Source: an uncultured Pseudomonadales bacterium (GTDB lineage Bacteria; Patescibacteriota; Microgenomatia; UBA1400; UBA1396). Taken from it: a stretch of 64,000 nt of DNA. The notes below the pieces were generated by a model that was given only the letters and a program-made list of their open reading frames with translations, ran no database searches and was not told the origin of the DNA. How positions within the stretch are numbered: position 1 is the stretch's first letter; each line of letters begins with the position of its first letter. This document shows positions 1-64,000 of this stretch, in pieces. Both the position numbers and the translations under genes were made by a program. The DNA is taken from positions 73 to 64,072 of the forward strand of contig CAZEEI010000006.1 of the NCBI GenBank assembly GCA_964511175.1. The letters run 5' to 3'.

Positions 1-38
1 ACAGAAATGTACATAAAGTTACTTGACAAATACACAAA

Positions 39-833
39 ATGACAAACGTGAGTCAATTTCAAAGTACGATTTGGGGAAATATTGGTGAACTTCAAAGCAA
101 ATTAAAAAATACTAGACAATTTGATAACGTTGTTTCAATCATGGTTGATGGCAGCTTGATTCGTGGGGATTTTCTTGATGAGGCTAGCGATATAGATCTG
201 ACCATTACGACAAGTAAACCAACAAGCGAGATCGCCAAAATTGCAGAGATAATTGATACCTATCAAAATAAATTACCAAAACGTGTTTGGCCACATAAAC
301 CTTTAAAATATGATATCCAGTGGCAGGATATCGAAACTGTTAGAGAAACAGGAGAACGAGATATAAATGAATGGTCAATTAACAATATTCCCACGGGATA
401 CCCTCGACTCTGGCTTTATGCGTTTGACGGAATTAAATTCCACAAGGTTATTTATGGTGATGATGTAACCAAACTATATACGAGCATTTTTCCTCGCGAT
501 TTTGTTCCTTTGCGTTTGGAGCGACTTAAAGGGTCAGTTACTGAGATTGGTAGCTTGGAATCTGAATACGAAAAGAATTATGGCGCAATAACCCAAGTAA
601 AAAATGCTTGGGAAATATTGAGGGCATATTGTCTTGCCACTGGTCTTGAAAGTATCAATAAAACTGATGTTTATGACCACATAAAAAAGGTTGTTACCGA
701 TAAAGATTTGTTGAAAACTATTGAAACGTTGTGGAATTTTTATCATGGAATGTACGAGGTTAAAAATGCCAAAGAGTTTAGGGGAAATCTTTACAGTTTT
801 TCTCTAAATTTAATGAAATCCTTAAAACTCTGA
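39..833 (+). CDS. nucleotidyltransferase-domain protein (Pol-beta superfamily; ANT/Lnu-like or MNT-like)
   Basis: 264 aa ORF in AT-rich island; N-terminal NTase signature G-S-x9-D-x-D (VDGSLIRGDFLDEASDIDL); helical C-terminal half. Confidence 0.6.
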   Translation: MTNVSQFQSTIWGNIGELQSKLKNTRQFDNVVSIMVDGSLIRGDFLDEASDIDLTITTSKPTSEIAKIAEIIDTYQNKLPKRVWPHKPLKYDIQWQDIETVRETGERDINEWSINNIPTGYPRLWLYAFDGIKFHKVIYGDDVTKLYTSIFPRDFVPLRLERLKGSVTEIGSLESEYEKNYGAITQVKNAWEILRAYCLATGLESINKTDVYDHIKKVVTDKDLLKTIETLWNFYHGMYEVKNAKEFRGNLYSFSLNLMKSLKL

Positions 834-975
834 ATACCCAGATGTTCTTTTAATATTTCGAGCTGTAAAATAAGATTAGCTGTAATGTAGTAGCGAAGAC
901 CAATTTTAACTTTAGAAATAAGAGATAAATCGGGATCGAGTAGATATTGTTTGATATACTCATCCTGGCTAAATA

Positions 976-1029
976 GGTCCGAGCTGGTTACGCTCCCCCG
1001 CTCCAAAAGTGACAGAAATAAACAGAAAG
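976..1029. repeat. ~50 bp direct repeat copy 1 (GGTCCGAGCTGGTTACGCTCCCCCGCTCCAAAAGTGACAGAAATAAA...)
   Basis: near-identical (~47/53) to copy at 1756-1810; contains short inverted repeat GAGCTG...(C)GCTC. Confidence 0.6.
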
Positions 1030-1056
1030 TTACAAGGAAATTACAAGAAATAATAA

Positions 1057-1632
1057 TTATTGACTAGATTTCTTCAAGTCATTAATTCTTTTAAGTACCG
1101 CCTTCAATATGTCTGGGTGATATTTTTTTACTTGCTCTAATGTGTTATCTCCAAAATCGATTGTCCATCTTGCCGCTTTTTCTATAAGATCACTCTTGTC
1201 TTTAGGAACATTGCTCGGTTTATTGGGATATTTATAAATTTTCAGTTTTCCTTCCTTTTCAAGTTTAAATAGTAATTTTGAAACATCATCGATGTTAATT
1301 TCTTCTAGAACCGGTTCAACTTTTTCTGATACTACTTCAGCCGACCATGATGTCTTACCATTTTTAAAGTTGACTGCGTTCAGTTTATATATTGATCCGG
1401 TTTTTTCGCTGTAAGCATGTTGGAATGCCCCTTCAAATTGTTCGTAGATATATGGTTTTCCGTTTTCTACTCCAGTTTGACAAATAAAGTCAAAATTATC
1501 TCCCAAGAACATTGCTGATGTAACAATATCTTTTGTAGCATACACCCATTTTTGTTTATGGGTACTTTCTCTGGGCTCCAACACAGTCAGGCTTTGAGTT
1601 TTAGATGCGTGGTAGACGAAATTCTTGTTCAT
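1057..1632 (-). CDS. hypothetical protein (191 aa, Lys-rich C-terminus)
   Basis: long ORF in AT-rich island, bracketed by the two ~50 bp direct repeats; no recognisable family. Confidence 0.5.
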   Translation of the reverse strand: MNKNFVYHASKTQSLTVLEPRESTHKQKWVYATKDIVTSAMFLGDNFDFICQTGVENGKPYIYEQFEGAFQHAYSEKTGSIYKLNAVNFKNGKTSWSAEVVSEKVEPVLEEINIDDVSKLLFKLEKEGKLKIYKYPNKPSNVPKDKSDLIEKAARWTIDFGDNTLEQVKKYHPDILKAVLKRINDLKKSSQ

Positions 1633-1755
1633 ATAATTAATTATATTTCGAAAACGATTTAATTCCCAATCTTTCTTTTAACAAATTAAGTTTTAAGATG
1701 AGGTCAGGGGTAATAAGACGGTACAAATTGAGAAATAGTCATAGAGGTAATGGCA

Positions 1756-1810
1756 GGTTCGAGCTGAGTACCGTCCCCAGCTCCAAAAGTGACAGAAATA
1801 AAAGGAATAA
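1756..1810. repeat. ~50 bp direct repeat copy 2
   Basis: matches 976-1029; lies in divergent promoter region just upstream of RBS (aagga) of the 1816 gene. Confidence 0.6.
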
Positions 1811-1815
1811 TCGCT

Positions 1816-2466
1816 ATGCCTAAATACAGCGGAGAAAAATCTTTAATGGGTTTAAAAACCTATACTACAAAAGAGACTCTTCCTCCTCCAAGAAAGCCGT
1901 ATCCACTATCAAGAAGAAGATTTTTAAAACTTGGCCTCGGTACTTTTGTGGGAGTGATGGGGGCTAGGCTTCCACTAACTAGTTCAACTCCAGAACTAGA
2001 AATGATTAAGGATTTATGGGGAATCGAAGTTGTTGGACCAAGCGATTTTATTAACACAACCCAGAGAGCTTTATCGCTGCTGAAAAATTCTAGCTACTGG
2101 GAATCTCACGTTCAGTTACTAGAAAAAATCGTAGAGGCAGAAATTACTGGAGTTCAAGTCCAGGAACCTGTAACTTACGGAGTAGACGAACCTACTTGGA
2201 AGGCCTCTGATATTTGGTATGCTGGCACGATAGTTCACGATGCTCATCATGTTAAACTTTACCAAGAAGCTGTTAGAGATCATGGTGTAGAAAATGTGGA
2301 ATACGAAATGTGGGCTGGAGTAAACGGAGAGACTCTCTGTTTACAAGTTCAACTAGAAGTTTTATTAGAGCTTAAAGCTGATAGTTATATCATTTCCTAC
2401 ATCCAGGGTTTTATAGAAAATGGACCGACTTACCAAAACACCCCTTACCCTGATCGAAATTGGTAG
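1816..2466 (+). CDS. secreted hypothetical protein with twin-arginine (Tat) signal peptide
   Basis: ATG at 1816 preceded by AAGGA RBS (listed ORF begins at an upstream GTG at 1789); SRRRFLKLGLGTFVGVMG Tat motif followed by hydrophobic stretch. Confidence 0.5.
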   Translation: MPKYSGEKSLMGLKTYTTKETLPPPRKPYPLSRRRFLKLGLGTFVGVMGARLPLTSSTPELEMIKDLWGIEVVGPSDFINTTQRALSLLKNSSYWESHVQLLEKIVEAEITGVQVQEPVTYGVDEPTWKASDIWYAGTIVHDAHHVKLYQEAVRDHGVENVEYEMWAGVNGETLCLQVQLEVLLELKADSYIISYIQGFIENGPTYQNTPYPDRNW

Positions 2467-2491
2467 CCTCCCAGCTCGTTCCTAAAATAGT

Positions 2492-2812
2492 TTAATTTTC
2501 TCCAAGTAGCCTTTGAAAACGATCCAACAAATACTCTACCCTATATCGGGTAAAAATATCCTCAGTTATCTGGTTTTGATCTCTAAATCTAACAAAATCC
2601 CTCAGTTGATTGACGTACATTTCTTTTCCGGTCGCTCTAATCTGTGACCAGTTCAGGGAAGCGGGATGCTCGATTAAATTATCCAAGCCTTGGAAGCCAA
2701 TTTCTACCCATACTACAACTCTAAATGCAGCGATACTGGCCTGCGTATATTTTTCTCGGAATATTTCTCTGTCTTTATCGGTATCGAGATTACGTAATCC
2801 ATACAGACACAT
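2492..2812 (-). CDS. hypothetical protein (106 aa)
   Basis: ORF co-directional and closely spaced with 2833-3507. Confidence 0.35.
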   Translation of the reverse strand: MCLYGLRNLDTDKDREIFREKYTQASIAAFRVVVWVEIGFQGLDNLIEHPASLNWSQIRATGKEMYVNQLRDFVRFRDQNQITEDIFTRYRVEYLLDRFQRLLGEN

Positions 2813-2832
2813 TTGACAAACACCTAAAGCTG

Positions 2833-3507
2833 CTAAACAATCTTCCTCGCAATTAACTCCTGCGCAATAATCTGCGCAGCAGCATAATTAGGATGAGTAT
2901 TGATCGGGGCAATCCTGGGATTAAGACGTCGGTATACAGGATCATATCTATCCGGCAAAATAAACGGTCGCCAGATACCTAGTTCAGCTAGCCCTTTTAA
3001 GGAAATTAAGAAATCATCATCGGGATTATCTTCATCACCAGTAGCCACCCACTGCATAACCTGTTTAAAAGATTTGTCAGCAGCCATTAGGAGCGGCGCA
3101 ATAGTCCAAGCCAGCTGGGCGTCTGGTCCCTCGCAATTAAAAAGCACTCTTTCGGCTTTGGCATAATCGCTATCGCCAGCACTGCGCGGGCGGTCTATTA
3201 ACGTTAACAACTGCAGGGCAAAAGTTAAAAAAGCTTTATCGCCCGAACAAATACAACGCTGTAAATGGCCCAGACGTCGCTTACTCACCCACTGTTGGTT
3301 AAAATCGGGGTCCGCTAATTTGGGTAATAATGTCACGTATTGTTGCCTAAGTTCGGGCAGACCACCAAGAAAATCCTGAAGTATCTGTCTCACCACTAGC
3401 TGATCTTTGCTTCTTACTTTTTCAAAAGCATTGACCCGTAAACCCCCGGTTACACCATAATCGATTAATCTCATGACGCTTAGGAATTCGTTTCCCCTAG
3501 TTTTCAT
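2833..3507 (-). CDS. hypothetical protein (224 aa)
   Basis: long ORF, no family recognised. Confidence 0.45.
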   Translation of the reverse strand: MKTRGNEFLSVMRLIDYGVTGGLRVNAFEKVRSKDQLVVRQILQDFLGGLPELRQQYVTLLPKLADPDFNQQWVSKRRLGHLQRCICSGDKAFLTFALQLLTLIDRPRSAGDSDYAKAERVLFNCEGPDAQLAWTIAPLLMAADKSFKQVMQWVATGDEDNPDDDFLISLKGLAELGIWRPFILPDRYDPVYRRLNPRIAPINTHPNYAAAQIIAQELIARKIV

Positions 3508-3524
3508 AGTCGAAGTTTAACATA

Positions 3525-3552
3525 TTGAACATTGTCAAACCTGTTGTATAAT
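3525..3552 (+). promoter_or_regulatory. sigma70-like promoter: TTGAAC-16 nt-TG-n-TATAAT, followed by a C7 homopolymer tract and the ATG at 3564
   Basis: seen directly: ttgaac(3525-3530) ... tgtataat(3545-3552) ccccccc(3553-3559) aacc ATG. Confidence 0.45.
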
Positions 3553-3563
3553 CCCCCCCAACC

Positions 3564-4100
3564 ATGAGACTGTTTAAACGGCATAAACCGCCAGAGGCTA
3601 CCACTGTTAGATCCGCTGAAGCCAAAGCCTTCTGGCACAAAGTGGCCTGCGTTCCGGGCTGCGGCGGCTGTTGCCCTAAAGATTGTCAACGTTTTTCCCA
3701 GGAAACTCGTCTTTGCCGGGTTCATCCTCAACCGGGTGCCACCACTGCGGAAACAGAGCATAACCTCGCCGTAGCCTATGAACAACAATTTGGCCATGGT
3801 TGCGATTTGGGTCCCTACGCACTATTTAGCTGGTATCACGGCTGCCCGGTGGTGATTACAATACTAGAAAAAATGCTAGGCCAACGGATTGAGACTTTCT
3901 ATAATTCAAGAGGACAGTCTGTCCTGACCGATAATGACCAAACCCTGGAATTAACCCAAAAGGCGCGGGGCTTTGGTCTTGTTCCCGGTGAATCCTGGCC
4001 GCCAGCCGAATGCGTGCGCCGGGATGTGGATACCATATATTCTGAGGTAAAAGCCGAACTTACCCCAGTTCTGTCGCAGGGTATCCGCCATTGGCGCTAG
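3564..4100 (+). CDS. hypothetical Cys-rich protein (CVPGCGGCCPKDCQRF motif)
   Basis: 178 aa ORF directly downstream of a good promoter; preferred over the overlapping 97 aa antisense ORF. Confidence 0.4.
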   Translation: MRLFKRHKPPEATTVRSAEAKAFWHKVACVPGCGGCCPKDCQRFSQETRLCRVHPQPGATTAETEHNLAVAYEQQFGHGCDLGPYALFSWYHGCPVVITILEKMLGQRIETFYNSRGQSVLTDNDQTLELTQKARGFGLVPGESWPPAECVRRDVDTIYSEVKAELTPVLSQGIRHWR

Positions 4101-4118
4101 GTTAGCAAACTATTTGCC

Positions 4119-5144
4119 TTAATTTTCCGGGATCCGCAACGCCATGTACTCACGTACCGCTTCAACAACGGGAGTGCAAGCCTCCCGCGCTACTTGCGAA
4201 CCATCACGAATAATATCGCCAATCTTAGCATCGGCCAAACTGGCGCGGCGCTGACGCACCGGTTCTAGAAAATCATTCAGTACCGTGGCTAGTCGATTCT
4301 TGAGCACAACGTCACCTAAACCACCGCGACGATATTGCTGCGCTAACTCCTCCACCCCAGCTTGATCGGGGTCAAAAGCGCGTAGATACACAAAAACCGG
4401 ATTGTCGTCCGGGTTGCCGGGATCAGCCACGCGCAGATGGTTGGGGTCGGTAAACATACCCTTCACCTTTTGGTTAACCGTAGCCGCATCATCACTGAGT
4501 TGGATCGTATTACCGAGGCTCTTGGACATCTTGGCTTTGCCATCCGTGCCGACTAGCCGGCCAACTTTGCCTACCAGTGCTTGGCAGGTAGGAAAAACCG
4601 GACCATAATCGCGATTAAAGCGGGCGCCCAGATCGTTAGCGTACTCAACGTGGGGAACTTGGTCGTCGCCGACCGGAATAAGGATTTCATTATCCGGATG
4701 AAGCGGGTAAGGACTGACCATAAAAATATCGGCGACTTGATCGACGGGGTAAGTCATGAATCCCATGGAAGCATTAGGTTGGCGCTCCAGTTCGGTCTTT
4801 AAGGTTGGATTGCGCATTACTTCGCTGTAGCGGGCAATCATCATTAGTAAAGCCGAAAGCTCGTAACGCTCTAGTACCTGCGACTGCAGGACAAAGTGGA
4901 CGTGCGGTAGGGTTGGATCTAGCCCGACCGCCAGCCAATCCTTAGTGACTTCCACGACGGAACGGGTCAATAGCGCGGGATTATCGGCATGGGTGGTTAG
5001 AGCTTGGACGTCGGCTAGGAGAAAGTAACACTCATACTCCCCGGCATCCTGAATTCCTTTCCACGACTTCAGAGCCCCCACGTAATGGCCAAGGTGGAGT
5101 GAGCCAGTGGTACGCATACCGGTTAAGACAACTTTTCTCTTCAT
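4119..5144 (-). CDS. trpS: tryptophan--tRNA ligase
   Basis: class I aaRS: N-terminal TGxxxTGxLHLGHY (HIGH) and KMSKS motifs, ~340 aa; start taken at MKRKVVLTG. Confidence 0.85.
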   Translation of the reverse strand: MKRKVVLTGMRTTGSLHLGHYVGALKSWKGIQDAGEYECYFLLADVQALTTHADNPALLTRSVVEVTKDWLAVGLDPTLPHVHFVLQSQVLERYELSALLMMIARYSEVMRNPTLKTELERQPNASMGFMTYPVDQVADIFMVSPYPLHPDNEILIPVGDDQVPHVEYANDLGARFNRDYGPVFPTCQALVGKVGRLVGTDGKAKMSKSLGNTIQLSDDAATVNQKVKGMFTDPNHLRVADPGNPDDNPVFVYLRAFDPDQAGVEELAQQYRRGGLGDVVLKNRLATVLNDFLEPVRQRRASLADAKIGDIIRDGSQVAREACTPVVEAVREYMALRIPEN

Positions 5145-5183
5145 GATTGCATTATATCCCAAATTCGATACAATCCGGATCAT

Positions 5184-5753
5184 ATGAAAAAATCAAATCC
5201 ATTAGAAGTTAACATCGATCATATCTATGGTTGTGTACGCACTAGTCAACCTGTTGTTGAGCGGCGGGGTGATGAGGTGGTTTGCACCAGATGGCGCAGC
5301 AGAGCGCTTAGTGGGATTCCGATAACTGGTGAGTGTCCGTTAGATGACGTGGACGAACAAGCCCGCGCGGCATCGTGTTTTTTCAGTCAGTGTCTTTCCT
5401 CAGAGAGAGATGATAAGGGAATAAGACTGATCCGGGCAATTGAGGCCTTTCGCCCCTTGATCGAAAAGGATCAATCTATCACCGGAGTTAAACTAGTCGA
5501 AGCTATGCGTGATCAAGGTTATTCCCCTGAAGACGCAGCTTATGTAATAAGTATTGTCCAAGGTGCCAAATACCCCATATTTGCTGTACTCCCTGGTAGG
5601 AGCTCTAGTCCATGGGGATCCTTGTACGTCAGTGAAACTCGTTTAAGTAAACCGGACTATGTAAAAGCGCTCCTAAACTTTGATAAACAATTGACGCGTG
5701 TCTCCTGGACTGAAACTCTGCCCGACAATACGTCCGCAGACGGTAATCGTTAA
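5184..5753 (+). CDS. hypothetical protein (189 aa)
   Basis: ORF divergent from trpS. Confidence 0.4.
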   Translation: MKKSNPLEVNIDHIYGCVRTSQPVVERRGDEVVCTRWRSRALSGIPITGECPLDDVDEQARAASCFFSQCLSSERDDKGIRLIRAIEAFRPLIEKDQSITGVKLVEAMRDQGYSPEDAAYVISIVQGAKYPIFAVLPGRSSSPWGSLYVSETRLSKPDYVKALLNFDKQLTRVSWTETLPDNTSADGNR

Positions 5754-5776
5754 GGCTGTTGGTACAACCAGCACGT

Positions 5777-6010
5777 CTATCTTAGCGACTGCAGCCAGGC
5801 TAAAAATTCAGCGGCATTGTGAGCGCCCGCCCGGCTCATATACTCGTCAGGAATGGTAATCGATTCACGCGTGCCACCTGTCTGAGAACCAGACACCGGC
5901 GGACCAGAATCTTCTTCCGACACATAGCCAATCCGACTAGCATCCCAACCCAGCTTCTCACCTACTTTGGAATAAAGTAAAAATTGGATCTGTCGGTAAA
6001 TTTCTTCCAT
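5777..6010 (-). CDS. hypothetical small protein (77 aa)
   Basis: ORF only. Confidence 0.3.
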   Translation of the reverse strand: MEEIYRQIQFLLYSKVGEKLGWDASRIGYVSEEDSGPPVSGSQTGGTRESITIPDEYMSRAGAHNAAEFLAWLQSLR

Positions 6011-6019
6011 TTGTCCCTT

Positions 6020-6667
6020 TCAACGAGTGGTCGTCTCGCCTTGGAAAACCCGCCGCCAAGCTATCGCTAATTGCGCTACTTCCCGATTAGTAACTTCAAA
6101 AAAACTACGGTGAATCAAGACTTCTTCGTCGGTGGCGGGACGGGCAATCAGTTGATTAAACGGGCGTATACCCATTATTAACATTTGGCGAAAAGTCCAT
6201 AATTTGCCATCTTCGTCCATTAAACAAACGTCTTCTTCATCAATATTTCCCTGCGTTGGTCGCATAAGATCGTCTTTTATCAGGTCTGTTTCGCCGATCC
6301 AAAAAACCCGTTCCTCAGCACTACTTCGTTCATCATCGCTTTCGTCCCAATCAGTCGGCGCATGGGTCTGACACCGACCAATCAAAAAACATTTGTCTGT
6401 CATTCGCATCTCGTGTTCAGCTGGTGTTATTTTTTGCAAGGAACAACCGCGTAAAGATTGTGAGCGCCGCTCAACATCCCTCAGTTGGGCAACGGTGGGA
6501 AAGGCACCTTGCCAGCCTTTAGCCATCAATTGCCAGTCCTGACGAACGAGATCGGCTGCGTCAGTTATCTTCCCTTCGATTTCATCCCTATCTGGACGTT
6601 TGTCATCGGTTAAACCGCGCTGCTCAGTATCTTTTTCTTTGCGACGTTTTACCATAAGATTGGTCAC
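6020..6667 (-). CDS. hypothetical acidic protein (215 aa)
   Basis: ORF, no family recognised. Confidence 0.45.
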   Translation of the reverse strand: MTNLMVKRRKEKDTEQRGLTDDKRPDRDEIEGKITDAADLVRQDWQLMAKGWQGAFPTVAQLRDVERRSQSLRGCSLQKITPAEHEMRMTDKCFLIGRCQTHAPTDWDESDDERSSAEERVFWIGETDLIKDDLMRPTQGNIDEEDVCLMDEDGKLWTFRQMLIMGIRPFNQLIARPATDEEVLIHRSFFEVTNREVAQLAIAWRRVFQGETTTR

Positions 6668-6710
6668 TTTCTAAGTGATTGATATCCCCGAGTGTATCAT
6701 AAATCATTCA

Positions 6711-7649
6711 TTACGCCGCTAGCCGCCAAGTACCCAGTACCGGAAACTCGATATGTTTAACCTGGGGAGCAATACCCATGCCGTCTAACGTGCGGCTGAG
6801 CTTGTCGCGGTAAAGCTCATCGCGGAATAAGCCACCGACTAAATAAACTGGTAGGGGCGAGCCGCTATTTAACTGGCGGTAGACTGTTTGAACCATCACG
6901 GCCAGCTGAGCCACCGATTCATCAATCAGCGAAAGGGCGTGCGGCTCGCCCTGTTGCGCCAGCCGTTGCACGGCTGGCGCAGCCTTGGCCACCTCGTGCT
7001 TGTAATCGGCAGATTGAACAATTCGTCGCTTTAGATGAGGAAAGTCCGGCTCATCGTACTCGCGCAAAAGTTCATCGTATAACCTCTCCTTCACTAATCG
7101 GCCATCGTACATCTGAGCAACGTGGTGCAAAGCATCCCAACCTAACATAAAGCCTGAGCCCTCGTCGGAAAAAAAGTGGGACAATCCGCCGGCCTTGGCG
7201 GTTTGGCCGGACTGGTTGCGACCAAAACAGTTAGAGCCCGTCCCGGCAATTAAAAGAATACCAACCCCGTCGCTGGTAGCCGCCCACAATGCCAATTCCA
7301 CATCTGGAACAAGCTTAAAATGATTTGGTTCACTACCATCCGGCAAAGTTTCGGCAACCCACCGTTGGGCATTTTGATAATCTAATTCGGTATCGAGGCC
7401 AGCCATACCTAAAACAATATTCGTTGCCGCCAAAAAATCGCCTCTTTCTTTTTCCGTGACCAGCGCCGCTTCGTCAATCATGGCCAGCAGCCGTTCGCTG
7501 GCGCTAGTGGTACTGATTACGTCCAAATTAATACCGGGGTGCTTAGTATCCAAAAGGGCGCTGTCTAGCGTCATTGGCGCTTGGCCATTGGCTTCCCAAA
7601 GTACTACGTGGGATTTAGTTGCGCCGGCATCGATACCAAGAATATACAT
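6711..7649 (-). CDS. BadF/BadG/BcrA/BcrD-type ATPase (N-acetylglucosamine/sugar kinase-like, ASKHA fold)
   Basis: N-terminal MYILGIDAGATKSH phosphate-1 motif; ~310 aa; in carbohydrate cluster. Confidence 0.75.
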   Translation of the reverse strand: MYILGIDAGATKSHVVLWEANGQAPMTLDSALLDTKHPGINLDVISTTSASERLLAMIDEAALVTEKERGDFLAATNIVLGMAGLDTELDYQNAQRWVAETLPDGSEPNHFKLVPDVELALWAATSDGVGILLIAGTGSNCFGRNQSGQTAKAGGLSHFFSDEGSGFMLGWDALHHVAQMYDGRLVKERLYDELLREYDEPDFPHLKRRIVQSADYKHEVAKAAPAVQRLAQQGEPHALSLIDESVAQLAVMVQTVYRQLNSGSPLPVYLVGGLFRDELYRDKLSRTLDGMGIAPQVKHIEFPVLGTWRLAA

Positions 7650-7669
7650 ATCTTAATGGTAGCACGCGG

Positions 7670-7726
7670 AGGGGTCAGACCCTAGGCAGGGTCTGACCTC
7701 GGCTGGGGTCTGACCCTAGGCCAGGC
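7670..7726. repeat. REP family A cluster (GGGGTCAGACCC / GGGTCTGACC palindromic units x3)
   Basis: seen directly; same units at 25211-25241, 47118-47186, 47646-47697. Confidence 0.6.
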
Positions 7727-9692
7727 CGAATTCCTTTATTTTGTCGAGATACATTAGCACCGTCTCCACAAAAGTAGCGTGGCTCCAGGCCAGCGGCGCA
7801 GCGGAAAGTGGCGCACCAGTGAAGGGATGGAATTGTTCGGCCAGCACCGGCGCCGATCCCAGCCGATCCACCACCCACTCTAAATCGCGAATATCCCGCT
7901 GCAACGATTCGCCATCCCGCGCAAATTTAAGGCGGCGCTGCAAATCCCAGAGCGTAGTAATAATCCAGGGATTAGGCAATGGTGTTTGCGCGTCCTTATA
8001 ATAAGAATCGCCTTCATAGCGGATAAAACCGCCAATACCCTCGCGCAAATGTAAACGCTCCTCCACCGCTTTTTGGGTGGCGATAAATTGATCGTCGGTA
8101 TGCGGTAGAGCATCGTAGTACCACAAGCCCATCAACGAGCTAATATCAACTATCTTCTCTCGTCTCACCTGACCATCTTCGATATAACCCACTCTGACAA
8201 AACTTTGCAACTCCGCATCATAAAGATAAGTCTTCATCGCCTGAACAACGGCGTTGGCCGCGGCGCGGTAATCACGGGCGTGGTTAAGCTTACCCAATAA
8301 TTCAGCGATATTCGCCGCCGCCATTAAACCGCCATACACCGCCGTGCAAGTATAGGTAGTCACACCGGTTACCTCTTCCCAAAGGTCGTAGGAGTGAATC
8401 GGCAAACCGGTTTCCTGATTACGGAAAGCCAACATAAAATCAGCGGCCTTTTCGATCAGCGGCTTGTACAACAGCTCAACAAACTCGATGTCTTTGTTAC
8501 AAAGATAGTGATTCCAGAGAGCATAAATTACGGTCGCTGTTTCATCCTCCTGAATAGGCAGTTGGAGAATTTTATCCTCCAGCCAATCGCGCTGCCTAAT
8601 CGAAGAATGCCAGGTTGAACCCAGTGACAGATCAGTTTGGAATTTGTGGTGCAAATAACCATCCGGATGCAGGACGCGGCGGCAAAAAGTGAAGAAGGGC
8701 TGAGTAACGCTGGTATAGCCGGCTTTATCCAAAGCGATTGCGGTAAAAGCCGCGTCGCGCGGCCACACATACCCATAGGAATCCTTACCGTACAACAACA
8801 TATCGGAATCAGCCGAAGCAATAATGCCGCCATCATGATCCACGTGCGAGCGTAGCACTAGTAAGGAATCGTTGTACAACCGCTTCACTTGGTCGGATAG
8901 ACCAAAAAAATGGTGCGACTGCGTCTGCACCCAAGCATTCCAGAATGATTTGGTGGAGTAAACAATGGCCTTGGGTGTTTTTTGGTGTACCACCGTGTTT
9001 AGTTTGTAAGCATCATCCATTGTTTCAGCCGCACAGAGCCAGTAATAAAGTTCTGCTTTTTCTTTTCCCTGACAGGAAGCACAAAGTCTGATTACCGAAT
9101 CGACCGGTCCGTGTTCCACCGCATTAAGGCTAAGCTCACTGTCTTCCGCGTCACGGAAAGAACCTTGTTTTCCTTCGAAACCGAAAACCCCAACAGTATA
9201 TTGGGTCATGCCGCCCTCTTCCGAATGGCCGTTGACCAGAAACACGCGTCGACCCTTATAGTGCAAAACACAGTTCATGGTTGGGTCATAAAAACCAGTG
9301 TTGCGGAAACGCGTCTCACCGATGGCAAACTCCTGGCCAAAAAACATTTGGATCTTAGAATGGGCTAGGTCACGGTTGTGAAGCTCTATACGACGCACAA
9401 AGATGGGCAGTTCGTTATAAACTACATCTTCGGTTAGTATTTCGATTTTCAGCCAGGCGTGCTGATAGTGAAAGCGGCCGACCATCGAATTGACTTCATA
9501 GCTGACGCTGACGCTCCACTCCGGTGCATCCAGCCAAGAAAAGTAACCGTCCACTGAAATGCCGATCCGGTGCTTATTGCCGGAAACATGATTCTCCAAA
9601 CCCACGTGCGGATAGTAAAGATCCCGCACGAAACCATATTTATCAAGGGCGACCGTGAGGTAGCCGTTGCTGAGCAGAAGCGAACGAGCCAT
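7716..9692 (-). CDS. glycoside hydrolase family 15 (glucoamylase/glucodextranase-like)
   Basis: 658 aa; conserved DLWEEV catalytic-region motif (HSYDLWEEVTG) and overall GH15 architecture. Confidence 0.8.
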   Translation of the reverse strand: MARSLLLSNGYLTVALDKYGFVRDLYYPHVGLENHVSGNKHRIGISVDGYFSWLDAPEWSVSVSYEVNSMVGRFHYQHAWLKIEILTEDVVYNELPIFVRRIELHNRDLAHSKIQMFFGQEFAIGETRFRNTGFYDPTMNCVLHYKGRRVFLVNGHSEEGGMTQYTVGVFGFEGKQGSFRDAEDSELSLNAVEHGPVDSVIRLCASCQGKEKAELYYWLCAAETMDDAYKLNTVVHQKTPKAIVYSTKSFWNAWVQTQSHHFFGLSDQVKRLYNDSLLVLRSHVDHDGGIIASADSDMLLYGKDSYGYVWPRDAAFTAIALDKAGYTSVTQPFFTFCRRVLHPDGYLHHKFQTDLSLGSTWHSSIRQRDWLEDKILQLPIQEDETATVIYALWNHYLCNKDIEFVELLYKPLIEKAADFMLAFRNQETGLPIHSYDLWEEVTGVTTYTCTAVYGGLMAAANIAELLGKLNHARDYRAAANAVVQAMKTYLYDAELQSFVRVGYIEDGQVRREKIVDISSLMGLWYYDALPHTDDQFIATQKAVEERLHLREGIGGFIRYEGDSYYKDAQTPLPNPWIITTLWDLQRRLKFARDGESLQRDIRDLEWVVDRLGSAPVLAEQFHPFTGAPLSAAPLAWSHATFVETVLMYLDKIKEFGLA

Positions 9693-9704
9693 GCTTTTAT
9701 CCTC

Positions 9705-10892
9705 TCATATCCTTCCCCTAAAATCTGCCAAAACATTGTTGTAGTTAACGTAGGCTTCGTAGGGCGAGCCGTAAGGGCTAAAGTAGGCGTGGACGTCACC
9801 GTCGTTAGCCCATTTCGTACACATGTAGTAAAAATGGTCGCTAGTCTGGAGGCGGCGCCAATCTTCCGTCAGCCCAGGATTGCGCTGTGCCAATACCGAC
9901 TCTTCTAGTTCGTAAATAAGACGGAGAACATCATGCTGGAGCGGGTTACCCACCCAAGCGGTTAAATCGCGGTCAACGTCCGCCCAAGAAACCGGTGTGG
10001 AGGCATCATAAACTTCTTTAATTTGATGGGTAGTGACGGCTTGGGTAGGCGTCACAAATTGTGCCCAATTATTTTCGGCCAAAAGAGCCACTACCTTCTC
10101 AAAGAAAGGAAAAATACCGGTATCCTCCCATTGGTGTTCACCAAAAGTTTCAAAATCCATAAATAGGTTGAGTAGATCGTTGGCGCCGAACGGTGCCGTC
10201 AACCAATGGGCGTAAGTTTCGGCGGTTAGCGGCCAAGCCGCCCAACTGCGTTGGCTAAAACGAAAAGCAATGTCGTCCGATAAGCGGTAGTGTTTAAGCA
10301 GCAGCGGCAGGCGCGGCGCGGCCGGACTGGCGTATAAAGCGGTGGGCGCCCTATCGCCCAAAATCCGGTCGGCGCCTTCGGCCAGCATGCCTAAATAACC
10401 CATCGCTTCCACCAGGTGAGCAATGTCGTTAGACACAACTAATTCGGTGTTGCGGAAAACCAGCGGGCGCACGCCAAACAACCGGTTTACTAAACGGCCG
10501 TGATAGGCCACTTGCCGGTAAAACTCGGCGGGTGAATAAAGGGCGGCTAAGGAATGATAATAGGTTTCGGCCAGTATTTCGACCCGGCCAGTAGCCACAA
10601 TGTCCTGAATTAGTAGTAGTAAATCCGGCACAAACTGCTGGATTTGTTCCAAAGCCACGCCGGAAAAAGACAGCGCAAAACGAAAGTTGGGGTAGCGATC
10701 CAACAGGTACCGGAGCAAGCGGAACATGGGCCAGTAAGATTTAGCTGCAACTTTAGCCATCACCCGCTGGTTGGCAAAATCGAGTTCATTCGGGGTATTA
10801 AAATAGTCATGTTGGTTACCGACTTCAAACAGCGAGTAGCGGCGCAGGCGCCAGGGTTGATGAAGTTGAAAGTAGAGACAAAGTTGTGACAT
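9705..10892 (-). CDS. glycoside hydrolase family 57 (alpha-glucan branching / 4-alpha-glucanotransferase type)
   Basis: N-terminal LYFQLHQPWR motif typical of GH57; start at MSQLCLYF 3 nt after stop of upstream GT. Confidence 0.8.
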   Translation of the reverse strand: MSQLCLYFQLHQPWRLRRYSLFEVGNQHDYFNTPNELDFANQRVMAKVAAKSYWPMFRLLRYLLDRYPNFRFALSFSGVALEQIQQFVPDLLLLIQDIVATGRVEILAETYYHSLAALYSPAEFYRQVAYHGRLVNRLFGVRPLVFRNTELVVSNDIAHLVEAMGYLGMLAEGADRILGDRAPTALYASPAAPRLPLLLKHYRLSDDIAFRFSQRSWAAWPLTAETYAHWLTAPFGANDLLNLFMDFETFGEHQWEDTGIFPFFEKVVALLAENNWAQFVTPTQAVTTHQIKEVYDASTPVSWADVDRDLTAWVGNPLQHDVLRLIYELEESVLAQRNPGLTEDWRRLQTSDHFYYMCTKWANDGDVHAYFSPYGSPYEAYVNYNNVLADFRGRI

Positions 10893-10894
10893 AT

Positions 10895-12079
10895 TTAGCC
10901 CAAGACCAGACGATAAACCTGCCGCAGCGCCTGCGCCGCCCGCTGCCAAGTCATTTGCTTGGCTTCCTGACTGACTTTTTGGCCTCGCTCCTGTTGTAGA
11001 GGTCGATTATGGATTAATTCGAGGATGGTGGCGGTCATCCGGTTGACGTCCCAAAAATCGATGGCATAAGCGTGCGGCAATACCTCCGCCACCCCGGCAC
11101 TTTTGGCCACAATTACTGGTGTTTCCGTCAGCGCTGCTTCCAAAGCAGAAATACCAAATGGTTCAGAAACCGAGGGCATCACAAAAACGTCTGCCCGTCG
11201 GTAGAGATAGTCCTTTTCACGGTCATGCAAGAAACCGGCAAATAAAACCGAGCCAGACATACCTTGGTAAGCTGAGCTGACTAGCAGCTGGTGATACATA
11301 TCGCCTTGGCCGGCAAAAACAAACACGGCATTTTTGACTTCGGTCAGAACTTGCCGCGCCACTGCTAAGAAATATTCCGGTCCCTTTTGGATCGTGAGCC
11401 GTCCCACAAAGACGATCACTGGCCGATCCTGCAAAAAATTGGGTAGAGCTTGGGTATGAAACTCCGGATTAGGGTCAACCCCGTTATAAACTACGTCGAT
11501 TTTATCCGCCGGGATACCGTAGTCCTGCACCAACTGCTGCTTGGTATAGTGACTAACTGCCACGACCCGATCGGCTCGATTTAACCCCCAGCGTTCAATG
11601 GCTTCGACCTGAGCGTGCGGCCAACCACCGCCGCTGCGATCCCGCGCGGTGCTATGAATATGCACCACTAGCGGGCGTTTGGTTTGTTGGCTAGCTTGTA
11701 CACCCGCGGGGATACTCATCCAATCATGGGCGTGCACTAGGGATGGCGAAAACTGCCGTGACACCTCTCCTACCACCTGCCCGTAACGTTCGACTTCGGT
11801 GATCATGTCCACCGGGTAAGAACGAGGTGAATCAACCGCGGATTGCCAGTATGGCTCCAAGTTGGCGTTTACTTGAATCATTGCCATTTCCAAACCGGGA
11901 GCATATTGATAATTGAGGCGGCGGTAAGCCTGTCCAGATGGATCATACTTAGGCAAAAAGAAAGCGATGGGTAGACCAGTAGTCAACAACCCGCGGGCTA
12001 AACCATGACAGGCCACCCCCAACCCGCCACTGTGATGGGGCGGAAATTCCCAACCAATCATTAAGACAGGTTTGTCCAT
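10895..12079 (-). CDS. glycosyltransferase GT4/GT5 (glycogen-synthase-like)
   Basis: N-terminal WEFPPHHSGGLGVACHGLARGL (GT-B, glycogen/starch synthase-like), C-terminal E-x7-E region; adjacent GH57 and GH15. Confidence 0.7.
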   Translation of the reverse strand: MDKPVLMIGWEFPPHHSGGLGVACHGLARGLLTTGLPIAFFLPKYDPSGQAYRRLNYQYAPGLEMAMIQVNANLEPYWQSAVDSPRSYPVDMITEVERYGQVVGEVSRQFSPSLVHAHDWMSIPAGVQASQQTKRPLVVHIHSTARDRSGGGWPHAQVEAIERWGLNRADRVVAVSHYTKQQLVQDYGIPADKIDVVYNGVDPNPEFHTQALPNFLQDRPVIVFVGRLTIQKGPEYFLAVARQVLTEVKNAVFVFAGQGDMYHQLLVSSAYQGMSGSVLFAGFLHDREKDYLYRRADVFVMPSVSEPFGISALEAALTETPVIVAKSAGVAEVLPHAYAIDFWDVNRMTATILELIHNRPLQQERGQKVSQEAKQMTWQRAAQALRQVYRLVLG

Positions 12080-12100
12080 GTGCTCGCCCTAAAAACGTGA

Positions 12101-13729
12101 TTAAGGCGAAATGCGCTCGGCCAAGATAATCACTACTGCCTGGCCTTCGGCCTCCGGCTCTTTAATTTGCGGGGCGCGCTTAAGTTCAACACCTAATTCT
12201 TCCGCCAGCACAGCAATGAGCTCTTCCCGATCGGTGAAAATGAAAGTGGCACCGTCGTAGGCACCCTCAGCGTTGCCCGTCTGGACTTTATTCCAACCGG
12301 CTTTATTTAACTTGGTCTTAACTCGACCAGCCAAACCAGCAACACCGGTGGCATTAAGAACCATAATCTTGGTTTGTTGTTTAACTTCCGAGGCCACCTG
12401 CGCCGATTCGCTGGCAACAGGCGTGGGAGTTGGCGCCGGGGTGGGTTCTGGCGTAGGAGTAACTAGCTGCGCTTCGGGTAACAAGGGCGGGCCTGGTGAC
12501 CAAACTTGTTTGGACCAGAGTATAGCTCCCCCAACTACACCAGTAATAATTGCTACCGCCAAGAAAACTAACACCGGTCCTCGCCAATTCGAGCGCTGTG
12601 GCACTTCCAAGTAACGGTCAGCGTTATCCTCTACTGCCACACTGGGCTGCAGTTGCGAAACCAAAACTGGTTCGGCCGGCTCTGGAACAGTAGGTACGAT
12701 CACTGATAGTAATTCTGGTTCGGGCTCTGCTTTTATTGGTGCTGATTTGACTGCATCTTCCGGCGGTTCTTCTTCTACTTCTACTTCGACTCTGACCGGT
12801 AAAGTCGGTCTAGGCAAATCTTCAGCAGCCGGCAGTTCTGGTAAATCTGGCTCAGGTAAAACCGGCTGAGATTTGGCTGGCGGGATTAGCGCTGGTTCAC
12901 TTTTGGTCTTTTTATTTTCGACCATCTCAAAGTGGAGTAGTTCCCCAAGAGTAGCCGCTCCTTTATCCATCACCGCCGCCACTACGGCACCTAAATCGGT
13001 GTTGGCATCCTCTGGTAGTAGAGCGTGTACGGCCACCGACTCACCCACCGCCTTGGTTACTTGCTCCTTAGTTTTAGCGTCACTGTGCAAATAAAGCAGG
13101 TGTGTTTCTTTACGTTCGGCTTGGCGTGATATGGCGTACTCACGCAGGTCCGGAACCGCAATTACCCGAGCGTCATCCACGCCCAAATAATGATGGGAAA
13201 CCAAGACCCGATCCGGCCTGAGTACTACGGCGATCAGGGCTGGCTCAACCGCCTTGAGCGAAGCCACAAACCAACCGAAAGGCATCAGCCAGGATTTCTT
13301 GGCTGCCAAAGCAGCTAACCAGGCCTCAATCCTTTGATAAACCTCTTTCTCCACACCAGAAACACTAACTTGCACTTCTTCTCTGCCGAGCGGGAAACGC
13401 TGGGAGGCAAATTCGTAAGCGGCTAAATCGATATGATGCTTTTTTTCGAGTAATTTGGCCAGATTATCATCGCTATACTGGTCTTTTTTATTAGGCACCA
13501 CCACTTGCAAATGGCCGCACGCCGCATCCGATACTAACGCCAAAACAGCGCCGTCTTGAACCTTACCGCGTAATTCGTCGTCAGGTAAATTGTCCAGACT
13601 GTAATGCCCAGATAGCTGCTCCCAGCTGTTTTTGTTTTGGACATAGACCAAAACATCACCATTATCAAAGAAAACTACCGTTCGGAAGGCAGGCGAAGCA
13701 CTCATGTGGACAGTATGACAATTCGGCAA
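12101..13729 (-). CDS. bitopic membrane protein with cytoplasmic N-domain, Pro/Glu-rich linker and extracellular LytR_C domain
   Basis: C-terminal IMVLNATGVAGLAGRVKTKLNKAGWNKVQTGNAEG...IFTD matches LytR_C (cell envelope attenuator C-terminal) pattern; one TM segment; PEPTPAPTPTP linker. Confidence 0.6.
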   Translation of the reverse strand: MPNCHTVHMSASPAFRTVVFFDNGDVLVYVQNKNSWEQLSGHYSLDNLPDDELRGKVQDGAVLALVSDAACGHLQVVVPNKKDQYSDDNLAKLLEKKHHIDLAAYEFASQRFPLGREEVQVSVSGVEKEVYQRIEAWLAALAAKKSWLMPFGWFVASLKAVEPALIAVVLRPDRVLVSHHYLGVDDARVIAVPDLREYAISRQAERKETHLLYLHSDAKTKEQVTKAVGESVAVHALLPEDANTDLGAVVAAVMDKGAATLGELLHFEMVENKKTKSEPALIPPAKSQPVLPEPDLPELPAAEDLPRPTLPVRVEVEVEEEPPEDAVKSAPIKAEPEPELLSVIVPTVPEPAEPVLVSQLQPSVAVEDNADRYLEVPQRSNWRGPVLVFLAVAIITGVVGGAILWSKQVWSPGPPLLPEAQLVTPTPEPTPAPTPTPVASESAQVASEVKQQTKIMVLNATGVAGLAGRVKTKLNKAGWNKVQTGNAEGAYDGATFIFTDREELIAVLAEELGVELKRAPQIKEPEAEGQAVVIILAERISP

Positions 13730-13749
13730 TAATTCTGCAAGTGAAATAT

Positions 13750-14610
13750 CTAGCGTCGCTTGCCTAGACGGACGCGGCTAATTCCCAGAGACAGGGCACC
13801 AAAGCCGATAATCGCCAGAGCTACGGTCTGGCCGGTGGAACCAGCCTGTGGCAGCTCCTCCGGCACTACGGTTGGCGTAGCCTCAACCGTGGTGGTACCA
13901 GTTGGCGTTGGAGTTGGGGTGGCAGCAGCGCAGGTACAATCGGTTTCCCCCGTGCATTGCGCGTTGCGGCAGTAACCTTCACTGCAGGTCAGGGTGCTGG
14001 GACAGTCGCTGTTGGTGTAGCAGTTGTCGTTACATTGTGGGTTCGGGGTTGGGGTGGGTGTCGCCGTAGGCGTTGGCGTTGGGGTTGGCGTAGGCGTTGG
14101 GGTTGGCGTAGGCGTTGGGGTAGGAGTTGGAGTCGGAATATAGAGGTAAGACTTACTGCAATTAGCCGACACACTCGCATCAGTAGCACAATAATCACCG
14201 GCACAAGGAATACAACGCACTGCCAAATAATCACCAGGCGTAATAGCTGGTGAAGTACTACTGGCACTATCGGCTATCTCGGTGTAAGCACCATCGGCCG
14301 TAGTCTGCTGCTGGAAAATATACCGATCCGTACCAGCGGCACCAGTACAGACAAAGGTCATGGCCGTACCTGGAACAAATTCTTGCGCTGTAGTTAATGA
14401 TAGACAAACGTTACCAATCTCAAATTGTAGCGAACAAATATTAGCGGCGGCGCGCGGACGGGAACTAGGTGCGGTTGGTGCCAGTGGACCACTGGCCTGG
14501 CGAATAAAGTAAACTACACCCAATAAGGCCGCCGTGAACACTAACAACGAAGCCGCTGCTACCGCAGTGCGTTGTTTCTTTAGCCAGATTTTTAGTTTAG
14601 TTAAGTCCAT
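13750..14610 (-). CDS. secreted Cys-containing protein with (TP)n linker and C-terminal sorting-like signal
   Basis: N-terminal signal/TM; TPTPTPTP x~20; C-terminus ELPQAGSTG + hydrophobic segment + RVRLGKRR. Confidence 0.6.
   Translation of the reverse strand: MDLTKLKIWLKKQRTAVAAASLLVFTAALLGVVYFIRQASGPLAPTAPSSRPRAAANICSLQFEIGNVCLSLTTAQEFVPGTAMTFVCTGAAGTDRYIFQQQTTADGAYTEIADSASSTSPAITPGDYLAVRCIPCAGDYCATDASVSANCSKSYLYIPTPTPTPTPTPTPTPTPTPTPTPTATPTPTPNPQCNDNCYTNSDCPSTLTCSEGYCRNAQCTGETDCTCAAATPTPTPTGTTTVEATPTVVPEELPQAGSTGQTVALAIIGFGALSLGISRVRLGKRR
14040..14140. repeat. tandem hexanucleotide-type repeat (GGCGTTGGGGTT...) encoding (TP)n
   Basis: seen directly; inside 13750-14610; produces mirror ORFs on other frames. 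Confidence 0.5.
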
Positions 14611-14629
14611 ATTTTGATTCTATTCGCTA

Positions 14630-17158
14630 TTACTCCAGAATACCTGAGTCAGTGGCCTCCTCCGTGGTTTCTGCCGAAGTAGTTGCTTCCTCAGTTTCCT
14701 CAGTCGACTCAGTTGAGGTTGGCGGTAACTCTGGGCCACCGATTGGGTCAGCCGTGGACTCCCAAATCTGACATAAATCGTTGGCGGCGCAGGGTCGGCA
14801 CTGTACAACATAGCGGCCTACCTGGGTAATGGCCAAATCCTGCGATTGGTTGCTCGTTGACGAGACTGGTGCCAGGCTAGTCCAAGTTAGGTTATCGTTC
14901 GTGCTGCTCTGGGTAAAGGCGTAACGGAAATCATAGCGGACAGCGTTAGTTACGGTAGCGCAAGTAAAGTTAACACTGTCCCCCAACTGAGGGTCGGCGT
15001 TGGAAGCAAAAATGTCAATACACATAGGTGCAGGCGGTTGTTCGCAGACACATTGTTCATTTTGCTCGCTAACCGGACATTGGGTAGAACGACAAACCCC
15101 ATCTAAACAAGACAGGCTGCCGCCAACACAGATTGCGTCGTTAGCGCCAGCTCCACAAGCCTGATTGCAACCGGCGGTGGGTGTATCATCATCCTCTTCT
15201 TCAGTAGTAGTAGTGGTAGTGATTGTTTCTTGCGATTGAGCCAGGGCGGTAGTGGTAGCCGGCACTATCGGGGCTGGGGTAATTGGTTTACCAGCGGCAC
15301 CGCAGGAATCAATACCAGCATCACCGATACAAGTAACAACACTATTTCCCGTCAAATCCTTACAGAAACAGTTGCGGCCATTGGCACAACCAACAAACTT
15401 GCCATTGCTTGGCTCGCCATTACTCTGCTGCGATATTCCTGCACTATTGCATTTGGCGCCTTCCGTAACTTCTGGTGCACAGGCATCAGACTTAACACAA
15501 TCAGCAGACAGCACTCCGGCTGAAGTACAAACACGCTGATGTTGAGCCGGACAATCGCCAGCCGCACCACAAGCGCCGCGATCACCACCACGCTGGGTAG
15601 TAATAATTTGTCCACCAGGAGCATAATCATTGGGAGGATAAATCATCCCCTGACGAATGCCTGGGTTACAGGGAGTGTCTTTCCCGCCAGCAATCGTTTG
15701 GCCCCTGGTTTCACCGCCGGTATAAAGACCGCCAGCACCACCATTCACATAATATGCGGTGCCGGTACCGTACTTCCCTAAAGCACTCGGGCTTAAACTA
15801 TTTGTACTTAAGAAAACAGGGTCGCCGTCATCGTCATAAAAACCAATCTTAGGTAGGCTGACACCAAGTACACTAATTGGTGAACCCGAAGTCGTAAGAC
15901 CACTCATCGTTTTTTTACTATCATAAATAGTAACTGCACTCCCTGTGTTGGTGCCAAATTCGGAATTACGAAATTCGTCGCGATCTATACAAATCGCACC
16001 GTTCTGGCCACCACTTGTTTTACAAGTAAATTGCAGGGTAAAAGAGCTGTTACAAACTGCTCCTTTAGCATCAGTATTGCAATAACTATCTGCCAAAGCC
16101 AACTCACCACACGCGCGTAATTCAACCTCACCCACGGCCTTTTTCTGACAATCGATAATACCCTGTTGAAGATCAACTTTTAGGTACCCATACTGCGTCC
16201 CCGCCAACTCCGGCCGCCCCATCTGGCTGGCACAACTGGCGTTCACTAACGTACCACATTTTTGGTTACATTCACCGTTAATCTTGATTCGCGAACAAGA
16301 ATACAGACCACCCGCGCCACCACAATACGCGTGAGAAGAATCCGTACTTTCCCAGTTTTTCAGTCCAGCACAGGGATCACTCCCTTGATCCGTACCATAA
16401 GGAAGAGGCATGTCACGAACTTCCGCCGAACCACCACTGATCACCGTACCGCCCGTAGCTGAAGTAAAGTTGGCCGGTAAAACACCACTCCAGTTACCGG
16501 TAGCCAAAGCCGTAGCATAAGCACTACCACCCACCGCACCAGCGTTAGGATCAGCGTTGTACTCATACCCCATCGCTGCAATCGCCTGTGCCTGCTGGTT
16601 ACCACTACCCACTAAAGTCTGAGCCTGGGCAATCTGCGCCTTTACCGCGTCGCTCTGATACATCGATGCAGAATTAACCACTTTCTGTCCGGCAGTCGCT
16701 GCTTGTTCACTGGTAAGCTGACCCAACTGCCGCATCGATTCGACAATCGCCAACTGACGCACGGCTTCCGCCGCCCGTTGGGCTGCATTAGTCTGGGCGT
16801 GCTGTGCCGTATCAGCCGCCGACTGCTGGGAAAGTTGCGCGGCGGCTTGCTGTAAACTCTGGTCGACCGCCGCATTAACCTGCTCGGTACTCATGCCTTC
16901 GGTATTAAACTGCGGCTGACCATTGCCCTGACCATCGCACCAAATTGGGTTGCCCCAACTACCATTGTCACAACGGTAAGCACAACCGTTACCAGCATTA
17001 CGCGACTCCGTACCACAAGATGCCCAACCGTCGCAACAGCACCAACCATCACAAGCGGCGCGCGCTACTTCAGCTCGGGATAAGACCAGCACCAAAACAC
17101 CAGCTGCCAGCACCAACTTGGTTAGAATGGTACTGGTTAGTTTTTTTCGATTGATCAT
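14630..17158 (-). CDS. large secreted Cys-rich protein (842 aa)
   Basis: signal peptide; N-terminal CDGWCCCDGWASCG module; Ala/Gln-rich region; several CxxxC...C modules; C-terminal domain shared with 13750-14610. Confidence 0.65.
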   Translation of the reverse strand: MINRKKLTSTILTKLVLAAGVLVLVLSRAEVARAACDGWCCCDGWASCGTESRNAGNGCAYRCDNGSWGNPIWCDGQGNGQPQFNTEGMSTEQVNAAVDQSLQQAAAQLSQQSAADTAQHAQTNAAQRAAEAVRQLAIVESMRQLGQLTSEQAATAGQKVVNSASMYQSDAVKAQIAQAQTLVGSGNQQAQAIAAMGYEYNADPNAGAVGGSAYATALATGNWSGVLPANFTSATGGTVISGGSAEVRDMPLPYGTDQGSDPCAGLKNWESTDSSHAYCGGAGGLYSCSRIKINGECNQKCGTLVNASCASQMGRPELAGTQYGYLKVDLQQGIIDCQKKAVGEVELRACGELALADSYCNTDAKGAVCNSSFTLQFTCKTSGGQNGAICIDRDEFRNSEFGTNTGSAVTIYDSKKTMSGLTTSGSPISVLGVSLPKIGFYDDDGDPVFLSTNSLSPSALGKYGTGTAYYVNGGAGGLYTGGETRGQTIAGGKDTPCNPGIRQGMIYPPNDYAPGGQIITTQRGGDRGACGAAGDCPAQHQRVCTSAGVLSADCVKSDACAPEVTEGAKCNSAGISQQSNGEPSNGKFVGCANGRNCFCKDLTGNSVVTCIGDAGIDSCGAAGKPITPAPIVPATTTALAQSQETITTTTTTEEEDDDTPTAGCNQACGAGANDAICVGGSLSCLDGVCRSTQCPVSEQNEQCVCEQPPAPMCIDIFASNADPQLGDSVNFTCATVTNAVRYDFRYAFTQSSTNDNLTWTSLAPVSSTSNQSQDLAITQVGRYVVQCRPCAANDLCQIWESTADPIGGPELPPTSTESTEETEEATTSAETTEEATDSGILE

Positions 17159-18057
17159 TATTTCACCTTACTAAAGTCAGCTGCCGCGAACCGGATACCT
17201 GGTTTATCTGGCTCACTGGGACTATCGGCACTAAAGAATACTTTAGGGTACTGAGTGCGTACGTCACCAGCAAACTTAGCTACAAAATATACTACACTAG
17301 ACTCTAGCCCTCGGTCGACCCTTTCGCCAGCATCACCGCGTTTGGCATCAGCCCCCTCGATCCACAGCACTGGCGCGTGATCTGCTACTATCGGGAAATC
17401 GTTTAGTGTGGCGTAAATTAAGGTTGAGTCACTCTTAGAATCGTAGGCCTGAAAAACAATGCCGCCAACGCCTAAGCTCTCTTGATAGTTGGGAAGAGTT
17501 TTATCCGAACCCAAATTGATTACTTTGGCTTTGGGATACAGCAGAGTTAATTGGTTAAACAGCGTGGCTTTTTCACTTTCCTTAATGGAGGGCGAAACAT
17601 TATCCGTACCCACACCAATCGTGCGATTCTCCGCCGCACTAGCCGGGCGGGAGGGTGTTTGTGTCACGGCTGTGCGGGAAGCTGAAGTCGGCCACAATAA
17701 CCAAATTAAACCGCCAACAATAACTAATAGACCAATCACCCCCAAAATAATCAGCTGGCGTCGATCGTTTGACTTAGAACCAACTGCAGTTTGACTGACC
17801 ACACCGGCTGTACTCGGCGTTTGCCCGCTTGGCTGCCCCAACAAACTATTCACTACCGGATTTTCCGCTGGGGATACTGGCTTAACTGGTGTCACCGGAC
17901 TGACCGGCAAAACACTAGGAACTGGCGTGGGTGTTAAAGTTGGCGCGGCGGCGGTATCGCCCGGCACGGATTGATAATAAGCGTTAACTGGCTTAGCCTG
18001 ACCCACTGAGGGTTCGGCGATGGGCTGGGTTTGGTCTTTTGGCAGGTCATTATCCAT
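17158..18057 (-). CDS. Pro-rich bitopic membrane protein (299 aa)
   Basis: 1-nt overlap with downstream gene; N-terminal Pro/Thr-rich, one TM, C-terminal globular domain. Confidence 0.5.
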   Translation of the reverse strand: MDNDLPKDQTQPIAEPSVGQAKPVNAYYQSVPGDTAAAPTLTPTPVPSVLPVSPVTPVKPVSPAENPVVNSLLGQPSGQTPSTAGVVSQTAVGSKSNDRRQLIILGVIGLLVIVGGLIWLLWPTSASRTAVTQTPSRPASAAENRTIGVGTDNVSPSIKESEKATLFNQLTLLYPKAKVINLGSDKTLPNYQESLGVGGIVFQAYDSKSDSTLIYATLNDFPIVADHAPVLWIEGADAKRGDAGERVDRGLESSVVYFVAKFAGDVRTQYPKVFFSADSPSEPDKPGIRFAAADFSKVK

Positions 18058-18117
18058 ATTTAATGGTTCACTCTAGAATAAGTATGACAAGAAAATGTTT
18101 GAGAGGCAAGATGAAAG

Positions 18118-19041
18118 TTACTCCATAGTAGGTGGTTGATTATCGGGGATTGTGGGTGGCATTACGGTTTTTGGTACATCAGTTGGTATGATTGGCTGCG
18201 GCGTCACCGATTTTGCCCCAGCAGCAACCGTTTTCCCCGAACGGCGGTATAAATAACCGACTAACACCAGAATGAACAGGCCTAGTCCTAAAACTAATGC
18301 CGCAGCGATTAGTCGGTTGCGGCTAGGCAAGGCCGGGCTTACCGAAACTGGTGCTGGGGTTGTTTCCGCCGTCACCTCTTCTGGCGCTTCAACTGCCGGT
18401 GTAGAATCAATAATCTCTGTCTGGGGTGTGACCGACGGCACCGGCACAGCGGTAACATCTTCATCACCAATAATGCTCTCTACGGCAATCGGTGGTGCTG
18501 GGGTTGCACTCGCCTGACCAGAAGCAGTGAGGGACACACCAGTCACTTTGCCCAGAACGTCCACTGCGTCGGCCTTGCGCAGCACCTGCGTTTGGGAAGT
18601 ATCAAAGGTAAGCTGCTTGGCAGTAAAAGCAGTCGTCGAACGCAGGGTGAGGGTGGCGATTTTAACTTCACCGTTAACGGTATAGCCGGTTGGTTCGGTA
18701 GTGAGACCAACAATATCGATCACCGTTTGGCCGTCAGCATTCACCGAAGACTGCACGGGAAACATCCAACCCAGACTGGCATTAGGTAAAATAGATACCA
18801 CATTCAAGTCATTGGGGCTGGGCGCGTCATAAGTAACACGGATGGCCACGCCGGTAATCGGTTGGGTGTCACTGGATAACACCACATCCACTTTAAAATC
18901 ACGGCCAGGCGAAGCCGTAGCGCTAGCGGGCACAAAACTTAAACTCGCTTTGCCACCAGACTGAAAAGCGGCAACCGGCGAAACCAAAACTAAGATCAAC
19001 AAACCAAAACCGGTGATTGCTTGGCAGGCTCTTTTTAACAT
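18118..19041 (-). CDS. cohesin-domain protein, membrane-anchored via C-terminal TM
   Basis: signal peptide; ~150 aa beta-sandwich matching cohesin pattern (GRDFKVDVVLSS...GVAIRVTYDAP..LNVVSI...IATLTLRSTTAFTAKQLTFD); PT/PAP linker; TM + YRRSGK. Confidence 0.6.
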   Translation of the reverse strand: MLKRACQAITGFGLLILVLVSPVAAFQSGGKASLSFVPASATASPGRDFKVDVVLSSDTQPITGVAIRVTYDAPSPNDLNVVSILPNASLGWMFPVQSSVNADGQTVIDIVGLTTEPTGYTVNGEVKIATLTLRSTTAFTAKQLTFDTSQTQVLRKADAVDVLGKVTGVSLTASGQASATPAPPIAVESIIGDEDVTAVPVPSVTPQTEIIDSTPAVEAPEEVTAETTPAPVSVSPALPSRNRLIAAALVLGLGLFILVLVGYLYRRSGKTVAAGAKSVTPQPIIPTDVPKTVMPPTIPDNQPPTME

Positions 19042-19043
19042 AT

Positions 19044-20771
19044 TTAGTCGCCCAGAACTTCCAACTTGTTATAACCAGACAGAATTAACGCGATGTCGGT
19101 AAAGGTAATGTTGCCATCACCATTAATATCGATAATCACTGATTCTGGTTTGTCACTAACGGGGGTAGTGAGTTTGGTCACATAAGTCATCATCTTGCCA
19201 AAGTCGACAATATTAATTTTATTATCATTATTAAAATCGCCGATGATGAGTTTCCATTCATCTTTATTGTGGCGGGGCAACTCGTTTAGCTTACCTTTAT
19301 ACAAGTAAACCTGCGTAAACTTGCGGCGCAAGGTGTTGTCACCCTTAACGGTAACGGTGTAGTAACCAGAGACAAAATCGTTCGGCAAAGAGCTGGTTAC
19401 GACCCGATAGCTGCTGGAGGTTGTATTCCAAGTAGCTTCCTGATTAGACAATTCGGCTACCACATCCGTAGCCGTTTCGACAGTAATTTTAACTTTGCGG
19501 GCACCAACGTTAGTGGTGATGCCTTTAACATTGAAGTTCAAACCGATGGTAGTTTCCGCCAAGAAATCCTTGACCTCGCTGTACCCATCTTCGCCAGCAA
19601 TGTTGTAAACCCAAACACGCACTGCCCCATTGGCAGTAGCTGGCACCGTGGCGACAATTTCGGTGTTAGTCCACTTCTTCACTGTTCCTAGAGCGGTACC
19701 AAAGTAGACATAATACTGAGTGGGACCAAAGTTGTAGCCTTTGATCGTCACGTCTGTACCGGCTGGTGCCGACGCCGGTGTCAAACTCTCCACTACTGGC
19801 TTGAGATTAACGTAATAGTAGCGGCTGATCGGATCAGAAAGATTATTCGCTGCATCGGTCACCTGGGCATGGATGGTGTTAAGACCATGCGGGCGAACTT
19901 TTTCGTATATCGGATCATTGGACCAAGCACTCCAAGAAACACCATCCTCACTGAAGCGATAACGCAGGAAACCGGGATAAGTAATGAGTGTGTCACTGGG
20001 CCGATCAGGCTTATCAACGGCCTTAACCGTAAACTTTATGTTGCGGTCAATAACGGTGCTGGCGGCAGCTGGACCTTGATCAAACTGAACCGTGGGTTTT
20101 TGGGTGTCATTAACAAAAGTTAGAGTCAGAGGCGGCACGGTTTGGAGAACATCCATACCAGCGTTGTCACCACTCTTGGCGATGGCGATGGCTTTGCCCG
20201 GATCTTGCTCTAAAGTGATTTGCCCTAGGGCGGTAGACATGAATGCAATGCGCGCAATTTTTACCCTGCCGGTGGCGGGAGTCTTGTAACCCGATGTACT
20301 TAGACAAGTTAAACTGAAATCGATGGTCACCTTTTTGTCGCCAGCCTTAGTTTCCCGTTCGACCGTGTTGATTTGGTCAGATAGGCAGGGATCAATACTA
20401 TCGGCCAAAGACAGGATTTGCGTGCCAGCCACATCTGCATTGAGGTCGATCACCATCAAATTGGGTGACGCACCAGCACCGGAGTTATAACCTATCTGAA
20501 AAGCTACACCGGATACTGCTGTACCCGCTGTATCCAAGTAGAGATCAACGAAAAAAATATCACCGCTATAACGACTGGTTGATTCTGTTTCCATGGTTAG
20601 CTTAACCGTGCCTAAAACCGAAGCAGCCCGGGAACGAACTTCCGTAGTCTCACCGCCCCCTTGGAAATAGTGTGAGAAGACATACCAACCGACGCCGCCG
20701 GTTAAGACCAAAAAGATAATACCGATCAGGGAATAAACCACCAGACGACCGCGCGTTAGTCTGTAAGACAT
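19044..20771 (-). CDS. multidomain surface protein with N-terminal cohesin-like module, Ig-like domains and C-terminal type-I dockerin
   Basis: C-terminal duplicated Ca-binding dockerin repeats IIGDFNNDNKINIVDFGKMM and IDINGDGNITFTDIALILSGY; N-terminal signal anchor; paralog at 31879-33615. Confidence 0.7.
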   Translation of the reverse strand: MSYRLTRGRLVVYSLIGIIFLVLTGGVGWYVFSHYFQGGGETTEVRSRAASVLGTVKLTMETESTSRYSGDIFFVDLYLDTAGTAVSGVAFQIGYNSGAGASPNLMVIDLNADVAGTQILSLADSIDPCLSDQINTVERETKAGDKKVTIDFSLTCLSTSGYKTPATGRVKIARIAFMSTALGQITLEQDPGKAIAIAKSGDNAGMDVLQTVPPLTLTFVNDTQKPTVQFDQGPAAASTVIDRNIKFTVKAVDKPDRPSDTLITYPGFLRYRFSEDGVSWSAWSNDPIYEKVRPHGLNTIHAQVTDAANNLSDPISRYYYVNLKPVVESLTPASAPAGTDVTIKGYNFGPTQYYVYFGTALGTVKKWTNTEIVATVPATANGAVRVWVYNIAGEDGYSEVKDFLAETTIGLNFNVKGITTNVGARKVKITVETATDVVAELSNQEATWNTTSSSYRVVTSSLPNDFVSGYYTVTVKGDNTLRRKFTQVYLYKGKLNELPRHNKDEWKLIIGDFNNDNKINIVDFGKMMTYVTKLTTPVSDKPESVIIDINGDGNITFTDIALILSGYNKLEVLGD

Positions 20772-20825
20772 ACTGGTTTTATGCTACGCGATTAATGGTG
20801 GAAGTGTCAATCAAGGTAAATTTTG

Positions 20826-20899
20826 TGCGCGCACAGGGACTCGAACCCCGAACCGCGAAGGTATAAGCTTCGTGCTCTAACCAATTGAGCTATGCGCGC
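20826..20899 (-). tRNA. tRNA-Ile, anticodon UAU (TAT)
   Basis: manual cloverleaf fold: 7-bp acceptor GCGCGCA/TGCGCGC, D-arm GCTC..GAGC, anticodon stem CGAAG/CTTCG with loop CTTATAC, 5-nt variable loop, T-arm CGGGG-TTCGAGT-CCCTG; no encoded CCA. Confidence 0.7.
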
Positions 20900-20900
20900 C

Positions 20901-20978
20901 CTTAGGGTGTCACCCTCCAGAGGTAAAATGAATCAGGGTGTCACCCTAAAATTTTTTACCTCTGGAGGGTGACACCTT
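20901..20978. repeat. REP family B element (AGGGTGTCACCCTCCAGAGGTAAAA ... TTTTACCTCTGGAGGGTGACACC nested palindrome)
   Basis: seen directly; abuts the 5' end of tRNA-Ile. Confidence 0.65.
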
Positions 20979-20981
20979 ACA

Positions 20982-21551
20982 TTATACGATAAAAGCCCAA
21001 AAAAGGAGGCTAACTAAGACTAGGAGCCCTACTATGGCCACTATTCCTAGTATCACCGGCAAACGACCACTGAGAACTGAAACCGGTTGGGCGGCGGCTG
21101 GAATAGGTGTGACTGTGGCCACCGGCTGAAACTCAGGGATGGGCGTAACCACCACTGCCCCTTCATAAGCTCGTTGGCGAATTTCCTGAGACTGCTGGGT
21201 TAAAACGGTGGCCGAACCAACCCCCACCACTAGTAATAAGATTGCAACTAGACCACTAACTAGGCGCAAATCGATTTTAGGCAAACGGCGCTGACGCTCG
21301 GAAAGACTACTGGATAACAAATGAGCAGTGTCGGTCACGCTTGGTTCGGATGGCTCCGGACCAGCGGTGGGCAAGGATGCTGGGACGGGCGCCGCGGGTA
21401 GACGAGGTGTTAGTTGAACATCTAAATTGTCGGTACCGGCGGAAAGCGGCGTTTCCCACCCCGCGGCACCCGCACTGTCCATCCGCGGGTAAGGTGTCGA
21501 GTCACCTTCGATTTCTCGCAAAACAGTATCTAAACTCGATGGTGTGTTCAT
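20982..21551 (-). CDS. Pro/Ala-rich bitopic membrane protein
   Basis: 189 aa, central TM, C-terminal TM. Confidence 0.5.
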   Translation of the reverse strand: MNTPSSLDTVLREIEGDSTPYPRMDSAGAAGWETPLSAGTDNLDVQLTPRLPAAPVPASLPTAGPEPSEPSVTDTAHLLSSSLSERQRRLPKIDLRLVSGLVAILLLVVGVGSATVLTQQSQEIRQRAYEGAVVVTPIPEFQPVATVTPIPAAAQPVSVLSGRLPVILGIVAIVGLLVLVSLLFWAFIV

Positions 21552-21553
21552 AT

Positions 21554-22972
21554 TTAATCGTGATCTGACTTACCCGCCAAACGATTGCTCCAAACACCAA
21601 CTCCTAAAAAGACTAGTGCTAACCCCGTCAACCAAGCTAGAGGCCAACTAGTACCGGAAACTGGTTGCTGCTGCATTCCTACTGCCGGCGTCGGCTCCGG
21701 CGTAATCAGTGGCGTTGGGGTTGGAGCGGGAGTGGGCAAAACGGTTGGTACAGGAGTAGGCGTTGCGATCACACCTGAAGGAGTGGCCGTAAAAGCCGGT
21801 ACACCGGTGCTGGCTTGCACAATAAAATTACGCTCAACGGTTTGCAAAACACCATTAGCATCGGTGTAAGACACGGTGATGGTGTGCTGTCCTGGCTCCA
21901 AATTGCCAGGCGGCACCCACGTCCAAGTACCGTCGGCGTTAGCTTGGGCGGTACCGTCATAATTTGTCTCAGAGTGAACCTGAATTTGCAGTTGAGTATT
22001 AGGCGGTGCTTTGCCACTGAATTCAGGTCGATCCGTACTGATCGTTTCTCCCTCAGTAACCGAAGTGATCTGAACCGGAGTAGCACTATCTACCTGGTTA
22101 CCCTCTCCCTCGGAAAATAATGAGCCAAGCGCCGAACCGGCTGTATTGCTGGTAACGGCACTGGCAGTCGCTGTCGACTCCGCTAGCGCCTGAGGTTCCT
22201 GACCAAAACGCAAATCGTAAAGCGGCGACAAGTCCTGAGCCATGGCCGTCAACTCCAGTGTTTGGTTGCGCGCTGTGCCTACTGCTTGGATACGCACACT
22301 GGTGTCACCAGTTAAGGAAAACAGCGCCGAAAGGTCAGTCGTACGTACGGTAGAGATCGGCACCGCCCAGCTGCCGTTAGTCTTAACCAAGGCCGACAAC
22401 GGCGAAGCGCCCTGAATAGACAAGTAAAGGATCGCTCCCTCCGCCGGATTGCCGACTTCATTATTCAAGTTACCGTAGGCGGTTTGAGCCTCGGGCGGAT
22501 TTTGCAAGCGCTGAGCCGTACGAACTGCAAAAGACTGGCCGCGATTGTCGAACAAATTGCGCGAACCGGTACCGATTTGAAAATAATACTGGGTAGTCGG
22601 CTGCAGCCCTCTTACCGACACGTGGTGAGTGGTGTACTCACTACTGCCGCCGGTCAACTGGTCGCGGTCATCGGCCACTTGCAGAGGTAGACGATTGGTT
22701 TCCTGGCCGTATTTAATATAGCCAGGCGAGGCAGTATCGGTTAAAAAGGAAACGGTAAAACCAGTGTCGGTGATGTTGGTAATCCTCACTTGTTTGGGGG
22801 TGGCACCTTCGGCCGCCCTGGGCAAAAACCCACCTGTCCCTTGACCAACCAGAACAATGCCAACTACCACTCCTAGCGCCAAAATACCTAGCCCCAGCAA
22901 AGTGGGGATACGTTTGGCCAACAAACCACCAACGCCAGCTGGTTTCGTCAAAGTGGGCATACCTATCTTCAT
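21554..22972 (-). CDS. surface protein with FN3-like and bacterial Ig-like domains, PT-rich stalk and C-terminal anchor
   Basis: N-terminal TM; PKQVRITNITDTGFTVSF...QYYFQIG FN3-like; Ig-like domain; PTPVPTVLPTPAPTPTP; C-terminal QPVSGT + hydrophobic + RLAGKSDHD. Confidence 0.6.
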   Translation of the reverse strand: MKIGMPTLTKPAGVGGLLAKRIPTLLGLGILALGVVVGIVLVGQGTGGFLPRAAEGATPKQVRITNITDTGFTVSFLTDTASPGYIKYGQETNRLPLQVADDRDQLTGGSSEYTTHHVSVRGLQPTTQYYFQIGTGSRNLFDNRGQSFAVRTAQRLQNPPEAQTAYGNLNNEVGNPAEGAILYLSIQGASPLSALVKTNGSWAVPISTVRTTDLSALFSLTGDTSVRIQAVGTARNQTLELTAMAQDLSPLYDLRFGQEPQALAESTATASAVTSNTAGSALGSLFSEGEGNQVDSATPVQITSVTEGETISTDRPEFSGKAPPNTQLQIQVHSETNYDGTAQANADGTWTWVPPGNLEPGQHTITVSYTDANGVLQTVERNFIVQASTGVPAFTATPSGVIATPTPVPTVLPTPAPTPTPLITPEPTPAVGMQQQPVSGTSWPLAWLTGLALVFLGVGVWSNRLAGKSDHD

Positions 22973-22984
22973 GGTAGCGGGGAA

Positions 22985-23332
22985 TCAAGTCCCCGGCAAT
23001 AGCTCCTCCCCAGCCGGCAATGGAACCAACGGCAGCAACGCCCCTTCAGCGGTGCCCTGCGGTGATTCGGCTATGGTAATTATTTCGCGCAAATGTTGTC
23101 TAGCCTCATCAACGGTAACGTATTGTTTTTTTTCCAGAGTTTCGATCGTTTTTAAATCAATCAGGGGGTTAAGCGGTTCAATCAGTTGTTTGATCCCGGC
23201 TGGCAGAGTAGTACGCTGCGTACTAAGGTAAAGCTCAATACCGATACCCACTGCTACCGTCAGTAAACCTAGAGTCAGGGCGGCTACTACTACCCGTTGA
23301 CGGAGAATGCCGCCATAAGTCAATCGTCTCAT
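22985..23332 (-). CDS. small bitopic membrane protein (PilP-position)
   Basis: 115 aa, N-terminal TM, 4-nt overlap with upstream gene. Confidence 0.4.
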   Translation of the reverse strand: MRRLTYGGILRQRVVVAALTLGLLTVAVGIGIELYLSTQRTTLPAGIKQLIEPLNPLIDLKTIETLEKKQYVTVDEARQHLREIITIAESPQGTAEGALLPLVPLPAGEELLPGT

Positions 23333-24054
23333 TTCTCCTCCCCCACAATAGCCGTATCAGAGTCTTTAGCTTTAGTACCTGCGGCGCGAGCCGGTGCTTG
23401 TTTAGGCTGATAGCCATAAAGAAACAGTGTGGCGTTAACCAAAATAACCGGTTCCTTATTGCGCTCCTCTCGCACTGTTACCGAAAAACCATTCACCGCC
23501 AATAGCGGACGGACACTTTCGATCGTGCGGAAGAAACGTTGAATACTCCCTAAATCACCTTCAAAGGTAATCTGAATACTGTAAATACCGATTTCACTTT
23601 TGTTGAGCAGGGCCAAATCGCTGGCCGCCGCCGGAGTTTGCCCGGTGGACAAATCTACCGGAAAGTTTTTGATCTGTAGGCCGACTAAACTAGCATCGGC
23701 GGCGGCGGCCAAATACTCCAAATAAAATAAGGCGTTCTCTAAAGATAACTGCTGGTGAACCGCGGTAGCCAAAACGGGAAAACGGCTCTTGTAGGTATAG
23801 TAGTCGCTTTGCGCCGTGGAGAGGGCGGCAATTTTTTTACTTAATTCTTGGTCCACTACTCGCTTTTCTTCGATTTCCCGCACTAAACTCGACATCGTAT
23901 TTAGCGTAGGGCGCAGGGCAAAAAGGGCAAAAAAGATTACCGTGGTCAAAGAAAGGAAAAGCTCCAGCGAAACCCGCGTAACTGGTTTTTCGTAAAACTG
24001 CTGCAAATTATTGCGCAGTGATTGAGCCGAAATAAAGCTGCGTTGTTGCGCCAT
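23329..24054 (-). CDS. PilO-like bitopic membrane protein (tentative)
   Basis: short cytoplasmic N-terminus, TM, coiled-coil, C-terminal globular domain; overlaps neighbours by 1-4 nt. Confidence 0.45.
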   Translation of the reverse strand: MAQQRSFISAQSLRNNLQQFYEKPVTRVSLELFLSLTTVIFFALFALRPTLNTMSSLVREIEEKRVVDQELSKKIAALSTAQSDYYTYKSRFPVLATAVHQQLSLENALFYLEYLAAAADASLVGLQIKNFPVDLSTGQTPAAASDLALLNKSEIGIYSIQITFEGDLGSIQRFFRTIESVRPLLAVNGFSVTVREERNKEPVILVNATLFLYGYQPKQAPARAAGTKAKDSDTAIVGEEK

Positions 24055-24725
24055 TAGGGCTTTCCCCCTTGTATTTCCAACTGATCGGACAATCCTTTTT
24101 GATAAATCACCGACAAAGAAAAAGTGACACCGGGATCACGTTGGTCGCCGCTTTGGATTTCGCTAATCGAAATCTGTCCCAAATCTGGTTGGGATTGAAT
24201 ACCTTTAATCAGCAAAGCCAGTGATTGGTTGGATTTGGCTTTACCTTGCAAGGTTAGCCTTTCGCCGGACAAATTAATCTGACCGTAGGAAATATCCGGC
24301 GGCGTCACTTTGGTCAGTGTATCCAACACTTGCCAGCGTCCTTGGGTTGAAAGAATGAAAGCGATGTCCTTGGTGCGGCGTTGAATCGCCCGAAAATCCT
24401 GTTCCAGTGTACCGTAGGATTCGGCAATGGCCTGTTTCTGCACAATCGAAGTATTGAGATCGGTAAGTTGCCGATCCAACACGAAACGCGAAAAAAAGCT
24501 GCCAATGACCACTAACTCGGTAAAGATCACAATGTGTCGTCCTACTCCCACCGCCCATCGCAAAATTTTGCCAACTACCGTGGCATAGAAAGGGTCCTCC
24601 GGGTAAAAATTTAACGCCGGGACTAAAACCTTCTTTCGACCGGTTCGATTAAGCAGGCCTGTAAACATAACCGTATGTTCAGTATACCCTGCCCGGTACC
24701 GCGTATAATAGCCCCATGGTGCCAT
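24054..24725 (-). CDS. PilN-like bitopic membrane protein (tentative)
   Basis: VLVPALNFYPED motif (cf. PilN INLLP) before single TM, periplasmic domain; first gene of the 20 kb co-directional array. Confidence 0.45.
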   Translation of the reverse strand: MAPWGYYTRYRAGYTEHTVMFTGLLNRTGRKKVLVPALNFYPEDPFYATVVGKILRWAVGVGRHIVIFTELVVIGSFFSRFVLDRQLTDLNTSIVQKQAIAESYGTLEQDFRAIQRRTKDIAFILSTQGRWQVLDTLTKVTPPDISYGQINLSGERLTLQGKAKSNQSLALLIKGIQSQPDLGQISISEIQSGDQRDPGVTFSLSVIYQKGLSDQLEIQGGKP

Positions 24726-25162
24726 TACTGGATAACCGCCGCGCCCGCCACGAATACGAACTGCTGGATACTTATGATGCCGGCCTGGTTCTGTTGGGTG
24801 GCGAAGTGAAAATGCTGCGCGGCCGGCACGGTTCTCTGGCCGGTAGCCACGTCCGGGTTATCCAGGGAAAGCCGATTTTGCTCAACGCCCAAATTCCGCC
24901 CTATCCTTATGCCCGCCTAGAAAACTACGATCCCAAACGCACCCGCCAACTGCTGCTTAAAAAAAATGAGATTCTCCAACTGCAACAAGCCCAAGATACT
25001 AAGGGTCTAACCCTAGTGCCAGTAATGATCGGTTTGGCCGGCCGACATTTAAAACTGCGGCTAGCGATTGCGCGCGGTAAAAAACTACACGACCGGCGCG
25101 AAGAACTCCGCCGCCGTGACCTATCACGCCAAGCGGCAGCCGAATTGAAGCGCCGGCGATAA
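24716..25162 (+). CDS. smpB: SsrA-binding protein
   Basis: RARHEYELLDTYDAGLVLLGGEVKMLR ... LLLKKNEILQL ... AIARGKKLHDRREELRRR, classic SmpB. Confidence 0.85.
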   Translation: MVPLLDNRRARHEYELLDTYDAGLVLLGGEVKMLRGRHGSLAGSHVRVIQGKPILLNAQIPPYPYARLENYDPKRTRQLLLKKNEILQLQQAQDTKGLTLVPVMIGLAGRHLKLRLAIARGKKLHDRREELRRRDLSRQAAAELKRRR

Positions 25163-25210
25163 AGAGTTTCCCACCAAAAAAAAAGACCCCGGTTTCCCGG
25201 AGCCTAGTTA

Positions 25211-25241
25211 GGGGGTCTGACCCTAGACAGGGTCAGACCCC
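25211..25241. terminator. perfect 13-bp-stem hairpin (REP family A single unit GGGGGTCTGACCC-TAGA-CAGGGTCAGACCCC) followed by T5; likely bidirectional terminator
   Basis: seen directly between convergent smpB and 25254-25454 gene. Confidence 0.5.
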
Positions 25242-25253
25242 TTTTTAACCGTT

Positions 25254-25454
25254 TTATCTCTTGCGGCGCAAAACCGGCATGCCGGTGCGAGCCGTTTCGA
25301 CTACTTCGAAACCAGCTGGCAATTCGTCAATCGCACCAGGACGGACGTCGCGGGCAAAGAAGTAAATCGGACGAGTGATGCCGTTTTTGAGCGTCACCAT
25401 CTTTTGGTGCAGATAGTAAGTCTGACCTTTCTTATTAGTGTAGGAAAAAGCCAT
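25254..25454 (-). CDS. hypothetical small basic protein (66 aa)
   Basis: ORF with upstream AGGGAG-like RBS region. Confidence 0.4.
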   Translation of the reverse strand: MAFSYTNKKGQTYYLHQKMVTLKNGITRPIYFFARDVRPGAIDELPAGFEVVETARTGMPVLRRKR

Positions 25455-25577
25455 CTTTATCCTTTCTTTCCTTTTTCTCCCTCAGGGATTAACTTCCAAC
25501 ATACTTGAGGTTACGCCAGGACGCAAGAGGCAACCTGTTATGAGATCCAATTTCGCCCGTTTTTTACTCGAGTAAGA

Positions 25578-26219
25578 CTAAAGTTGAGATTCAATCTCAT
25601 CGCGGAGATCAGCAAAATCCATCCTTCGTCCGTTGAGGAAAAAAGTGGGCGTACTATTAAGGTTGTAACTCTCGGCTAGACGCAGGTCGCGTTCCACTAG
25701 GTTTTTGGTTGTTTCGCTTTCTAAATCCGCAGTAAACCGATCAAGATCTAATTTTAGATCCCGAGCCATAGTTTGCCAGGCCTCCTGGGGATCACTTTGC
25801 CGCGACCACTCCGTTTGGGAAGCAAACAAGCGATCGTGCATTTCCCAAAACTTACCCTGCTGGGCTGCTGCCACCGCTGCTTGAGCAGCCAAGCCAGCCT
25901 GAGGATGAGCCCCTAATAAGGGAAAATGACGAAAAACCAAACGTACTTCGGCCGGATGGGCATCGACCAAAGCCCGCACATAACCAGCCATAGTTTGGCA
26001 AGCTGGACACTCAAAATCAGAAAACTCCACAATGGTAAAACGGGCGCTGTCCGTAGCACCACGCTGCGGAGCATCCGCCGGCACTAACTCATCTAAAGGA
26101 ATCTCGACTTGAGCCTGCTGCTCCAGCTGCTGGGTGCTTCGGGCAAAAAACCAGGCCGCACCCGCAATTAATCCTACTGTAGCCAATAACGTCACCAACA
26201 ATAACTTCAAGTTTTGCAT
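25578..26219 (-). CDS. DsbA-family thiol:disulfide oxidoreductase (secreted)
   Basis: FSDFECPACQ CxxC motif in thioredoxin fold; N-terminal signal/TM (start at MQNLKLLLVTLL). Confidence 0.75.
   Translation of the reverse strand: MQNLKLLLVTLLATVGLIAGAAWFFARSTQQLEQQAQVEIPLDELVPADAPQRGATDSARFTIVEFSDFECPACQTMAGYVRALVDAHPAEVRLVFRHFPLLGAHPQAGLAAQAAVAAAQQGKFWEMHDRLFASQTEWSRQSDPQEAWQTMARDLKLDLDRFTADLESETTKNLVERDLRLAESYNLNSTPTFFLNGRRMDFADLRDEIESQL
25584..25599. repeat. REP family C-like palindrome (TTGAGATTCAATCTCA) inside dsbA 3' end
   Basis: seen directly; same palindrome type as the three copies flanking the 39245 transposase. Confidence 0.3.
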
Positions 26220-26245
26220 TTTTTTACCTACTGCGCATTGTAATA

Positions 26246-26572
26246 CTAAACTTGACCTTCCGGCCAAACAATTTTACCGGTGGTTACATCTTGAATTACG
26301 ATCGCCAATACCGGGCAGCTTTGCGCGGCTAAAAGCTTAATTTCGTCCGCTTCATCCTGGGTTAAAACTTCGGCAATATTTTCTTTATCAAACTGTAGAA
26401 CTTTGGGGGCAATAGCAATACAACTGCCGGCCGAAATACACTTGGAACGAAGCATAAAAACTTTATATTTACCAGGCATACCGGTGTCAACCGTCTGGAC
26501 GTCATCACTCTGCAGGATAGCGGGCAGCGCCGAGTTGGCAGCAGGTTGGTTGGGTTGGGATAGATCAGCCAT
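26246..26572 (-). CDS. mono-cluster [3Fe-4S]/[4Fe-4S] ferredoxin
   Basis: CISAGSCIAIAP ... CPV cysteine pattern; AGGAGG RBS 5 nt upstream of ATG at 26572. Confidence 0.65.
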   Translation of the reverse strand: MADLSQPNQPAANSALPAILQSDDVQTVDTGMPGKYKVFMLRSKCISAGSCIAIAPKVLQFDKENIAEVLTQDEADEIKLLAAQSCPVLAIVIQDVTTGKIVWPEGQV

Positions 26573-26582
26573 TATTCCTCCT

Positions 26583-27326
26583 TTAGAAAAATTTTTCGCA
26601 GTGAATGTGCTCGGCAACAATACCCTTATTTACCAGTAAAGCGTTCACTTCCTGAACCATCATACTATTACCGCATAGATAATAGCCGCCGGCATTGGGT
26701 AAAGTATGCACCGTCAGACAATCGGTCACCCGCCCCCGGCATAGTGGCCAATTTTCCGGCGCCTGCGACAAAACCGGATGGAAACGGAAATTAGGATGGT
26801 GCTCCGATAAAAGCTCTAAGTCCTCAAACCAGCATTGATCTTGCGCATGACGCAATCCCCAATATAAAGTCATCGGCCGATCATCAGCCTGATAGATCAA
26901 TAAATCCTCCAGTATGCTTTTCATTGGCGCCACGCCAGCACCGGTAGCGATCAAAACTAACTCTTTTTCGGCCGCACCCAGCGGCGTCTCACGCGAGGCA
27001 GCCACCAATCGACCAAACGGCGCCATGAAGGAAACTTCGGCACCAGACTCCAAAGTCGTCAAATACTTGGTCCCGGCGCCCTGCGGGGTAATATCGACTA
27101 AAATTTCCACGGCGTGATCCAACTGGGGCGAGGAACTAATCGAGTAGCTTTTCTTCTGGGCGTTTCCCGGCACGGTCAACTGCAAGTACTGACCAGCTTG
27201 AAATTTGATTTTATTGGGTTCGACCAGTTCGAAGTGAAAAAAGCAAAACTTGTCGTTAAATTGGGTCTTTTCTGCCAGGCGAGCACGATAGGTTTGCAGG
27301 GTCGGCGCGGGGGCGGGATTATCCAT
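26583..27326 (-). CDS. ferredoxin--NADP(+) reductase-like FAD/NAD(P)-binding oxidoreductase
   Basis: KKSYSISS (RxYS FAD-binding) and LIATGAGVAPM (NAD-binding) motifs; adjacent ferredoxin. Confidence 0.75.
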   Translation of the reverse strand: MDNPAPAPTLQTYRARLAEKTQFNDKFCFFHFELVEPNKIKFQAGQYLQLTVPGNAQKKSYSISSSPQLDHAVEILVDITPQGAGTKYLTTLESGAEVSFMAPFGRLVAASRETPLGAAEKELVLIATGAGVAPMKSILEDLLIYQADDRPMTLYWGLRHAQDQCWFEDLELLSEHHPNFRFHPVLSQAPENWPLCRGRVTDCLTVHTLPNAGGYYLCGNSMMVQEVNALLVNKGIVAEHIHCEKFF

Positions 27327-27344
27327 AAGGGGAAGTATAGCAAA

Positions 27345-29336
27345 CTAGCGAGTTTGTTGTCTTCGTCTCTGTTTCGACAATCTTTTCATCCACTCCTCAT
27401 ACCCACCCAGTTTATCCAGACCGTAAAGCAACATTAAGGCTTCATACCAGTAGATGGACTCATCTAAACTCGAGGTCGGGAACATCCCCCGCTGATCCGG
27501 CAAAGTTAACAACCCCATGTTTCCTGGAGTTGGTTTGCCGCGGTTGCGTTTACCACCTTTATTATGTTCGTTAGCCAACCAGCCCGGAGCGGTAAAGGAT
27601 TGGAAAGACTCCGCCTGCGGATTCCACTTCACTAAGAAACCACCTTTAGGCATATCACCACCAACCACGAAGTCTTTGCGCTCTGGCTGCCGTTGTTCCA
27701 TCCTAACTAAACCGCGGAAGGGATCATCAAAAGAACCAGATGACTGCTGTGCATCCAGAATAAGACCACGATAATTTAAACCTCGTTTTGGATACGAAAG
27801 CACCAACGTACCTTGAATATCAATTAAGGGAACACCTAACTTCTCAATGATCGCGTCACCCGGGAAGAACCCATTCTCATCTTCGCCGGTAAGTTTGCCA
27901 TTCCGATCACGAATGACCGACGTTTTCCAGGCTTCACTACGCATGATGCCATCAAAAAGCCAACAAATAATTTTATTGGCTGTTTCTTGGGTTTGTGGAT
28001 CCTTACTTCTCGTCAACGGTTCAAGTATACTCAGTAAACGATAAAACTGATCCTCACGATCAGCTCTCCCTGGCAAAGTGTTATCTAGCATTCCCCGTCC
28101 AACAATTAGGTTGGCATGGCTGCTTTTACCGACAAATTCAACCAAATCTTTGAGCGCCGGCTGATCAGCCGACTTACTACCTTGACGATATCCAGCGGCG
28201 AACATTTGGATCGTTGGCAAATCGGCATCAACATTATAATGAAGGACGGTAGCGTGTTTTGTGGCAAGACCGTCTTCTCGGCGTGACCTGCCTAGTTTTT
28301 TGATTAGACGAAACTTGGGCTGGCCTTCTATCTTTTCTTCAATTTCGCCGATAAGTTCGGTTGTGGCATTACGCGACTCGGTTAACTCGCGCAAAGTAGC
28401 CGCTTGCAGTAACAACTCAGCGTGACTGAGAGTCGCTACTGGATACATATCTCGTTCCCTACCCGTGTAACTAGTATGGATCGTCGCCATACCAGGGGGG
28501 CCGCCAATGCGACCCGCAAAGTCACGCACTGCATGAGGGTCGGCCAACTGCTCCAGTATCCCCTTAAAGGCGGCTAACTGCATCCAAACGTGCGAGTTAC
28601 CATCCTGATCCACCTCTTTGGATACAGCTGGTCCCCGGGTATGAAAATGGCCTTCCACATCAGCATTCGATCTTTTGGGGTGGGACGCGGCCGCCTTACG
28701 AAGTGAGCCAACCGGGTTGATGTCAGAACCACCACCACCAGCATTGTGATAAACCCGGAATACTTCTGTTTTGCCGTTTGGATACCGAAAAGTAACTAAG
28801 CCACCATTGCGTACAATGGCTACTCTATTCTCCGGACCTAGATCACCAAGAATGGCATAGGGATTGAAACCAGCATACTGTCGCAGCCACTCTTCGTGGG
28901 ATTTAAACTGTGAGACCATTGCTACCAATTTGCCTTGTTCGACCAGGGGCCGAATAAATAATTCACGAAAACCAAGAATCTGTTGAGTGGGATCGGCTAA
29001 AAGATGGAGTGTGTTGGTATCCAGATGTTCTGTTTTTAGACCCTCAGCCAAATCACCATAGAGAGTAACTAGACAATTGTTAGTACTAAGCGCAAAGTTG
29101 AGGATAGATTCCAACATGTCATAGGCAACGGCGGCGTGCCCCCAATGGATATCGGACAGATGAAGATGTAGATGTGGTCCCTTGAAATCTAATTTCACTT
29201 TAGTTTCTGCTAATTCAAGGGTAAGAGCCTGCCTGGCTCGTTGAGCGCGTCTGACCTCCCGCTGCAATCGGCCGGCATATTCCTGATTTCCCATGGCGGG
29301 TGGTTGTTTTTCGTAGCGAAACTTTTTATTGGCCAT
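27345..29336 (-). CDS. calcineurin-like metallophosphoesterase fused to ~380 aa C-terminal domain of unknown function
   Basis: MPP motifs HLSDIHWG (D-x-H), LYGDLAEG (GD-x-x-D), EGHFHTRG (GH-x-H) in N-terminal third; no signal peptide; 663 aa. Confidence 0.6.
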   Translation of the reverse strand: MANKKFRYEKQPPAMGNQEYAGRLQREVRRAQRARQALTLELAETKVKLDFKGPHLHLHLSDIHWGHAAVAYDMLESILNFALSTNNCLVTLYGDLAEGLKTEHLDTNTLHLLADPTQQILGFRELFIRPLVEQGKLVAMVSQFKSHEEWLRQYAGFNPYAILGDLGPENRVAIVRNGGLVTFRYPNGKTEVFRVYHNAGGGGSDINPVGSLRKAAASHPKRSNADVEGHFHTRGPAVSKEVDQDGNSHVWMQLAAFKGILEQLADPHAVRDFAGRIGGPPGMATIHTSYTGRERDMYPVATLSHAELLLQAATLRELTESRNATTELIGEIEEKIEGQPKFRLIKKLGRSRREDGLATKHATVLHYNVDADLPTIQMFAAGYRQGSKSADQPALKDLVEFVGKSSHANLIVGRGMLDNTLPGRADREDQFYRLLSILEPLTRSKDPQTQETANKIICWLFDGIMRSEAWKTSVIRDRNGKLTGEDENGFFPGDAIIEKLGVPLIDIQGTLVLSYPKRGLNYRGLILDAQQSSGSFDDPFRGLVRMEQRQPERKDFVVGGDMPKGGFLVKWNPQAESFQSFTAPGWLANEHNKGGKRNRGKPTPGNMGLLTLPDQRGMFPTSSLDESIYWYEALMLLYGLDKLGGYEEWMKRLSKQRRRQQTR

Positions 29337-29522
29337 AGGAAAAAAAAGCGCTGGATACGCCTTCCTTATTTAAAATGTTTTTACTTGAAATCCTAACTGC
29401 TGCCATACCTAATAGTGAGGGTACCGAATAAATCTTCGGGTGTCAAATATATCTTTACTAAAACAATCGATCGGAATCAGTATCTCGCTTCCCCAAGGAC
29501 CGAATGCTACAATTCCTACCAT

Positions 29523-30947
29523 ATGGCCGAATCCCGTTTAGATGATATTAGACAGGCGCGCCAGCGCGTGCGCCAGGAGCTGCTGAACCGCGGTATTCCC
29601 CCTTATCCGGCCGACGGCCACAAGACCCACACCAACGCGCTGGCGCGCCAAACTCCCGACGGCACCAGCGTCCAAATTGCCGGCCGTATTCGTTCGATCC
29701 GTGGTCACGGCAAAATCCGTTTCCTCGACTTGGTTGATGAAAGCGGCAAAATACAGGTCGTGGCCAAAGCCGACGTCACGGCTAACTACGAATTAGTCAA
29801 CGACTGCCAAACCAGTGACTTTATCCGGGTCACCGGTGAACACTTCACCACCAACGCCAACGAACCCAGCGTCCTGGCACAGCAAGTCGAGATCCTCACT
29901 AAGGCAATCCGCCCTCTTCCGGACAGCTGGTTCGGCTTAACCGACGAGGAAGAACGCTATCGCCGCCGCTACGTCGACTTAAACCTTAATGAGGCGGTTC
30001 GCACTTTATTCCGCCAACGCGCTATTATTTTGCAATCGGCGCGGCGCACTCTCGACGAAGCGGGTTTTTTGGAAGTAGAGACACCTACTCTTCAACCGCT
30101 CTACGGCGGCGCCAACGCCCGCCCCTTTGTCACCCACATTAACGCTTGGGATATGGATTTATACCTCAAGATTTCGGATGAGCTTTATTTGAAACGCCTG
30201 ATTATCGGCGGCTTTGATAAGGTTTATGAGATCGACCACGATTTCCGTAACGAAGGCGTCGACCGCACCCATAACCCGGAGTTCACTATGTTGGAGTGCT
30301 ACGCCGCCTACTGGGATTACACCGACATCATGACCCTAACCGAACTCATCTGTCAGAACGCGGCGCTAGCCGTACATGGCACCACGCGTCTTACTTACCA
30401 GGGCACCACAATCGAATTAGGCGGTTCCTGGCGCCGTTTGCCCATGAAAGACGGTATCCGTGAGTTCCTCCAGATTGATGTCGATCGGCTTAGTGATGAA
30501 CAACTCCAAGCGGAAATTGCCAATCGCAATTTGAAGTACGAGGGACAGTGGCAGCGTGGTTTAGGTATCGCCAAATTATTTGAGGCGGTAGAGCCCAAAC
30601 TCATTCAGCCAACTTTTGTGACGGATATGCCGCGCGAAACTACCTCGCTCTGCAAACCCCATCGTCAGAACCCAGACTTAATCGAGCGTTTTGAACCGTA
30701 CGTTTGCGGCTGGGAGCTGGGTAATGCCTATAGCGAACTTAATGATCCAGTTCTCCAAAAAGATTTCTGGGAGGCGGAACGTCAGGAAGATCCAGAAAAG
30801 CATCCCTTGGATGTCGATTTTATTGAAGCTCTGGAATATGGCATGCCACCCACTGGTGGTTTGGGCTTGGGTCTAGATCGTCTGGTGATGCTTTTAACCA
30901 ATCAGACCAAGTTGCGGGATGTAATCTTCTTCCCCACCATGAAGTAA
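29523..30947 (+). CDS. lysS: lysine--tRNA ligase (class II)
   Basis: N-terminal anticodon-binding OB region and class II motifs (…FRNEGVDRTHNPEFTMLE…, GGLGLGLDRLVMLL); start at MAESRLDD (29523). Confidence 0.9.
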   Translation: MAESRLDDIRQARQRVRQELLNRGIPPYPADGHKTHTNALARQTPDGTSVQIAGRIRSIRGHGKIRFLDLVDESGKIQVVAKADVTANYELVNDCQTSDFIRVTGEHFTTNANEPSVLAQQVEILTKAIRPLPDSWFGLTDEEERYRRRYVDLNLNEAVRTLFRQRAIILQSARRTLDEAGFLEVETPTLQPLYGGANARPFVTHINAWDMDLYLKISDELYLKRLIIGGFDKVYEIDHDFRNEGVDRTHNPEFTMLECYAAYWDYTDIMTLTELICQNAALAVHGTTRLTYQGTTIELGGSWRRLPMKDGIREFLQIDVDRLSDEQLQAEIANRNLKYEGQWQRGLGIAKLFEAVEPKLIQPTFVTDMPRETTSLCKPHRQNPDLIERFEPYVCGWELGNAYSELNDPVLQKDFWEAERQEDPEKHPLDVDFIEALEYGMPPTGGLGLGLDRLVMLLTNQTKLRDVIFFPTMK

Positions 30948-30948
30948 T

Positions 30949-31869
30949 TTAGCGTCGGCGCAGCAAACTATAGCCACCGGCTGTTAACATTCCACCACCC
31001 GCCAAAGTAATAATTACTAAAGCGGCCGGACTGGCGGTTGCCGGAATCGGCTGAGTAACTTCTACCTGACCGGTAGTAGTCGTACTACTGTAAACAGTGG
31101 GCGTTGGCGTGGGTGTAGCAGTGGTGCCACTATAGACAGTGGGCGTAGGTGTGGGCGTAGGTGTAGCCCCAACTGGGGTAGGAGTTGGCACCGGAGTAGG
31201 TGTCGGCGTAGCGCCAACCGGCGTGGGCGTGGGCGTGGGCACGGGTGTCGGCGTAGCGGTGGGCGTTGGTGTAGGTGTAGGGGTGGGAGTGGGCTGTACC
31301 GAAGCGCCACTAGCACTATAAGAACCATTAGTCACCCCACCTAAAATATCGGTAGCATCAGATTTCTTGAGCATCTGTGATTGAGTTAAATCGAACGTGA
31401 CTGCCTTACTAGTAAAGGCCGCGTTAGCTCGAAAAGTAATCGTGGCAATCTTCGTATTGGCAGTGGTACTAGAGCCATTAGTCGAGGAATTAACCGCCAT
31501 TAAATCAACTTGGGTTTGGCCGCCAGCCGTATTGATATCAGTGACTGGGAAAGACCAGCCGCCACCCAACGCCGTATTTCCTTCAATGGTTACGGCCTGC
31601 AGATCGGTACCAGTAAAAACCAAACGCGAGGCAATGCCAGAAATAGCCTGCCCACCTGTGGTAAACATAATATCTACGGTGAAGTTTTGTCCGGTGGTCA
31701 TCGTGCCGGAACTGGGTTGGAGCAATAAACGCCCTACTCCGCCGGCGAGATAAGCTTGCGAGGCAACCGCCCCATTAAGCCAGAGAACCAAAGCCAAGAG
31801 GCCAACCGTCAGCCAACGGAAAACCGACTTCTTCGCCGAGTGTGTAATGTTCCCGGGCAGCGTATTCAT
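30949..31869 (-). CDS. cohesin-domain protein, membrane-anchored (paralog of 18118-19041)
   Basis: signal peptide; cohesin-pattern beta-sandwich (GQNFTVDIMFTT...ASRLVFTGTDLQAVTI...IATITFRANAAFTSKAVTFD); long (TP)n linker; C-terminal hydrophobic + LLRRR. Confidence 0.6.
   Translation of the reverse strand: MNTLPGNITHSAKKSVFRWLTVGLLALVLWLNGAVASQAYLAGGVGRLLLQPSSGTMTTGQNFTVDIMFTTGGQAISGIASRLVFTGTDLQAVTIEGNTALGGGWSFPVTDINTAGGQTQVDLMAVNSSTNGSSTTANTKIATITFRANAAFTSKAVTFDLTQSQMLKKSDATDILGGVTNGSYSASGASVQPTPTPTPTPTPTATPTPVPTPTPTPVGATPTPTPVPTPTPVGATPTPTPTPTVYSGTTATPTPTPTVYSSTTTTGQVEVTQPIPATASPAALVIITLAGGGMLTAGGYSLLRRR
31139..31321. repeat. tandem repeat DNA encoding (TP)n / (PTPV)n linker
   Basis: seen directly; yields mirror-frame poly-GV ORF. 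Confidence 0.5.
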
Positions 31870-31878
31870 ATCCTCCCA

Positions 31879-33615
31879 CTACTTTTCGGCATCACCGGGC
31901 GTTTCCAACTTGGTGTAGTTAGTAAGCAACAGGGATATGTCGGCCGCTGTTAAGAAATTGTCCCCGTTCAAATCATATTTACGGGTGGTATCTTTTATGG
32001 CATTAGATAGACCAACAAAATTACCTTCTTTTACCATGTCACTGAAATCCAGAATCGTAATTTTGTTGTCGCCGTTCACATCACCTACTAGCATAAGATC
32101 AGTGGCGGCCTTTTTACTGACCGCGTTCTGACTACCACGGGTCAAATAAACATTAGTAAAAAGGCGACGCAGGCGTGAAGTCTCCTTCACCGAAACTGAA
32201 TAATAAGCCGTAATGAGATTGGCATTATCGGTCAGAGGCGGCGTTACCACCACATAGGCATTTTCGGTGCCATTCCAAGTTGCATCCAAATTGGTAAACT
32301 TTTGCTCATAATTAACGCGGGTAACAGTCACTGCCAGCTTTTTCACACCACGATCTTGAGCAATCCCCTGCAAATTCATCACAATTTTTAAGTTGGTGTC
32401 CAAAGCAAAACTAACTTTGTTAGAAGCAGGTCGACCGCTAGGCAAAACATGCACCGTACCACCATTAGCGGTAGCTGGTACGATCGCCACAATCGTCTCA
32501 TCCGTCCATAGCGGCAGACTCGTAGTTTGGACATAGGCTGTGCCAAAGTACACCAAATATTTAGTACTGCCAAAATTGAAACCGTGAATAGTGATCTGCT
32601 GACCACCTGCGGCGTGGGTTGGCACGATACTGGTAATGGTTGGTGTTAGATCAACCAAGAAATTCTGCGAAATTTCCGTACTAATGTTACCAATTTTATC
32701 CCGACCACGCACATATATGGTATGACCGGTAGTAATATTGTGCGTCAAAGATGCTGTAACCGAAGTATCGGTTGTCCAAGCAGCGGGCCAACCGGCAGCG
32801 TCAAAACGGTACTGGAACTCAACCGCATTAGCTAAGCCAACCGTGTCGGCCGCGCGCTGCGGATTTTCCGTACCTTTCCAGTTAAAGTTGACGTTAGCAC
32901 TCTTAGTCGCCAGTTTGCCATCAGCCTGGGTAGTTAAAGTGTTGGTGGTAAATTGAACCACCGGCGGCTGAGCGTCGGCTGAAATCTTGATGGTGATCGA
33001 CGGGATCGCGTTCAAGGTATCATTACCATCGCTCTTACGGGTGACAATCGCCTTAGTTGGATCATGTTGGATAATTCGTTCCGCCGCCGCATTAGCGCGA
33101 AAAACGATAGTGGCAATTACCACTTCTCCATTGCTGTTATAACCGGCACCACTCGCACAAGTAGCACCAAAATCAATAAACACTCGGCGCTCCCCAGAAG
33201 CCTCGCGACTTACTTCGTTAATTTGATCGGCACAGCCAGGCATGTTCTGGAGAACCTTCGACTGAATCTGAATACCTGATCTAGTGGTGTCAGTATCAAC
33301 TACTTCTAAATCAGGTGTGGTACCAGCCGAAACATAATTGAGACCCAGCGCTACCGCCGAAACTGCCGTATTACCGGTGTTTAAGACAATATCAACCGGG
33401 AACTCATCTTTAACGTAGCGTGTATTTGAACCGGTTTTAAGCGTAACCGTAGCTGTACCAGCTGCTCCCACACTAGCCCGACCGCGAATTTCCGTGGTTT
33501 GTCCTGGCTGGAAGAAACGATTCATAACAAAGAAGGTAACTAGACCACCAATCGCCAGAACGGCCACAATCACACCAAGTGTTAAATAAGTACGAACCCG
33601 ACGGGACAGCGGCAT
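31879..33615 (-). CDS. multidomain surface protein with N-terminal cohesin-like module and C-terminal type-I dockerin (paralog of 19044-20771)
   Basis: dockerin repeats VGDVNGDNKITILDFSDMV and YDLNGDNFLTAADISLLLTNY; N-terminal signal anchor. Confidence 0.7.
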   Translation of the reverse strand: MPLSRRVRTYLTLGVIVAVLAIGGLVTFFVMNRFFQPGQTTEIRGRASVGAAGTATVTLKTGSNTRYVKDEFPVDIVLNTGNTAVSAVALGLNYVSAGTTPDLEVVDTDTTRSGIQIQSKVLQNMPGCADQINEVSREASGERRVFIDFGATCASGAGYNSNGEVVIATIVFRANAAAERIIQHDPTKAIVTRKSDGNDTLNAIPSITIKISADAQPPVVQFTTNTLTTQADGKLATKSANVNFNWKGTENPQRAADTVGLANAVEFQYRFDAAGWPAAWTTDTSVTASLTHNITTGHTIYVRGRDKIGNISTEISQNFLVDLTPTITSIVPTHAAGGQQITIHGFNFGSTKYLVYFGTAYVQTTSLPLWTDETIVAIVPATANGGTVHVLPSGRPASNKVSFALDTNLKIVMNLQGIAQDRGVKKLAVTVTRVNYEQKFTNLDATWNGTENAYVVVTPPLTDNANLITAYYSVSVKETSRLRRLFTNVYLTRGSQNAVSKKAATDLMLVGDVNGDNKITILDFSDMVKEGNFVGLSNAIKDTTRKYDLNGDNFLTAADISLLLTNYTKLETPGDAEK

Positions 33616-33666
33616 AACTCCTTCTCTTTTCTGTGTTCTTAGTATGGACTGAAAAGATTAGCAACG

Positions 33667-34269
33667 TCAAGGGGTGATGACAGGACTAAACGATTTTAAC
33701 CAAAGACCATAAGCCAGCCGTGCCAAAGCGGCATAAGATTCAGTGCGCGTTACTACTCCCCTCGTCACTACACCAATCATGCCCTCACGGTGTTTGAGGT
33801 TGGTGGTGTGACAAAGTTCGTCCATAACGTCACCCATTTCCTGACCGCGGCGAATGCCCTCGGCCAAGACTACTGGCAAAAGAAAGCGGTTGCCGTTAGC
33901 CGCTGCCTGTTGGTTAAGGCGGTCAATAACACAAATCCAAACAGTAGAATACAAACCGTCTGGCAACTCCGCTACGCCGCCCTCTAGACCAAACGCTCGC
34001 TCGACCAAGGAATCCTGAGCCAAAACCGCTTTGGCGCGATTAATTGCTCCTTGGCGCGTTTCGACATCAGAGAAAGGTTGAGCCGCTACCCCGCTGGCTA
34101 CAGCCATTGCCCGAAAAATTAGCGGATCAGACAAACCAAGCCGACGGTGGGCGTGGCGTACGGCGCTTTTTACGGCGACTACTTTAGCCGGGTTAGTGCT
34201 GCCGATACCGATAATCAAGCCGCCTCCGTCAATAATTGTCGTAAAGCGCGCCAAAAGACCAGCGCACAA
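33667..34269 (-). CDS. inosine/xanthosine triphosphatase (YjjX family non-canonical NTPase)
   Basis: GSTNPAKVVAVKSAV and EGMIGVVTRGVVTRTESYAALARLA match YjjX N- and C-terminal motifs; probable true start is TTG at 34218 just after sufU stop. Confidence 0.75.
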   Translation of the reverse strand: MCAGLLARFTTIIDGGGLIIGIGSTNPAKVVAVKSAVRHAHRRLGLSDPLIFRAMAVASGVAAQPFSDVETRQGAINRAKAVLAQDSLVERAFGLEGGVAELPDGLYSTVWICVIDRLNQQAAANGNRFLLPVVLAEGIRRGQEMGDVMDELCHTTNLKHREGMIGVVTRGVVTRTESYAALARLAYGLWLKSFSPVITP

Positions 34270-34589
34270 TTGCGGCGGGAATAAGAAATTGCCGGCAAAC
34301 CCAATTTTTGCAAAACTAATTCTTCATCCCAAGCCAAAAAATCGGCTACCGGCAGATTGGTGATCATTTCAGCCGACAGACTCGCCGCAGCTTGGCTGAT
34401 GGCACAACCTTCTCCCCGCCAACGCACGGCGGCTAAGTGGCCATTGGCGTCGACGTTTAAGTCCAAGGTTAACTGGTCGCCGCAAGTAGGGTTACTATAA
34501 GAACCGGTATGCGTGGGATGATCTAAAGAACCGCAACAGCGCGGATTTTCGGCATGATCTAAAACATGATCGAGGTATAGTTCATCCAT
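34215..34589 (-). CDS. sufU: SUF system Fe-S assembly scaffold, NifU/SufU family
   Basis: CGD...C and GEGCAISQAAAS motifs; directly downstream of cysteine desulfurase. Confidence 0.8.
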   Translation of the reverse strand: MDELYLDHVLDHAENPRCCGSLDHPTHTGSYSNPTCGDQLTLDLNVDANGHLAAVRWRGEGCAISQAAASLSAEMITNLPVADFLAWDEELVLQKLGLPAISYSRRNCALVFWRALRQLLTEAA

Positions 34590-35844
34590 GTTTGCCTCGA
34601 AAAACTTTCTTGACGTCGGCTAGGGCGGATACTAAGGTGTCGATTTCCGCTGTGGTGTTATAAACGCCAAAGCTGGCTCGGGTGGTTGGCGGCCAAGCAA
34701 AATGGTCGTGCAAGGGCATGGCGCAGTGGTAACCCGAACGCACCGCCACTCCCCAGCGATCAAGCACTTGAGCCACGTCGTGGGCGTGTACTCCTTGGTA
34801 TAAAAAGGCCACCGAACCTTGCCGACTATTGGCCGGCGTTGGACCCACCATGGTAACTTCCGGCACGGCGGCCAATTTTTGGTAGGCATCAGCGGTAAGT
34901 TCGCGATCGTGTCTGGCAATGGCCTCCCTACCTAGTTTTTGCAGAAAGGTGCAGGCGGCGGCTAGACCGACCGCGCCAGCTACATCGGGAGTGCCAGCCG
35001 TAAACTTTTCTTGGGGTGAATCAGCATAAGAAGTTTCTGCCAGTGTGACGCGGCCGATCATGCCGCCGCCCACCAACACCGGTTCTAATTCACTTAAGCG
35101 CTGCTTAGCCACTAGTAAACCACCGGTGCCCATGGGTCCGTACATTTTGTGGCCGGAAAAAGCCAGAGCATCAACGCCCAGCGTAGTAAAGTTGAGCGGC
35201 AGGCGTGCCGCACTTTGGGCAGCATCAACCACTAGTAAAACTTGGCTGCGCCATGCTTTAGCAGCCAAATATTCATTGATCTCAGCCACCGGATTAGTGG
35301 CGCCGGTAGTATTGGCGATATGGGTCAGGGCTAAAACACGCAATCGCTGGCCAGCTTCATCGATTAAGTGCTGTAGGGCGGGCCAATCCAAACAACCATC
35401 ATCTAGTAAAGGAGCTACCACCAACCGCGCGCCGCGGCGCAAAGCTAAACGTTGCCAAGGCACAAAGTTGCTATGGTGTTCCATAAGAGTGGCAACAATG
35501 ACGTCGTTAGCGCCAACGTGCGACTCACCCCAACCGCTTACCAGCCAATTTAGCCCTTCGGTTGTGTTGCGTGTCAAAATCAGCTCTTCGTCCCGCGCCC
35601 CAAAAAAATCAGCAATTTGGACACGCGCCTGATGGTAAAGTTGGGTACTTTCATCGCCTAAAGTATGGACACCGCGGTGAACGTTGGCGTTATGGTTCTG
35701 GTAATACTCGACGATGGCGTCGATAACTGTCTGCGGTTTTTGGGTGGTAGCGGCATTATCCAGGTATACTAAGGGGTGGCCCTGCACCTGGCGGCGTAAA
35801 ATTGGGAATTGGGCGCGGATCGCGTCTGTGGACCAGTTAGTCAT
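34582..35844 (-). CDS. sufS: cysteine desulfurase (SufS/class II aminotransferase class V)
   Basis: PLP-lysine motif SGHKMYGPMGTGGL and active-site RSGYHCAMPL; start at MTNWSTDAIRAQFPIL. Confidence 0.9.
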   Translation of the reverse strand: MTNWSTDAIRAQFPILRRQVQGHPLVYLDNAATTQKPQTVIDAIVEYYQNHNANVHRGVHTLGDESTQLYHQARVQIADFFGARDEELILTRNTTEGLNWLVSGWGESHVGANDVIVATLMEHHSNFVPWQRLALRRGARLVVAPLLDDGCLDWPALQHLIDEAGQRLRVLALTHIANTTGATNPVAEINEYLAAKAWRSQVLLVVDAAQSAARLPLNFTTLGVDALAFSGHKMYGPMGTGGLLVAKQRLSELEPVLVGGGMIGRVTLAETSYADSPQEKFTAGTPDVAGAVGLAAACTFLQKLGREAIARHDRELTADAYQKLAAVPEVTMVGPTPANSRQGSVAFLYQGVHAHDVAQVLDRWGVAVRSGYHCAMPLHDHFAWPPTTRASFGVYNTTAEIDTLVSALADVKKVFRGKHG

Positions 35845-35863
35845 GGGCGTATTATAGAATAAG

Positions 35864-37054
35864 TTGTTTATGCGTATAGCGATGTATACCGACACCTTTG
35901 TTCCCTACATTAGCGGCGTTTCTACCGCGGTAGTAATGTTGGCCAATACTTTAGCGGAAAACGGCCACGCTGTTTTCATCCAGGCGCCTGGTCCCAAAGA
36001 GGAAGTTGATCTGTCTTTCCTTCACCCGCGGGTAACCGTAAAGTACGTGCGGGCGGTTGATATTGTGATCTACCCAGATTTTCGCCTTGGCACCAATTTA
36101 CCACTGTCTTTACAGGATATCCGCGAATTTGCCCCAGACTTAATTCACGTTCACACGCCGCTCAGCGTTGGCTTGGAAGGTTTTTTGATTAGTCGCCGAC
36201 TGCACCTGCCTTTGATTCAAACTTTCCACACCTACTTTATGGATCAGGAGGCACTCAAAATTCTCGGTATTCGTAACGAACGGCTCGCTCGCTTGATTTC
36301 CCGCGGCGGCTGGCGGTTAAACCGGGTATTAACCCGCTGGTGTGATGTGACCATTGCTCCCACCAACTACGTTGCCAAGGACCTCCGCCAGCACGCCGCG
36401 GCGGAACCAATCGTGGTTTGTCCCAACATTTTGCCGGCTAATGCCTTCGCCAGGCATCCCCAAGCGCGGGCACATGCGGAAACTCTTTTGTTTGTCGGCC
36501 GGCTCAGCCTGGAAAAACGCATCGATCTGCTCATTCAAGCCTACGCTCTGGCTCGCCAAACCGTACCTAATTTGAAACTGACGATTATTGGTGACGGTCC
36601 CGAACGGCAAAATCTTTTTGATCTAGCTCTAAACCTGCACGCCAGCGACGGCATCCGCTGGTTTGGCAAAATTCCCCATTACGAGCTGATGACACAGCAC
36701 CTTTATCATGAGGGTGATATTTTTGTGACCCTGAGCCGCTTTGAGACCTATGGCTACACCACCTTAGAAGCGATGGCTCACGAACTGCCGGTGATTGCGT
36801 TGTCTTCCCGCGCTAATACCGAAGTGATTGGCAAGTCCGGCTTATTAGTACCAGACACTACCCAGCGCGAGCGGGCCATCCGCTCGGTGGCACGCAAAAT
36901 TATTACCGCCACTCAGCTGCCTCTTAAACCACTGCGTCACGCCGCCTACGAGCAGGCCCTGCATTATCATCCGTCGCAATTGCTGCCTCGTTACGAAGCG
37001 ATTTATCAGCAAGCGATCGCGGACCACCGTGAGGCAAACGGGGTAGAGGCATGA
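35864..37054 (+). CDS. glycosyltransferase family 4
   Basis: N-terminal MRIAMYTDTFVPYISGVS...ENGHAV and C-terminal E-x7-E (ETYGYTTLEAMAHELPVIA) GT-B signature. Confidence 0.75.
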   Translation: MFMRIAMYTDTFVPYISGVSTAVVMLANTLAENGHAVFIQAPGPKEEVDLSFLHPRVTVKYVRAVDIVIYPDFRLGTNLPLSLQDIREFAPDLIHVHTPLSVGLEGFLISRRLHLPLIQTFHTYFMDQEALKILGIRNERLARLISRGGWRLNRVLTRWCDVTIAPTNYVAKDLRQHAAAEPIVVCPNILPANAFARHPQARAHAETLLFVGRLSLEKRIDLLIQAYALARQTVPNLKLTIIGDGPERQNLFDLALNLHASDGIRWFGKIPHYELMTQHLYHEGDIFVTLSRFETYGYTTLEAMAHELPVIALSSRANTEVIGKSGLLVPDTTQRERAIRSVARKIITATQLPLKPLRHAAYEQALHYHPSQLLPRYEAIYQQAIADHREANGVEA

Positions 37055-37632
37055 AACGTTATCTGCTCGTTGGGCTGGGTAATCCTGGCCCGGATTACGC
37101 CGCCACCCGGCACAATGCTGGTTGGTTGGTTTTGGATGAGTTAGTGCGGCTTTGGTCTGAACCCGGCCTCGATTTAACCTGGCACTTAGAAAAAAAACTG
37201 CAGGCCGCCGCTTTGCGTCTCAACCGTGACGGGCGGGAAATCATGCTGCTCAAACCCCAAACTTTTATGAATCAATCCGGACAGGCCGTAGCGGCAGCGG
37301 TGCGCTGGCTTCTTAACTTGGATACTACGGTCGCCGACCAGGATTTTCCTAACTTAATTATCTGCCACGACGATTTGGATCTAACCACTGGTCAGTACAA
37401 ACTCCAATTTAACTCTGGACCAAAAATCCATAATGGTGTTAATAGTGTGCGACAAGAGCTGCACTCCAACCGTTTCTGGCTATCTCGCTTTGGTGTCGAT
37501 AGCCGCGGCGGACAGCGTACTATTCCTGGACAAGCTTACGTACTGCAGTCGCTCAACCCTAGTGAAAAACAAGCCTTAAATCAGGCTGTTCGCACTTGGA
37601 GTGAGGAATTATCCGCCACCGTGCTACAGTAA
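37051..37632 (+). CDS. pth: peptidyl-tRNA hydrolase
   Basis: LLVGLGNPGPDYAATRHNAGW N-terminal Pth signature; ATGA overlap with upstream GT. Confidence 0.9.
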   Translation: MKRYLLVGLGNPGPDYAATRHNAGWLVLDELVRLWSEPGLDLTWHLEKKLQAAALRLNRDGREIMLLKPQTFMNQSGQAVAAAVRWLLNLDTTVADQDFPNLIICHDDLDLTTGQYKLQFNSGPKIHNGVNSVRQELHSNRFWLSRFGVDSRGGQRTIPGQAYVLQSLNPSEKQALNQAVRTWSEELSATVLQ

Positions 37633-38887
37633 CTTTATGTTTTCGCACCATTCGCTACGGCTACACTGGCCACCCCATACCCTGCCGCCAGCACTGCGCG
37701 GATTTTTGGTACATATTTTTCTGCAACGTGTGGCGGAAGCCCTGCTCACCATCGCCACGCCAATTGCTTTGTTTGAGTATGGCCAGCATCTGCCTTTCCT
37801 CAACCGTTTTTTCGCCGATCCCACTAAAACCGGTATTTTAGCGGTGATGTTGTTTTTCATTATCGAACGGTTAACTCTACTGCTTTTTACCGCCCCGCTG
37901 ACTAAGGTTTTTCAGCGATTGGGCGTGGCTCATACTATGGTACTGGGACAATTGCTGCTCACCTCTTCGCTCGTACTTTTGCCGCTCATTCCTTTAACAC
38001 CCGCGTGGTATCTGGTAGCAGCGGCACTGCGCGGCCCGGGTATTTTTCTCTACTGGGTAGGCCACTATACCTACTTCAATAGTGTGGCGGTACCACGCCA
38101 TTTGGGCAAAGAGGTAGGGGCTTTGGAGTTCCTCACTAAATTGGCTACCATCATTGCGCCATTGTTATCAGCAGTACTGATTGTTCGTTTTGGCTTTTGG
38201 AGTGCTTTTCTTACCAGCGCCGTCTTACTGGCAACAGCAGCTGTGACCTTGTTTATTATTCCTAATTACCAAACTAGGCTTGACTGGAATTGGTCCCGCT
38301 TAAGTCAAAGTCTGCGTCAACCCTACTATCGTAAGATCGCTCTCAGCATTGCCGGGTTTGCTTGGGAAGGCATCGGTTTTAATTTATTTTGGCCCCTCTT
38401 TTTATTTATCGCCTTTGGGCGCATTGCTACCGTCAGTTACATTTTGTCCGGCGCCACACTATTATCGTTATTGATTGTTTATTTGACGGGCACTTTTTTC
38501 GATGCTCATCATTCTTCCCGCCGCTTATCGGCTTTAACTGGTATCGGTTTAGGAATTATCTGGCTGCCTCGGATACTTTTCTGGCACTTCCCCCTCGCTT
38601 TAGTGGCTACGGAGACGGCCGATAGACTATTGGCCGGCGTTTACCAAACACTTTTTGTGGTTACTTTATTCGCTCACGCTCGTAACGAAAACATTTTTCG
38701 GTTTTACGTTAACCGGGAAATCATCTTATCCTTAACGGTAGTGATTGGTTTCGGCTTGGGAATAATTCTGCTGGTGCTGAGCTGGAACTGGTCACTCATT
38801 TTACTTAGTTTCATTGCTGGTATCCTCGCCAGTTTAAATATTTACAGTCCAGATTCAGACCATCTCAGTCGCGCCAAAAAGGGATGA
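37601..38887 (+). CDS. polytopic membrane protein (MFS-transporter-like, ~12 TM)
   Basis: hydrophobicity pattern only. Confidence 0.5.
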   Translation: MRNYPPPCYSNFMFSHHSLRLHWPPHTLPPALRGFLVHIFLQRVAEALLTIATPIALFEYGQHLPFLNRFFADPTKTGILAVMLFFIIERLTLLLFTAPLTKVFQRLGVAHTMVLGQLLLTSSLVLLPLIPLTPAWYLVAAALRGPGIFLYWVGHYTYFNSVAVPRHLGKEVGALEFLTKLATIIAPLLSAVLIVRFGFWSAFLTSAVLLATAAVTLFIIPNYQTRLDWNWSRLSQSLRQPYYRKIALSIAGFAWEGIGFNLFWPLFLFIAFGRIATVSYILSGATLLSLLIVYLTGTFFDAHHSSRRLSALTGIGLGIIWLPRILFWHFPLALVATETADRLLAGVYQTLFVVTLFAHARNENIFRFYVNREIILSLTVVIGFGLGIILLVLSWNWSLILLSFIAGILASLNIYSPDSDHLSRAKKG

Positions 38888-38899
38888 TAGACTGAGAAC

Positions 38900-39196
38900 A
38901 TGGCCGATTCGCTGCAATCTTTGTTGTCACAGTTTCAGGTCACCACCCAAAACAAGTACATTTCGCAAGAGTTTCAAGAATATGCTTACCGACTGGCCAT
39001 GGCTTTGGACGGCGAAACCAATGCAAAAACGGTGGGAATGTGTATGCGCCTGGTTAAGCGAAAGCCGCGGGCCTTGTTGGAACAAGCGCACAGTTTTATT
39101 CAAGACGCTAAGGCCCGCAACAAGGTTGCGCTTTTTTTGTGGAAATTAAAGCAACTTGAGATCCAATCTCAACCAAAAGTTAGCCAGGAAGATTAA
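38900..39196 (+). CDS. hypothetical protein (98 aa); C-terminus runs into REP-C palindrome
   Basis: ORF only. Confidence 0.35.
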   Translation: MADSLQSLLSQFQVTTQNKYISQEFQEYAYRLAMALDGETNAKTVGMCMRLVKRKPRALLEQAHSFIQDAKARNKVALFLWKLKQLEIQSQPKVSQED

Positions 39197-39735
39197 ACTT
39201 AGAAATATTCCTCTTGAGGAAAACAACGTTGAGATCGAATCTCAATGGTAACTATTCTGATCGCTTTCGCTGTTATTGTTTTTTCGATGGCCAAACTCTA
39301 CACGCGCAAAAAGTTTATCGCTGGCGCTTCTTATCACATTTTTAATCGAGGCAATAATCGATCAGCTATCTTTTTTTCTGAGGCTGATTTTCTGTTTTTT
39401 CGTCAGGCGGCTAACAAGGCTCTGATCAAAGTCGAAGGAGAAGTAGAAACACAAGTTTTCGCCCTGATGCCTAATCACTATCATTTGCTGGTTAAACAAA
39501 AAACGGAAAGGGCTATCAGTAAATTTATGCGTTCGACTATATGTGCCTACGCAAAATATATGAATCGAAAATACCAACGGGAAGGTACTTTGTTTAATGG
39601 TATCTATTGCGCTAAATTACTAACTACGGCAGCGGAAATTACTGCTGTACGCAAATATATTCTAGCTAATCCTGCTGAAGCTGGCTTGGTTGGTTGGCGC
39701 CACGTCGGTTTGCATATCTGAGGTCCAATCTCAAA
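39156..39735 (+). mobile_element. RAYT-REP unit 1: IS200-like tyrosine transposase flanked by TTGAGAT-N3-ATCTCAA palindromes (39156-39172, 39228-39245 upstream; degenerate 39719-39735 downstream)
   Basis: palindromes seen directly immediately bracketing the transposase ORF. Confidence 0.5.
39245..39721 (+). CDS. IS200/IS605-family Y1 HuH transposase-like protein (REP-associated tyrosine transposase type)
   Basis: ~155 aa; HuH motif PNHYHLLV; IFNRGNNR N-terminal motif; C-terminal Tyr (YILANP); two paralogs at 47222 and 60749. Confidence 0.7.
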   Translation: MVTILIAFAVIVFSMAKLYTRKKFIAGASYHIFNRGNNRSAIFFSEADFLFFRQAANKALIKVEGEVETQVFALMPNHYHLLVKQKTERAISKFMRSTICAYAKYMNRKYQREGTLFNGIYCAKLLTTAAEITAVRKYILANPAEAGLVGWRHVGLHI

Positions 39736-39788
39736 TCGGATCTTGTTTGGGTTGTGTCTAGCGAAAAAAACCTCTAGGATATTATTGT

Positions 39789-40364
39789 ATGTTGCGTTGG
39801 CGTAGCGTTTTGGTGTTGGTTGTCTGGTTGACTTTGTTGGCCGTAGGGCGATCCGTGGCGCAAGCCGCCACTTATGCCGTTACCATTTCTAACACCCAGT
39901 TTTCGCCAGCTGCTCTGCAGATATCGGTTGGCGACCAAATTAGTTTCTTCAACTCAACCACCGCCACCCAAAGTGCGGTTACTACCAATACCAGTGGTTT
40001 CAATACCGGCAATATTGGTGCCGGCCAGACTAAGGTAGTAATTGTCAGCTCCCCGGGAACTTTTTCTTATACTTCAGCCTACAATCCCGCCCTGGCCGGC
40101 ACAGTGACGGTCAGCAGCACAAGTACCAGCATCATTGCTACCCCCACCCCTAGCACCACAACCACCACGGTGGATTCAACACAACCCCAACCGGTGTCGG
40201 GTACAGCGGAAATAATGCTAACTTTAACGGCTGCTGGTTTGGCTTTGCTTGGTTTAGGTCTATATACTGCCCGCCATGGCACGGTGGTCGGCAACAATCC
40301 GGTAGTGCACCTTCCCTTGATATCAGCGGCGGAGGTTCAGCCTCATGAGCGTCTCGATCACTAA
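39789..40364 (+). CDS. secreted cupredoxin-like domain protein lacking copper ligands, PT-rich stalk, C-terminal anchor
   Basis: signal peptide; beta-sandwich ending ...NPALAGTVTVS; TPTPSTTTTT; QPVSGT + hydrophobic + RHG. Confidence 0.45.
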   Translation: MLRWRSVLVLVVWLTLLAVGRSVAQAATYAVTISNTQFSPAALQISVGDQISFFNSTTATQSAVTTNTSGFNTGNIGAGQTKVVIVSSPGTFSYTSAYNPALAGTVTVSSTSTSIIATPTPSTTTTTVDSTQPQPVSGTAEIMLTLTAAGLALLGLGLYTARHGTVVGNNPVVHLPLISAAEVQPHERLDH

Positions 40365-40896
40365 TTTTTACCAAAAATTGAGGCGACAACACCCTCATTT
40401 TGCACTTTCTTTGGCCGCAGGACTGCTCTTGGGTTTTTGGCGATCTTGGGGTGAAAGCAGCTGGTGGCTAATTGGTTGGTCGACACTATTGTTTGGGGCA
40501 GGTGTTCTGCTGGCTCAGCTGGTTTTCCTCGGTGATGAAGCCCTACACTACGCGACTCAACAACATTTGCCGCTGGGTAACCCCAGTGAAGTGATGAGTG
40601 ATATTTCACCATTGCGCCGGGGTTATATGCTGCTGGTCTTGCCGGTATTAGCCCTTTTTTTGATTTCTTCGACCCGCGCTACTTTAGGACTAGGCTTCTT
40701 TTGGGGCTTATCCAGCGTCTACTGGTGGGATTTGTGGCGTTACTTTACCGACACTACTGCCCGCGCCCAACTACATCAGCGCTACTTTAACCAATTCCCT
40801 GCAACTTCAGCTTGGGTAACGGGAATATTGTTGGCCTATTTGGCGTACGGTCTGATCCTAACCGTAGTATTGGGGTGGCAGCAGGGAACCACATGA
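40345..40896 (+). CDS. integral membrane protein (4 TM)
   Basis: hydrophobicity; ATGA overlap with lgt. Confidence 0.45.
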   Translation: MSVSITNFYQKLRRQHPHFALSLAAGLLLGFWRSWGESSWWLIGWSTLLFGAGVLLAQLVFLGDEALHYATQQHLPLGNPSEVMSDISPLRRGYMLLVLPVLALFLISSTRATLGLGFFWGLSSVYWWDLWRYFTDTTARAQLHQRYFNQFPATSAWVTGILLAYLAYGLILTVVLGWQQGTT

Positions 40897-42686
40897 ACTT
40901 TTCCTGGTACGGATTATTGATTGGCTTGGCTGTAGTCGTGGCTTTAGTTCTGGCCGAACACCTTCTTTTTCTCACTCGACCGAAAGCGGCCAAGCGAACC
41001 AACTGGGGGCAGCTGGCCTGGGCTATTTTCTTGGGGGGAGTGGTGGGCGCGCGCGGTTACCACGTCTGGACCGATTGGTCACTCTACCGCGCGCGCCCCA
41101 TCACCGCACTATTTATCTGGCAAGGTGGCTTAGGTATCTGGGGCGGCATTGCCGGCGGGTTAATCGGCTTAACCATTTGGCATAAATTAAGTCGCTCTAC
41201 TTGGCGCTGGCTAGAACTAGCCGATGCCGCCGCTATTGTTACTCCCTTCGGCCAAGCAATCGGCCGTCTGGGAAACTGGTGTAACCAAGAAATCTACGGT
41301 CCTCCCACGAATTTACCCTGGAAAATCTGGATTGCCCCTGAGCATCGCTTACCTGCGCTGACCGAACAGGCCTATTATCATCCACTCTGGCTTTATGAGG
41401 CGCTGGCTAATCTCGTCATCGGTTTACTGTTGTATTGTCTGTGGCGCATTAATCGGTCTTGCCGAATTTTTCCTTTTTTCCAATTGGGTTCGGGCGGCTT
41501 TCTGGCTCTGTGGATGTTGGGATATGGCACCGTCCGTTTTTCGCTCGAATTATTACGTTTAGAATCAGCTCTGGGCTGGGGCGGTTTAACCATTGCGCAG
41601 TGGGTGGCGCTGGGTGCGATCGCGGGTGGTTTGAGTTGGTTGGCTGTTTTGGCTCGTCAATCAGTAGCCCGCTTAGCTGGCGCGTTGGCCGGTCTCGCCT
41701 TTCTAATCTGGTCAGCTACTAGCGTTCGGGCGCAAACACCCGTTCCTTTTGACTTATCGATTAGCCCTTCGGTAGTGGAAATAACCGTTAAACCAGGTAA
41801 GTTGGTTACTCAGGCTTTCTTGCTGGAAAACAGTGGTTCGGATGATCTAGAAGTCACGCCAGTGTTGCGCGATTTTACTGCTGACAACCAAACTGGTCGG
41901 GTAGTTTTGCAGGAGGTTGGTACTTTCCCCTACGCTCAACTGGCCAACGCCGAGCAACAACTTAATCAACCCTTCCTTTTACCCAGCGGTGGCAGTCAGC
42001 AACTGGTACTAGGTTTGGATATTCCCGAAAACGCAGTCGAGCGCGATTGGTACTTTACGCTGTTACTAACGACGCGCCGCGCGGCCACTACCTCCCTAAC
42101 TGATTCCGGCGCTGAGGCGCGCGGCGCAATTGGCGCCAACCTTTTGGTACGTATCACCGCTACCGACACCACGCCGTTATCCTGGAACATCAAACTGCAA
42201 CTGCCCCGTTTTATTGACAGTTTGCAAACCCTCACTCCCCACGCCCTCATTAGTAATAACAGCGACACCGTTGCCTCGCCAGAATTGAGCCTGGTCATCC
42301 TCGATTGGAAAAATCAAATTGTCCATCAACAAGATGGCCTGCCAGATCGTATTCTGGCACACAGCAGTCGGGAAATTTGGGCTGCTCAAGCTCGCCGCGA
42401 CGATCCGCGTTCGTTCGACAGCGCGCCCTTTACCTACAATCCACTCCTGGCGCTGGGACCCTACCGAGTCCGCGTCACCATCCGCAACGCAGCAGCTGGC
42501 CCAATGATTGTTGAAGAAACAGTTTGGGCGTTACCTTTTTCCTTATCAGCCGGAATAATCATTTTAGCGATCATTTATTTTTTAGGCCGAAAAAGTGGCT
42601 GGCACTTAACGGCGACGGCGGCTAACCAACCAGGCGAGCAACAGCACCGGCAGCCACAGCGGCGTAAACACCGCCAGCCAGATTAA
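40893..42686 (+). CDS. lgt: prolipoprotein diacylglyceryl transferase fused to C-terminal TM + extracellular beta-sandwich domain
   Basis: Lgt motifs (GARGYHVWTDW, GGLGIWGGIAGG, GNWCNQEIYG) in first ~280 aa; extra ~320 aa with TM and CARDB/DUF11-like beta domain. Confidence 0.75.
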   Translation: MNFSWYGLLIGLAVVVALVLAEHLLFLTRPKAAKRTNWGQLAWAIFLGGVVGARGYHVWTDWSLYRARPITALFIWQGGLGIWGGIAGGLIGLTIWHKLSRSTWRWLELADAAAIVTPFGQAIGRLGNWCNQEIYGPPTNLPWKIWIAPEHRLPALTEQAYYHPLWLYEALANLVIGLLLYCLWRINRSCRIFPFFQLGSGGFLALWMLGYGTVRFSLELLRLESALGWGGLTIAQWVALGAIAGGLSWLAVLARQSVARLAGALAGLAFLIWSATSVRAQTPVPFDLSISPSVVEITVKPGKLVTQAFLLENSGSDDLEVTPVLRDFTADNQTGRVVLQEVGTFPYAQLANAEQQLNQPFLLPSGGSQQLVLGLDIPENAVERDWYFTLLLTTRRAATTSLTDSGAEARGAIGANLLVRITATDTTPLSWNIKLQLPRFIDSLQTLTPHALISNNSDTVASPELSLVILDWKNQIVHQQDGLPDRILAHSSREIWAAQARRDDPRSFDSAPFTYNPLLALGPYRVRVTIRNAAAGPMIVEETVWALPFSLSAGIIILAIIYFLGRKSGWHLTATAANQPGEQQHRQPQRRKHRQPD

Positions 42687-43526
42687 GCCGGAACCAAAGC
42701 TGCGCAGGGTTACAACCAAAGAACGCGCTGCTTGTTTAAAGATCGCTTGTGGCCGCCAAGCCTGATCTGGCGCGTAAGGTAAAGCCAATTCGTCCGTAGC
42801 TAAATTAGCGGTCAGACGCACTAGTTGAGCCGACTTTTCCAAATACTGCTGCTGCCCTTTAACGGCATCGATTTGCTGCTGCAAATTGACTAATTCGCGC
42901 TGAACTCGGAGCGAATCATCCACCGTACGTGCTTCGGCAAAAATGCTTTCGAACTTAGCCTTAGTTTTATTCAGCACATCCAAGCGTGCTTCTAAATCGA
43001 CATACTGATCGGTGACATCGTTGCCGGTCACATTTTCGCTGGTCACCCGCACCGCTTGATCACGCCAAACTTGACGCACTGCTTCGGCCTGATCGACCGG
43101 CACCCGCACGGTAATCGTGCCCGTATCCGCTCCCTCTGGAGAATTGAGATAAGAACTCACTAGAAAACCACCTTTACTTTCTGCCGCTTGACGTAAGCTG
43201 GTGATCGAAGCCGATACGTCTTTAACCAATAAAGATAAACTGGTCTCGGTAATAACTAGCCGTTCAGTTTGATCGGTGGGCGCCACCGGCTGGAATGTAG
43301 ACGGTACCGGCATGACCGATGGAGTTCCCGCACTATAACTCATATCTTCGGACACAGCAGCTGTTTCACTCACCCTCTTGCTGACGGCGCTTAAGCCAAA
43401 TCCCTGATTAAGCGGGATCGTGGGATTGGCAGTTAACTGTTTAGCACCAAGCCAGAATACTAAAGCCAGCAATACCACCACTAAGATGTTTGTTTTAGCC
43501 CAGGAAAATAAATGAGATAACCACAT
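42606..43526 (-). CDS. membrane-anchored coiled-coil protein (DUF4349-like)
   Basis: N-terminal TM, central coiled coil, C-terminal TM + RRRR. Confidence 0.45.
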   Translation of the reverse strand: MWLSHLFSWAKTNILVVVLLALVFWLGAKQLTANPTIPLNQGFGLSAVSKRVSETAAVSEDMSYSAGTPSVMPVPSTFQPVAPTDQTERLVITETSLSLLVKDVSASITSLRQAAESKGGFLVSSYLNSPEGADTGTITVRVPVDQAEAVRQVWRDQAVRVTSENVTGNDVTDQYVDLEARLDVLNKTKAKFESIFAEARTVDDSLRVQRELVNLQQQIDAVKGQQQYLEKSAQLVRLTANLATDELALPYAPDQAWRPQAIFKQAARSLVVTLRSFGSGLIWLAVFTPLWLPVLLLAWLVSRRRR

Positions 43527-43606
43527 ATGCCCTCATCTTAACACCAAAACCAGTAAGCGAAACTATCTTCTTGAATTTTTATCCGGAAAGTAACTTACCA
43601 TCTAGA

Positions 43607-43912
43607 TTATCTACAACCGACTTTACGACTGCCCTGCCTCGTCAGGCTGACATAACCGCGCTTATCCATTTTCAAAAAACCAACGTCGATTAATTCGTTA
43701 ATCATGCTCATGTAGCCAGCATAATCGCCTAGCATTTTGAGATTTTCAGCCAACTGCCGTACACCGACGCCAGGCTTAGGAATAGCGCGTAAAATACGCC
43801 AGCCCCAGCCGGTTAGTTCTATATCAACCGGTAGCTTGCGATCAGTGGCTGCTGATTTTGCTTCCGGAGATTGGCGCAACATGGCACCATTATAGCGCCA
43901 TGTGTTTTTCAT
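43607..43912 (-). CDS. small winged-helix-like protein (101 aa)
   Basis: ORF; helix-turn-helix-like segment RQLAENLKMLGDYAGYMSMINELIDVGFL. Confidence 0.35.
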   Translation of the reverse strand: MKNTWRYNGAMLRQSPEAKSAATDRKLPVDIELTGWGWRILRAIPKPGVGVRQLAENLKMLGDYAGYMSMINELIDVGFLKMDKRGYVSLTRQGSRKVGCR

Positions 43913-43967
43913 GTATTAGTACGCTACTACATGAAAAAAGGAGTAGGTTGTCACTTTTCGGTCAGGA

Positions 43968-44189
43968 TTGGGGGTTAAGATCAACGCAATGACCAAAAAA
44001 CGATCCTCAAACGCAGACAGCGATTTTGACAATGACGATTGTCCAATCTGTGCTGCCTGTCGAAAGTCCGAGGCCGCCGGACACAATCTAACCCTAACAC
44101 AACTTAAATCAGCTTTTGCCGTGGCCAAAAAAATGGGCTACATGACCGGCACCGGCGAGGACTTAGAAAGAGAAGAAAGGCTTAATTGA
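43968..44189 (+). CDS. hypothetical small acidic protein (73 aa)
   Basis: ORF upstream of vapBC. Confidence 0.25.
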   Translation: MGVKINAMTKKRSSNADSDFDNDDCPICAACRKSEAAGHNLTLTQLKSAFAVAKKMGYMTGTGEDLEREERLN

Positions 44190-44222
44190 CAGCTTCATAT
44201 TAGGTAATAAAATATTACTAGT

Positions 44223-44513
44223 ATGAAAGTAGGAGTAATCGCCACCACCAATCAAAAGGGACAAATTGTTATTCCCGCTGCCTTTCGGAATCAATTGGGA
44301 ATTACTGACCAAATACCCTTACACATTACTATCCAGGGAAACATCATTCAGATCGTACCAATTAAAGACATCGTCACTATGGAAAATCAAACTCATCATT
44401 ACTTAGATATCCTTAAAAAAACGCAGGGGTCTTGGCAGGGCGATCCGGACATATCAGCTCAAAAAACCAACCTTGAACACCAAGCTTCCGTTAAAAGAAA
44501 ACAATCATGGTAG
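44223..44513 (+). CDS. vapB: AbrB/MazE/SpoVT-family antitoxin (VapB-like)
   Basis: KGQIVIPAAFRNQLGI swapped-hairpin motif; 4-nt overlap with PIN gene. Confidence 0.7.
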   Translation: MKVGVIATTNQKGQIVIPAAFRNQLGITDQIPLHITIQGNIIQIVPIKDIVTMENQTHHYLDILKKTQGSWQGDPDISAQKTNLEHQASVKRKQSW

Positions 44514-44893
44514 TTCTGGATACCAGTATTATTATTGATCACCTACGATCTAATCGGCAGTCAAAAAGCGCTTTACTGCTTCTGGTAGAACATCAACCTC
44601 AAACCATGCTGGGAATATCAATCATTAGTATTCAAGAATTATACGAAGGACAAAGTACTCGCATCATCGAAAAAGAAAAAGACTTATTAGCCGTTCTTGG
44701 TCCACTAAAAATCCTACCCTATTCCTACACTATCGCCCAATCGGCCGGAAGATTGGCGCGGGATCGGTCGCAACCAATCGAGTTAGCCGATGCCGCCATC
44801 GCCGCCACCGCCATTGCCCATAATGCTCAACTTTATACTCTGAACCGCAAAGATTTTATCCGCATTCCGGAATTAAAACTTTTTACTTTATAA
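44507..44893 (+). CDS. vapC: PIN-domain toxin (VapC-like)
   Basis: MVVLDTSIIID N-terminal acidic-residue motif; 128 aa. Confidence 0.75.
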   Translation: MVVLDTSIIIDHLRSNRQSKSALLLLVEHQPQTMLGISIISIQELYEGQSTRIIEKEKDLLAVLGPLKILPYSYTIAQSAGRLARDRSQPIELADAAIAATAIAHNAQLYTLNRKDFIRIPELKLFTL

Positions 44894-44979
44894 AGGTTAT
44901 CTAGTTGATGAAGCAAGAAGGTCGTTTAGCTGCTCCTGAAAAATAGACACCAACTGCTGCATCATATGTCAATCCGAAA

Positions 44980-45468
44980 TTAAATACCTATCGTATTTAT
45001 TCTGACGCCACCCTTGTCCCGCGGCGCTCCGGGCGGAACTATGCGGCTTTGCTCGTGGCGATAGTAACTATTGCCCGAAGTAGCTTTCTCTTTGAGTCCG
45101 ACGTAGCCAAAAATAGGATCGATGATGGCGGCACGTAGCGGCGTCCGATCCGAAACAATGTCCACTTCCAACCAATAATGTTGATCGAACGGATTATAAT
45201 CACAGCCCATGATGCGCGGGTTGCTTAGTTGGGATGAAGTCTGCACCAATTGTTTAAGGAATGGATAGCCGGTGTCAACAAACCAGTTACAGCGACGCAA
45301 AATATAATCACCTGATTGCCGAACTTCTGTAAAAACGGCTAATGCCGCTTGTTGCAGGGAAGCCTGCTCTTCTGGGGAAAGTCCTTCTGGGTTAAATTTC
45401 ACTGACCCATGCGGGGCGTCGAAAATTACTAGCGGTCGAACATTATTCTCGGCTCTTTGGCTTTGCAT
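44980..45468 (-). CDS. hypothetical protein (162 aa)
   Basis: ORF only. Confidence 0.45.
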   Translation of the reverse strand: MQSQRAENNVRPLVIFDAPHGSVKFNPEGLSPEEQASLQQAALAVFTEVRQSGDYILRRCNWFVDTGYPFLKQLVQTSSQLSNPRIMGCDYNPFDQHYWLEVDIVSDRTPLRAAIIDPIFGYVGLKEKATSGNSYYRHEQSRIVPPGAPRDKGGVRINTIGI

Positions 45469-45510
45469 GGGGAAATTATATCAAGAAAAAATAGACACTA
45501 AGCTTTATTG

Positions 45511-45581
45511 CAGGCCTACTAGGATTCGAACCTAGACGAAGGGTTTTGGAGACCCTCATGCTACCGTTACATCATAGGCCT
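45511..45581 (-). tRNA. tRNA-Trp (anticodon CCA)
   Basis: manual fold: acceptor AGGCCTA/TAGGCCT, 3-bp D-stem, anticodon stem AGGGT/ACCCT with loop CTCCAAA, T-arm CTAGG-TTCGAAT-CCTAG; 71 nt; no encoded CCA. Confidence 0.8.
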
Positions 45582-45644
45582 AAGATAGTGCGGCTATTTT
45601 ATCATCAACCTCTGGCTGAAACACCTGGTACAATACGTACTATT

Positions 45645-45727
45645 GCCGGCTTACCCAAGCGGTCAACGGGGGCAGACTGTAAATCTGCTGGCGTACGCCT
45701 ACGGAGGTTCGAGTCCTTCAGCCGGCA
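45645..45727 (+). tRNA. tRNA-Tyr (anticodon GUA), class II long variable arm
   Basis: acceptor GCCGGCT/AGCCGGC, anticodon stem GCAGA/TCTGC loop CTGTAAA, variable arm TGGCGTACGCCTAC, T-arm GGAGG-TTCGAGT-CCTTC; 83 nt. Confidence 0.8.
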
Positions 45728-45729
45728 CA

Positions 45730-45788
45730 TGAGGGTGCTGAGGGTGTCACCCTCCAGAGGTAGAAAACTTCAGGGTTACACCCTACAA
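45730..45788. repeat. REP family B element (GAGGGTGCTGAGGGTGTCACCCTCCAGAGGTAGAAAACTTCAGGGTTACACCCT)
   Basis: seen directly; abuts 3' end of tRNA-Tyr. Confidence 0.6.
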
Positions 45789-45795
45789 TGGTCGT

Positions 45796-47163
45796 ATGCC
45801 TGCCTCGCTGTTTGATCCAGATTTGGTTAGACTCCTTGAGGGAGACCGACTCATCCTCAGCAAAACTCAGTTCCCGATTGTCACTGTTTCCGCCAGCTTT
45901 CGCGACGTAGTCGAACTACAGCACGCGGTATCGGATGACGTAAATTATCCCGACGTGGTTTTTTCGCGAGCGCATTACTCGATGGCTCTGGCGATTGCCA
46001 TAGCAGCCTGGGGTAAAGAACGTGTTGATCGGGAAAAGGCTTGGCTGGTTGACCCCACTAACTACGTCAACAAAAACGATTGGCAAAAAATTGCCTTTTC
46101 CGAACAAATTGGGCGCATTTTGGCGCGCAATGATTTTTTGGCCTGGATTAAAAAAAATTTAGTCGATCGCTACGGACGCAAAAAACTGCCTATCACCGCC
46201 GCTATCACGCCGCCGCTGCTTTTCCTCACCGAGCAAATCCATCGGCCAATCATCAGCGTACATGACCAAACCGGCAATATCCTGGCAGGAACGGGCAAAA
46301 CAGTGATTCAGGTAGTGACTGATCCCTTCGTGCGTCCGGAATATTTGTACCATGGCGAACTACCCACTATGCACTATTGTGTCTTCGACGAACAAACGCG
46401 AACCGACTTATTAACCATGGCTCAAGACCTGGAGAAAGACGTGCCACCGGAACGGGTGACGGTGACGGGGCCGCCGGTCGATCCGCGTATTGTGGCCGCC
46501 CGTGACCAAAAAAGTGCCGACGGTTGGTATCGCCGCCCACTACACTTGTTATTGACGACCGGCGGCCTAGGCACTAATAAAGAAGAATTACACACTTTGT
46601 TGGAACAACTACTACCTTTAATTCGGCAAAAACCGCTGCCTATCCAGTTGGTTTACTATGCCGGCACTAATGAAGATCACGCCCACATGGTTCAAGACCT
46701 GGCCAAAAAACACGGTATTCGCCTGGCTAATCCGAACGATCAGCATGCCCCATTGCGCCTGCTTTACGCCGACGATGTCGTGGTGGCGAATCAGTATTTA
46801 ATTGTTTATGGCTTCCCATGGGCCGACGTAGTTTTCACTAAGCCCTCTGGCGATATGGCCTACGATGCGGTGGCGGCCGGCTGCGGCCTGTTCTTCCTTG
46901 AACCCTGGGGAGCCTGGGAACGAACTATTCAGCGACTTTTTATTCATCAGGGTTTGGCTCGCAACGCCGAGCCGACCGCCATTGTGGGTCAATTACAAAC
47001 TTTGGCTCAACCCAACCATCGATCTTGGCTAACCGCCAGTATTAATAAGGCGCTTTCACTGCCGCCCACTTACTTGCGAGGAGCCGCCAACATCTTGGCC
47101 GTCGCCCGTCGCGCTGGGAGGGGTCAGACCTTGGCTGGGGTCAGACCCACCCCCTGGGTCTGA
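45796..47163 (+). CDS. GT-B glycosyltransferase, GT28-like (MGDG-synthase/MurG-like)
   Basis: LLLTTGGLGTN and C-terminal TKPSGDMAYDAVAAGCGLFFLEPWGAWE resemble MGDG synthase/MurG motifs; C-terminal residues are read-through of REP-A. Confidence 0.5.
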   Translation: MPASLFDPDLVRLLEGDRLILSKTQFPIVTVSASFRDVVELQHAVSDDVNYPDVVFSRAHYSMALAIAIAAWGKERVDREKAWLVDPTNYVNKNDWQKIAFSEQIGRILARNDFLAWIKKNLVDRYGRKKLPITAAITPPLLFLTEQIHRPIISVHDQTGNILAGTGKTVIQVVTDPFVRPEYLYHGELPTMHYCVFDEQTRTDLLTMAQDLEKDVPPERVTVTGPPVDPRIVAARDQKSADGWYRRPLHLLLTTGGLGTNKEELHTLLEQLLPLIRQKPLPIQLVYYAGTNEDHAHMVQDLAKKHGIRLANPNDQHAPLRLLYADDVVVANQYLIVYGFPWADVVFTKPSGDMAYDAVAAGCGLFFLEPWGAWERTIQRLFIHQGLARNAEPTAIVGQLQTLAQPNHRSWLTASINKALSLPPTYLRGAANILAVARRAGRGQTLAGVRPTPWV

Positions 47164-47186
47164 CCCTGCCATGGGTCGGACCCGTC
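47118..47186. repeat. REP family A cluster (GGGGTCAGACC x4, mixed orientation)
   Basis: seen directly, upstream of RAYT paralog 2. Confidence 0.65.
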
Positions 47187-47221
47187 ACTATGTTGTCAGA
47201 ATTGATTGCTACTCTTAGCGC

Positions 47222-47701
47222 ATGCCTAGTAAAAATGCACGCAAAATTTTTAGGCCACAATCTTTTTACCATATTTATAACCGAGGCACGAAAAAACAAC
47301 CGGTATTTCTGCAGGAGAAAGATTATTGGCGGTGGCGTCAAATATTGGCGTCGACTTTGCTCGAATTTGAAGGCACCATTAGTATTACTCATTTTGCCTT
47401 TCTACCCAATCACCTGCATTTACTTATCTGGCAACAAAGCGAAAGAGATATTACCCGATTTATGAGAAAAATTACTAACCGATATGCGTTTTATTTACAG
47501 AAGGAATACAACTGGGTTGGCCACGTTTTTCAAGGAGTTTACAAGGCTAGTTATTTATACACCAAAAAAGAACGTCGCCGCATTGAAAAGTATATTCTAG
47601 ACAATCCTAAAAAACATGGATACGTCAACTGGAAACACGTTGGTAGAGGGTCAGACCTATGGCGGGGTCCGACCCCAGCCATAGGTCTGACCCCTCCCTA
47701 G
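47222..47701 (+). CDS. IS200/IS605-family Y1 HuH transposase-like protein (RAYT type), paralog 2
   Basis: IYNRGTKKQ and PNHLHLLIW HuH motif; C-terminal residues are read-through of REP. Confidence 0.7.
   Translation: MPSKNARKIFRPQSFYHIYNRGTKKQPVFLQEKDYWRWRQILASTLLEFEGTISITHFAFLPNHLHLLIWQQSERDITRFMRKITNRYAFYLQKEYNWVGHVFQGVYKASYLYTKKERRRIEKYILDNPKKHGYVNWKHVGRGSDLWRGPTPAIGLTPP
47646..47697. repeat. REP family A cluster downstream of RAYT paralog 2
   Basis: GGGTCAGACC...GGGGTCCGACCCC...GGTCTGACCCC seen directly. Confidence 0.65.
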
Positions 47702-50700
47702 GGGGCGACTTCGCGCCAATTAATCCGCGGCGCGCGCATTTCGGCTGGCACCCGCACCGCAAAATCGGGTCGATAACGGAAGACTTCCGCCGGAATCGTA
47801 TTATTTAAAACGCGGCGCGTCAAATTGTTATCGTAATTGCGGTTCAAGTCCACACCTTGCCAACCCACAAAGGTACCTTCGCCGACAAATTTATAATCGC
47901 CACCAGCGGCGGCTCCGCGGCTCGGCAACAACAGGGCGCCATTGGCAATATAAACACCTTCAATCACACCGTCGTTAGCGTCCGGCGTAGTGGGATCCGG
48001 ATGCCCCACCGAGCCGTCGATGATAATATCGCCTTGGACAACGAAGGCCAAAAAGCCACCATTATCCACCAAAACCGTATTTTTAATATTCAAATCGCCC
48101 GCCACAAAAATCACCAGCGACTCATCCGCCGCCACACTCCAACTATCCTGAATCGTGAGGTCGCCGCCGTGAAAATAAGCGTTAATGCCCGTATTCACTG
48201 GATCGGCCGTAGGCTTTTGGGCATCGGCCGCCGTCTCGCCAAAATCGCTGCTCGGGTTGGCCATAAATTTATACAGGCGGTAAAAGTAATCATAATTTTC
48301 CTGAGCAATCCGCGTATTCACCCGCCCAATACTGCGGCGATTATCCTCGTCCAGCTTAGTGGTTTGCAAACCCGTTTCCCGCGACAAATCCACATCGCCA
48401 CCACCGGTCAAAATCAGGCCCGCCGAATGAGACTGCCCCTCACTATTGCGCGCCATCAGGTAAGGTTTGCAGTTCGGCTCCGAGCAAGTATCAGGAATCG
48501 GGTCAGTAATCACGGTGCCGGTTTTGCCGAAAGCCATCACCGAACCACCTAGTGTCTGGAACCAAGGCTCACGCGCATCGGTAATATAAAAGTTCAAACC
48601 AGTTAGCGGCGCCGTTACCCCCGAAAAAGTGCAACCGATTGGACAGGAGCAAATGAAGTCGTTGGCGCGGTCGATAATCAGCGCCACCTGATTAGTGCCG
48701 GTATCCGAATAGGGCAGGTTAATCGTGTAAGTCCCGGCCGGTGTCACCGTAGCACTATCGGAATACTCCTGCTGGTAGTCATCACCGCGCACCGCTAGCG
48801 TACCTACGTCTACCGCCGAAATTTCGAACATCTCTACTTCCGCCAAGTACCAGTAACCGCCACTGGCACTGCCATAATTAGTGGAGGAGGCCGCCCGGAC
48901 ACGCCAGTAGCGATGGGGCGCGGAAGCATTCAAAAAATAAGTTTGGGTATTGCCGTCATTGGGTAAACTTACCGTTTGTAGTGTGGTCCAGTTGCTGTTG
49001 TCGTCAGAATAATCGATAAAAACACTATTAACCCGCCAGGTAGCACCCGGATACTGCCGAATTGTAAACTTCCGAATTTCTTTGGCACTGAGGTTGGTGA
49101 GCGTACCTTCCGTAGTGGCTTCACCGTTCTCGTCCAGCATCACCATGTTTTCGCCAAAATCTTGGCCAATCCAAGCCGTGTTGGCTACGGCATTACCATA
49201 TTGGGAACTTATCCAGTAAACCGCCGTGTTATTGTCAAAGGCTCGGGAAGCGACATACCCTGCCACATGCCCACCATCTACCGCATTGCCAGTGGTTGCT
49301 ACATCTGCACTAATTTCCGGCAAATCAGCGCCGGTACCAGTACAAGTCAGGGCACCCTCTAAAACGGCCGTATTATTGCCGTCATAGTAAACACTACCCG
49401 ATACCGGCGAAGTAGCAATGAAAGTTACCCAGTTGCTCCAGTTGCCATAAGTACCTTGGGGGTGGCAGAGGCGGTTATAACCCCGAACACGCGCCGTATA
49501 AAAACGCGTGTTGGCCGTAAAGCTGTATTGGTTAGTCAAATCGACCTCACCGGTAATCGCCGAAATCGACCCACCATCGGCGTGGATGGCAAAATTCGTT
49601 ACTCCCCAGCGATAAGTGCCGGTCAAGTTTTCATTGGCCAACAGCCGCCAGTAGCGGTGACTGGCCGGAACACTGAGATTAAACGTGTGCGCCACCGCAT
49701 CTTTAGGAAAAGTTAAGGTCTCCGAAGTTGTCCAAGTAGTACCGTTATCACTAAACTGGAGGTGGGCAGAGGAAATAGACCAAGTCGCCGCGTACTGCTG
49801 TAACACAACCCGACTCACCAATCTGGCTTTGCCTAAATCTTGACCGATCCAGGCGTTGCCAGCAATGGCCGTACCGGCCTGACTACTAAGCCAGGGGGTA
49901 TAAACAGAACTATCAAAAGCGTAATCATTCACGTAACCGCCATAGTCACCGCCGCTGAGCGCGCCGCCTACACTGGTCCAATTAACATCTGGGTTTTCAC
50001 TGGGATAAAGTTCAATGTAAAAATGATTACCCCAGGCGACTGACGTCCAACTAAGCGTAATCTGGCCGGCGCTATTCGCTATCGCTATACCACCCTCGAC
50101 GGGTGAAAGAATGGTTGGGGTTCCTGGCGCGGTTTTGCTTTCACCACCGCAGGTACCGCCACAACCGTCGTCCTGATTGCACTTGAGATTACAGTCGGGA
50201 TAACACGGGTCACCGCTACCGCCGCCACTAGGGCAAGGCAAGCCGCCGCACCAACCTAGGCCGCCGGCCCCGCCGGAACAGTCGCCACCATCCCAGGAAC
50301 CACCTTTGTCGGAGCAGGATCCGGGAGTTTCGCAGTTGCCGCAGTTATTGCCACCTCCGCCGCCACCTCCTCCTCCGCCGCCACCTCCTCCTCCGCCGCC
50401 TCCATTACATTCCTGATCGATCCAAGAGTTGCAGGTTTGCGTGGGAGCGCGGCAGCCGTTGATACAGCCGCCACAGAAGATTTGGCCGCCGGAACATCGG
50501 GAGTCACTGACAACATAACAAGAGGAGTTAATAACAAATGCACAACCCTGGTTATCGCAATTACCTGTTGGTTGACAAGGGATGGTGTGGTTACCACCAA
50601 CACAGATCTTAGCCGGAGCACAATTACACTCAAAAGTGCGAGGATCGTACCCACACTGGCACTCCTCTTGATAACCACCTTCACAGCACTCAATCCCATC

Positions 50701-50793
50701 TCCTTGACAAAGAGCCCGAACGTGAGAAGAAAACCCACCCCAAAAGACTAGTCCCGATAATACTAAGGCAAATAGTACTAGCTTTCTGATCAT
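47698..50793 (-). CDS. giant secreted surface protein: Cys-rich module, poly-Gly run, two discoidin (F5/8 type C)-like domains, C-terminal parallel beta-helix
   Basis: signal peptide MIRKLVLFALVLSGLVF; HRYWRLLANENLTGTYRWGVTNFAIH and HRYWRVRAAS...YLAEVEMFE discoidin-like; GGDLTIQDS...VAGDLNIKNTVLVDNGG beta-helix repeats. Confidence 0.65.
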   Translation of the reverse strand: MIRKLVLFALVLSGLVFWGGFSSHVRALCQGDGIECCEGGYQEECQCGYDPRTFECNCAPAKICVGGNHTIPCQPTGNCDNQGCAFVINSSCYVVSDSRCSGGQIFCGGCINGCRAPTQTCNSWIDQECNGGGGGGGGGGGGGGGGGGNNCGNCETPGSCSDKGGSWDGGDCSGGAGGLGWCGGLPCPSGGGSGDPCYPDCNLKCNQDDGCGGTCGGESKTAPGTPTILSPVEGGIAIANSAGQITLSWTSVAWGNHFYIELYPSENPDVNWTSVGGALSGGDYGGYVNDYAFDSSVYTPWLSSQAGTAIAGNAWIGQDLGKARLVSRVVLQQYAATWSISSAHLQFSDNGTTWTTSETLTFPKDAVAHTFNLSVPASHRYWRLLANENLTGTYRWGVTNFAIHADGGSISAITGEVDLTNQYSFTANTRFYTARVRGYNRLCHPQGTYGNWSNWVTFIATSPVSGSVYYDGNNTAVLEGALTCTGTGADLPEISADVATTGNAVDGGHVAGYVASRAFDNNTAVYWISSQYGNAVANTAWIGQDFGENMVMLDENGEATTEGTLTNLSAKEIRKFTIRQYPGATWRVNSVFIDYSDDNSNWTTLQTVSLPNDGNTQTYFLNASAPHRYWRVRAASSTNYGSASGGYWYLAEVEMFEISAVDVGTLAVRGDDYQQEYSDSATVTPAGTYTINLPYSDTGTNQVALIIDRANDFICSCPIGCTFSGVTAPLTGLNFYITDAREPWFQTLGGSVMAFGKTGTVITDPIPDTCSEPNCKPYLMARNSEGQSHSAGLILTGGGDVDLSRETGLQTTKLDEDNRRSIGRVNTRIAQENYDYFYRLYKFMANPSSDFGETAADAQKPTADPVNTGINAYFHGGDLTIQDSWSVAADESLVIFVAGDLNIKNTVLVDNGGFLAFVVQGDIIIDGSVGHPDPTTPDANDGVIEGVYIANGALLLPSRGAAAGGDYKFVGEGTFVGWQGVDLNRNYDNNLTRRVLNNTIPAEVFRYRPDFAVRVPAEMRAPRINWREVAP
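50351..50403. repeat. 18-bp tandem repeat (GCCGCCACCTCCTCCTCC)n encoding 19 consecutive Gly
   Basis: seen directly within 47698-50793. Confidence 0.6.
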
Positions 50794-51275
50794 ATTTTCA
50801 CCAATTTCACCACCTCCGGCACACAATACTGTCGCAACGCTGCCCGCTGACTGACAGCAACCACACCGGACTCAATGCCGTCCAAGATTATATTTTGCCA
50901 ACTGTCTTCCAGCGAAGCGATTGCTTCCTCAGTAACATTCTTATTATCATTGACTGCTTTTAAGTGGTTAGTATTAATATAAATAGCTACCCTTCCTTGC
51001 AAAATAGGGGTGGCTCCCACCAAAGGCAGATTGGAACCATCTTCTTGGGTAAGGCTATACATGACAAACTTGTCAGCCGCGGGATCACTGATCACCTCAA
51101 TCCGATCAACCAAGATACCAGCCGACGTTAAGCAAGATTTTAACCGATCCAAGTAAAAAGGATAAGCAAAGTTACGATTTTGATTCTGCGTTTGCCAGTA
51201 CCAGAAGATACTATATCCCAATAACGAACCCAAAAAAAGTAAAACCGCCAAGAGGAGCACCCAACGCGAACGCAT
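50790..51275 (-). CDS. N-terminally membrane-anchored protein (161 aa)
   Basis: ATGA overlap with downstream giant gene; N-terminal TM. Confidence 0.5.
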   Translation of the reverse strand: MRSRWVLLLAVLLFLGSLLGYSIFWYWQTQNQNRNFAYPFYLDRLKSCLTSAGILVDRIEVISDPAADKFVMYSLTQEDGSNLPLVGATPILQGRVAIYINTNHLKAVNDNKNVTEEAIASLEDSWQNIILDGIESGVVAVSQRAALRQYCVPEVVKLVKI

Positions 51276-51323
51276 AGCCCCATTATGCCAAAAAACTAAG
51301 GAGCCGTAAACGATAACTAATTC

Positions 51324-52694
51324 TTACTGCTTAGGAGTGATGGGCTCAAAAGTAGCTTCAGCCGCAGCCATGGTAGGAGTAGGGGTACGCGGCTCTCCTT
51401 CAACCCGAGGATTAAGTACCACCACAGACATCCCCTGCGATGGTCGACGCAGCTGAGCCTCAAGAGTGGTATCATAGCCCGCCGTTAACTCAGCCATAAT
51501 TAGGTGGCGTAACGCTTCGCTGCCCGGCTGACAAGCCGACTCACCGAATTGCTGGGCGCACTGAGTGTTCAACTCGTGATATTTATGCAGCCAGCCGAAA
51601 GGTGCCACCATGGCCAGGTTTGTGAACGATACTTCATAAGCTAATGAGTCTCCGCCCAGGTAGACCACCAATTGATTGCTACCCTGTTCCGATACCATAG
51701 GATCAAAATACGCATTTGGCAACTCATGCATCCCGCCGTCGGGTCCTTTATAGCTGGAGTTATAATTAACCCCCTTGGGCATTGCCATCGGAGCGGTAAG
51801 AACAACATTAATTACATCACCTCGTACCTCGAAGTCACGTGCACCAGTCTCGTTTTCTCCCAACTCTGGCCACTCCAAAGTTAATTTACTATTGAATATC
51901 GCTTCATCTGAAGAAAAACTAGCCACCGTTAAGGGTTTGCTGGGATCATAGTCACTCCCCAACATAGCCTCGACGATCGCCCCAATTTCCGCCTCAGAAC
52001 CATCTTTCGGCAACATGATACCGGGAAAATCCACCGAGAAGTTTTCCAAATTTTCCAAATTAGCAAACCAATTAATAGTAAACGGCTTTCCGTTAACCAT
52101 AATTTGCATCGTCTTTAATTTCGTCCCCACCACCTCTGGAAATTCAGTCCATTCCGGGTGTTCGGTCAAAACCGATTCCACCTGCGGCACTTGCGTCTCC
52201 TCTACCGTTGGCGTTTCTTTAGCATCCGGTGTAGGTGCTGGTGTAACTCTGGGTTCAGCGGTTTGTAGAAAGGTATTCCCATGTCCTTCCCTAGCCACAA
52301 AACCACTAAACGCTTCCCATTCCGTAGCACCTGGCCGTAGAATCTGGGTAACCTGCCACCAATCATAACCATCGCCAGTATCGGCAACATCAACCACTTG
52401 AAGTTGTGTTCCCGCGGGTAGACTTTCCAAAATGTTAGTGCCCGCAGTACCGACAGTATCGCGAACATTAACTTGCCCTAAAACTTGAACTGTTTGCGAG
52501 GCATCGGGAGTAGCTTCTTGCCCAAAAACAGGCAAAACTTCGCCAGCACCCAGAAGAACCGCTCCTATTGCTCCGGTAGTCTTAGGATGTCTCACTGCCC
52601 AACGGAGCACATCAGCAGGGGCGGTAACAATTCTACGGAAAACCCCTTTTGACCGTTCTGGTTGACCTAGGCTTGCTTCTTTTCCCACTCTCAT
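51324..52694 (-). CDS. secreted hypothetical protein (456 aa)
   Basis: N-terminal signal region; PTPDAKETPT linker; first gene of 3-gene co-directional unit. Confidence 0.5.
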   Translation of the reverse strand: MRVGKEASLGQPERSKGVFRRIVTAPADVLRWAVRHPKTTGAIGAVLLGAGEVLPVFGQEATPDASQTVQVLGQVNVRDTVGTAGTNILESLPAGTQLQVVDVADTGDGYDWWQVTQILRPGATEWEAFSGFVAREGHGNTFLQTAEPRVTPAPTPDAKETPTVEETQVPQVESVLTEHPEWTEFPEVVGTKLKTMQIMVNGKPFTINWFANLENLENFSVDFPGIMLPKDGSEAEIGAIVEAMLGSDYDPSKPLTVASFSSDEAIFNSKLTLEWPELGENETGARDFEVRGDVINVVLTAPMAMPKGVNYNSSYKGPDGGMHELPNAYFDPMVSEQGSNQLVVYLGGDSLAYEVSFTNLAMVAPFGWLHKYHELNTQCAQQFGESACQPGSEALRHLIMAELTAGYDTTLEAQLRRPSQGMSVVVLNPRVEGEPRTPTPTMAAAEATFEPITPKQ

Positions 52695-53086
52695 ATTTAT
52701 ACCCTCTATCCTTTTTCTCTAGGCTCCTATCGCCTAAAATAAAAATCCTACACCCCAAAATACCTTCTATTTCGGCTTATAGGACTCATTAAAACCTGAT
52801 TATAACAGCTCAGCTCACGAAAAAGCAAGCTTCAGCTTTTTGTGAATTGACACTTTTGACTTCGCCAAATGTGTCAACAACTAAAGCGAGAAACACCTGC
52901 TATCCACAAAATGAGTCCATGACTGAGTAGTAAAAACAGGCTCCATCTTCTCTTTGCAACACGACAACCTTTACCCGTTTGTAACTTTTGTCTGTTTTGA
53001 ATTCTGCCTTAAACTCCACTACTGCTTCAAAAGTAAAATAGACGGAACCATTTTGGTAGCAGATGTATTGGTAGGTCCCGGAATCC

Positions 53087-53803
53087 CTAATTGTGACTCG
53101 CTTCGTCTTTTTCTAGTAAAACAATTTTAAATCCGCCCACAAAGTTGGTCATAGCTTTTTGAGAAAACCAACCTATTGGCAAAAATATTACCCTAAATAT
53201 TTCATAAAATAGTAGCGACCTCTTAGGTAGCGGAATATATCCTTCTTTAACCCTCTTAAGTCCTGCCCTGGAGAATAGTCGAATTAATTGATTTTCATTG
53301 TAATGGTGTATATGGCCATACTTAATTCCGCTCTCCTTCCATGGGTCTCGTATTTTTAATTTCCTCAGGATTTTGTTATCGAAAAACGAATCTTCCAGGG
53401 GAACCTTAATAAGTATCTGTCTGCCCAATGTTTTGACCTTCCTTAAGAAAGCCAAATCAGCACTAACATGTTCGAGAATGTCTATACATGTGATTAAATC
53501 GAATTGTTGTTTTGGTCGATAGTTAAAAATGTCAATGTTAATCCATGAGATGGTTTTGGTTGTGTTACATTTTTTTGCCATCTTTATCATTGTTTTAGAA
53601 ATATCTATTCCTACTGTTTTCTGAGAATGTAAAGTGTGGGCTAAAACCGCAGTTATTTTTCCTGCACCACAGGCAACATCTAAGAGACTGTTAACTTGAA
53701 TGTCTCCCAAAAAACTTAAAATCTGTTTGGCTTTCGTTTCTGACTGCTCAAAATGCAGCAGAGGATTTTTTTTAATATATTCATTTTGATAATCCATAAA
53801 CAC
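53087..53803 (-). CDS. class I SAM-dependent methyltransferase
   Basis: motif I LLDVACGAGKITAVLA, motif post-I D-I-S, ITCIDILEHV; AT-rich island. Confidence 0.7.
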   Translation of the reverse strand: MFMDYQNEYIKKNPLLHFEQSETKAKQILSFLGDIQVNSLLDVACGAGKITAVLAHTLHSQKTVGIDISKTMIKMAKKCNTTKTISWINIDIFNYRPKQQFDLITCIDILEHVSADLAFLRKVKTLGRQILIKVPLEDSFFDNKILRKLKIRDPWKESGIKYGHIHHYNENQLIRLFSRAGLKRVKEGYIPLPKRSLLFYEIFRVIFLPIGWFSQKAMTNFVGGFKIVLLEKDEASHN

Positions 53804-53808
53804 CTTGC

Positions 53809-54789
53809 TTATTCTTGGATTGATAAGACATGATCTATAACTTTTTTTGCTGTGGAATTTTGCAAAATAAAAACTTTGGATTCTAGTTCTGAAAAAGGCA
53901 CAAACTCACGAACATTAGTTTCAAAACCATTTTTTTGAGGAATAAAAGGCTTCAGAATATCAACATCTGCCAAATATCGTAGGTGTTGGAACTTAGAAAC
54001 AAGTCGTCCATCCTTACTTAATTCGATAAGTATAGATCCGAGAAATTTCACATTTTTGCAAGTTATTTGTGCTTCCTCAAGCAATTCCCTGCGCAGACAA
54101 TCTTCTGGACTTTCCCCAAGCTCACAACCACCTCCAGGGAGACTAAAATAACCCTCCCCACGGTCTCTAACGATACAAAATTTACCTAATTTATCTTTAC
54201 AGAATGTAAATACCTGTGTTACAGGAATGTTCTTAAGTATTTTATTGGGATGGTAAGTGAACTTTGCCCGATATTTTTGATTTTCAAAACTCTTCACGAC
54301 ATATTTAAGAATTTCCCACATTTGATGATTATCGTCTCTGCTACTCATTAGTAGGAGGGCGTTTTTTGGTGAAAATAACCCCCGCGCAGACGTTTCTAAG
54401 GGCTGCCAATCAGGATCAACCTTTGTTACAAATGAAGTAGTAATTGGCAGAATGCTAACGGGCGGGTATTTTAAGTCTGAAGAATCACGAATATTGTCGT
54501 TCCTAATGTATCCCACTACTCTTATTGATGATGTAGAGATACGTACACCTCCTTCTTCATAAGCTTCTCTAACAAGGGTATCTTGATATGTTTCCCCAGC
54601 CTCAATATGCCCTCCTAGAGGGTTCCACCATCTATTTTTGTCTAGGCACAAGACAACTTTCGTTCCAATGAAGGGAAAAGTAAATGGTGTCGATATTGGA
54701 ATTCCAGAAGGTAGTTTGTCATTTTCAACAAACTGAAAGGTAGTTTCCCTCTTGTCATTTTTTATTGTATATTTTGAATAACTGATCAT
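53809..54789 (-). CDS. tandem Nudix hydrolase (two Nudix boxes)
   Basis: GGHIEAGETYQDTLVREAYEEGGV and PGGGCELGESPEDCLRRELLEEAQI both fit GX5EX7REUXEEXGU. Confidence 0.75.
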   Translation of the reverse strand: MISYSKYTIKNDKRETTFQFVENDKLPSGIPISTPFTFPFIGTKVVLCLDKNRWWNPLGGHIEAGETYQDTLVREAYEEGGVRISTSSIRVVGYIRNDNIRDSSDLKYPPVSILPITTSFVTKVDPDWQPLETSARGLFSPKNALLLMSSRDDNHQMWEILKYVVKSFENQKYRAKFTYHPNKILKNIPVTQVFTFCKDKLGKFCIVRDRGEGYFSLPGGGCELGESPEDCLRRELLEEAQITCKNVKFLGSILIELSKDGRLVSKFQHLRYLADVDILKPFIPQKNGFETNVREFVPFSELESKVFILQNSTAKKVIDHVLSIQE

Positions 54790-54837
54790 AGTTGCTCATG
54801 GATGAGTGAATTGTAGACCTGTGTATTTTTGTAATGC

Positions 54838-55461
54838 TCATGGAGTTGCTTCTTTGATGAACCCGACTGGAGAATCATGAGTAATGACTACAGGTTTTAA
54901 GTACCGGAGCCTGCCAATTCGTTCACCAAAGTCACAGACAGCCGAATATAAGCGAACAGCATAATCTCTATAATTTTCCCCGTATGACAAAAAGTTATCT
55001 TTGAGTTTAGGATACCGAAGTTTTCCGTGAGAATATGGACTACCAAAACGATATAGCAAATTGTGATCGTCGATAAAAGTCTCTGACCAAAAAATTTGCC
55101 ATGCATCAGCGAGTGGTTCAAAAAAATCGCCCGGTCTATATCCAGGGGGGAAAACAAATTTCCCTTGATCTAGTTCTCTTAAATTGTGGTTAATGATCAA
55201 AGAAACTCTAAATTGATCACCAGATTGTATAATTCCTCTTTGAATAATTTGAGCCGTCTCCATTGCTCTCTTTTTGGGAGATGATATTAGTGCAATCCCG
55301 TGGTAATCCTGCTGTTTCGCTTCTTGCACCAACTGGGTACCAAATGCAATGGCTATCCTGTCTTGGTTTGGAGCCAGTGGATTGTCGGTACCATTCTGCA
55401 CAAGATTATCAATATCCTGCAGATGTCTTATAACTGCTAAAGATTCAACTGCTGAAGGCAT
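54838..55461 (-). CDS. histidine phosphatase superfamily (PGM/SixA branch) protein
   Basis: N-terminal VIRH and SSPKKRAMETAQI (RHG / SPLxRAxxTA-like) motifs. Confidence 0.5.
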   Translation of the reverse strand: MPSAVESLAVIRHLQDIDNLVQNGTDNPLAPNQDRIAIAFGTQLVQEAKQQDYHGIALISSPKKRAMETAQIIQRGIIQSGDQFRVSLIINHNLRELDQGKFVFPPGYRPGDFFEPLADAWQIFWSETFIDDHNLLYRFGSPYSHGKLRYPKLKDNFLSYGENYRDYAVRLYSAVCDFGERIGRLRYLKPVVITHDSPVGFIKEATP

Positions 55462-55502
55462 GTGTCGCCATAGTATAATTCATCTTATAGGATTGCACAA
55501 TT

Positions 55503-56645
55503 ATGTTTAACAAAGAAATTGTTCTCTTAACACCAAGAGCTTCCTATTATGTCGGTGGGGGTGAGAAGGTACCAATCAAACAAGCTCAGGAGCTTGCCCG
55601 TCTGGGTCAAAAGGTCCATCTAGTTACTCAGAAAGTACCAGAAAACAGCATGTCCTCAATGTACGGAGATCTTAGGGCCAACAATCAGAGTGGTGTCTTC
55701 ATTCACGAGGTTCCAATTAGAAGGCTTGGTGCCCCACATGTAGTAGATCCAGAAACCGATCCTAGTGTATGGAATTCGGAGAGTTTTGCTTTTGCTTCAG
55801 CAACGATTGGTTTAATGAAAGAAATCGGCCCATATGCCGTGTTGTCTTATTACCTATTAGACGGACTCATTCGCCCTCATGAAGGTAAGAACCTAGTATA
55901 TCTGCTCGGAAATCCACCTGAACCTCTGCAGTTGGGAATTCCTATGATGAGAATGTACGATGCTGACATTTCCATAAGTTCGGTTGTAAAAAATCACTGG
56001 CAGCAGTATGTAACAGAGAGAAAAACGCGTTATTTATTACCCACCGGTGTGGAATTACCTAAAGATTCTGAGCTAAAAAACAAAGAACCTTCAGCGCAGG
56101 TACTATTTCTAGGTAGGCTTATAGAGCGGAAAGGTGTATCAACCTTACTACATGCTTTTTCCAAAGTGTTGCAGGATAACCCTAGTGCCCATTTAACTAT
56201 CGCTGGTGATGGTCCAATGCGTGAGACACTCGAGAGAATGACGAGTGACCTTCAAATGCAGGCCAATGTATCATTCACGGGTTTCGTTAACTCAAAGCAG
56301 ATACAAGAACTTTTCAATAATGCCGATCTATGTGTTTTTCCATCATATGAGGGGGAGGGATTATTGGGCGTAGTCTTGGAATCCATGGCATCGGCTAAAG
56401 CAGTCATTGCAACCACAGGTAACGGAAACGAAGACATAATTTGCTCTGCAGAGAACGGCATTCTCGTTGAGCCTAGAAACGTAGAGATTCTAGCAAAAAA
56501 TATCGAGATACTACTTTCTCATCCTGACTATGCAAAGACCCTGGGAAAACGAGCTAGACAATTTGTCAAAGATAATTTGACCTGGGAGCAACATGTGAAG
56601 CAACTCTTATCCATCTTGGACGCAGTTAATGTTGTTTTTAGATAA
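55503..56645 (+). CDS. glycosyltransferase family 4
   Basis: EGEGLLGVVLESMASAKAVIAT E-x7-E motif; GT-B layout. Confidence 0.75.
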   Translation: MFNKEIVLLTPRASYYVGGGEKVPIKQAQELARLGQKVHLVTQKVPENSMSSMYGDLRANNQSGVFIHEVPIRRLGAPHVVDPETDPSVWNSESFAFASATIGLMKEIGPYAVLSYYLLDGLIRPHEGKNLVYLLGNPPEPLQLGIPMMRMYDADISISSVVKNHWQQYVTERKTRYLLPTGVELPKDSELKNKEPSAQVLFLGRLIERKGVSTLLHAFSKVLQDNPSAHLTIAGDGPMRETLERMTSDLQMQANVSFTGFVNSKQIQELFNNADLCVFPSYEGEGLLGVVLESMASAKAVIATTGNGNEDIICSAENGILVEPRNVEILAKNIEILLSHPDYAKTLGKRARQFVKDNLTWEQHVKQLLSILDAVNVVFR

Positions 56646-56693
56646 GTTCCAATACCTATTGTTTTTTCAACAATACTAAAACTTCCTAAACAA

Positions 56694-56722
56694 CAAAAAA
56701 CCGTCTCAGGGACGGTTCTTTG
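56694..56722. terminator. hairpin ACCGTC-TCAGG-GACGGT flanked by A6 and T-rich tract (bidirectional terminator candidate)
   Basis: seen directly 50 nt after GT4 stop. Confidence 0.4.
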
Positions 56723-56783
56723 CTTGCTTCTTCCCGATTGGGAAGGGCACCTGTCTGATAAGGAATGTATGGAAAATATTCCC

Positions 56784-56850
56784 TTTTGTCAATCCCTTGT
56801 ACAGGTCACACACCTTTGGCACTACCGTCACTATGGGGTCAGATTTGGCT
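56784..56850. repeat. ~70 bp repeat, copy 1 (TTTTGTCAATCCCTTGTACAGGTCACACACCTTTGGCACTACCGTCACTATGGGGTCAGATTTGGC)
   Basis: diverged copy of 57424-57495 / 58063-58155. Confidence 0.5.
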
Positions 56851-56949
56851 GATAGAAATAAAGCGTGACCTACCAAATCGACCAGTCGGGAAAAATCGAA
56901 CAAACGGAAAGAAATACGGTTATTGCTTGCATCAACGGCAACACCATAG

Positions 56950-57336
56950 TTGTTTTTCTGGATAAAAGAGAAAAGAGAAAAAAGAAAACTGCAAAGATTT
57001 TTCCGAAGCGCCGGCCTGACAAAACTATTTCCTTACCTAACTTTCGCCGCACTTCTGGCCTTGGTGTTGGCAAGACTGGATACCACCCAAAAGATAACTA
57101 TCGATCGGGAATATCTTGGCCACGAGGACCTGATTGAGCAAAAAATCAAAATCTATACAGCTGCTTTAGGAATAAAAAGAACAATTTATCTGCAATTTGG
57201 GCATGTCGGTAAATTATCTCGGGCTCATCAGTTGGCCTACCGGGTGGCTCGCGGCAAAATTACGGCCAACTATGTCGCACACGCCAACGAAATAATACAG
57301 ATGATCACCGGAACAAAAAAGATCGGGACTACCTAA
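56950..57336 (+). CDS. hypothetical protein (128 aa)
   Basis: ORF only, AT-rich island. Confidence 0.3.
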   Translation: MFFWIKEKREKRKLQRFFRSAGLTKLFPYLTFAALLALVLARLDTTQKITIDREYLGHEDLIEQKIKIYTAALGIKRTIYLQFGHVGKLSRAHQLAYRVARGKITANYVAHANEIIQMITGTKKIGTT

Positions 57337-57423
57337 CTCAGGATTGTTTACCTGGCGATCAGTAATCTACCGACCTTTTATGGCCTTTAATCTAGCACGT
57401 CAAGAGTTTTTTGTCAAAAATTT

Positions 57424-57495
57424 TATGCAGGTCACGATACATTTGGCACTACTGTCATTATTCGGTCAGCTTTATCAGCTAAAAATAACTCTGTT
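57424..57495. repeat. ~70 bp direct repeat, copy 2
   Basis: ~90% identical to 58084-58155; immediately upstream of NYN gene ATG at 57500. Confidence 0.55.
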
Positions 57496-57499
57496 AGTT

Positions 57500-58018
57500 A
57501 TGCCATCGACAAAACATCTCTCCTGTACTACTTATGCCTTTATTGATGCCTCCAATATTATCTATGGCGCCCGCTCGGGAAATTGGTTAATCGATCAACA
57601 AAAATTGTACTATTACCTCCAAAACAAATATCAAGTTACTAAAGCCTTTTTTTACTACGGCAAAGATTCGAATAGTCTAAAAAAAGAGCGGTTTCTGCAT
57701 AAGTTAAGCGTGTTTGGTTACATCTTGCGAGTCAAAACAATCAAGCATTTCGGCCATAAAGCGAAAGCTAATTGTGATGTCGATTTGACGATGGATATGC
57801 TTTTATTCAGAAACCAATATAGTCGGGCAATTGTTCTCTCCGGCGATGGTGACTTTACACCTCTGCTGGCTTACTTAATTAAGCAGGGAAAACAAATTAT
57901 TGTGATTACCTTTCCTGACCGAACCGCTCGAGAATTAAAAAAATTGTTGGGCGGAAAAGTGCAATCTTTTAATGACCTGCGCGCTCTACTTGAGTACAAA
58001 AAAAGAGGGAGGCCCTAA
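57500..58018 (+). CDS. NYN-domain (LabA-like PIN-related nuclease) protein
   Basis: YAFIDASNIIYG ... CDVDLTMDMLL ... AIVLSGDGDFTPLL; start placed at MPSTKHL (listed ORF starts 57344 inside the repeat). Confidence 0.65.
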   Translation: MPSTKHLSCTTYAFIDASNIIYGARSGNWLIDQQKLYYYLQNKYQVTKAFFYYGKDSNSLKKERFLHKLSVFGYILRVKTIKHFGHKAKANCDVDLTMDMLLFRNQYSRAIVLSGDGDFTPLLAYLIKQGKQIIVITFPDRTARELKKLLGGKVQSFNDLRALLEYKKRGRP

Positions 58019-58062
58019 AGTAGTACCTTCCCTCAGTGTTATGAATTAATAGTACTAATAAA

Positions 58063-58155
58063 GTCTTGTTTTGTCAACTTTTTGTACAGGTCACAATACA
58101 TTTGAGACTACTGTCACTATTCGGTCAGCTTTATCGGCCAACAATAACTCTGCTC
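58063..58155. repeat. ~70-90 bp direct repeat, copy 3
   Basis: TTTTGTCAACTTTTTGTACAGGTCACAATACATTTGAGACTACTGTCACTATTCGGTCAGCTTTATCGGCC... Confidence 0.55.
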
Positions 58156-58471
58156 AAACAAGACCCTTATCTTGCTATTAAATCAGCAATAATGTACAAT
58201 GTGTGCGCAGTCTAATCTTGGTAAACAAGAAAGGCGCAGTGTGGGGTAGGTAGGCAACCACCGGCGGTGGGCCCCCAGACTAAGGGGGTGGGTGCCGCAC
58301 TCCTAGAACGCCTGATTCTCGTGTTTTTTGGTTGTACTTCCTGGTCTCTGATCGTGCTTATCGAAATGCTGGTACTAGGCTTCCCTCATTTTTCGACTTT
58401 TACCATAATTTTTCTGGTTTGTTACCGCCTAAACCAGCACTGGTGGCACAAATCACGTGCTCCGCCTCAAA

Positions 58472-59536
58472 TTAATTCGCCAGATTGTGCAGATATTGGC
58501 CGCAAACATACGCCATGAAATCGGTTGGCCGGCAAGCAAAACTGGTGTTTTCGCCCTGACAAAGAAACAATTTATTGTCCTGACAAAGGGCAAAATCAAA
58601 GGCAGCGGGCGCTTCTTCCTGATAAAACTCGGCTGCGGTTAGATTGCCGCCGCCAACCTTAACCGTAAAATCACTGGCGGTACTATCGCTGGGATAACCG
58701 AACACCGCGTAGTACCCATTGGTGATCCGCCCTTCTTCCCCCATTACAGATAAAGCTACATCCGGAGCGACATTAGTTAACAAAACATAAGCCAAAACCT
58801 GACCCTGCGGCGACAAACCGGTGGCCGCCAGTTGTTGGGCTAAGTTGTCACTAGGTAGGGCTTCACTGTCAATCAGCCAACGCTGCAAATCGCCGGCTAG
58901 ACGATCGACATCCAAGGTAACGACCTCGCCACTGGACCCGGCATAAATGTTTAATCTTTGCGCCTCTTGGTAAATCGAATCGATGAGAAAGTAGAGAAAG
59001 GCGGGATTAAGTTGATGTTGTTCGGCCGCCGTAAAAATGTGCACTAGCGAAAGATAATAGGGCTGAGTTTCAGCCTGATTTTGATTGGCGCCACGGTAAA
59101 AAGTGAACAGGGCGCCGCGATGAACGAGGATGCGGCCCCAGGCGTAATGACGCGCGCCAACAAAGTATTCGGTGACCCCCCGACCGACGATCGATATTTG
59201 TTTAGCCGATCCGCTGGCTGGTGCCAAAACAAGTTTAGAGCAGAGATATCTGGTGGCTAAAAAACAAGGCTTGGCGAGAAGAGAAAAAGGCTCGGTGAGT
59301 GTGGTTAGCTGCTTGCGGCGTAATTGATCTGGAGTTTGGGGAAGAAAAGCGGTTGGAGTGATGGTTGGCAGCGGCGTGGGTGTTGGCTGAGAGCCAAGGC
59401 CAAATTGGGGCAAACTGATATTTAGGGAAAAACCTAGTCCGCCGCCGGAGTTTAACCACCAAGACCGAGTAGCCGCGCCGGCAGCTACCCCCACTACTAA
59501 TAAAACAACCAATAACAGCGCGCGACGCCAATTCAT
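58472..59536 (-). CDS. secreted/membrane-anchored hypothetical protein (354 aa)
   Basis: N-terminal MNWRRALLLVVLLVVGVAAGAA signal anchor. Confidence 0.5.
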   Translation of the reverse strand: MNWRRALLLVVLLVVGVAAGAATRSWWLNSGGGLGFSLNISLPQFGLGSQPTPTPLPTITPTAFLPQTPDQLRRKQLTTLTEPFSLLAKPCFLATRYLCSKLVLAPASGSAKQISIVGRGVTEYFVGARHYAWGRILVHRGALFTFYRGANQNQAETQPYYLSLVHIFTAAEQHQLNPAFLYFLIDSIYQEAQRLNIYAGSSGEVVTLDVDRLAGDLQRWLIDSEALPSDNLAQQLAATGLSPQGQVLAYVLLTNVAPDVALSVMGEEGRITNGYYAVFGYPSDSTASDFTVKVGGGNLTAAEFYQEEAPAAFDFALCQDNKLFLCQGENTSFACRPTDFMAYVCGQYLHNLAN

Positions 59537-59545
59537 GTGGTCTTA

Positions 59546-59645
59546 GTTTAGCACGCTGAGGGTGTAACCCTCCAGAGGTGGGAAACTTCAGGGTGACACC
59601 CTGTCGCGATTTACCTCTGGAGGGTTACACCCTCAGCGTGCTAAA
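59546..59645. repeat. REP family B: ~100 bp element with perfect 33-bp inverted arms (TTTAGCACGCTGAGGGTGTAACCCTCCAGAGGT ... ACCTCTGGAGGGTTACACCCTCAGCGTGCTAAA)
   Basis: seen directly; fills the divergent intergenic region between 58472-59536 and gap. Confidence 0.65.
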
Positions 59646-59655
59646 CTGGCCGTAT

Positions 59656-60717
59656 ATGTCAAACATTGCTATCAACGGTTTTGGCCGCATCGGCCGCACG
59701 TCTTTTCGAGTTTGGTGGGAGAGATTTCGCGACCGCAGCGCGTTGGTGGCGATCAACACTTCTGGTTCTGCGGAGTTGGAAGCTTGGGCTCATTTGCTCA
59801 AATACGATACCAATTACGGTGTTTGGCCGCACGAAATTCGGGTTAACCGTTGGCGCAGCGTGAAGGAATTGGACGATAACAACTGTGAACTAGGTACTTT
59901 CGAAATTGAGGGGCGCACGATTACCGTTACCGCTCAACGCGACCCGGCCAAAATTCCCTGGGGCAAGTATGGTGTCGATATTGTCATTGAATCGACTGGT
60001 GCTTTTCTGACGCAGGAAAAAGCTGGCGCACACCTGAGCGCCGGTGCCAAGGCTGTAATTCTTTCTGCTCCCGCCAAAGAAGACGATATTGAAACGGTGG
60101 TGCTAGGAACCAAGCCCGAGCATCCGAGTCTGCCGGCCAACCGCATTATTTCGAACGCCTCCTGTACGACTAATTGTGTGACGCCGGTGGCGGCCATTAT
60201 GCACGAGACTTTTGGTGTGCAAAAAGCCCTCATGACCACGGTGCACGCCTATACGGATGATCAAAATGTTCAGGACAACTCGCATAAAGATCTGCGCCGC
60301 GCTCGCTGCGCGGCGCGCAATATTGTACCGACTACCTCTGGTGCGGCCAAAACTACGGGTAAAGTTATACCGGAGTTAGCGGGTATTTTTGATGGACTGG
60401 CCATTCGCGTTCCAGTTTCCACTGGCTCTTTGTCCGATTTGACCTTTGTTACCTCCCGACCGACTTCGGTGGAGGCTGTAAACCAAGCCTTCATTGACGC
60501 GTCCCAGTCCGAACGCTGGCGCGGGATTTTGGCCGTAACCCACGATCCGATCGTGTCGCAGGATATTGTAGGTCGCCCCGAATCAGCGATTGTTGATTTG
60601 GCTCTAACGCAAGTAATTGGTGGCGATTTAGTTAAGGTAATTGCCTGGTACGACAACGAGTGGGGTTATTGCAACCGCTTGATTGAACTGGCTGAGGGTG
60701 TCACCCTCCAGGCGTAG
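59656..60717 (+). CDS. gap: glyceraldehyde-3-phosphate dehydrogenase
   Basis: MSNIAINGFGRIGR NAD-binding start, active-site SNASCTTNCV; start set at ATG 59656 (listed ORF begins inside REP). Confidence 0.9.
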   Translation: MSNIAINGFGRIGRTSFRVWWERFRDRSALVAINTSGSAELEAWAHLLKYDTNYGVWPHEIRVNRWRSVKELDDNNCELGTFEIEGRTITVTAQRDPAKIPWGKYGVDIVIESTGAFLTQEKAGAHLSAGAKAVILSAPAKEDDIETVVLGTKPEHPSLPANRIISNASCTTNCVTPVAAIMHETFGVQKALMTTVHAYTDDQNVQDNSHKDLRRARCAARNIVPTTSGAAKTTGKVIPELAGIFDGLAIRVPVSTGSLSDLTFVTSRPTSVEAVNQAFIDASQSERWRGILAVTHDPIVSQDIVGRPESAIVDLALTQVIGGDLVKVIAWYDNEWGYCNRLIELAEGVTLQA

Positions 60718-60741
60718 AAAACTTTAGGGTGTAACCCTAAG
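60691..60741. repeat. REP family B element
   Basis: GCTGAGGGTGTCACCCTCCAGGCGTAGAAAACTTTAGGGTGTAACCCTAAG overlapping gap stop. Confidence 0.6.
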
Positions 60742-60748
60742 TAATCAT

Positions 60749-61213
60749 TTGGTCAGTTTCTTTGGTTACACTCTTTCCATGCCACAAAAAAATCGTCTCT
60801 TTCCTTTCGTAGCTGATGCCCATTACCACATCTACAATCGCGGCACTAATCGACAAGAAATTTTCTTAGATGACAAAGATTACTGGATTTTTCGCCATAT
60901 TTCGAGAAAAAAACTAAGAAACTGTGGCGACGAAATATCGCTGATGGTTTTTTCTTTGTTGCCGAATCACTACCATTTTTTATTGCATCAAAAATTGGAG
61001 CGCAGTATTTCGGCATTTATTAAGTCGATTGCAATTCGTTATGGCATGTATCTACGTAAAAAATATGACCACGATGGACGGGTTTTTAGTAGTAGCTATC
61101 ACGCTGTTTTGCTTCCCAATCAAGAAGCTATTGATCAGGCCAAAGAATACATTTTAAAAAATCCGATTAAGGCCGGTTTGCTTAACTGGAAACACGTTGG
61201 GAGCAAGATATAG
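60749..61213 (+). CDS. IS200/IS605-family Y1 HuH transposase-like protein (RAYT type), paralog 3
   Basis: IYNRGTNRQ, PNHYHFLLH HuH motif, C-terminal YILKNPIKAGL. Confidence 0.7.
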   Translation: MVSFFGYTLSMPQKNRLFPFVADAHYHIYNRGTNRQEIFLDDKDYWIFRHISRKKLRNCGDEISLMVFSLLPNHYHFLLHQKLERSISAFIKSIAIRYGMYLRKKYDHDGRVFSSSYHAVLLPNQEAIDQAKEYILKNPIKAGLLNWKHVGSKI

Positions 61214-61291
61214 GGTGTAACCCTCCAGAGGTGGGAAACTTCAGGGTGACACCCTGAGATTTTCTACGCCTGGAGGGTTACACCCTCAGAG
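61212..61291. repeat. REP family B element (nested palindrome) between convergent RAYT and pgk
   Basis: AGGGTGTAACCCTCCAGAGGTGGGAAACTTCAGGGTGACACCCT...CCTGGAGGGTTACACCCTCAGAG. Confidence 0.65.
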
Positions 61292-62305
61292 GACGAATTC
61301 GAGATCTTTTTCCCAAGAGAAATTGGCTTGGCTTTCCTGAATGGCTTCGTAGGCCGGCAGAGTTCCATCGGCTAGTAGTTCCATCATAGCGCCACCACCT
61401 GTAGAGATGTGCGAAAACTGCTCGCGTTTGAAACCCAGCAAATCCACCGCGGCTTCGGTGTCACCGCCACCCAAAACCGAATATACCTTAGATCGAGCCA
61501 AAGCATTAGCAATGTAGGTGGTTCCCGCCGCATGCACCCCATCCTCATATTTACCAACCGGGCCATTCCAAACCACCGTTTCCGAGGCCTTAATGAAACG
61601 CTCAAACTGTTCCAGTGAATCTTGAGTTAGATCCAAGCCATCCGGCGTTAAATCACCCACAATCACCTTGCTATATCTAGCTTCCAGCTCTTGTTTATGA
61701 CCTTGCGCTAAAGCGCCGCCAATCAGAAAAACGTTCACTTTATCGATCAATCGGTCAATGAAGGCCAGCTTATCCGGTTTGGCGCCGCCAAAAATAAAAG
61801 TGTAAGGACGATTAGGATGGTGGGCAATTTTGCGCAACACCTTCATTTCTTTTTCGAACTGGCGACCCATGACGGTGGGTAGCAAATAAGGCAAAGCAAC
61901 CATGGAAGCGTGCTCGCGGTGAGCAGTCGCAAAAGCGTCGTTAACGTAAAAATCAAAACCCTTGGCCAATTGCTTGGCAAAAACTTTACTGTTCTTTTCC
62001 TCGCCAGGATCATAGCGCAGGTTGTCACCGAAAGTGACGCGGTCGAGGTGTTTAGCCGAAATCATTGGTTTGAGCAAATCGATAATTGGATCCAGGGACA
62101 ATTTTTTGATCTTCTTACCCTCCGGCCGGCCGCGGTGGCCGATCACGTGTACCTGAGCCGCGCCGCGTTTGAGCAAAAAATTCAGCGTTGCAGCACCGGC
62201 TTCCAAACGGGTGGTATCAAAACCGTCTTTATTCTCCGGCAAGTCGAGGTCGAGGCGCAGGAGGACGTGTTTGTCTTTAAAGGTGATAGCTTTGAGGAAA
62301 TACAT
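61286..62305 (-). CDS. pgk: phosphoglycerate kinase (short form, 339 aa)
   Basis: N-terminal LLRLDLDLP...HVIGHRGRP and C-terminal ISTGGGAMMELL, VVWNGPVGKYE PGK motifs. Confidence 0.8.
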   Translation of the reverse strand: MYFLKAITFKDKHVLLRLDLDLPENKDGFDTTRLEAGAATLNFLLKRGAAQVHVIGHRGRPEGKKIKKLSLDPIIDLLKPMISAKHLDRVTFGDNLRYDPGEEKNSKVFAKQLAKGFDFYVNDAFATAHREHASMVALPYLLPTVMGRQFEKEMKVLRKIAHHPNRPYTFIFGGAKPDKLAFIDRLIDKVNVFLIGGALAQGHKQELEARYSKVIVGDLTPDGLDLTQDSLEQFERFIKASETVVWNGPVGKYEDGVHAAGTTYIANALARSKVYSVLGGGDTEAAVDLLGFKREQFSHISTGGGAMMELLADGTLPAYEAIQESQANFSWEKDLEFVL

Positions 62306-62650
62306 AGGGTGGATTATACCAGGTAAGACTAACGTCTTGAAGACGAACTCTTCTTTGATATCACGATGGTGTAAAAGCCAGATTAAAAACAGAAACTATT
62401 GTTGATAATAGCCACACTAAGGAAACAACAACTATAACTCCACCAATAGTTGTTATTAATAGCCTTAAAAATCAATAAGGTAGTTGATTCTTTGGCATTT
62501 TTGATTTTTGTTTTTGAAAGAAATAAATACTTAAGGGCCAGTCAATAAAAGGCAATAAAATTAATGATAAATAAACAAGCACAGCCAAATCCCACAAGAT
62601 ATCACCACTTCGCAAATAATGACCATGTAACAGATAATATTTTCATATTT

Positions 62651-63013
62651 CTATTTAGACAAAACCACAATCGCTACAACTACTGGTATGGCTAGGAACA
62701 CGGTAATTATACTAACAACAACTCCTCCCCAAATTCCTATTCCCACAATTTTTATGAAACTTTTAACCGATGCAGTCACCGTACCATCACTGGATTGAGT
62801 AGCAAAATAAATAATCAAGGGAACATCAAATAAAGGAATTAAAAATGTGCTATGAATAAGTAGATAATAAATACTGATTAATGTGTCTGTCCGGTTATTG
62901 GCCAGAGAAGGTGAAAAAACATAGTTAAGAAGCAGTGACTTAAGTATGTAACTTAACCAAATTGTGAAGTGAAGGTGTTTAAAGATAGCTTTTTGACCAG
63001 AAATTAGTTGCAT
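62651..63013 (-). CDS. small membrane protein (120 aa), tandem paralog A
   Basis: 3-4 TM; similar to 63049-63435 (…IYY.L..S..LIP..D.P..I…). Confidence 0.4.
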   Translation of the reverse strand: MQLISGQKAIFKHLHFTIWLSYILKSLLLNYVFSPSLANNRTDTLISIYYLLIHSTFLIPLFDVPLIIYFATQSSDGTVTASVKSFIKIVGIGIWGGVVVSIITVFLAIPVVVAIVVLSK

Positions 63014-63048
63014 TTTAGTAATTTAATATAGGGATATCTCTCCTTGAT

Positions 63049-63435
63049 CTAAAAATTAATAGGCTCATACGGAATCTGCCATAAGAATGTTGGGCTTAAG
63101 GTCAAAAAAGCCAAAAATAGGCTGATAATCACTATTGCTATAACACTTACTATGACTTTTCCAAAAGATAAAATTAAACTCTTGATATTTTTATCTTTTT
63201 TAAATGAAGAATACAAAAAAATTAAAATTGGTAAATCTAAAAAAGGAATGAGTAGTATTGAATAAAGCAAGAAGTAATATATTCTAATCAGCAAATCGCC
63301 TGGAAAAAAAGTAATTTTATCCCATGGAGTTGTGTGAGCAAAAACCGATATTACTAGAAACTTAACACTGTAACTCATTAAGAGATAGGGGAAAACTGCT
63401 CGAGAGGTATCCATTGGCGAATGATTATGTTTCAT
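63049..63435 (-). CDS. small membrane protein (128 aa), tandem paralog B
   Basis: paralog of 62651-63013. Confidence 0.4.
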   Translation of the reverse strand: MKHNHSPMDTSRAVFPYLLMSYSVKFLVISVFAHTTPWDKITFFPGDLLIRIYYFLLYSILLIPFLDLPILIFLYSSFKKDKNIKSLILSFGKVIVSVIAIVIISLFLAFLTLSPTFLWQIPYEPINF

Positions 63436-63444
63436 AATAAGTTG

Positions 63445-64000
63445 TTACCGAACTCCTATTGATTCTGCCAACATTTCAACTATACCCGGGGTAACGTCGT
63501 TGGATTCTCCCATAGCCAAAGCAATGGCGTGTCCTAGTTGTCTTTGCCTCAAGTCATCGGCATTGTCTTCAAATTGGCCTAATGATCCTGGATTAACACC
63601 CTGAGTTGTATTGGCAATAGCATCCTCTGTTGTTCCAGGGAAACCATATCTTTCCATATGAAATCCATATACGATGTTGCCCAATCCTGATAAATCCATT
63701 GTCCTTGTTCCAACTTTATAAGTGAATCCCGAGCAAGTTTTACTTTGACTAGCAGCAGCCTCATTTAGTTTTTCTTCAACAAAATGTCTGAAATTCTCTG
63801 CCTGCCCAATCAACTCCATCAGATAACCAAACGCAGCACTGTTACGCGATATTGGATCAGAATAACCAGCAATCCACTGAGCGTAACGACTAACTTCTGT
63901 AGCAATAATATCCCCACCGTTTTTGATTTCACAAGAAACAGGATTAAAAATAAAATCATAAAATTGACTCCGTGGTTCGTAATATGTAGAAACTAATATA
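63445..64000 (-). CDS. hypothetical protein, 5'-truncated by window edge (reading frame stays open to position 64000)
   Basis: minus-strand frame continues upstream of listed Met without stop to the window end. Confidence 0.4.
   Translation of the reverse strand, partial: ILVSTYYEPRSQFYDFIFNPVSCEIKNGGDIIATEVSRYAQWIAGYSDPISRNSAAFGYLMELIGQAENFRHFVEEKLNEAAASQSKTCSGFTYKVGTRTMDLSGLGNIVYGFHMERYGFPGTTEDAIANTTQGVNPGSLGQFEDNADDLRQRQLGHAIALAMGESNDVTPGIVEMLAESIGVR

Follow-up and report, generated by a model that had tools for sequence, protein, structure and literature searches.

An AT-rich island occupies positions 1-2470 of the window, by which we mean the whole 64,000-nucleotide stretch of DNA analysed here. 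Its GC content is 0.354 over positions 1-1000 and 0.351 over 1001-2000, climbing to the right through 0.405 (2001-3000) and 0.477 in the kilobase after that to 0.533 in the following one; most of the window is near 0.50. The island had been marked off in an earlier, sequence-only reading and is borne out by these values (35% against about 50%). The three open reading frames called there, at 39-833 (plus strand), 1057-1632 and 1816-2466 (plus strand), are real. The middle one lies on the minus strand, a point missing from the earlier description.

Direct repeats of about 50 bp and about 90% identity had also been described. The repeats exist, but their identity is lower, at 85% over 53 nt (975-1027 and 1755-1807), with the 3′ 23 nt (GCTCCAAAAGTGACAGAAATAAA) identical in both copies. 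A match to either repeat half was found in 0 of 100 shuffles, which argues against a chance repeat. A third, diverged copy sits at the window edge, where a Logan contig (L001) places the junction 14 nt left of base 1; the other low-GC islands of the window hold no further copies. Short-read contigs end exactly at the repeats, and the NCBI contig of the window, 64,142 bp long and covered almost entirely by the window, itself begins at one, so that the left flank of the array falls outside the contig. The 53 nt are the mere core of a longer conserved unit, which extends about 45 nt to the right and 90-180 nt to the left.

Each copy does contain a short inverted repeat, as previously noted: GAGCTG...CAGCTC in copy 2 and an imperfect version in copy 1. 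Folding them as single-stranded DNA gave no advantage over shuffled sequences (z -1.5 and +0.5; -0.14 for the family consensus), and RNAalifold on eight copies returned only a 4-bp GAGC/GCTC stem with no covariation, so that a structured RNA or attC-like hairpin was rejected. A tRNA or tmRNA fragment was rejected as well, since ARAGORN and Rfam found nothing at the repeats and the pseudo-end, with 5 extra nucleotides, cannot form a T arm.

The repeats had been thought to bracket the middle gene. Instead, the array has at least three periodic junctions, two of which are these repeats, and every gene has a cassette of its own; each repeat is a junction between two mobile cassettes, with no duplicated promoter. 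A cassette consists of a 5′ arm (AAAGTGACAGAAAT...), one cargo gene and a 3′ arm of 90-180 nt that ends in AGGTTCGAGC-N-TTACCAGCTCCA. We consider it probable that positions 1-2470 are a tandem array of at least three such single-gene integrative cassettes, non-autonomous and served by a large serine recombinase (LSR) acting in trans.

Cassette 1 begins with a diverged 5′ arm at 1-38 (plus strand), whose junction reads ...GACCGTTtttgAACGGTC TCTCCA followed by AATGAG... (nt 1-90 of the Logan contig) and adjoins an intrinsic-terminator-like hairpin of a leftward gene (fold z -2.4). When the nucleotidyltransferase (NTase) cassettes of the window and of two other loci (L024 and L027) are aligned, their homology begins at ...AAATGTACATAAAGTTAC. 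The cargo, a two-domain NTase of 264 aa by Pfam, AlphaFold2 (AF2) and Foldseek, spans 39-833 on the plus strand. The 3′ arm (834-1005) is, on the minus strand, an antisense remnant of a serine-integrase C-terminal tail, with a minus-strand frame at 791-1006 that reads ...ITANLILQLEILKEHLGIQSFKDF..., and it terminates in a P-type half-site, AGGTCCGAGCTGGTTACGCTCCCCCGCTCCA (975-1005). This half-site and the start of the next 5′ arm together make up repeat copy 1.

The 5′ arm of cassette 2, the R motif AAAGTGACAGAAATAAACAGAAAGTTACAAGGAAATTACAAG (1006-1050, plus strand), shows an 11-nt periodic nnACAGRAAAt pattern. Its cargo (ORF2, 191 aa), supported by homologues, AF2 and Foldseek, is inverted within the cassette at 1057-1632 (minus strand), and has a promoter-like site of its own at 1669-1640 on that strand (10/12). 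The 3′ arm (1640-1785, minus strand) is again an antisense integrase-tail remnant, reading ELGTVLSSNLPLPL and, past one stop, ITPDLILKLNLLKERLGIKSF; its closest match is the arm of the NTase cassettes in L024 and L027. It terminates in the P-type half-site AGGTTCGAGCTGAGTACCGTCCCCAGCTCCA (1755-1785), which together with the start of the truncated 5′ arm of cassette 3 (AAAGTGACAGAAATAAA, 1786-1815, plus strand) forms repeat copy 2. AAGGA and the ATG of ORF3 follow; ORF3 (216 aa, 1816-2466, plus strand) has a twin-arginine signal and a C-terminal domain of about 150 aa.

The right boundary of the array in the window (about 2470) is poorly defined. By eye, we picked out 2443-2470 on the plus strand (TGATCGAAATTGGTAGCCTCCCAGCTCG, 'W3'), which overlaps the ORF3 stop, as a candidate degenerate right end, with low confidence: its antisense translation ELGGYQFRSG resembles ELGTVLSSNL and GC rises rightward from there, but position weight matrix and ungapped scans ranked the site no higher than chance.

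For the cargo of cassette 1, the expected likeness to ANT-type enzymes holds at the level of the fold. Pfam NTP_transf_2 (E 1.3e-5) gives weak confirmation, and the AF2 model (pLDDT 90) matches PDB entries 6xz0, 7uy4, 5g4a and 4cs6 in Foldseek (E 8e-8 to 2e-6, TM 0.55-0.65, 12-15% identity), the best being AAD(9), ANT(3'')(9) and AadA with TM about 0.6. As modelled, the protein thus has an ANT(9)/ANT(3'')/AadA-like two-domain fold; like these enzymes it combines an N-terminal Pol-beta-like NTase domain carrying a G-S...D-x-D motif with a C-terminal helical domain. In sequence, no PDB match and no NCBIfam family above cut-off place it in ANT(3'') or ANT(9), and its nearest relatives outside cassettes are uncharacterised clostridial proteins.

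ORF2 has 77 homologues that form a CPR-wide family, some of them named Dojkabacteria or WS6, and matches no Pfam family above cut-off. Its AF2 model (pLDDT 94) weakly matches Arr in Foldseek (2hw2, E 7e-3, probability 0.94), so that the modelled fold is possibly ADP-ribosyltransferase-like. ORF3, called Tat-secreted in the sequence-only reading, shows the twin-arginine SRRRFLK and is a predicted Tat-secreted protein: residues 31-49 (SRRRFLKLGLGTFVGVMGA) hold the S/T-R-R-x-F-L-K motif followed by a hydrophobic stretch, and one family member matches Pfam TAT_signal. It is no orphan, as its family numbers 494 representatives; the C-terminal domain belongs to a widespread uncharacterised secreted or cell-surface family with invariant residues W134, A136, H141, H145, G168, E172 and Q179.

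The condition under which the sequence-only reading would have fallen, a native locus with a duplicated promoter and no repeats elsewhere, is contradicted, since the repeat occurs in many other genomes and metagenomes. The 21-nt repeat core was found in 5 genome loci and 13 metagenome loci. True copies of it come after the CCA of a real tRNA-Gly (tcc, ccc, gcc) or tRNA-Thr gene, or after the conserved pseudo-end; matches of short patterns to viral contigs (L008-L010, L016, L021 and most of L032-L060) were set aside as chance matches. Seventeen other loci hold about 30 cassettes, mostly in arrays that start exactly after the CCA of a tRNA-Gly gene, and AAAGTGACAG directly follows CCA in more than 10 independent tRNA junctions. 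The arrays found with a profile HMM built from the repeat copies (nhmmer) have a spacing of 450-760 nt, and the last copy of each has the left half only. Junctions between cassettes are precise in every array, a type-B end being followed directly by the R motif.

The same cassettes recur at different sites. A CutA1 cassette lies at tRNA-Gly(tcc) in L014 and at tRNA-Gly(ccc) in L015; the NTase cassette of the window recurs, with 82% amino acid identity, in L024 next to tRNA-Gly(ccc) and in L027 next to tRNA-Gly(gcc); and the inverted ORF2 cassette, lacking its end, also sits directly at tRNA-Gly(tcc) in L061. In all three, homology breaks off exactly after CCA and after GCTCCA. A cassette carries a single cargo gene, with neither an integrase nor a replication gene beside it, and the cargo of the arrays consists of putative small nucleotide-handling enzymes: NUDIX and HIT proteins, NTases, kinases, deaminases and methyltransferases. 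These findings support horizontal acquisition of the region and, among the three explanations offered by the sequence-only reading, favour a site-specific recombination cassette with repeat ends.

Evidence for the type of recombinase comes from a 54-kb prophage at a tRNA-Gly gene (IMG/VR contig 3300025010_001927; L066, L064). Its order is tRNA-Gly(tcc), a reversed gene for a 543-aa recombinase, a lysogeny module, terminase, lysis genes, a cassette-type 3′ arm ending in GCTCCA as the right end, and the host tRNA-Leu. The recombinase gene lies directly beside the tRNA-Gly gene, and its product matches Resolvase (1.3e-22) and Zn_ribbon_recom (8e-8); this combination of domains beside one att site, which defines an LSR, is found in the prophage, not inside the window. 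The 3′ arm of the prophage is identical to a cassette arm at 90 of 110 positions.

Cassette ends and tRNA ends have the motifs GGTTCGA and TTACCNGCTCCA in common, 11 nt apart in the cassette and phage end (GGTTCGA-N11-TTACCAGCTCCA) and 6 nt apart in tRNA-Gly (GGTTCGA-N6-TNACCCGCTCCA), thus 5 bp wider in the former. In serine integrases, the binding motif of the zinc-ribbon domain (ZD) lies 5 bp nearer the centre in attB than in attP (PMC3783163), so that the shift is an attP/attB signature of these enzymes. By hand count, the two phage attP arms carry TTCGA and TCGAA, each 19 nt from a centre inside GCTCCA. Between the 5′ arm of the cassettes (AAAGTGACAG...) and their 3′ end, the relation is limited to a weak GTTAC/GTGAC likeness, with no clear dyad symmetry. 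The 5′ arm is also unlike the P′ arm of that phage, and no conservation is seen among the right half-sites of the hosts.

The arms are also linked to an integrase by what they encode. Translated antisense, both phage arms and 15 of 16 cassette arms that were read yield one peptide family, ELVTVLRSNL..ITPDLILQLNALK.H..I.SF followed by a stop, which is the LSR tail as it stands in the attP form. In L076 and L116, unrelated LSR genes likewise read across attL into tRNA-Gly.

From this evidence we infer that an LSR moves the cassettes. Each would behave as a small circle, with an attP formed where the 3′ end (...GGTTCGA-N11-TTACCAGCTCCA) meets the 5′ arm (AAAGTGACAGAAAT...), and the recombinase, acting in trans, would most likely be an LSR of the type that temperate phages of these bacteria carry. 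Its primary target (attB) would be the tRNA-Gly 3′ end (GGTTCGA-N6-TNACCCGCTCCA), with strand exchange inside GCTCCA; secondary targets would be other sequences ending in CTCCA, such as tRNA-Thr, a terminator hairpin (as in the window) or the end of an earlier cassette. Since each cassette ends in a target-like sequence, cassettes would pile up head to tail. In the phage, the integrase gene extends across attP, and each 3′ arm is therefore an antisense copy of the last 37-70 integrase codons as well.

The proposed system resembles the serine integrases of temperate phages (A118/LI, Bxb1, phiC31) in the Resolvase and zinc-ribbon recombinase next to attL, in proximal and distal half-site motifs of which the distal lies 5 bp further out in attP, and perhaps in the phage attP, which appears roughly symmetric about a centre inside the common GCTCCA. 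It differs from them in the position of attP, which falls within the 3′ end of the integrase gene and by which integration would swap the protein tail, and in that many small integrase-less cassettes share the P half-site. Canonical serine integrases recombine attP with attB only, whereas the targets here include occupied sites. Because an occupied site is an attL-like target, insertion beside an existing cassette would need a relaxed enzyme, as has been reported for the Ccr recombinases, or another route; arrays may instead grow through multi-cassette circles or homologous recombination.

Ccr-type elements offer a close parallel. In the staphylococcal cassette chromosome elements (SCC, SCCmec), large serine recombinases integrate at a single conserved housekeeping gene, namely at its 3′ end; SCC forms tandem composite arrays with short direct repeats between the elements, some of which (the ccr-less pseudo-SCC) use a recombinase in trans. 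By analogy, the system proposed here would likewise combine an LSR acting at a conserved gene 3′ end with repeat-separated tandem arrays of recombinase-less units. It differs in its target (tRNA-Gly instead of rlmH), in the size of its units (single genes of 0.45-1 kb instead of 3-60 kb), in its CPR-type hosts and in a seemingly phage-borne recombinase whose gene spans attP and leaves an integrase-tail remnant in every cassette.

A related phage origin underlies the alternative that fares best, namely that the arrays are stacked prophage debris: the units would not be independently mobile, each being what remains of the right end (moron gene, integrase tail, attR) of a serine-integrase phage that had integrated at tRNA-Gly and was then mostly deleted, and repeated rounds of this would build up an array. 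The 3′ arms are indeed integrase-tail remnants, the ORF2 cassette of L061 lacks its end and there is a stop codon in the W2 tail. Further, the right ends of the phages themselves hold an 'empty cassette' (in L031 and L064 they resemble a cargo-less cassette in which an R-like motif precedes the end by about 185 nt), so that some arrays could be such remnants; a terminal repeat was looked for in the L031 phage contig and none was found. We nevertheless judge this explanation unlikely, since random deletion would not place AAAGTGACAG right behind CCA so many times, would not leave one cassette with identical boundaries beside different tRNA-Gly isoacceptors or outside tRNA genes, and would not keep the joints between cassettes precise in every array.

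Considerably less probable is an integron- or tycheposon-like system with a tyrosine recombinase, in which GCTCCA would serve as the overlap region within an att core, with arm-type binding sites in the conserved arms. The 3′ ends of tRNAs are classic tyrosine integrase targets, and the long conserved arms do hold repeated AAGTGACAG / AAGTTACA motifs. Yet we found no tyrosine recombinase in the window or any locus, none among the 25 listed of 56 Pfam families and none in a box-II motif scan. The only complete element bounded by a cassette end carries a serine recombinase, and both the 5-bp motif shift and the coding of an integrase tail are features that point specifically to a serine integrase.

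The likeness to integrons is one of organisation: mostly promoter-proximal, co-oriented single-gene cassettes are arrayed at one fixed primary insertion point, each with its own recombination site at the 3′ end and with small-enzyme cargo of diverse or unknown function (NUDIX, NTase, kinases). In contrast to integrons, the arrays are anchored at tRNA genes, have serine-integrase site geometry and have no IntI tyrosine recombinase, attI or Pc beside them; the window and the array flanks of L024, L027, L061 and L062 yielded no integrase, and no recombinase gene was seen in the window or any cassette locus. Unlike attC, the ends show no GTTRRRY boxes on reading the sequence and no R''/L''-L'/R' structure, their hairpins are not significant, and pairings between cassette arm and end that we tested by hand failed. 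In the tycheposons and tRNA-anchored genomic islands of Prochlorococcus, flexible genes similarly gather at few tRNA genes by successive site-specific integrations at one site that leave partial tRNA-like repeats. Tycheposons, with their own integrase and replication modules, cargo of up to 10 kb or more and att sites of about 40 nt, have only the tRNA anchoring in common with integrase-less single genes flanked by conserved arms.

Single-strand 'peel and paste' transposition by a HUH Y1 enzyme of the IS200/IS605 or RAYT type, with insertion 3′ of CTCCA and the target re-created by the end of each element, is very improbable. Insertion is always 3′ of ...CTCCA, without target duplication or terminal inverted repeats, and three Y1_Tnp / RAYT-like proteins are encoded in the window, but each of their genes has its own flanking REP-like palindromes, unrelated to the cassette ends, for which reason they were rejected as mobilising enzymes. 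The other loci have no RAYT-like gene, and the subterminal hairpins that accompany a Y1 HUH transposase at both ends of IS200/IS605 or RAYT elements have no significant counterpart at the cassette ends. Two further candidates were dropped: a Tn7-like or CAST end (no TGT terminus, no transposase) and reverse-transcriptase template switching, which was considered because the junctions fall exactly at CCA, gained no support and was superseded by the serine-integrase evidence.

We give equally little credence to a native locus with a duplicated promoter or terminator module, or to NTase and ORF2 as a toxin-antitoxin or defence pair, an option raised in the sequence-only reading. The 5′ arm does lie 31-65 nt upstream of most cargo starts and has a -35-like GTGACA, but units with different cargo are found in many genomic surroundings that are unrelated to one another, ORF2 runs antisense to the motif that would count as its own upstream one, and a sigma-70 scan does not call the 5′ arm motif, of which copy 2 leaves no room for a -10 element and leader, so that a sigma-70 promoter was rejected. 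The NTase is weakly similar to MntA (E 0.065, 13 bits against a cut-off of 60 bits) and to CD-NTase models (for the PADLOC cyclase, E 5e-4 over only about 75 residues), but both lie far below cut-offs, no HEPN partner is present, and the NTase and ORF2 cassettes occur independently elsewhere.

Returning to cassettes moved by an LSR, a bolder version, which we put forward tentatively and as a possibility rather than an expectation, is that CPR/Patescibacteria-type bacteria have a gene-capture system of their own, so far undescribed, which would be analogous to integrons but run by a phage-type large serine integrase. Single-gene cassettes with attP-type ends would gather head to tail at the 3′ ends of tRNA-Gly genes. 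Since attP lies within the integrase gene, any integrase landing next to a cassette would also receive an alternative C-terminal exon from it, possibly one that tunes the activity or directionality of the enzyme.

Integron-like gene collecting by a serine integrase seems not to have been described previously in ultra-small (CPR-type) bacteria. The signature GGTTCGA-N11-TTACCAGCTCCA followed by AAAGTGACAG can serve to find such arrays, and the assembly breaks that they cause, in metagenomes. Genome-engineering tools now depend on few phage integrases with one fixed site pair, and a natural serine integrase that mobilises a large number of minimal cargo circles would, if true, be of interest there. 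CPR/Patescibacteria have tiny genomes with few recognised mobile elements, and their gene exchange is poorly understood; tRNA-Gly-anchored cassettes would provide them with a concrete, searchable route for it.

The AT-rich island at the left end of the window (1-2470) has a GC content of 0.35 over 1-2000, compared with ~0.50 for most of the window, which confirms the drop noted in a sequence-only reading, and the three ORFs described there are all present: an NTase gene (39-833, + strand), ORF2 (1057-1632, − strand) and ORF3 (1816-2466, + strand). The direct repeat that this reading had put at ~50 bp and ~90% identity is real (975-1027 and 1755-1807; no matches in 100 shuffles), but its measured identity is 85% across 53 nt; the terminal 23 nt (GCTCCAAAAGTGACAGAAATAAA) are identical in both copies. 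Each copy does contain a short inverted repeat, GAGC..GCTC, which folds no better than shuffled sequence. A diverged third copy lies at the window edge, where a Logan contig (L001) reaches 47 nt further left and has, in this order, a terminator-like hairpin, TCTCCA, the diverged right half of the repeat and the NTase start codon. Breaks of short-read contigs fall exactly at the repeats, and the NCBI contig holding the window (64,142 bp) also begins at one. At the right edge of the island (~2470) the degenerate end is only weak; just right of the array, two ORFs on the − strand (2492-2812 and 2833-3507) have intermediate GC (0.39 and 0.45) and gave no match in Pfam, NCBIfam or PADLOC.

The proposed check for further copies of the repeat found 5 loci in GTDB genomes (exact 21-mer search) and 13 in metagenomes (20-mer search). 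The former come from MAGs, one of Candidatus Blackburnbacteria and four that are labelled Gammaproteobacteria or Pseudomonadales; viral matches to shorter patterns were mostly due to chance. Upstream of the conserved AAAGTGACAGAAATAA, true copies have the CCA end of a real tRNA-Gly gene (tcc, ccc or gcc), once that of a tRNA-Thr(tgt), and elsewhere, including in the window, a 31-nt pseudo-end, AGGTTCGAGCrAAGTACrGTyACCmGCTCCA, which we term type B; rarer variants also occur in this position. Searches with a profile HMM (nhmmer) revealed arrays at other loci, in which full copies are 450-760 nt apart and the last copy consists of the left half only, its similarity ending at GCTCCA.

These arrays are composed of cassettes, each with one gene between two arms. 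The 5' arm (~15-45 nt), or R motif, shows an ACAGAAA-like pattern with an 11-nt period and adjoins the type-B end at junctions as AAAGTGACAG; the 3' arm (90-180 nt) closes with the type-B sequence. Our tally is ~30 cassettes across 17 non-redundant loci. The cargo gene is co-oriented with the tRNA in all but three of them, namely ORF2 in the window, ORF2 in a compared locus (L061) and the NUDIX gene beside the latter. NUDIX proteins are the cargo of five cassettes, CutA1, P-loop kinases and 2',5' RNA ligases of two each, and a YbaK-like editing domain, HIT, cytidine deaminase, LOG/SLOG, M23 peptidase and methyltransferase of one each; the NTase occurs in the window and in two further loci (L024, L027).

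A second cassette family with the same GCTCCA junction is found in two other loci (L003, 3936-4030 and 6812-6900; L004, 1911-2010 and 3140-3187). Its 5' arm (~95 nt; ..ATCGAACT..TTTTAGCTTCA..GGGAATCGAACT) resembles antisense tRNA fragments, and its 3' end differs (..ACGTCAGGAkCTCCA); genes carried by this family encode, among others, a methyltransferase, a signal peptidase and a Bro-N protein. Separately, the three-cassette array of locus L018 is bracketed by a ~35-nt direct repeat (1048-1087 and 3300-3339; AAAAAsTTyTAATTT..GTCACTAAG(GA)GCTCCA), possibly either a non-tRNA target that was duplicated or a mini-unit lacking cargo.

The same cassette can be found at different sites. A CutA1 cassette, ~88% identical between two loci, sits between tRNA-Gly(tcc) and tRNA-Arg in one (L014) and follows tRNA-Gly(ccc), ahead of a YbaK cassette, in the other (L015); the homology begins directly after CCA and ends at GCTCCA. 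The NTase cassette of the window (82% amino acid identity) is the second in a tRNA-Gly(ccc) array in L024; in L027 it stands alone at tRNA-Gly(gcc), with a left-half-only copy and then host genes after it. The ORF2 cassette of L061 lies immediately at tRNA-Gly(tcc), with its gene inverted as in the window, and more distant ORF2 homologues (L028, L029, L062) are ordinary chromosomal genes without cassette ends. The window thus contains three independent cargo units. Site-specific movement is favoured by the precision of the junctions behind more than ten tRNA ends and by the reappearance of identical units at different sites.

No recombinase gene is present in the window or beside any array examined. 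A search of viral contigs for the type-B end, in turn, yielded two related phage-like contigs. One of these, IMGVR_UViG_3300025010_001927 (54,262 bp), covers a complete prophage, at one end of which tRNA-Gly(tcc) is directly followed by a reversed gene for a 543-aa large serine recombinase (Resolvase 1.3e-22, Zn_ribbon_recom 8e-8). The genes after it encode a cI-like HTH protein with an M78 peptidase, two DNA methylases and a terminase; the other end carries a giant structural protein, an M23 endolysin-like protein, holin-like proteins and a 3' arm identical to a cassette arm of L003 in 90 of 110 positions. This arm closes in ...GGTTCGAGCCAATTACGGTCACCAGCTCCA, after which a host terminator and tRNA-Leu follow. 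In the second contig (L031), an R-motif cassette comes after the same phage end. Two further viral contigs (L076, L116) have unrelated serine recombinase genes, also reversed, which adjoin a tRNA-Gly end and read across it.

At the right ends of the two related phages, an R-like motif (AAAGTGACAGAAAC / AAAGTAATAGAAAC) precedes the type-B end by ~185 nt without an intervening gene (~5728-5906 in L031 and ~7170-7354 in L064, a view of the prophage contig, on the reverse strands), and these ends thus look like a built-in 'empty cassette' without cargo. This resemblance would fit an origin of some units as stacked phage remnants, which we consider the less likely reading in view of the exactness of the junctions at so many tRNA ends and the recurrence of identical units elsewhere.

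We reconstructed the phage attP from both prophage ends. In this form the integrase ORF runs antisense over the junction into the 3' arm, giving a protein of 557 aa with the C-terminus ...DSDM|ELVTVIGSNHFSLGDYITPDLFFQLQSLKEHMGIDSFANYQ*; once the phage is integrated, the integrase tail is encoded by the antisense of the tRNA instead. When two phage arms and 16 cassette arms were translated in one common frame, both of the former and 15 of the latter gave a single peptide family, ELVTVLRSNL..ITPDLILQLNALK.H..I.SF*, and the insertions in the 30-nt and 80-nt arm variants preserve the reading frame. The exception, at the end read, is the arm of the HIT cassette in L005, where a VTVIGSN..ITPDL motif lies deeper inside. 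The window encodes the tail in an antisense ORF at 791-1006 (− strand) and, with one stop codon, in the antisense reading of the arm at 1640-1785. The repeats first noticed in the window are attP-type junctions, and their left parts are 3' ends of a serine-integrase gene.

Two blocks, GGTTCGA and TTACCNGCTCCA, are common to the tRNA-Gly end, where a spacer of 6 nt separates them, and the type-B end, where the spacer is 11 nt. In serine integrases, the zinc-ribbon-domain motif is located at 16-24 in the attP half-site and at 11-19 in attB, a shift of 5 bp that leaves the proximal motif unmoved (PMC3783163). Given the 5-bp shift of the blocks, we read the type-B end as a P-type half-site and that of the tRNA as B-type. 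The other phage arm (TATCGGAATCGTTTTTCGAAAGAG) carries TCGAA; by hand count, this and the TTCGA of the P side are each 19 nt from a centre inside GCTCCA. An A/C difference immediately left of GCTCCA keeps to its own side in attL and attR, which places the crossover point probably within GCTCCA. The 5' arm of the cassettes differs from the phage P' arm. Canonical serine integrases are not expected to insert beside an already occupied site, so array growth would need a relaxed enzyme, multi-cassette circles or homologous recombination.

As to the cargo, the suggestion of a two-component pair fails, as NTase (L024, L027) and ORF2 (L061) cassettes occur apart and form no operon or gene pair. The AlphaFold2 model of the NTase (pLDDT 90) is closest to AAD(9), ANT(3'')(9) and AadA in the PDB (E ~1e-7, TM ~0.6, 12-15% identity) and more distant from ANT(4'), LinB, MNT and CD-NTases. 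Its description as ANT-like holds at the level of fold, and no family model reached its cut-off; the nearest relatives outside cassettes are clostridial hypothetical proteins (48% identity). ORF2 belongs to a CPR-wide family with H8, Y31 and E64 conserved or invariant, and its model (pLDDT 94) matches the rifampin ADP-ribosyltransferase Arr weakly. ORF3 has a predicted twin-arginine signal, in agreement with its proposed Tat secretion, and a ~150-aa domain shared by 494 representative homologues, of which some are fused to the wall-binding domains SLH or Cu_amine_oxidN1. H141, H145 and E172 are invariant in this family, for which Pfam and PDB gave no relative.

Three RAYT-like HUH Y1 proteins (39245-39721, 47222-47701, 60749-61213; motif PNHYHLL) are encoded within this one 64-kb stretch of a small-genome bacterium. 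They are paralogous (40-45% identical) and match Pfam Y1_Tnp (~1e-11) and, under its cut-off, NCBIfam REP_Tyr_transpos (9.5e-13). REP-like palindromes are dispersed across the intergenic regions of the window in three families, each flanking one RAYT-like gene: GGGTCAGACC (7672-7716, 25213-25240, 47121-47173, 47648-47693), GGGTGTAACCC (20905-20946, 45742-45783, 59560-59632, 60696-60737, 61213-61285) and TTGAGATCGAATCTCAA (25586-25598, 39158-39243). Genes and palindromes together resemble three distinct REP-plus-transposase (REPIN/RAYT) systems. We rejected these proteins as cassette mobilisers, given that they have palindromes of their own, unrelated to cassette ends. Several REP-like copies adjoin tRNA genes (tRNA-Ile, 20825-20899; tRNA-Tyr, 45645-45728), the former of which (− strand, 69 bits to the Rfam tRNA model) has the anticodon TAT, uncommon in bacteria.

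The window also has two more low-GC stretches (0.35-0.42; 53001-58000 and 62001-64000), which contain small ORFs without Pfam families, two of them weakly paralogous (62651-63013 and 63049-63435), and from which the cassette repeat is absent. A gene pair is duplicated (18118-19041 with 19044-20771, and 30949-31869 with 31879-33615): the first genes encode ~306-aa paralogues (40% identical), the second TIG-plus-dockerin proteins of 575 and 578 aa (37% identical). Outside the window, the 20.6-kb locus with an ORF2 homologue in L028 (JGI Ga0130016_10000008, 719 kb) has 12 tRNA genes among diverse small genes, including a 264-aa gene directly after tRNA-Pro, and no ends of the cassette family studied here; other tRNA-anchored systems may therefore exist besides it.

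Full-text literature searches returned no paper that describes cassette arrays anchored at tRNA-Gly in Patescibacteria. The closest concepts are SCC and pseudo-SCC arrays, integron cassettes and tycheposons, and there is a fair chance that the tRNA-Gly cassette arrays represent a distinct, integron-like capture system.

Follow-up and report, generated by a model that had tools for sequence, protein, structure and literature searches.

The window analysed here is a stretch of 64,000 nucleotides from a genome of the tiny-celled Woesebacteria (CPR), and in its ORF map one series of minus-strand genes runs without a break from a PilN gene down to position 5777. The original prediction had described this long same-strand run as a dedicated envelope super-operon, an observation that we can confirm in part. 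The run is real, but of the fifteen genes that were placed between 12101 and 24725 there are actually 11 protein genes, all on the minus strand, and one tRNA-Ile(UAU), and a count of 15 protein genes is reached only if the four glycogen-type genes that come next, down to 6711, are included. Nor is every junction an overlap or a gap of under 25 nt as claimed, since there are 82 nt between the p189 gene and the tRNA, 53 nt between the tRNA and the gene for a 575-aa protein, 60 nt between the genes for a 307-aa and a 299-aa protein, 66 nt between the GH15 and BadF genes, and 43 nt between BadF and the next ORF. The envelope or surface character of the genes does hold, with a TM-like or signal-like segment in 11 of the 11 proteins, and Pfam supports the FN3/Ig, dockerin and LytR_C domains that had been named, as well as a TIG domain. 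Synteny was compared across about 150 related loci (handles beginning with L below), and it shows that at least four units on one strand make up a composite region, not one operon encoding a machine. All genes and sites below lie on the minus strand; the REP-like element is given no strand.

The first unit (24668-21554) is a four-gene membrane module, consisting of PilN, PilO, a small protein that we call X, and an FN3/Ig "strut" protein, in which PilN, PilO and X are translationally coupled. The PilN homologue (24054..24668) matches Pfam PF05137 (2e-12) and, in a profile search of the PDB, M. xanthus PilN (7e-4), and it is bitopic, with a cytoplasmic N-terminus, a TM helix, a coiled coil and the PilN domain. 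In alignment A1 of the orthologues, the N-terminus carries the conserved motif P-x-(I/L)-N-(L/F)-(Y/F)-P-x-D-P-F, and the TM helix, GRHIVIFTE, is highly conserved with invariant residues. A 204-aa protein (P0001) that is 100% identical to PilN fixes its start at M20, so the gene begins at 24668 rather than at 24725, where it had been predicted to start; more than 1,190 PilN-related protein clusters were found. The PilO/GspM homologue (23329..24054) is likewise bitopic; its gene begins on the last nucleotide of the PilN gene, an overlap of 1 nt. It was recognised by profile methods only: a profile of 68 orthologues matches PilO in the PDB (3jc8, 1e-7; 2rjz, 0.005), the match to NCBIfam GspM (6.8e-6) falls under that model's cut-off, and Pfam T2SSM_b gives only 0.0075; the orthologues have a precomputed PF04350 assignment. 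X (22985..23332) is a single-pass membrane protein of 115 aa whose gene shares its first 4 nt with the end of the PilO gene and which carries, outside the membrane, the conserved short motif ..PL.P.ID......LE.. but matches nothing in Pfam or NCBIfam. Homology thus bears out the PilN/PilO-like assignment of the first two lead genes, through the PilN Pfam match and the PilO profile, and gives the third no family.

The fourth member, the surface FN3/Ig protein (21554..22972), matches Pfam Pur_ac_phosph_N (9e-11) and Big_13 (4e-10). From N- to C-terminus it consists of a conserved TM helix, an FN3 domain, a central beta-rich domain, a Big_13 Ig domain and a PT linker, and at its end stands an LPXTG-like sorting signal in which QPVSG precedes a hydrophobic helix; profile matches in the PDB are limited to the FN3 part. 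The C-terminal motif reads xPx[STA]G in 42 of 66 members, with xx[STA]GS variants in another 19, and the member in L060 has a canonical LPQTG. Residues of the N-terminal TM helix are invariant (alignment A10). Taken together, the PilN N-terminal motif and the invariant or nearly invariant TM helices of PilN, PilO and the FN3/Ig protein point to a conserved intramembrane complex.

This module is kept as a block throughout Microgenomatia-type Patescibacteria, and it is all that 80 genome loci have in common, which speaks against a dedicated super-operon: across relatives the four genes stay together and the run as a whole breaks apart. PilN is present in 77 loci; PilO follows it in 76 of these (median gap 2 nt), the X family follows PilO in 68 (median gap -4 nt), and the FN3/Ig protein, at a median of 100 nt from X, is present in 65. 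The same four genes are retained in the most divergent subfamily.

The second unit is specific to a subclade and comprises p189 and the tRNA-Ile(UAU). The Pro-rich protein p189 (20982..21551; 189 aa, two TM segments) has no family match in Pfam or NCBIfam and is confined to the Woesebacteria subclade, where it was found in only 9 close loci. Direct comparison of the sequences shows that its stop codon lies within a conserved TATAAT ("GTATAAT" at the stop). Between this point and the tRNA lies an inserted REP-like palindromic element of about 80-90 nt (20900..20982), which belongs to a dispersed repeat family with five copies in the window, folds as RNA at -54.8 kcal/mol (z = -9.5), and is missing at this site in relatives. 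The tRNA itself (20825..20899; ARAGORN, Rfam 69 bits) does sit inside the array on the same strand, as had been noted. It keeps its position and strand in L003, L005 and L007-L013, and it is a conserved landmark after p189 that marks the boundary between the conserved and the variable parts of the run. Of nine close relatives, five (L003, L008, L010, L012 and L013) show a terminator-like hairpin and T-run right after it. The tRNA seems to carry a -10 box and, in relatives, a terminator of its own. A promoter-like site, TTGACA-18-TAGCAT (20781..20810), lies 10 nt upstream of the gene for the 575-aa protein; it is a consensus match alone, with 10 of 12 positions, and is one of the two best matches (both 10/12) within 6000-25600.

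The third unit (20771-13750), downstream of the tRNA, is a cassette of variable content whose products are secreted or anchored to the wall. It comprises the cohesin/dockerin pair, one membrane protein that is an orphan, and a Cys-rich protein paired with an LPXTG-type one. Every relative has a different set of genes between the tRNA and the GspL-like gene at the end of the run, and in L008, L011 and L012 the cassette is wholly missing, including the Cys-rich/PT pair. The 575-aa secreted or anchored protein (19044..20771; Pfam TIG 1.5e-15, Dockerin_1 3e-6, or 27.8 bits against a cut-off of 22.9) has an N-terminal TM/signal segment, a cohesin-like domain, TIG, a beta-rich region and a C-terminal dockerin. 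Its neighbour, the 307-aa protein (18118..19041), consists of a signal peptide, a cohesin-like domain, a linker and a TM anchor. It has no Pfam match and profile matches to scaffoldin cohesins are weak (0.08), but the cohesin that had been proposed is recovered in the fold, as its AF2 model (pLDDT 71.5) finds almost exclusively cohesin modules in Foldseek (E 2e-4 to 1e-2, TM 0.4-0.5); it is likely the docking partner of the dockerin protein. The 299-aa protein (17158..18057), single-pass with a Pro-rich cytoplasmic N-terminus, is an orphan, with no Pfam match and no homologue in any related locus compared. At this position, both this gene and the cohesin/dockerin pair are peculiar to this genome; the 575-aa gene was found here in no relative. 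The Cys-rich and PT-repeat proteins are as described: an 842-aa secreted protein (14630..17158) identified by composition and signal segment, with 45 Cys, and a 286-aa protein (13750..14610) with 15 Cys, a PT repeat and an LPXTG-type C-terminus (LPQAG, a TM segment and a basic tail). Their translations share an Ig-like Cys-bracketed module and a CxxxC-rich knot. Homologues of the 842-aa protein occur in L003, L005, L007, L009 and L013 and in the distant L015, L081 and L085, and in ten members of the 286-aa family the C-terminal signal reads LPEAG, LPQAG, LPKSG or canonical LPQTG.

The fourth unit is the last gene of the run (12101..13705, starting at 13705), where the expected LytR_C membrane protein is confirmed by Pfam (5.6e-12), with further matches to PDB 2m5y (7e-4) and NCBIfam Cei (3e-5). 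According to its predicted structure, it also encodes a cyto-GspL/PilM-like actin-like domain: a cytoplasmic actin-like domain (aa 1-267) is followed by a Pro/Glu-rich linker, a TM helix, a PT linker and the extracytoplasmic LytR_C domain. The AF2 model of the N-terminal 267 aa (pLDDT 76, pTM 0.74, from an alignment of 5 sequences) finds cyto-EpsL best in Foldseek (1yf5, 7e-11, TM 0.61/0.67), and then PulL (5tkw), GspL (4pht), PilM (5eox, 2e-10) and FtsA. The earlier statement that no PilM is nearby is therefore true of Pfam and sequence searches but fails at the level of fold, and the PilM/GspL-like protein of this locus had previously gone unrecognised. One family member shows a weak T2SSL sequence match (0.003), the phosphate-binding hairpin of the GspL-like domain is not conserved, and the architecture is retained in 25 of 26 family members. 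Whereas the periplasmic part of GspL is ferredoxin-like, this protein carries LytR_C instead.

Type IV pilus genes are widespread in CPR bacteria, including small-celled Microgenomatia and Paceibacteria (PMC6744442; PMC8672522). In published CPR pilus loci, PilMNO are usually co-localised with the motor (PMC6744442), whereas the motor is not near this module. The 64-kb window contains no pilin motif, no GspE/PilB/PilT-type Walker A and no PilC or PilD, so the earlier remark that no pilin or ATPase is nearby stands; the 10-kb flanks of the PilN module in 86 loci (1.33 Mb) likewise lack a pilin motif, a PilB/PilT-type Walker A, PilC and PilD, and none of these turned up around the GspL-like gene in 62 loci (0.8 Mb). 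The window also yielded no platform protein, prepilin peptidase or sortase, which agrees with the view that the locus matches no canonical type IV pilus, sortase-pilus or S-layer locus. The original interpretation is thus supported in its PilN/PilO homologies, envelope character and non-canonical locus, and not in its dedicated super-operon or its missing PilM.

We lean, with moderate confidence, towards a composite locus whose core is an alignment scaffold of the type IV filament type, tethered to the cell wall and probably serving pilus genes elsewhere in the genome. What the data show is homology, fold, domain architecture, synteny and a lack of pilus genes in the vicinity; from this we infer how the parts might work. 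PilN would form a pair with PilO by way of the TM, coiled-coil and ferredoxin-like regions of both, an arrangement known from the machines of type IV pili and type II secretion. In characterised systems PilM binds PilN at its short cytoplasmic segment, GspL corresponds to PilM plus PilN and GspL-GspM to PilN-PilO, the ATPase is anchored by GspL, and PilMNO are also found in Gram-positives (PMC4471445). The conserved INLxP-type peptide at the PilN N-terminus may dock on a PilM/GspL-type actin-like domain, for which the fourth-unit protein is the candidate. To that domain a PilB/GspE-type ATPase from another site in the genome would be attached. An outer membrane and a secretin are lacking here; the LytR_C domain and the FN3/Ig protein would instead tie the complex to the cell wall, the conserved N-terminal helix of the latter staying in the membrane complex while its LPXTG-like C-terminus would be anchored in or at the wall; sortase-type anchoring is suggested by the motif. 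Against a scaffold that serves a pilus, the GspL-like gene lies near PilN/PilO only in the Woesebacteria subclade, and in distant relatives it precedes the ATP synthase operon. The lack of motor and pilin genes around the module, the LytR_C domain in place of a ferredoxin-like one, the non-conserved phosphate-binding hairpin, the small alignment behind the AF2 model and the lack of a sortase in the window also weigh against this reading.

Possibly, though we consider it unlikely, the four proteins of the module, alone or together with the GspL-like-LytR_C protein, were co-opted in Microgenomatia as a pilus-independent scaffold that works with lipid II export and LPXTG-type wall anchoring, organises the insertion or tethering of surface proteins and assembles no pilus. 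In 66 of 77 loci the gene directly upstream of the module is MurJ (Pfam 2e-60 to 6e-77), which shares its strand and is separated from it by a median of 44 nt, and lipid II is the acceptor used by sortases; the MurJ linkage is, however, missing from the clade to which the window belongs and from the subfamily that diverges most, and it may be plain conserved synteny of housekeeping genes (S20, LepA, SmpB). Such a role would fit the lack of pilin or ATPase linkage in the 1.33 Mb flanking the module, the LPXTG-like signal of the fixed FN3/Ig partner, the LPXTG-type Cys-rich proteins after the module in close relatives and in the distant L015, L081 and L085, the otherwise wall-associated nature of LytR_C (as in Cei and LCP proteins), and the sugar transferase and Wzy-like genes downstream in a subset of loci. 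Yet no sortase was found nearby, and PilN retains a PilM-binding-type N-terminal motif. To our knowledge, every characterised PilN, PilO, GspL or GspM protein works in a type IV filament machine. The account in PMC4471445 is consistent with this.

It is very unlikely that 24725-12101, perhaps to 6711, is one co-transcribed super-operon for a single dedicated surface-assembly machine. The genes do share a strand and are tightly spaced at most junctions, all products are membrane or secreted proteins, no strong terminator was predicted within the window's own copy of the run, and PilN/PilO and the PilM-like gene bracket the run, but the synteny evidence counts against it: the stretch from the tRNA to the GspL-like gene changes or disappears among relatives, part of it is unique to this genome, p189 and the tRNA are subclade-specific, and the GspL-like gene is located elsewhere in distant relatives. 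The TATAAT just before the tRNA, the terminators after it in relatives and the promoter-like site before the 575-aa gene also argue for separate units. Least probable of all is a type II secretion-like exporter, in which the GspL-like protein, the PilO/GspM-like protein and PilN, with pseudopilins and an ATPase encoded elsewhere, would push the Cys-rich and dockerin proteins through the wall: GspL cytoplasmic domains are the best structural matches, ahead of PilM, the PilO homologue weakly matches GspM and secreted proteins are encoded next door, but the window contains no secretin, GspC, GspE, GspF or pseudopilin, the cargo-like genes are not conserved beside the module, and since CPR bacteria are thought to lack an outer membrane (PMC6744442), Sec-exported proteins would need no second-step exporter.

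Two neighbouring loci complete the picture around the composite locus. The glycogen-type cluster (6711..12079) that had been predicted is confirmed by Pfam as GT4/GT5 synthase-like, GH57, GH15 and BadF-type ATPase genes and lies outside the envelope module; GT4 and GH57 also follow the GspL-LytR_C gene in L007, L008 and L012. On the other side (30949..33615), Pfam and alignments identify a paralogous pair that is ancestral to the 575-/307-aa pair, comprising a 578-aa TIG and dockerin protein (31879-33615, 38% identical to the 575-aa protein) and a 306-aa cohesin-like anchored protein (30949-31869), and an orthologue of this pair occupies the same position in L007.

The best-supported reading of this region is a composite locus whose conserved core is a four-gene membrane module, consisting of PilN (24054-24668), PilO (23329-24054), a small single-pass protein that we call X (22985-23332), and an FN3/Ig "strut" protein (21554-22972). 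These genes stand at the head of a minus-strand run between 12101 and 24725, for which the original prediction had counted 15 genes. The run is indeed unbroken, but its content is 11 protein genes plus a single tRNA, and 15 protein genes are reached only when the four glycogen-type genes down to 6711 are counted in; beyond these, two further small ORFs carry the run to 5777. The junctions were likewise described as tight, which is true at most positions (an overlap, or a gap of no more than 21 nt), but five gaps are wider: 82 nt between a 189-aa gene (20982-21551) and the tRNA, 53 nt between the tRNA and a 575-aa TIG and dockerin gene (19044-20771), 60 nt between a 307-aa cohesin-like gene (18118-19041) and a 299-aa orphan gene (17158-18057), and, at the glycogen end, 66 nt between the GH15 and BadF-type genes and 43 nt between the latter and the next ORF. 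The presence of a tRNA inside the run was confirmed by ARAGORN and Rfam as tRNA-Ile(TAT) at 20825-20899. The predicted envelope and surface character also stands, since all 11 run proteins carry at least one TM-like or signal-like segment, and Pfam supports the glycogen-type cluster downstream (6711-12079; GT4/GT5, GH57, GH15 and a BadF-type ATPase). Other Pfam matches in the run are FN3/Pur_ac_phosph_N with Big_13, TIG with dockerin, and LytR_C. The SmpB gene lies upstream of the run and is divergent from it.

The identities proposed for the first two genes hold. The PilN protein, whose true start by homology is M20, at 24668, matches PF05137 at 2e-12, above the cut-off, and a PilN profile finds M. 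xanthus PilN in the PDB (7e-4). For PilO, the window protein alone gives only sub-threshold matches (T2SSM_b in Pfam; a weak 6.8e-6 to NCBIfam GspM), and a profile of 68 orthologues matches M. xanthus PilO (3jc8, 1e-7) and P. aeruginosa PilO (2rjz, 0.005). PilO adjoins PilN in 76 of 77 loci. The TM helix of PilN is near-invariant among orthologues, and in their alignment the cytoplasmic N-terminus keeps the motif P-x-I/L-N-L/F-Y/F-P-x-D-P-F, which we take to resemble the INLLP-type peptide bound by PilM. The short cytoplasmic part of PilN is the binding partner of PilM (PMC4471445). A search with the PilN alignment for paralogous PilNs of pilus loci returned this family itself: the best 120 of its 1,193 matches were all orthologues. 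Among the source names of PilN relatives is "Candidatus Woesebacteria bacterium", which places the organism with the Microgenomatia-type CPR bacteria.

Gene order was compared across 80 genome loci found by PilN alignment, together with contigs from exact look-ups. The counts are 77 loci for PilN, 76 for PilO, 68 for X and 65 for the FN3/Ig protein, in an order that never changes and with median gaps of 2, -4 and 100 nt. In 66 loci the gene immediately upstream, in the same orientation, is MurJ (Pfam 2e-60 to 6e-77 for two members). We weighed MurJ as a fifth component and dropped it as a defining part of the module: SmpB and DsbA take its place in the subclade of the window, and the most divergent subfamily has UvrD there and retains the four module genes. 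The module is very widespread, with more than 1,000 protein clusters. Databases already apply the PilN label, and the module has so far been labelled "PilN" only; in the literature we found no description of the four genes as a unit or of their systematic separation from pilus genes. Many of the Patescibacteria MAG records are titled "uncultured Pseudomonadales bacterium", and one "TM6"; titles of this kind are a poor guide to taxonomy here.

The last gene of the run (12101-13705, the protein starting at 13705) had been described as a membrane protein with LytR_C. For the conserved N-terminal domain of 267 aa, neither Pfam nor NCBIfam gave a sequence match, and neither did a 10-sequence profile against the PDB. 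An AF2 model built from a 5-sequence alignment (pLDDT 76, pTM 0.74) predicts two halves of beta-beta-beta-alpha-beta-alpha type, and the best Foldseek match of this model in the PDB is to EpsL of V. cholerae (cytoplasmic domain, 1yf5; 7e-11, TM 0.61/0.67, rmsd 4.4 A). Next by E value come PulL (5tkw), P. aeruginosa PilM (5eox, 2.3e-10) and V. vulnificus GspL (4pht, 3.1e-10), while FtsA appears in the ranking only after more PilM chains. Taken as a set, 1yf5, 5tkw and 4pht match with E values of 7e-11 to 3e-10, TM scores of 0.58-0.71 and an rmsd of about 4.2 A, and the complexes 5eou (PilM:PilN1-12) and 2ych (PilM-PilN) are also among the matches. The phosphate-binding element of actin-like ATPases, their first beta-hairpin, is not conserved here, which fits a GspL-like, non-catalytic domain. 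A TM helix follows the GspL-type cytoplasmic fold at aa 381-407, and the LytR_C part matches Rv0431 (2m5y, 7e-4) and, weakly, Cei (3e-5). From N- to C-terminus, the protein thus has a cytoplasmic GspL/PilM-like domain, a linker rich in Pro and Glu, a TM helix, a PT linker and LytR_C. Although Pfam finds no PilM in this protein, the original statement that there is no PilM nearby appears to be wrong at the level of predicted fold.

This family is small. An exhaustive HMM search with the N-terminal domain found 42 clusters only, among 1.84 billion representatives, and a word-indexed homologue search with the same domain gave just four fragments. The LytR_C end is kept in 25 of the 26 members tested, and one member has a weak T2SSL match (0.003). 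No LCP catalytic domain is present in the window protein, which has the accessory LytR_C only. A literature search combining LytR_C and PilM returned nothing, nor did we find the GspL-like-LytR_C fusion described. Nine close relatives belong to the same Woesebacteria subclade (L003, L005 and L007-L013), and in three of them, L007, L008 and L012, GT4 and GH57 lie downstream of the gene. In more distant Microgenomatia (L087, L088 and L090-L149, located by a search with the 5-sequence subset alignment), it lies at about 30 loci immediately upstream of an F-type ATP synthase operon (atpB, atpE and onwards) on the same strand. Within 10 kb of the distant gene (62 loci, 0.8 Mb) there are no PilN, PilO, FN3/Ig, ATPase or pilin genes.

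That neither a pilin nor a pilus ATPase is encoded near the run was predicted correctly. Neither a class III signal-peptide motif nor a GspE/PilB Walker A occurs in any frame of the window, or within 10 kb of the module in 86 loci (1.33 Mb). Among 50 proteins of the window (those of the 11 genes in the run, plus the other larger ORFs, with several ORFs under about 165 aa left out), Pfam found no PilB, PilC, PilT, PilD or PilM, and no GspC, GspD, GspE, GspF or pseudopilins were found in the window. The prepilin regular-expression matches in the second locus set are ATP synthase c subunits and were discarded as false positives. In many CPR genomes, PilB, PilC, PilM, PilN, PilO and PilT are co-localised, and the PilM of the CPR pilus is termed a "GspL domain" protein (PMC6744442). 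Pilus genes occur in most small-celled Patescibacteria (PMC8672522) and are grouped in one locus in Saccharibacteria (PMC12206443).

Among the closest known systems is the type IVa PilM-PilN-PilO(-PilP) subcomplex, including the PilMNO of Gram-positive bacteria and CPR. The likeness lies in bitopic, adjacent and translationally coupled PilN and PilO, an INLxP-type PilN N-terminus, and a protein with a predicted actin-like PilM/GspL fold in the same genome region. Unlike that subcomplex, the module has no pilM directly upstream; instead of a soluble protein there is a membrane-anchored, LytR_C-fused PilM-like domain, 9 kb from PilN and PilO, whose nucleotide-binding hairpin is not conserved. 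The module also never adjoins pilB, pilC, pilT, pilD or pilin genes, often has MurJ upstream, and has two fixed added partners, X and the FN3/Ig protein with its LPXTG-like end. We considered X as a PilP analogue and the central domain of the FN3/Ig protein as an HR domain, and dropped both, since only FN3 matches were found. Type II GspL-GspM is another comparison, as the best fold match of the N-terminal domain is to the cytoplasmic part of EpsL, PulL and GspL, the PilO homologue resembles GspM, and the layout of cytoplasmic domain, single TM helix and extracytoplasmic domain is that of GspL. Unlike in GspL, the extracytoplasmic part is LytR_C rather than a ferredoxin-like domain, and a separate PilN is also there.

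The core and the GspL/PilM-like-LytR_C protein together would supply all three parts of a type-IV-filament alignment platform, in which LytR_C and the LPXTG-like strut may take the place of the Gram-negative PilP and secretin. We lean towards a platform that serves a putative pilus motor whose genes lie elsewhere. The organism is probably monoderm. For an ultrasmall monoderm cell, the findings on the module and on the GspL/PilM-like-LytR_C protein offer a concrete model, open to test, in which a platform of type-IV-filament type could be fixed to the wall with no secretin involved. CPR/Patescibacteria rely on surface structures for host attachment, and to our knowledge their envelope machinery is almost unknown beyond Saccharibacteria.

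The constant separation from pilus genes and the frequent MurJ linkage suggest the main alternative, in which the module has become independent of any pilus and acts together with wall anchoring and the export of lipid II; we regard this as clearly less likely. It is unlikely, in our estimate, that in Microgenomatia the PilN, PilO and GspL-type proteins have been freed from the pilus and rebuilt with X, the LPXTG-like FN3/Ig strut and LytR_C into a membrane-wall scaffold, coupled to MurJ and lipid II export, that positions or anchors surface proteins. If true, these would be the first PilN/PilO-family proteins known to work outside a type IV filament machine, and the platform would have been re-used for another envelope task.

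Whichever of these applies to the module, the remainder of the run is less constant. Only in the nine close relatives is the module followed by the 189-aa gene and tRNA-Ile(UAU). In three of these (L008, L011 and L012) the GspL-like gene comes next after the tRNA, and five (L003, L005, L007, L009 and L013) have a Cys-rich/PT pair, which in the window is an 842-aa Cys-rich gene (14630-17158) and a 286-aa Cys-rich/PT gene (13750-14610); the dockerin/cohesin pair and the 299-aa orphan gene occupy the post-tRNA position in the window only. The stop codon of the 189-aa gene sits inside a conserved GTATAAT (20979-20990 in the window) that lies 10-11 nt before the tRNA in L005 and L007 and that, judged by its sequence, looks like the tRNA's own -10 box. 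A hairpin and T-run come right after the tRNA in five of the nine relatives. The terminator scanner calls the one in L003 and misses hairpins with flanking A and T runs in L010 and L013, which were seen in the raw sequence. Just before the 575-aa gene, the window has TTGACA-18-TAGCAT. Read alongside the synteny, these promoter and terminator signals, which are at consensus level, speak against a single unit of transcription. The super-operon originally proposed, whose gene order is kept for its first four genes only, is unlikely. Long same-strand runs in compact CPR genomes are not automatically operons. As for the tRNA itself, AUA in most bacteria is read by a lysidine-modified CAU tRNA; this genome uses the anticodon UAU, and ATA accounts for 25 of the 273 Ile codons in the run.

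Two of the surface proteins carry C-termini that look, on sequence, like sortase-type sorting signals. In the FN3/Ig family, the N-terminal TM helix is conserved, with invariant P, T, G, L and G positions, as is the C-terminal signal [LIVQ]P x [S/T/A] G S .. T.AL..GGLFF. The sorting motif is QPVSG in the window and xPx[STA]G in 42 of 66 members, with the canonical LPQTG in one locus (L060). The 286-aa protein ends in LPQAG, a TM helix and the basic tail RVRLGKRR, and its orthologues have LPEAG, LPKSG or LPQTG. Both C-termini resemble the tripartite signal of Gram-positive LPXTG proteins (motif, hydrophobic helix, short tail), but the Thr is mostly Ser or Ala, the Pro is lost in a third of the FN3/Ig orthologues, and the FN3/Ig protein also has its N-terminal TM helix. 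No NCBIfam or Pfam anchor model matches either C-terminus, and Pfam found no sortase among the 50 window proteins. The LytR_C protein of the run resembles mycobacterial Cei/Rv2700, Rv0431 and the C-terminal domains of LCP proteins in having a TM helix followed by an extracytoplasmic LytR_C, with weak sequence matches, and differs from them in lacking the LCP catalytic domain and in its big additional cytoplasmic GspL-like domain.

In three distant lineages (L015 13499-18878, L081 5488-9236 and L085 13492-19734), the module is again directly followed by Cys-rich proteins of LPXTG type, relatives of those from the 842-aa and 286-aa genes, which hints at a recurrent association. A conserved upstream block at 25254-27326 (minus strand), shared by all nine close relatives, encodes a DsbA/MdbA-like thiol oxidoreductase, a ferredoxin, an FNR-like reductase and a 66-aa uncharacterised protein with 76-91% identity across relatives; the thiol oxidoreductase is in keeping with the secreted, disulfide-rich proteins that neighbouring genes encode.

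A cohesin-dockerin pair without enzyme modules, as the dockerin/cohesin-like pair here would be, is unusual for a CPR genome. Dockerin type I (PF00404, cut-off 22.9 bits) is found in 19044-20771 at 27.8 bits and in 31879-33615 at 30.4 bits. The cohesin-like domain of the 307-aa protein has no Pfam match and a PDB cohesin profile match of only 0.08; with its AF2 model (pLDDT 71.5), nearly all of the top 30 matches are cohesins, at TM scores of only 0.4-0.5. As in cellulosomes, a dockerin protein adjoins a membrane-anchored protein with a predicted cohesin-like fold, and the pair is duplicated in the genome; unlike in cellulosomes, neither a glycoside hydrolase nor a CBM is part of the dockerin protein, which has just cohesin-like and TIG domains, and the cohesin is recognised at fold level only, at moderate scores. 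The second, divergent pair of a TIG plus dockerin protein and an anchored cohesin-like protein, at 30949-33615 (minus strand; 35-38% identity), is shared with L007, which makes the 18118-20771 pair the newer insertion. Two other unusual envelope or surface proteins of the window are a 624-aa protein at 40812-42686 (plus strand), whose first 277 aa are an Lgt (prolipoprotein diacylglyceryl transferase) domain, and a 1,042-aa protein at 47698-50826 (minus strand) with two F5/8 type C (discoidin) domains.

Two families of palindromic repeats are scattered between genes. Family 1 has five intergenic copies of 80-90 nt (20892-20982, 45729-45789, 59545-59647, 60683-60745 and 61200-61298) with the core AGGGTGTCACCCTCCAGAGGT ... 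ACCTCTGGAGGGTGACACCCT, and looks REP- or MITE-like. Two copies abut tRNA genes, tRNA-Ile and tRNA-Tyr, and the first of these, seen in the window only, is a palindrome of about 90 nt inserted between the TATAAT and the tRNA (-54.8 kcal/mol, z = -9.5). Family 2 is also intergenic (7659-7737, 25200-25244, 47108-47186 and 47647-47698; GGGGTCTGACCC ... GGGTCAGACCCC), and its sites include the 66-nt GH15/BadF-type gap and the stretch that lies downstream of SmpB. The window also has a gene for an IS200-like Y1 transposase at 39245-39721 (plus strand). Patches of low GC at 1-2000, 52000-58000 and 62000-64000 (35-41%, compared with about 50%) point to DNA that is mobile or was acquired.

Follow-up and report, generated by a model that had tools for sequence, protein, structure and literature searches.

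An enzyme-free cohesin-dockerin gene pair as a probable surface-assembly cassette of uncultured bacteria

Two adjacent genes on the minus strand of a 64-kb stretch of DNA (the window, by which we mean the whole stretch analysed) encode proteins that probably build a self-assembling surface scaffold. The upstream gene, A1 (19044..20771, 575 aa), carries both a cohesin and a dockerin, which act as socket and plug in cellulosomes, and the downstream gene, B1 (18118..19041, 307 aa), encodes a cohesin protein with a C-terminal membrane helix; both open reading frames lie exactly where an earlier note on this DNA had placed them. B1 starts 2 nt past the A1 stop codon. The evidence for the dockerin and the cohesins of A1 and B1 is far beyond chance, and similarity searches indicate that the two-gene cassette is widespread in uncultured bacteria.

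Domain architecture of the dockerin protein

The open reading frame of A1, its Pfam TIG and Dockerin_1 matches, an AlphaFold2 (AF2) model and Foldseek comparisons give the domain order N-terminal transmembrane (TM) anchor, cohesin, FN3/Ig-like domain, TIG, X-module-like domain and dockerin. A promoter-like site (TTGACA, 18 nt, TAGCAT; 20781..20810, minus strand) lies between the genes for tRNA-Ile and A1, some 10 nt before the start codon of the latter; it is a consensus match only (10 of 12 positions), and such sites are no commoner in the region than in shuffled sequence. The 24-residue hydrophobic segment LVVYSLIGIIFLVLTGGVGWYVFS (20673..20744, minus strand, as are all features below) is predicted from hydropathy to be a signal anchor and forms a helix in the AF2 model. 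It is followed by the motif TEVRSRAA (20622..20645), for which the family consensus is [ED]-[IV]-R-x-[RK]-A-[SA]; R46 and A49 are invariant among 13 A-type proteins, and 48 of 149 family representatives match a strict regular expression for it. The cohesin-fold domain (aa 54-222, 20106..20612), identified by PDB profile matches, Foldseek and a local HMM (E 1.4e-58), precedes an FN3/Ig-like beta-sandwich (aa 223-320, 19812..20105) that is all-beta in the AF2 model with pLDDT of about 80-89. Next comes an IPT/TIG domain (aa 325-392, 19596..19799; PF01833, E 1.5e-15), which matches domain D of cyclodextrin glucanotransferases (CGTases).

The C-terminal dockerin (aa 508-575, 19047..19250) scores 27.8 bits against Pfam Dockerin_1 (PF00404) in the whole protein, above the gathering cut-off of 22.9, and 33.5 bits (E 4.8e-8) when the C-terminus is searched in isolation; all ten of the family C-termini searched match this model, and dockerins are the top PDB matches of the profile. 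Both calcium-loop repeats described in the earlier note are present, DFNNDNKINIVD at 19203-19238 and DINGDGNITFTD at 19095-19130. They lie 36 residues apart in a tandem loop-helix arrangement, with the 12-residue pattern of D or N at loop positions 1, 3 and 5 and D at position 12, and the calcium-ligand positions D512, D523, D548, D552 and D559 show no variation among 13 homologues.

Directly preceding the dockerin is an X-module-like beta-sandwich of about 100 residues (aa 400-500, 19272..19574), and the two are kept together in 10 loci. The best PDB matches of a profile built from this module only are the X-module-dockerin (X-Doc) chains 4wi0_B and 4u3s_B (E 0.03-0.06), and two of the ten members match CarboxypepD_reg. 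When module and dockerin are combined in one profile the top six PDB matches are all X-Doc chains, with E values from 1.4e-11 to 1.1e-7: 2b59_B ranks first (E 1.4e-11), followed by 4wi0_B, 4u3s_B, 3kcp_A, 5g5d_B and 5k39_B, with all enzyme-borne dockerins below them. Adding the module gains 14-20 bits on these dyads relative to a dockerin-only profile. All six come from type-II Coh-XDoc complexes that serve attachment to the cell surface (PMC5141474). Dyads of this kind anchor scaffoldins there. The characterisation in the earlier note of a textbook type-I dockerin therefore holds for the dockerin but not for its type; at the sequence level the C-terminal part of A1 matches type-II dyads best, with enzyme-borne dockerins trailing by about four orders of magnitude. 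In the AF2 model of A1, pLDDT is below 40 in the dockerin region and only 55-70 in the region before it, for which an X-module fold is predicted from sequence matches. A CBM20 or starch-binding identity for aa 400-500 was also considered, prompted by a phmmer alignment of aa 316-486 with CGTase domains D and E; it was dropped because CBM_20 gave no match at E<=1 and the module profile points to X-modules.

The HMM searches proposed earlier thus divide, in that Dockerin_1 exceeds its gathering score in A1 and Pfam Cohesin (PF00963), searched against A1 and B1 singly, gives no match at E<=1. At the family level Pfam Cohesin matches 2 of 8 members (best E 2.1e-5) and 9 of 117 representatives (best E 2.1e-10). 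A profile made from eight A and B N-terminal domains retrieves cohesins as its only matches among 177,635 PDB sequences, near full length and with a best E value of 1.5e-4. The N-domain of the A1 model aligns with cohesins 6kgc and 6kgd at target-normalised TM scores of 0.73-0.74 (Foldseek), and the top match is the cohesin-FN3 dyad 2w1n (E 5e-11). The predicted models, both of monomers, contain a jelly-roll beta-sandwich of nine strands that can be superimposed on cohesins of known structure. On this profile and model evidence we regard the cohesin fold of A1 and B1 as established despite the single-protein Pfam misses, in agreement with the earlier proposal of one cohesin in the 307-aa protein and another in the N-terminal part of the 575-aa protein. 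Between its strands 6 and 7 the B1 model shows no crowning helix, the hallmark of type-II cohesins, and it is closer to type-I cohesins, so the analogy with type-II X-Doc complexes is incomplete.

The membrane-anchored cohesin gene and a paralogous pair

B1 encodes, in order, a signal peptide, a cohesin, a P/T-rich stalk, a TM helix and a cytoplasmic tail, much as had been described. The predicted signal peptide MLKRACQAITGFGLLILVLVSPVAA (18967..19041; sequence and hydropathy, the cleavage being inferred) belongs to a hydrophobic N-terminus ending in ...SPVAA. The cohesin-fold domain (aa 24-178, 155 aa, 18508..18972) is joined by a 65-residue linker of Pro/Ala/Val/Thr/Glu-rich composition (18313..18507) to the 22-residue C-terminal TM helix LIAAALVLGLGLFILVLVGYLY (18247..18312), after which there is a tail of 42 residues (18121-18246).

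A paralogous pair, A2/B2 (30949-33615), which the earlier note does not mention, is located about 11 kb from A1/B1. A2 (31879..33615, 578 aa) has the same architecture as A1, with a cohesin (32968-33510), a TIG domain (32452-32643), an X-like module (32116-32418) and a dockerin (31882-32094) containing loops DVNGDNKITILD and DLNGDNFLTAAD. It is 37% identical to A1 over its full length (E 5e-104), matches the local HMM at E 1.5e-64, and is recognised by Pfam TIG and Dockerin_1 (30.4 bits against the cut-off of 22.9). B2 (30949..31869, 306 aa) starts 9 nt past the A2 stop codon, with GGGAGG within the spacer, and resembles B1 in having a signal peptide, a cohesin (31300-31764), a PT-repeat stalk of 90 residues (31030-31299) and a C-terminal TM helix ending in RRR (30952-31029). 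It shares 40% identity with B1 over the cohesin domain (E 2e-35; local HMM E 5.3e-60). The whole cassette is thus duplicated in the window, and the A and B copies are equally diverged (37% and 40% identity).

Family distribution, gene order and enzyme content

Homologues were gathered by exhaustive HMMER searches; word-indexed searches missed even the paralogues within the window. The family comprises 1,456 cluster representatives, with A-type (cohesin plus dockerin) and B-type (cohesin plus C-terminal TM) architectures; among 149 representatives there are 44 of the former and 63 of the latter. Metagenomes were scanned with a seed taken from a 13-sequence A-type alignment, using the dockerin loop only, since the 149-sequence alignment was too diverse. 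Contigs from species-representative genomes yielded unrelated TIG proteins only and not the cassette. The same A/B pair occurs in four loci (L001-L004), and a cohesin gene lies immediately downstream of the dockerin gene in 9 of the 10 metagenome loci that could be assessed with this dockerin-only seed. In 10 of 11 loci only 0-7 nt separate the stop codon from the next start, and GGAG is mostly found inside or beside the last dockerin codons. No third gene family, such as a sortase or protease, was found to be conserved near the pairs.

In six loci (L005, L013 and L016-L019) the dockerin protein itself lacks a cohesin, and a cohesin gene still comes next. Because many dockerin proteins are of this kind, the constant relation is that between a dockerin protein and a downstream cohesin protein. 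In a tree of the cohesin domains the A-type and B-type sequences form distinct clades, 44 of 50 nearest neighbours being of the same class. The short TM-cohesin proteins of minimal loci join neither clade, and the tree does not indicate which subfamily partners the dockerin.

We detected no catalytic or carbohydrate-binding families in A1, A2, B1 or B2, consistent with the earlier observation that no CAZyme module is attached. There is likewise no glycoside hydrolase or other catalytic family among 117 family representatives, only one of which carries a carbohydrate-binding module (CBM_11). Surface and membrane proteins are encoded in the neighbourhood, as had been noted, and genes for GH57, GH15 and GT4 proteins are located 5-10 kb downstream; these GH/GT proteins have no dockerin module, and dockerin loops are absent from all other open reading frames of the window. 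Neither enzyme-borne dockerins nor a multi-cohesin scaffoldin with a CBM, as in cellulosomes and amylosomes, are encoded within the 64 kb, each cohesin protein having a single cohesin.

Relation to known systems and proposed assembly

The type-II system known from Clostridium thermocellum and Acetivibrio cellulolyticus and represented by the six PDB entries above (ScaA/CipA X-Doc with SdbA/ScaF, OlpB and similar proteins) shares with the cassette a C-terminal dyad of an Ig-like module and a dockerin, which as in A is borne by a non-catalytic protein that also has cohesin, and its partner is likewise a surface-anchored single-cohesin protein. The order of A followed by B, which we take to be that of a scaffoldin and its anchoring protein, resembles cipA-olpB-orf2p. 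In contrast to this system, A and B lack enzymes and CBMs, have one cohesin each, of a more type-I-like form without the crowning helix, and are encoded by translationally coupled genes; B relies for anchoring on its C-terminal TM helix and not on SLH repeats or a sortase, and the scaffoldin-like A has an N-terminal TM anchor of its own. In the amylosome of Ruminococcus bromii, Amy4/Sca1 combines a cohesin with a C-terminal dockerin, like A, and Sca2 is a separate surface-anchored single-cohesin acceptor, like B. Self-recognition of Amy4 leading to multimerisation has been demonstrated experimentally (PMC4611034), and the dockerins of Amy12 and Amy16 are among the PDB matches of the A dockerin profiles. 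However, Amy4 is a GH13 amylase whereas A1 and A2 are without a catalytic module, Sca2 is attached by a sortase, and no adjacent, coupled arrangement is described for the R. bromii genes.

Modules outside cellulosomes have reportedly been surveyed by Peer et al. in 2009. The non-cellulosomal structures compared here are a cohesin of Archaeoglobus fulgidus (2xdh) and cohesins of Clostridium perfringens GH84 and GH33 proteins (2w1n, 2o4e, 2jh2 and 2vo8), the clostridial ones differing in being appended to toxins and glycosidases. SEML1_0315 of the patescibacterial epibiont Southlakia epibionticum is an essential dockerin-domain surface protein of 927 aa (PMC10633639). Likened to A1 by description only, it is an enzyme-free dockerin envelope protein of Ig-like domains from a host-attached organism; unlike A1 it has no same-strand gene immediately downstream, and no cohesin has been reported.

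We favour, with moderate confidence, a reading in which A and B make up a cohesin-dockerin cassette for surface assembly that is self-contained and free of enzymes, with the X-Doc dyad of A binding the cohesin of B in a miniature version of the cellulosomal scaffoldin/anchoring-protein arrangement. B would act as the anchor: exported by means of a signal peptide that is then cleaved off, it would be fixed in the membrane by its C-terminal TM helix and display its single cohesin on the Pro/Thr-rich stalk. A would be a five-domain rod (cohesin, FN3-like, TIG, X-module and dockerin) inserted by its N-terminal signal anchor, and we infer that its dockerin, together with the X-module, binds the cohesin of the co-translated B in a calcium-dependent manner. 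As both proteins are predicted to be membrane-anchored, the geometry of such a cis complex would be hard to picture unless A is processed. The membrane-proximal cohesin of A would be left free as a second socket, which could accept another A, its paralogue A2, or the products of dockerin genes elsewhere. More speculatively, higher-order polymerisation of this kind may produce chains or a cross-linked surface mesh serving envelope architecture or cell-cell adhesion.

It is conceivable, though unlikely, that A mainly self-polymerises, as the earlier note proposed, its dockerin binding the cohesin of another A head to tail while B caps or roots the fibre or receives a different dockerin. The presence of both modules on A, the precedent of Amy4 binding its own dockerin (PMC4611034), and the separate subfamily formed by A-type cohesins (the same 44 of 50 neighbours), which suggests a specialised partner, fit such a scheme; the six loci in which a cohesin gene follows a dockerin protein without cohesin do not, and release of a fibre would require cleavage of the predicted TM anchor of A. 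We give a similarly small chance to a scaffold for enzyme display resembling a cellulosome or amylosome, with hydrolases encoded elsewhere docking on A, as a one-cohesin mini-scaffoldin, and/or on B. Here the mirroring of a scaffoldin with X-Doc and an anchoring cohesin protein, the weak alignment of A1 residues 316-486 to CGTase domains and the nearby GH57, GH15 and GT4 genes have to be set against the lack of dockerins on those proteins or elsewhere in the window, the absence of catalytic families and the single carbohydrate-binding module among the 117 representatives, and the better explanation of the CGTase-E-like region as an X-module.

We consider it very unlikely that A and B are independent adhesins for external ligands such as glycans or a host surface, their modules not interacting and the dockerin serving as a calcium-stabilised terminal module. 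The isolated position of the essential Southlakia gene would suit this idea, as would the generally unknown function of non-cellulosomal cohesins and dockerins (PMC5244752), but neither the near-obligatory adjacency of dockerin and cohesin genes at 0-7 nt in distant loci nor the co-duplication of the pair would then be expected. A more ambitious extension, which we regard as doubtful, is that the cassette provides the units of a self-assembling polymer or lattice, so far undescribed, on the surface of ultra-small bacteria of the candidate-phyla type. A would then be cleaved at the post-TM motif, a new sorting or processing signal, and polymerise head to tail through X-Doc and cohesin on a root anchored by B, with the fibre attaching to host or partner cells and the two pairs having orthogonal specificities.

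Cohesin-dockerin modules occur in all three domains of life, and their role outside cellulosomes has long been an open question. Their non-cellulosomal function is still described as unknown (PMC5244752). The assembly cassette favoured here represents a minimal and widespread version, with two small genes, no enzymes, clear predicted membrane anchors and near-obligatory synteny, so that four small recombinant domains would suffice for a direct test of which modules pair. Synthetic protein assembly, too, would gain new orthogonal pairs of cohesin and dockerin from it. The small-genome episymbiont suggested in the earlier note as the source is a tentative idea, its backing being that relatives lie on contigs of 446 kb and 792 kb. 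If the source is of the Patescibacteria type, the cassette would qualify as candidate machinery for the envelope or for host attachment, in a group from which an essential dockerin protein is already known (PMC10633639).

Two cohesin and dockerin gene pairs in the window

Pair 1 consists of two ORFs, A1 (19044-20771, 575 aa) and B1 (18118-19041, 307 aa), whose coordinates and minus-strand orientation are exactly those reported in an earlier note on this DNA. A1 contains an IPT/TIG domain (aa 325-392; Pfam, E 1.5e-15) and, as the note had claimed, a dockerin (Dockerin_1, aa 511-563; 27.8 bits versus a gathering score of 22.9), which scores 33.5 bits when the C-terminus is searched in isolation; the two Ca loops that were quoted are located at 19203-19238 and 19095-19130. 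Dockerin_1 is passed by 10/10 related C-termini, and a profile of these sequences ranks dockerins first in the PDB, with calmodulin-type EF-hands lower. The predicted topology is a 24-aa hydrophobic anchor at the N-terminus of A, and a signal peptide and a C-terminal TM segment in B.

Although neither A1 nor B1 matches Pfam Cohesin at E<=1, the cohesins proposed for the N-terminus of A1 and for B1 are supported by profile and Foldseek searches. The N-domains of both proteins and of relatives found later are mutually alignable, and a profile of eight such domains, two of which match Pfam Cohesin individually, retrieves cohesin modules as its only matches among 177,635 PDB sequences; the best, CaCohA2 (6kg8/6kgc, E 1.5e-4), covers nearly the whole domain. 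The model of full-length A1 is moderate (pLDDT 62.8; about 70-80 in the N-domain and below 40 in the dockerin). Its top Foldseek match is 2w1n, a cohesin-FN3 double module, and single cohesins are matched with a target-normalised TM of 0.73-0.74. Because the domain profile finds only cohesins in the PDB and the A1 model matches cohesins, we conclude that both proteins bear a genuine, but divergent, cohesin fold.

A second pair, A2 and B2 (30949-33615), was overlooked in the earlier note. A2 (578 aa) contains Pfam TIG and Dockerin_1 (30.4 bits) and is 37% identical to A1 over its full length, and B2 (306 aa) shares 40% identity with B1 in the cohesin domain. Within the 64 kb, no cohesin-like domain was detected beyond those of A1, B1, A2 and B2, and no dockerin bearer beyond A1 and A2. 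The neighbourhood of pair 2 is unrelated to that of pair 1, which further argues that the cassette is an autonomous pair. The cohesins of A1 (20106-20612), A2 (32968-33510) and their closest relatives contain two invariant cysteines (C129 and C156 in A1) within an insertion that is absent from the cohesins of B-type proteins (cohesin plus C-terminal TM); this pair may form an extracytoplasmic disulfide.

Upstream of A1 are genes encoding PilN, a PilO-like protein, an fn3/Big_13 membrane protein and a 189-aa TM protein, followed by tRNA-Ile(UAU) and a promoter-like site. This near-consensus sigma-70-like site (TTGACA, 18 nt, TAGCAT; 20781-20810, minus strand) stops about 10 nt short of the A1 start codon, and a leaderless or nearly leaderless mRNA would therefore result. 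The tRNA gene (anticodon TAT in DNA; 20825-20899, minus strand) is directly upstream of A1, and the essential dockerin gene of Southlakia is likewise located just downstream of a tRNA gene. In most bacteria AUA is usually read by a lysidine-modified CAU tRNA, and the UAU isoacceptor is uncommon. Between the tRNA and 189-aa genes (20903-20979) the 13-nt palindrome AGGGTGTCACCCT occurs three times with an exact 31-nt spacing, in an inverted repeat with 38-nt arms; it may represent a terminator, an array of operators or a small mobile repeat.

Downstream of pair 1 are genes encoding a 299-aa TM protein, an 842-aa Cys-rich protein, a 286-aa PT-rich protein and a LytR_C protein, beyond which lie cytoplasmic-looking GT4, GH57 and GH15 genes. 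The Cys-rich secreted proteins of 286 and 842 aa (13750-14610 and 14630-17158, both minus strand) have in common a Dumpy-DPY-like Cys knot and a Cys-containing module whose similarity between the two is weak (E 0.006). The shorter one terminates in LPQAG, a TM segment and KRR, which is a sorting signal of the sortase type; among the window proteins scanned, none was identified as a sortase. Also encoded on the minus strand are a 663-aa protein with no Pfam or NCBIfam match (27345-29336) and a protein of 1042 aa (47698-50826) that contains two F5/8-type-C (discoidin) domains and is likely to be another surface or adhesion protein. The source organism may plausibly be a monoderm bacterium of the candidate-phyla type. 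The G+C content is 0.35-0.41 at 1-2000, 52001-58000 and 62001-64000, whereas it is about 0.50 elsewhere; the low-G+C stretches may have been gained by horizontal transfer or be atypical in some other way.

Type of the dockerin

A conserved beta module of ~100 aa is located directly N-terminal to the dockerin. Searched alone, it matches PDB entries weakly, the best being 4wi0_B and 4u3s_B (E 0.03-0.06), and two members of the set match CarboxypepD_reg. A profile of module plus dockerin has as top PDB matches 2b59_B, 4wi0_B, 4u3s_B, 3kcp_A, 5g5d_B and 5k39_B (E 1.4e-11 to 1.1e-7); on these X-module-dockerin (X-Doc) chains it gains 14-20 bits over a dockerin-only profile, and all enzyme-borne dockerins rank below them. 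The corresponding structures are complexes of a type-II cohesin with an X-module-dockerin dyad, by which scaffoldins are fixed to the cell surface, and the X-module has been likened to the Ig-like module of carboxypeptidase D (PMC5141474). Since X-Doc chains known from type-II surface-attachment complexes are matched best, the C-terminus of A1 is, as judged from sequence profiles, an X-Doc-type dyad, and not the "textbook type-I" dockerin originally described. In this respect A resembles the type-II system, but the cohesins here fall short of the type-II pattern.

Family, synteny and translational coupling

When 1.84 billion cluster representatives were searched exhaustively with HMMER, 1,456 proteins were retrieved at E<=1e-3 (105 at E<=1e-30). 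The best 149 of these include 44 A-type proteins (N-terminal TM, 1-2 cohesins, C-terminal dockerin), 63 B-type proteins and 39 with a cohesin and an N-terminal TM only. Pfam searches with 117 of the 149 detected Dockerin_1 (23), TIG (17), Cohesin (9, best 2.1e-10) and fn3 (8); no glycoside hydrolase or other catalytic family was present among these 117 representatives, and a CBM was found in one only. In a domain tree the A- and B-type cohesins form distinct subfamilies, with nearest neighbours of the same class for 44/50 and 52/68 domains respectively; the tree does not reveal which subfamily is the partner of the dockerin.

Loci L001-L004 encode a 580-aa A-type protein and, starting 6 nt beyond it, a B-type protein of 282 aa, and L005 encodes a TM-X-Doc protein (304 aa) followed by two cohesin proteins. 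An independent synteny test, a metagenome scan seeded on the dockerin loop alone, gave 11 true X-Doc loci, and a cohesin-like domain is encoded by the next gene in nine of the ten assessable loci. Many of the dockerin proteins encoded there are without a cohesin of their own; what stays constant is that a cohesin protein follows the dockerin protein, and no further gene family is conserved near the pairs as a third component. Reduced or expanded cassettes occur in L005 (1245-3636), L011, L013 (3015-7073) and L016-L019. The smallest form comprises a 216-aa TM-X-Doc protein and a 193-aa TM-cohesin protein, and in three-gene forms the gene of a short TM-cohesin protein separates those of the dockerin protein and the B-type anchor, suggesting that the short cohesin proteins are related to the A-type N-terminus by gene fusion or fission.

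The stop-to-start distance is 0-7 nt in 10/11 loci, typically ...GGAGAT-TAA-(0-3 nt)-ATG. At the junctions of L001, L005 and L009-L019 the last dockerin codons are GGAGAT, GGAGAC or GGAGAA (Gly-Asp/Glu). The cohesin gene is thus provided with a Shine-Dalgarno-like GGAG by the conserved Gly-Asp codons of its upstream neighbour, and this GGAG lies inside or beside the 3' end of that neighbour's coding sequence. Its presence there may partly explain why the terminal residues are conserved. The gap is 2 nt in pair 1 (junction 19041-19046) and 9 nt, with GGGAGG, in pair 2 (junction 31869-31881).

A short, conserved motif, roughly Q-[ED]-[IV]-R-[KS]-[KR]-A-[AS]-x-P-x-G-x-A-T, is present about 8-15 residues past the N-terminal TM helix in A1 (20622-20645), A2 (33481-33504), proteins of L005, L009 and L017 and the otherwise unrelated 189-aa membrane protein (21167-21190, in gene 20982-21551). 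Of the 149 family representatives, 48 match a strict regex for it, A-type as well as B-type proteins being among them. The motif might serve as a signal for sorting or processing; in most members it departs from the classical -3/-1 rule for signal peptidase.

A possible enzyme-free assembly

Our analysis demonstrates the modules, predicted topology, tight gene coupling (with predicted co-expression), co-duplication and conserved synteny of the pair, from which we infer, with reasonable though limited confidence, that the X-Doc of A binds the cohesin of B in a Ca2+-dependent manner. The cassette would then be a miniature, enzyme-free scaffoldin/anchoring-protein arrangement. More speculatively, the cohesin of A might accept further A molecules, giving chains or a mesh, or might alternatively accept dockerin proteins encoded elsewhere. 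Amy4 of R. bromii provides an experimental precedent for self-recognition with multimerisation, and Sca2 for an anchored acceptor (PMC4611034).

The domain identification itself is ordinary. Cohesin and dockerin modules outside cellulosomes have been described before, and an adhesin role has been suggested for them in Omnitrophota and in ANME archaea; the epibiont Southlakia has an essential dockerin protein (PMC10633639). In the literature searched, which did not include the key 2009 survey, no X-Doc/cohesin cassette of two genes is described that is TM-anchored, enzyme-free and translationally coupled. The new points are that this minimal cassette is widespread, and that it pairs a type-II-like X-Doc with type-I-like cohesins.
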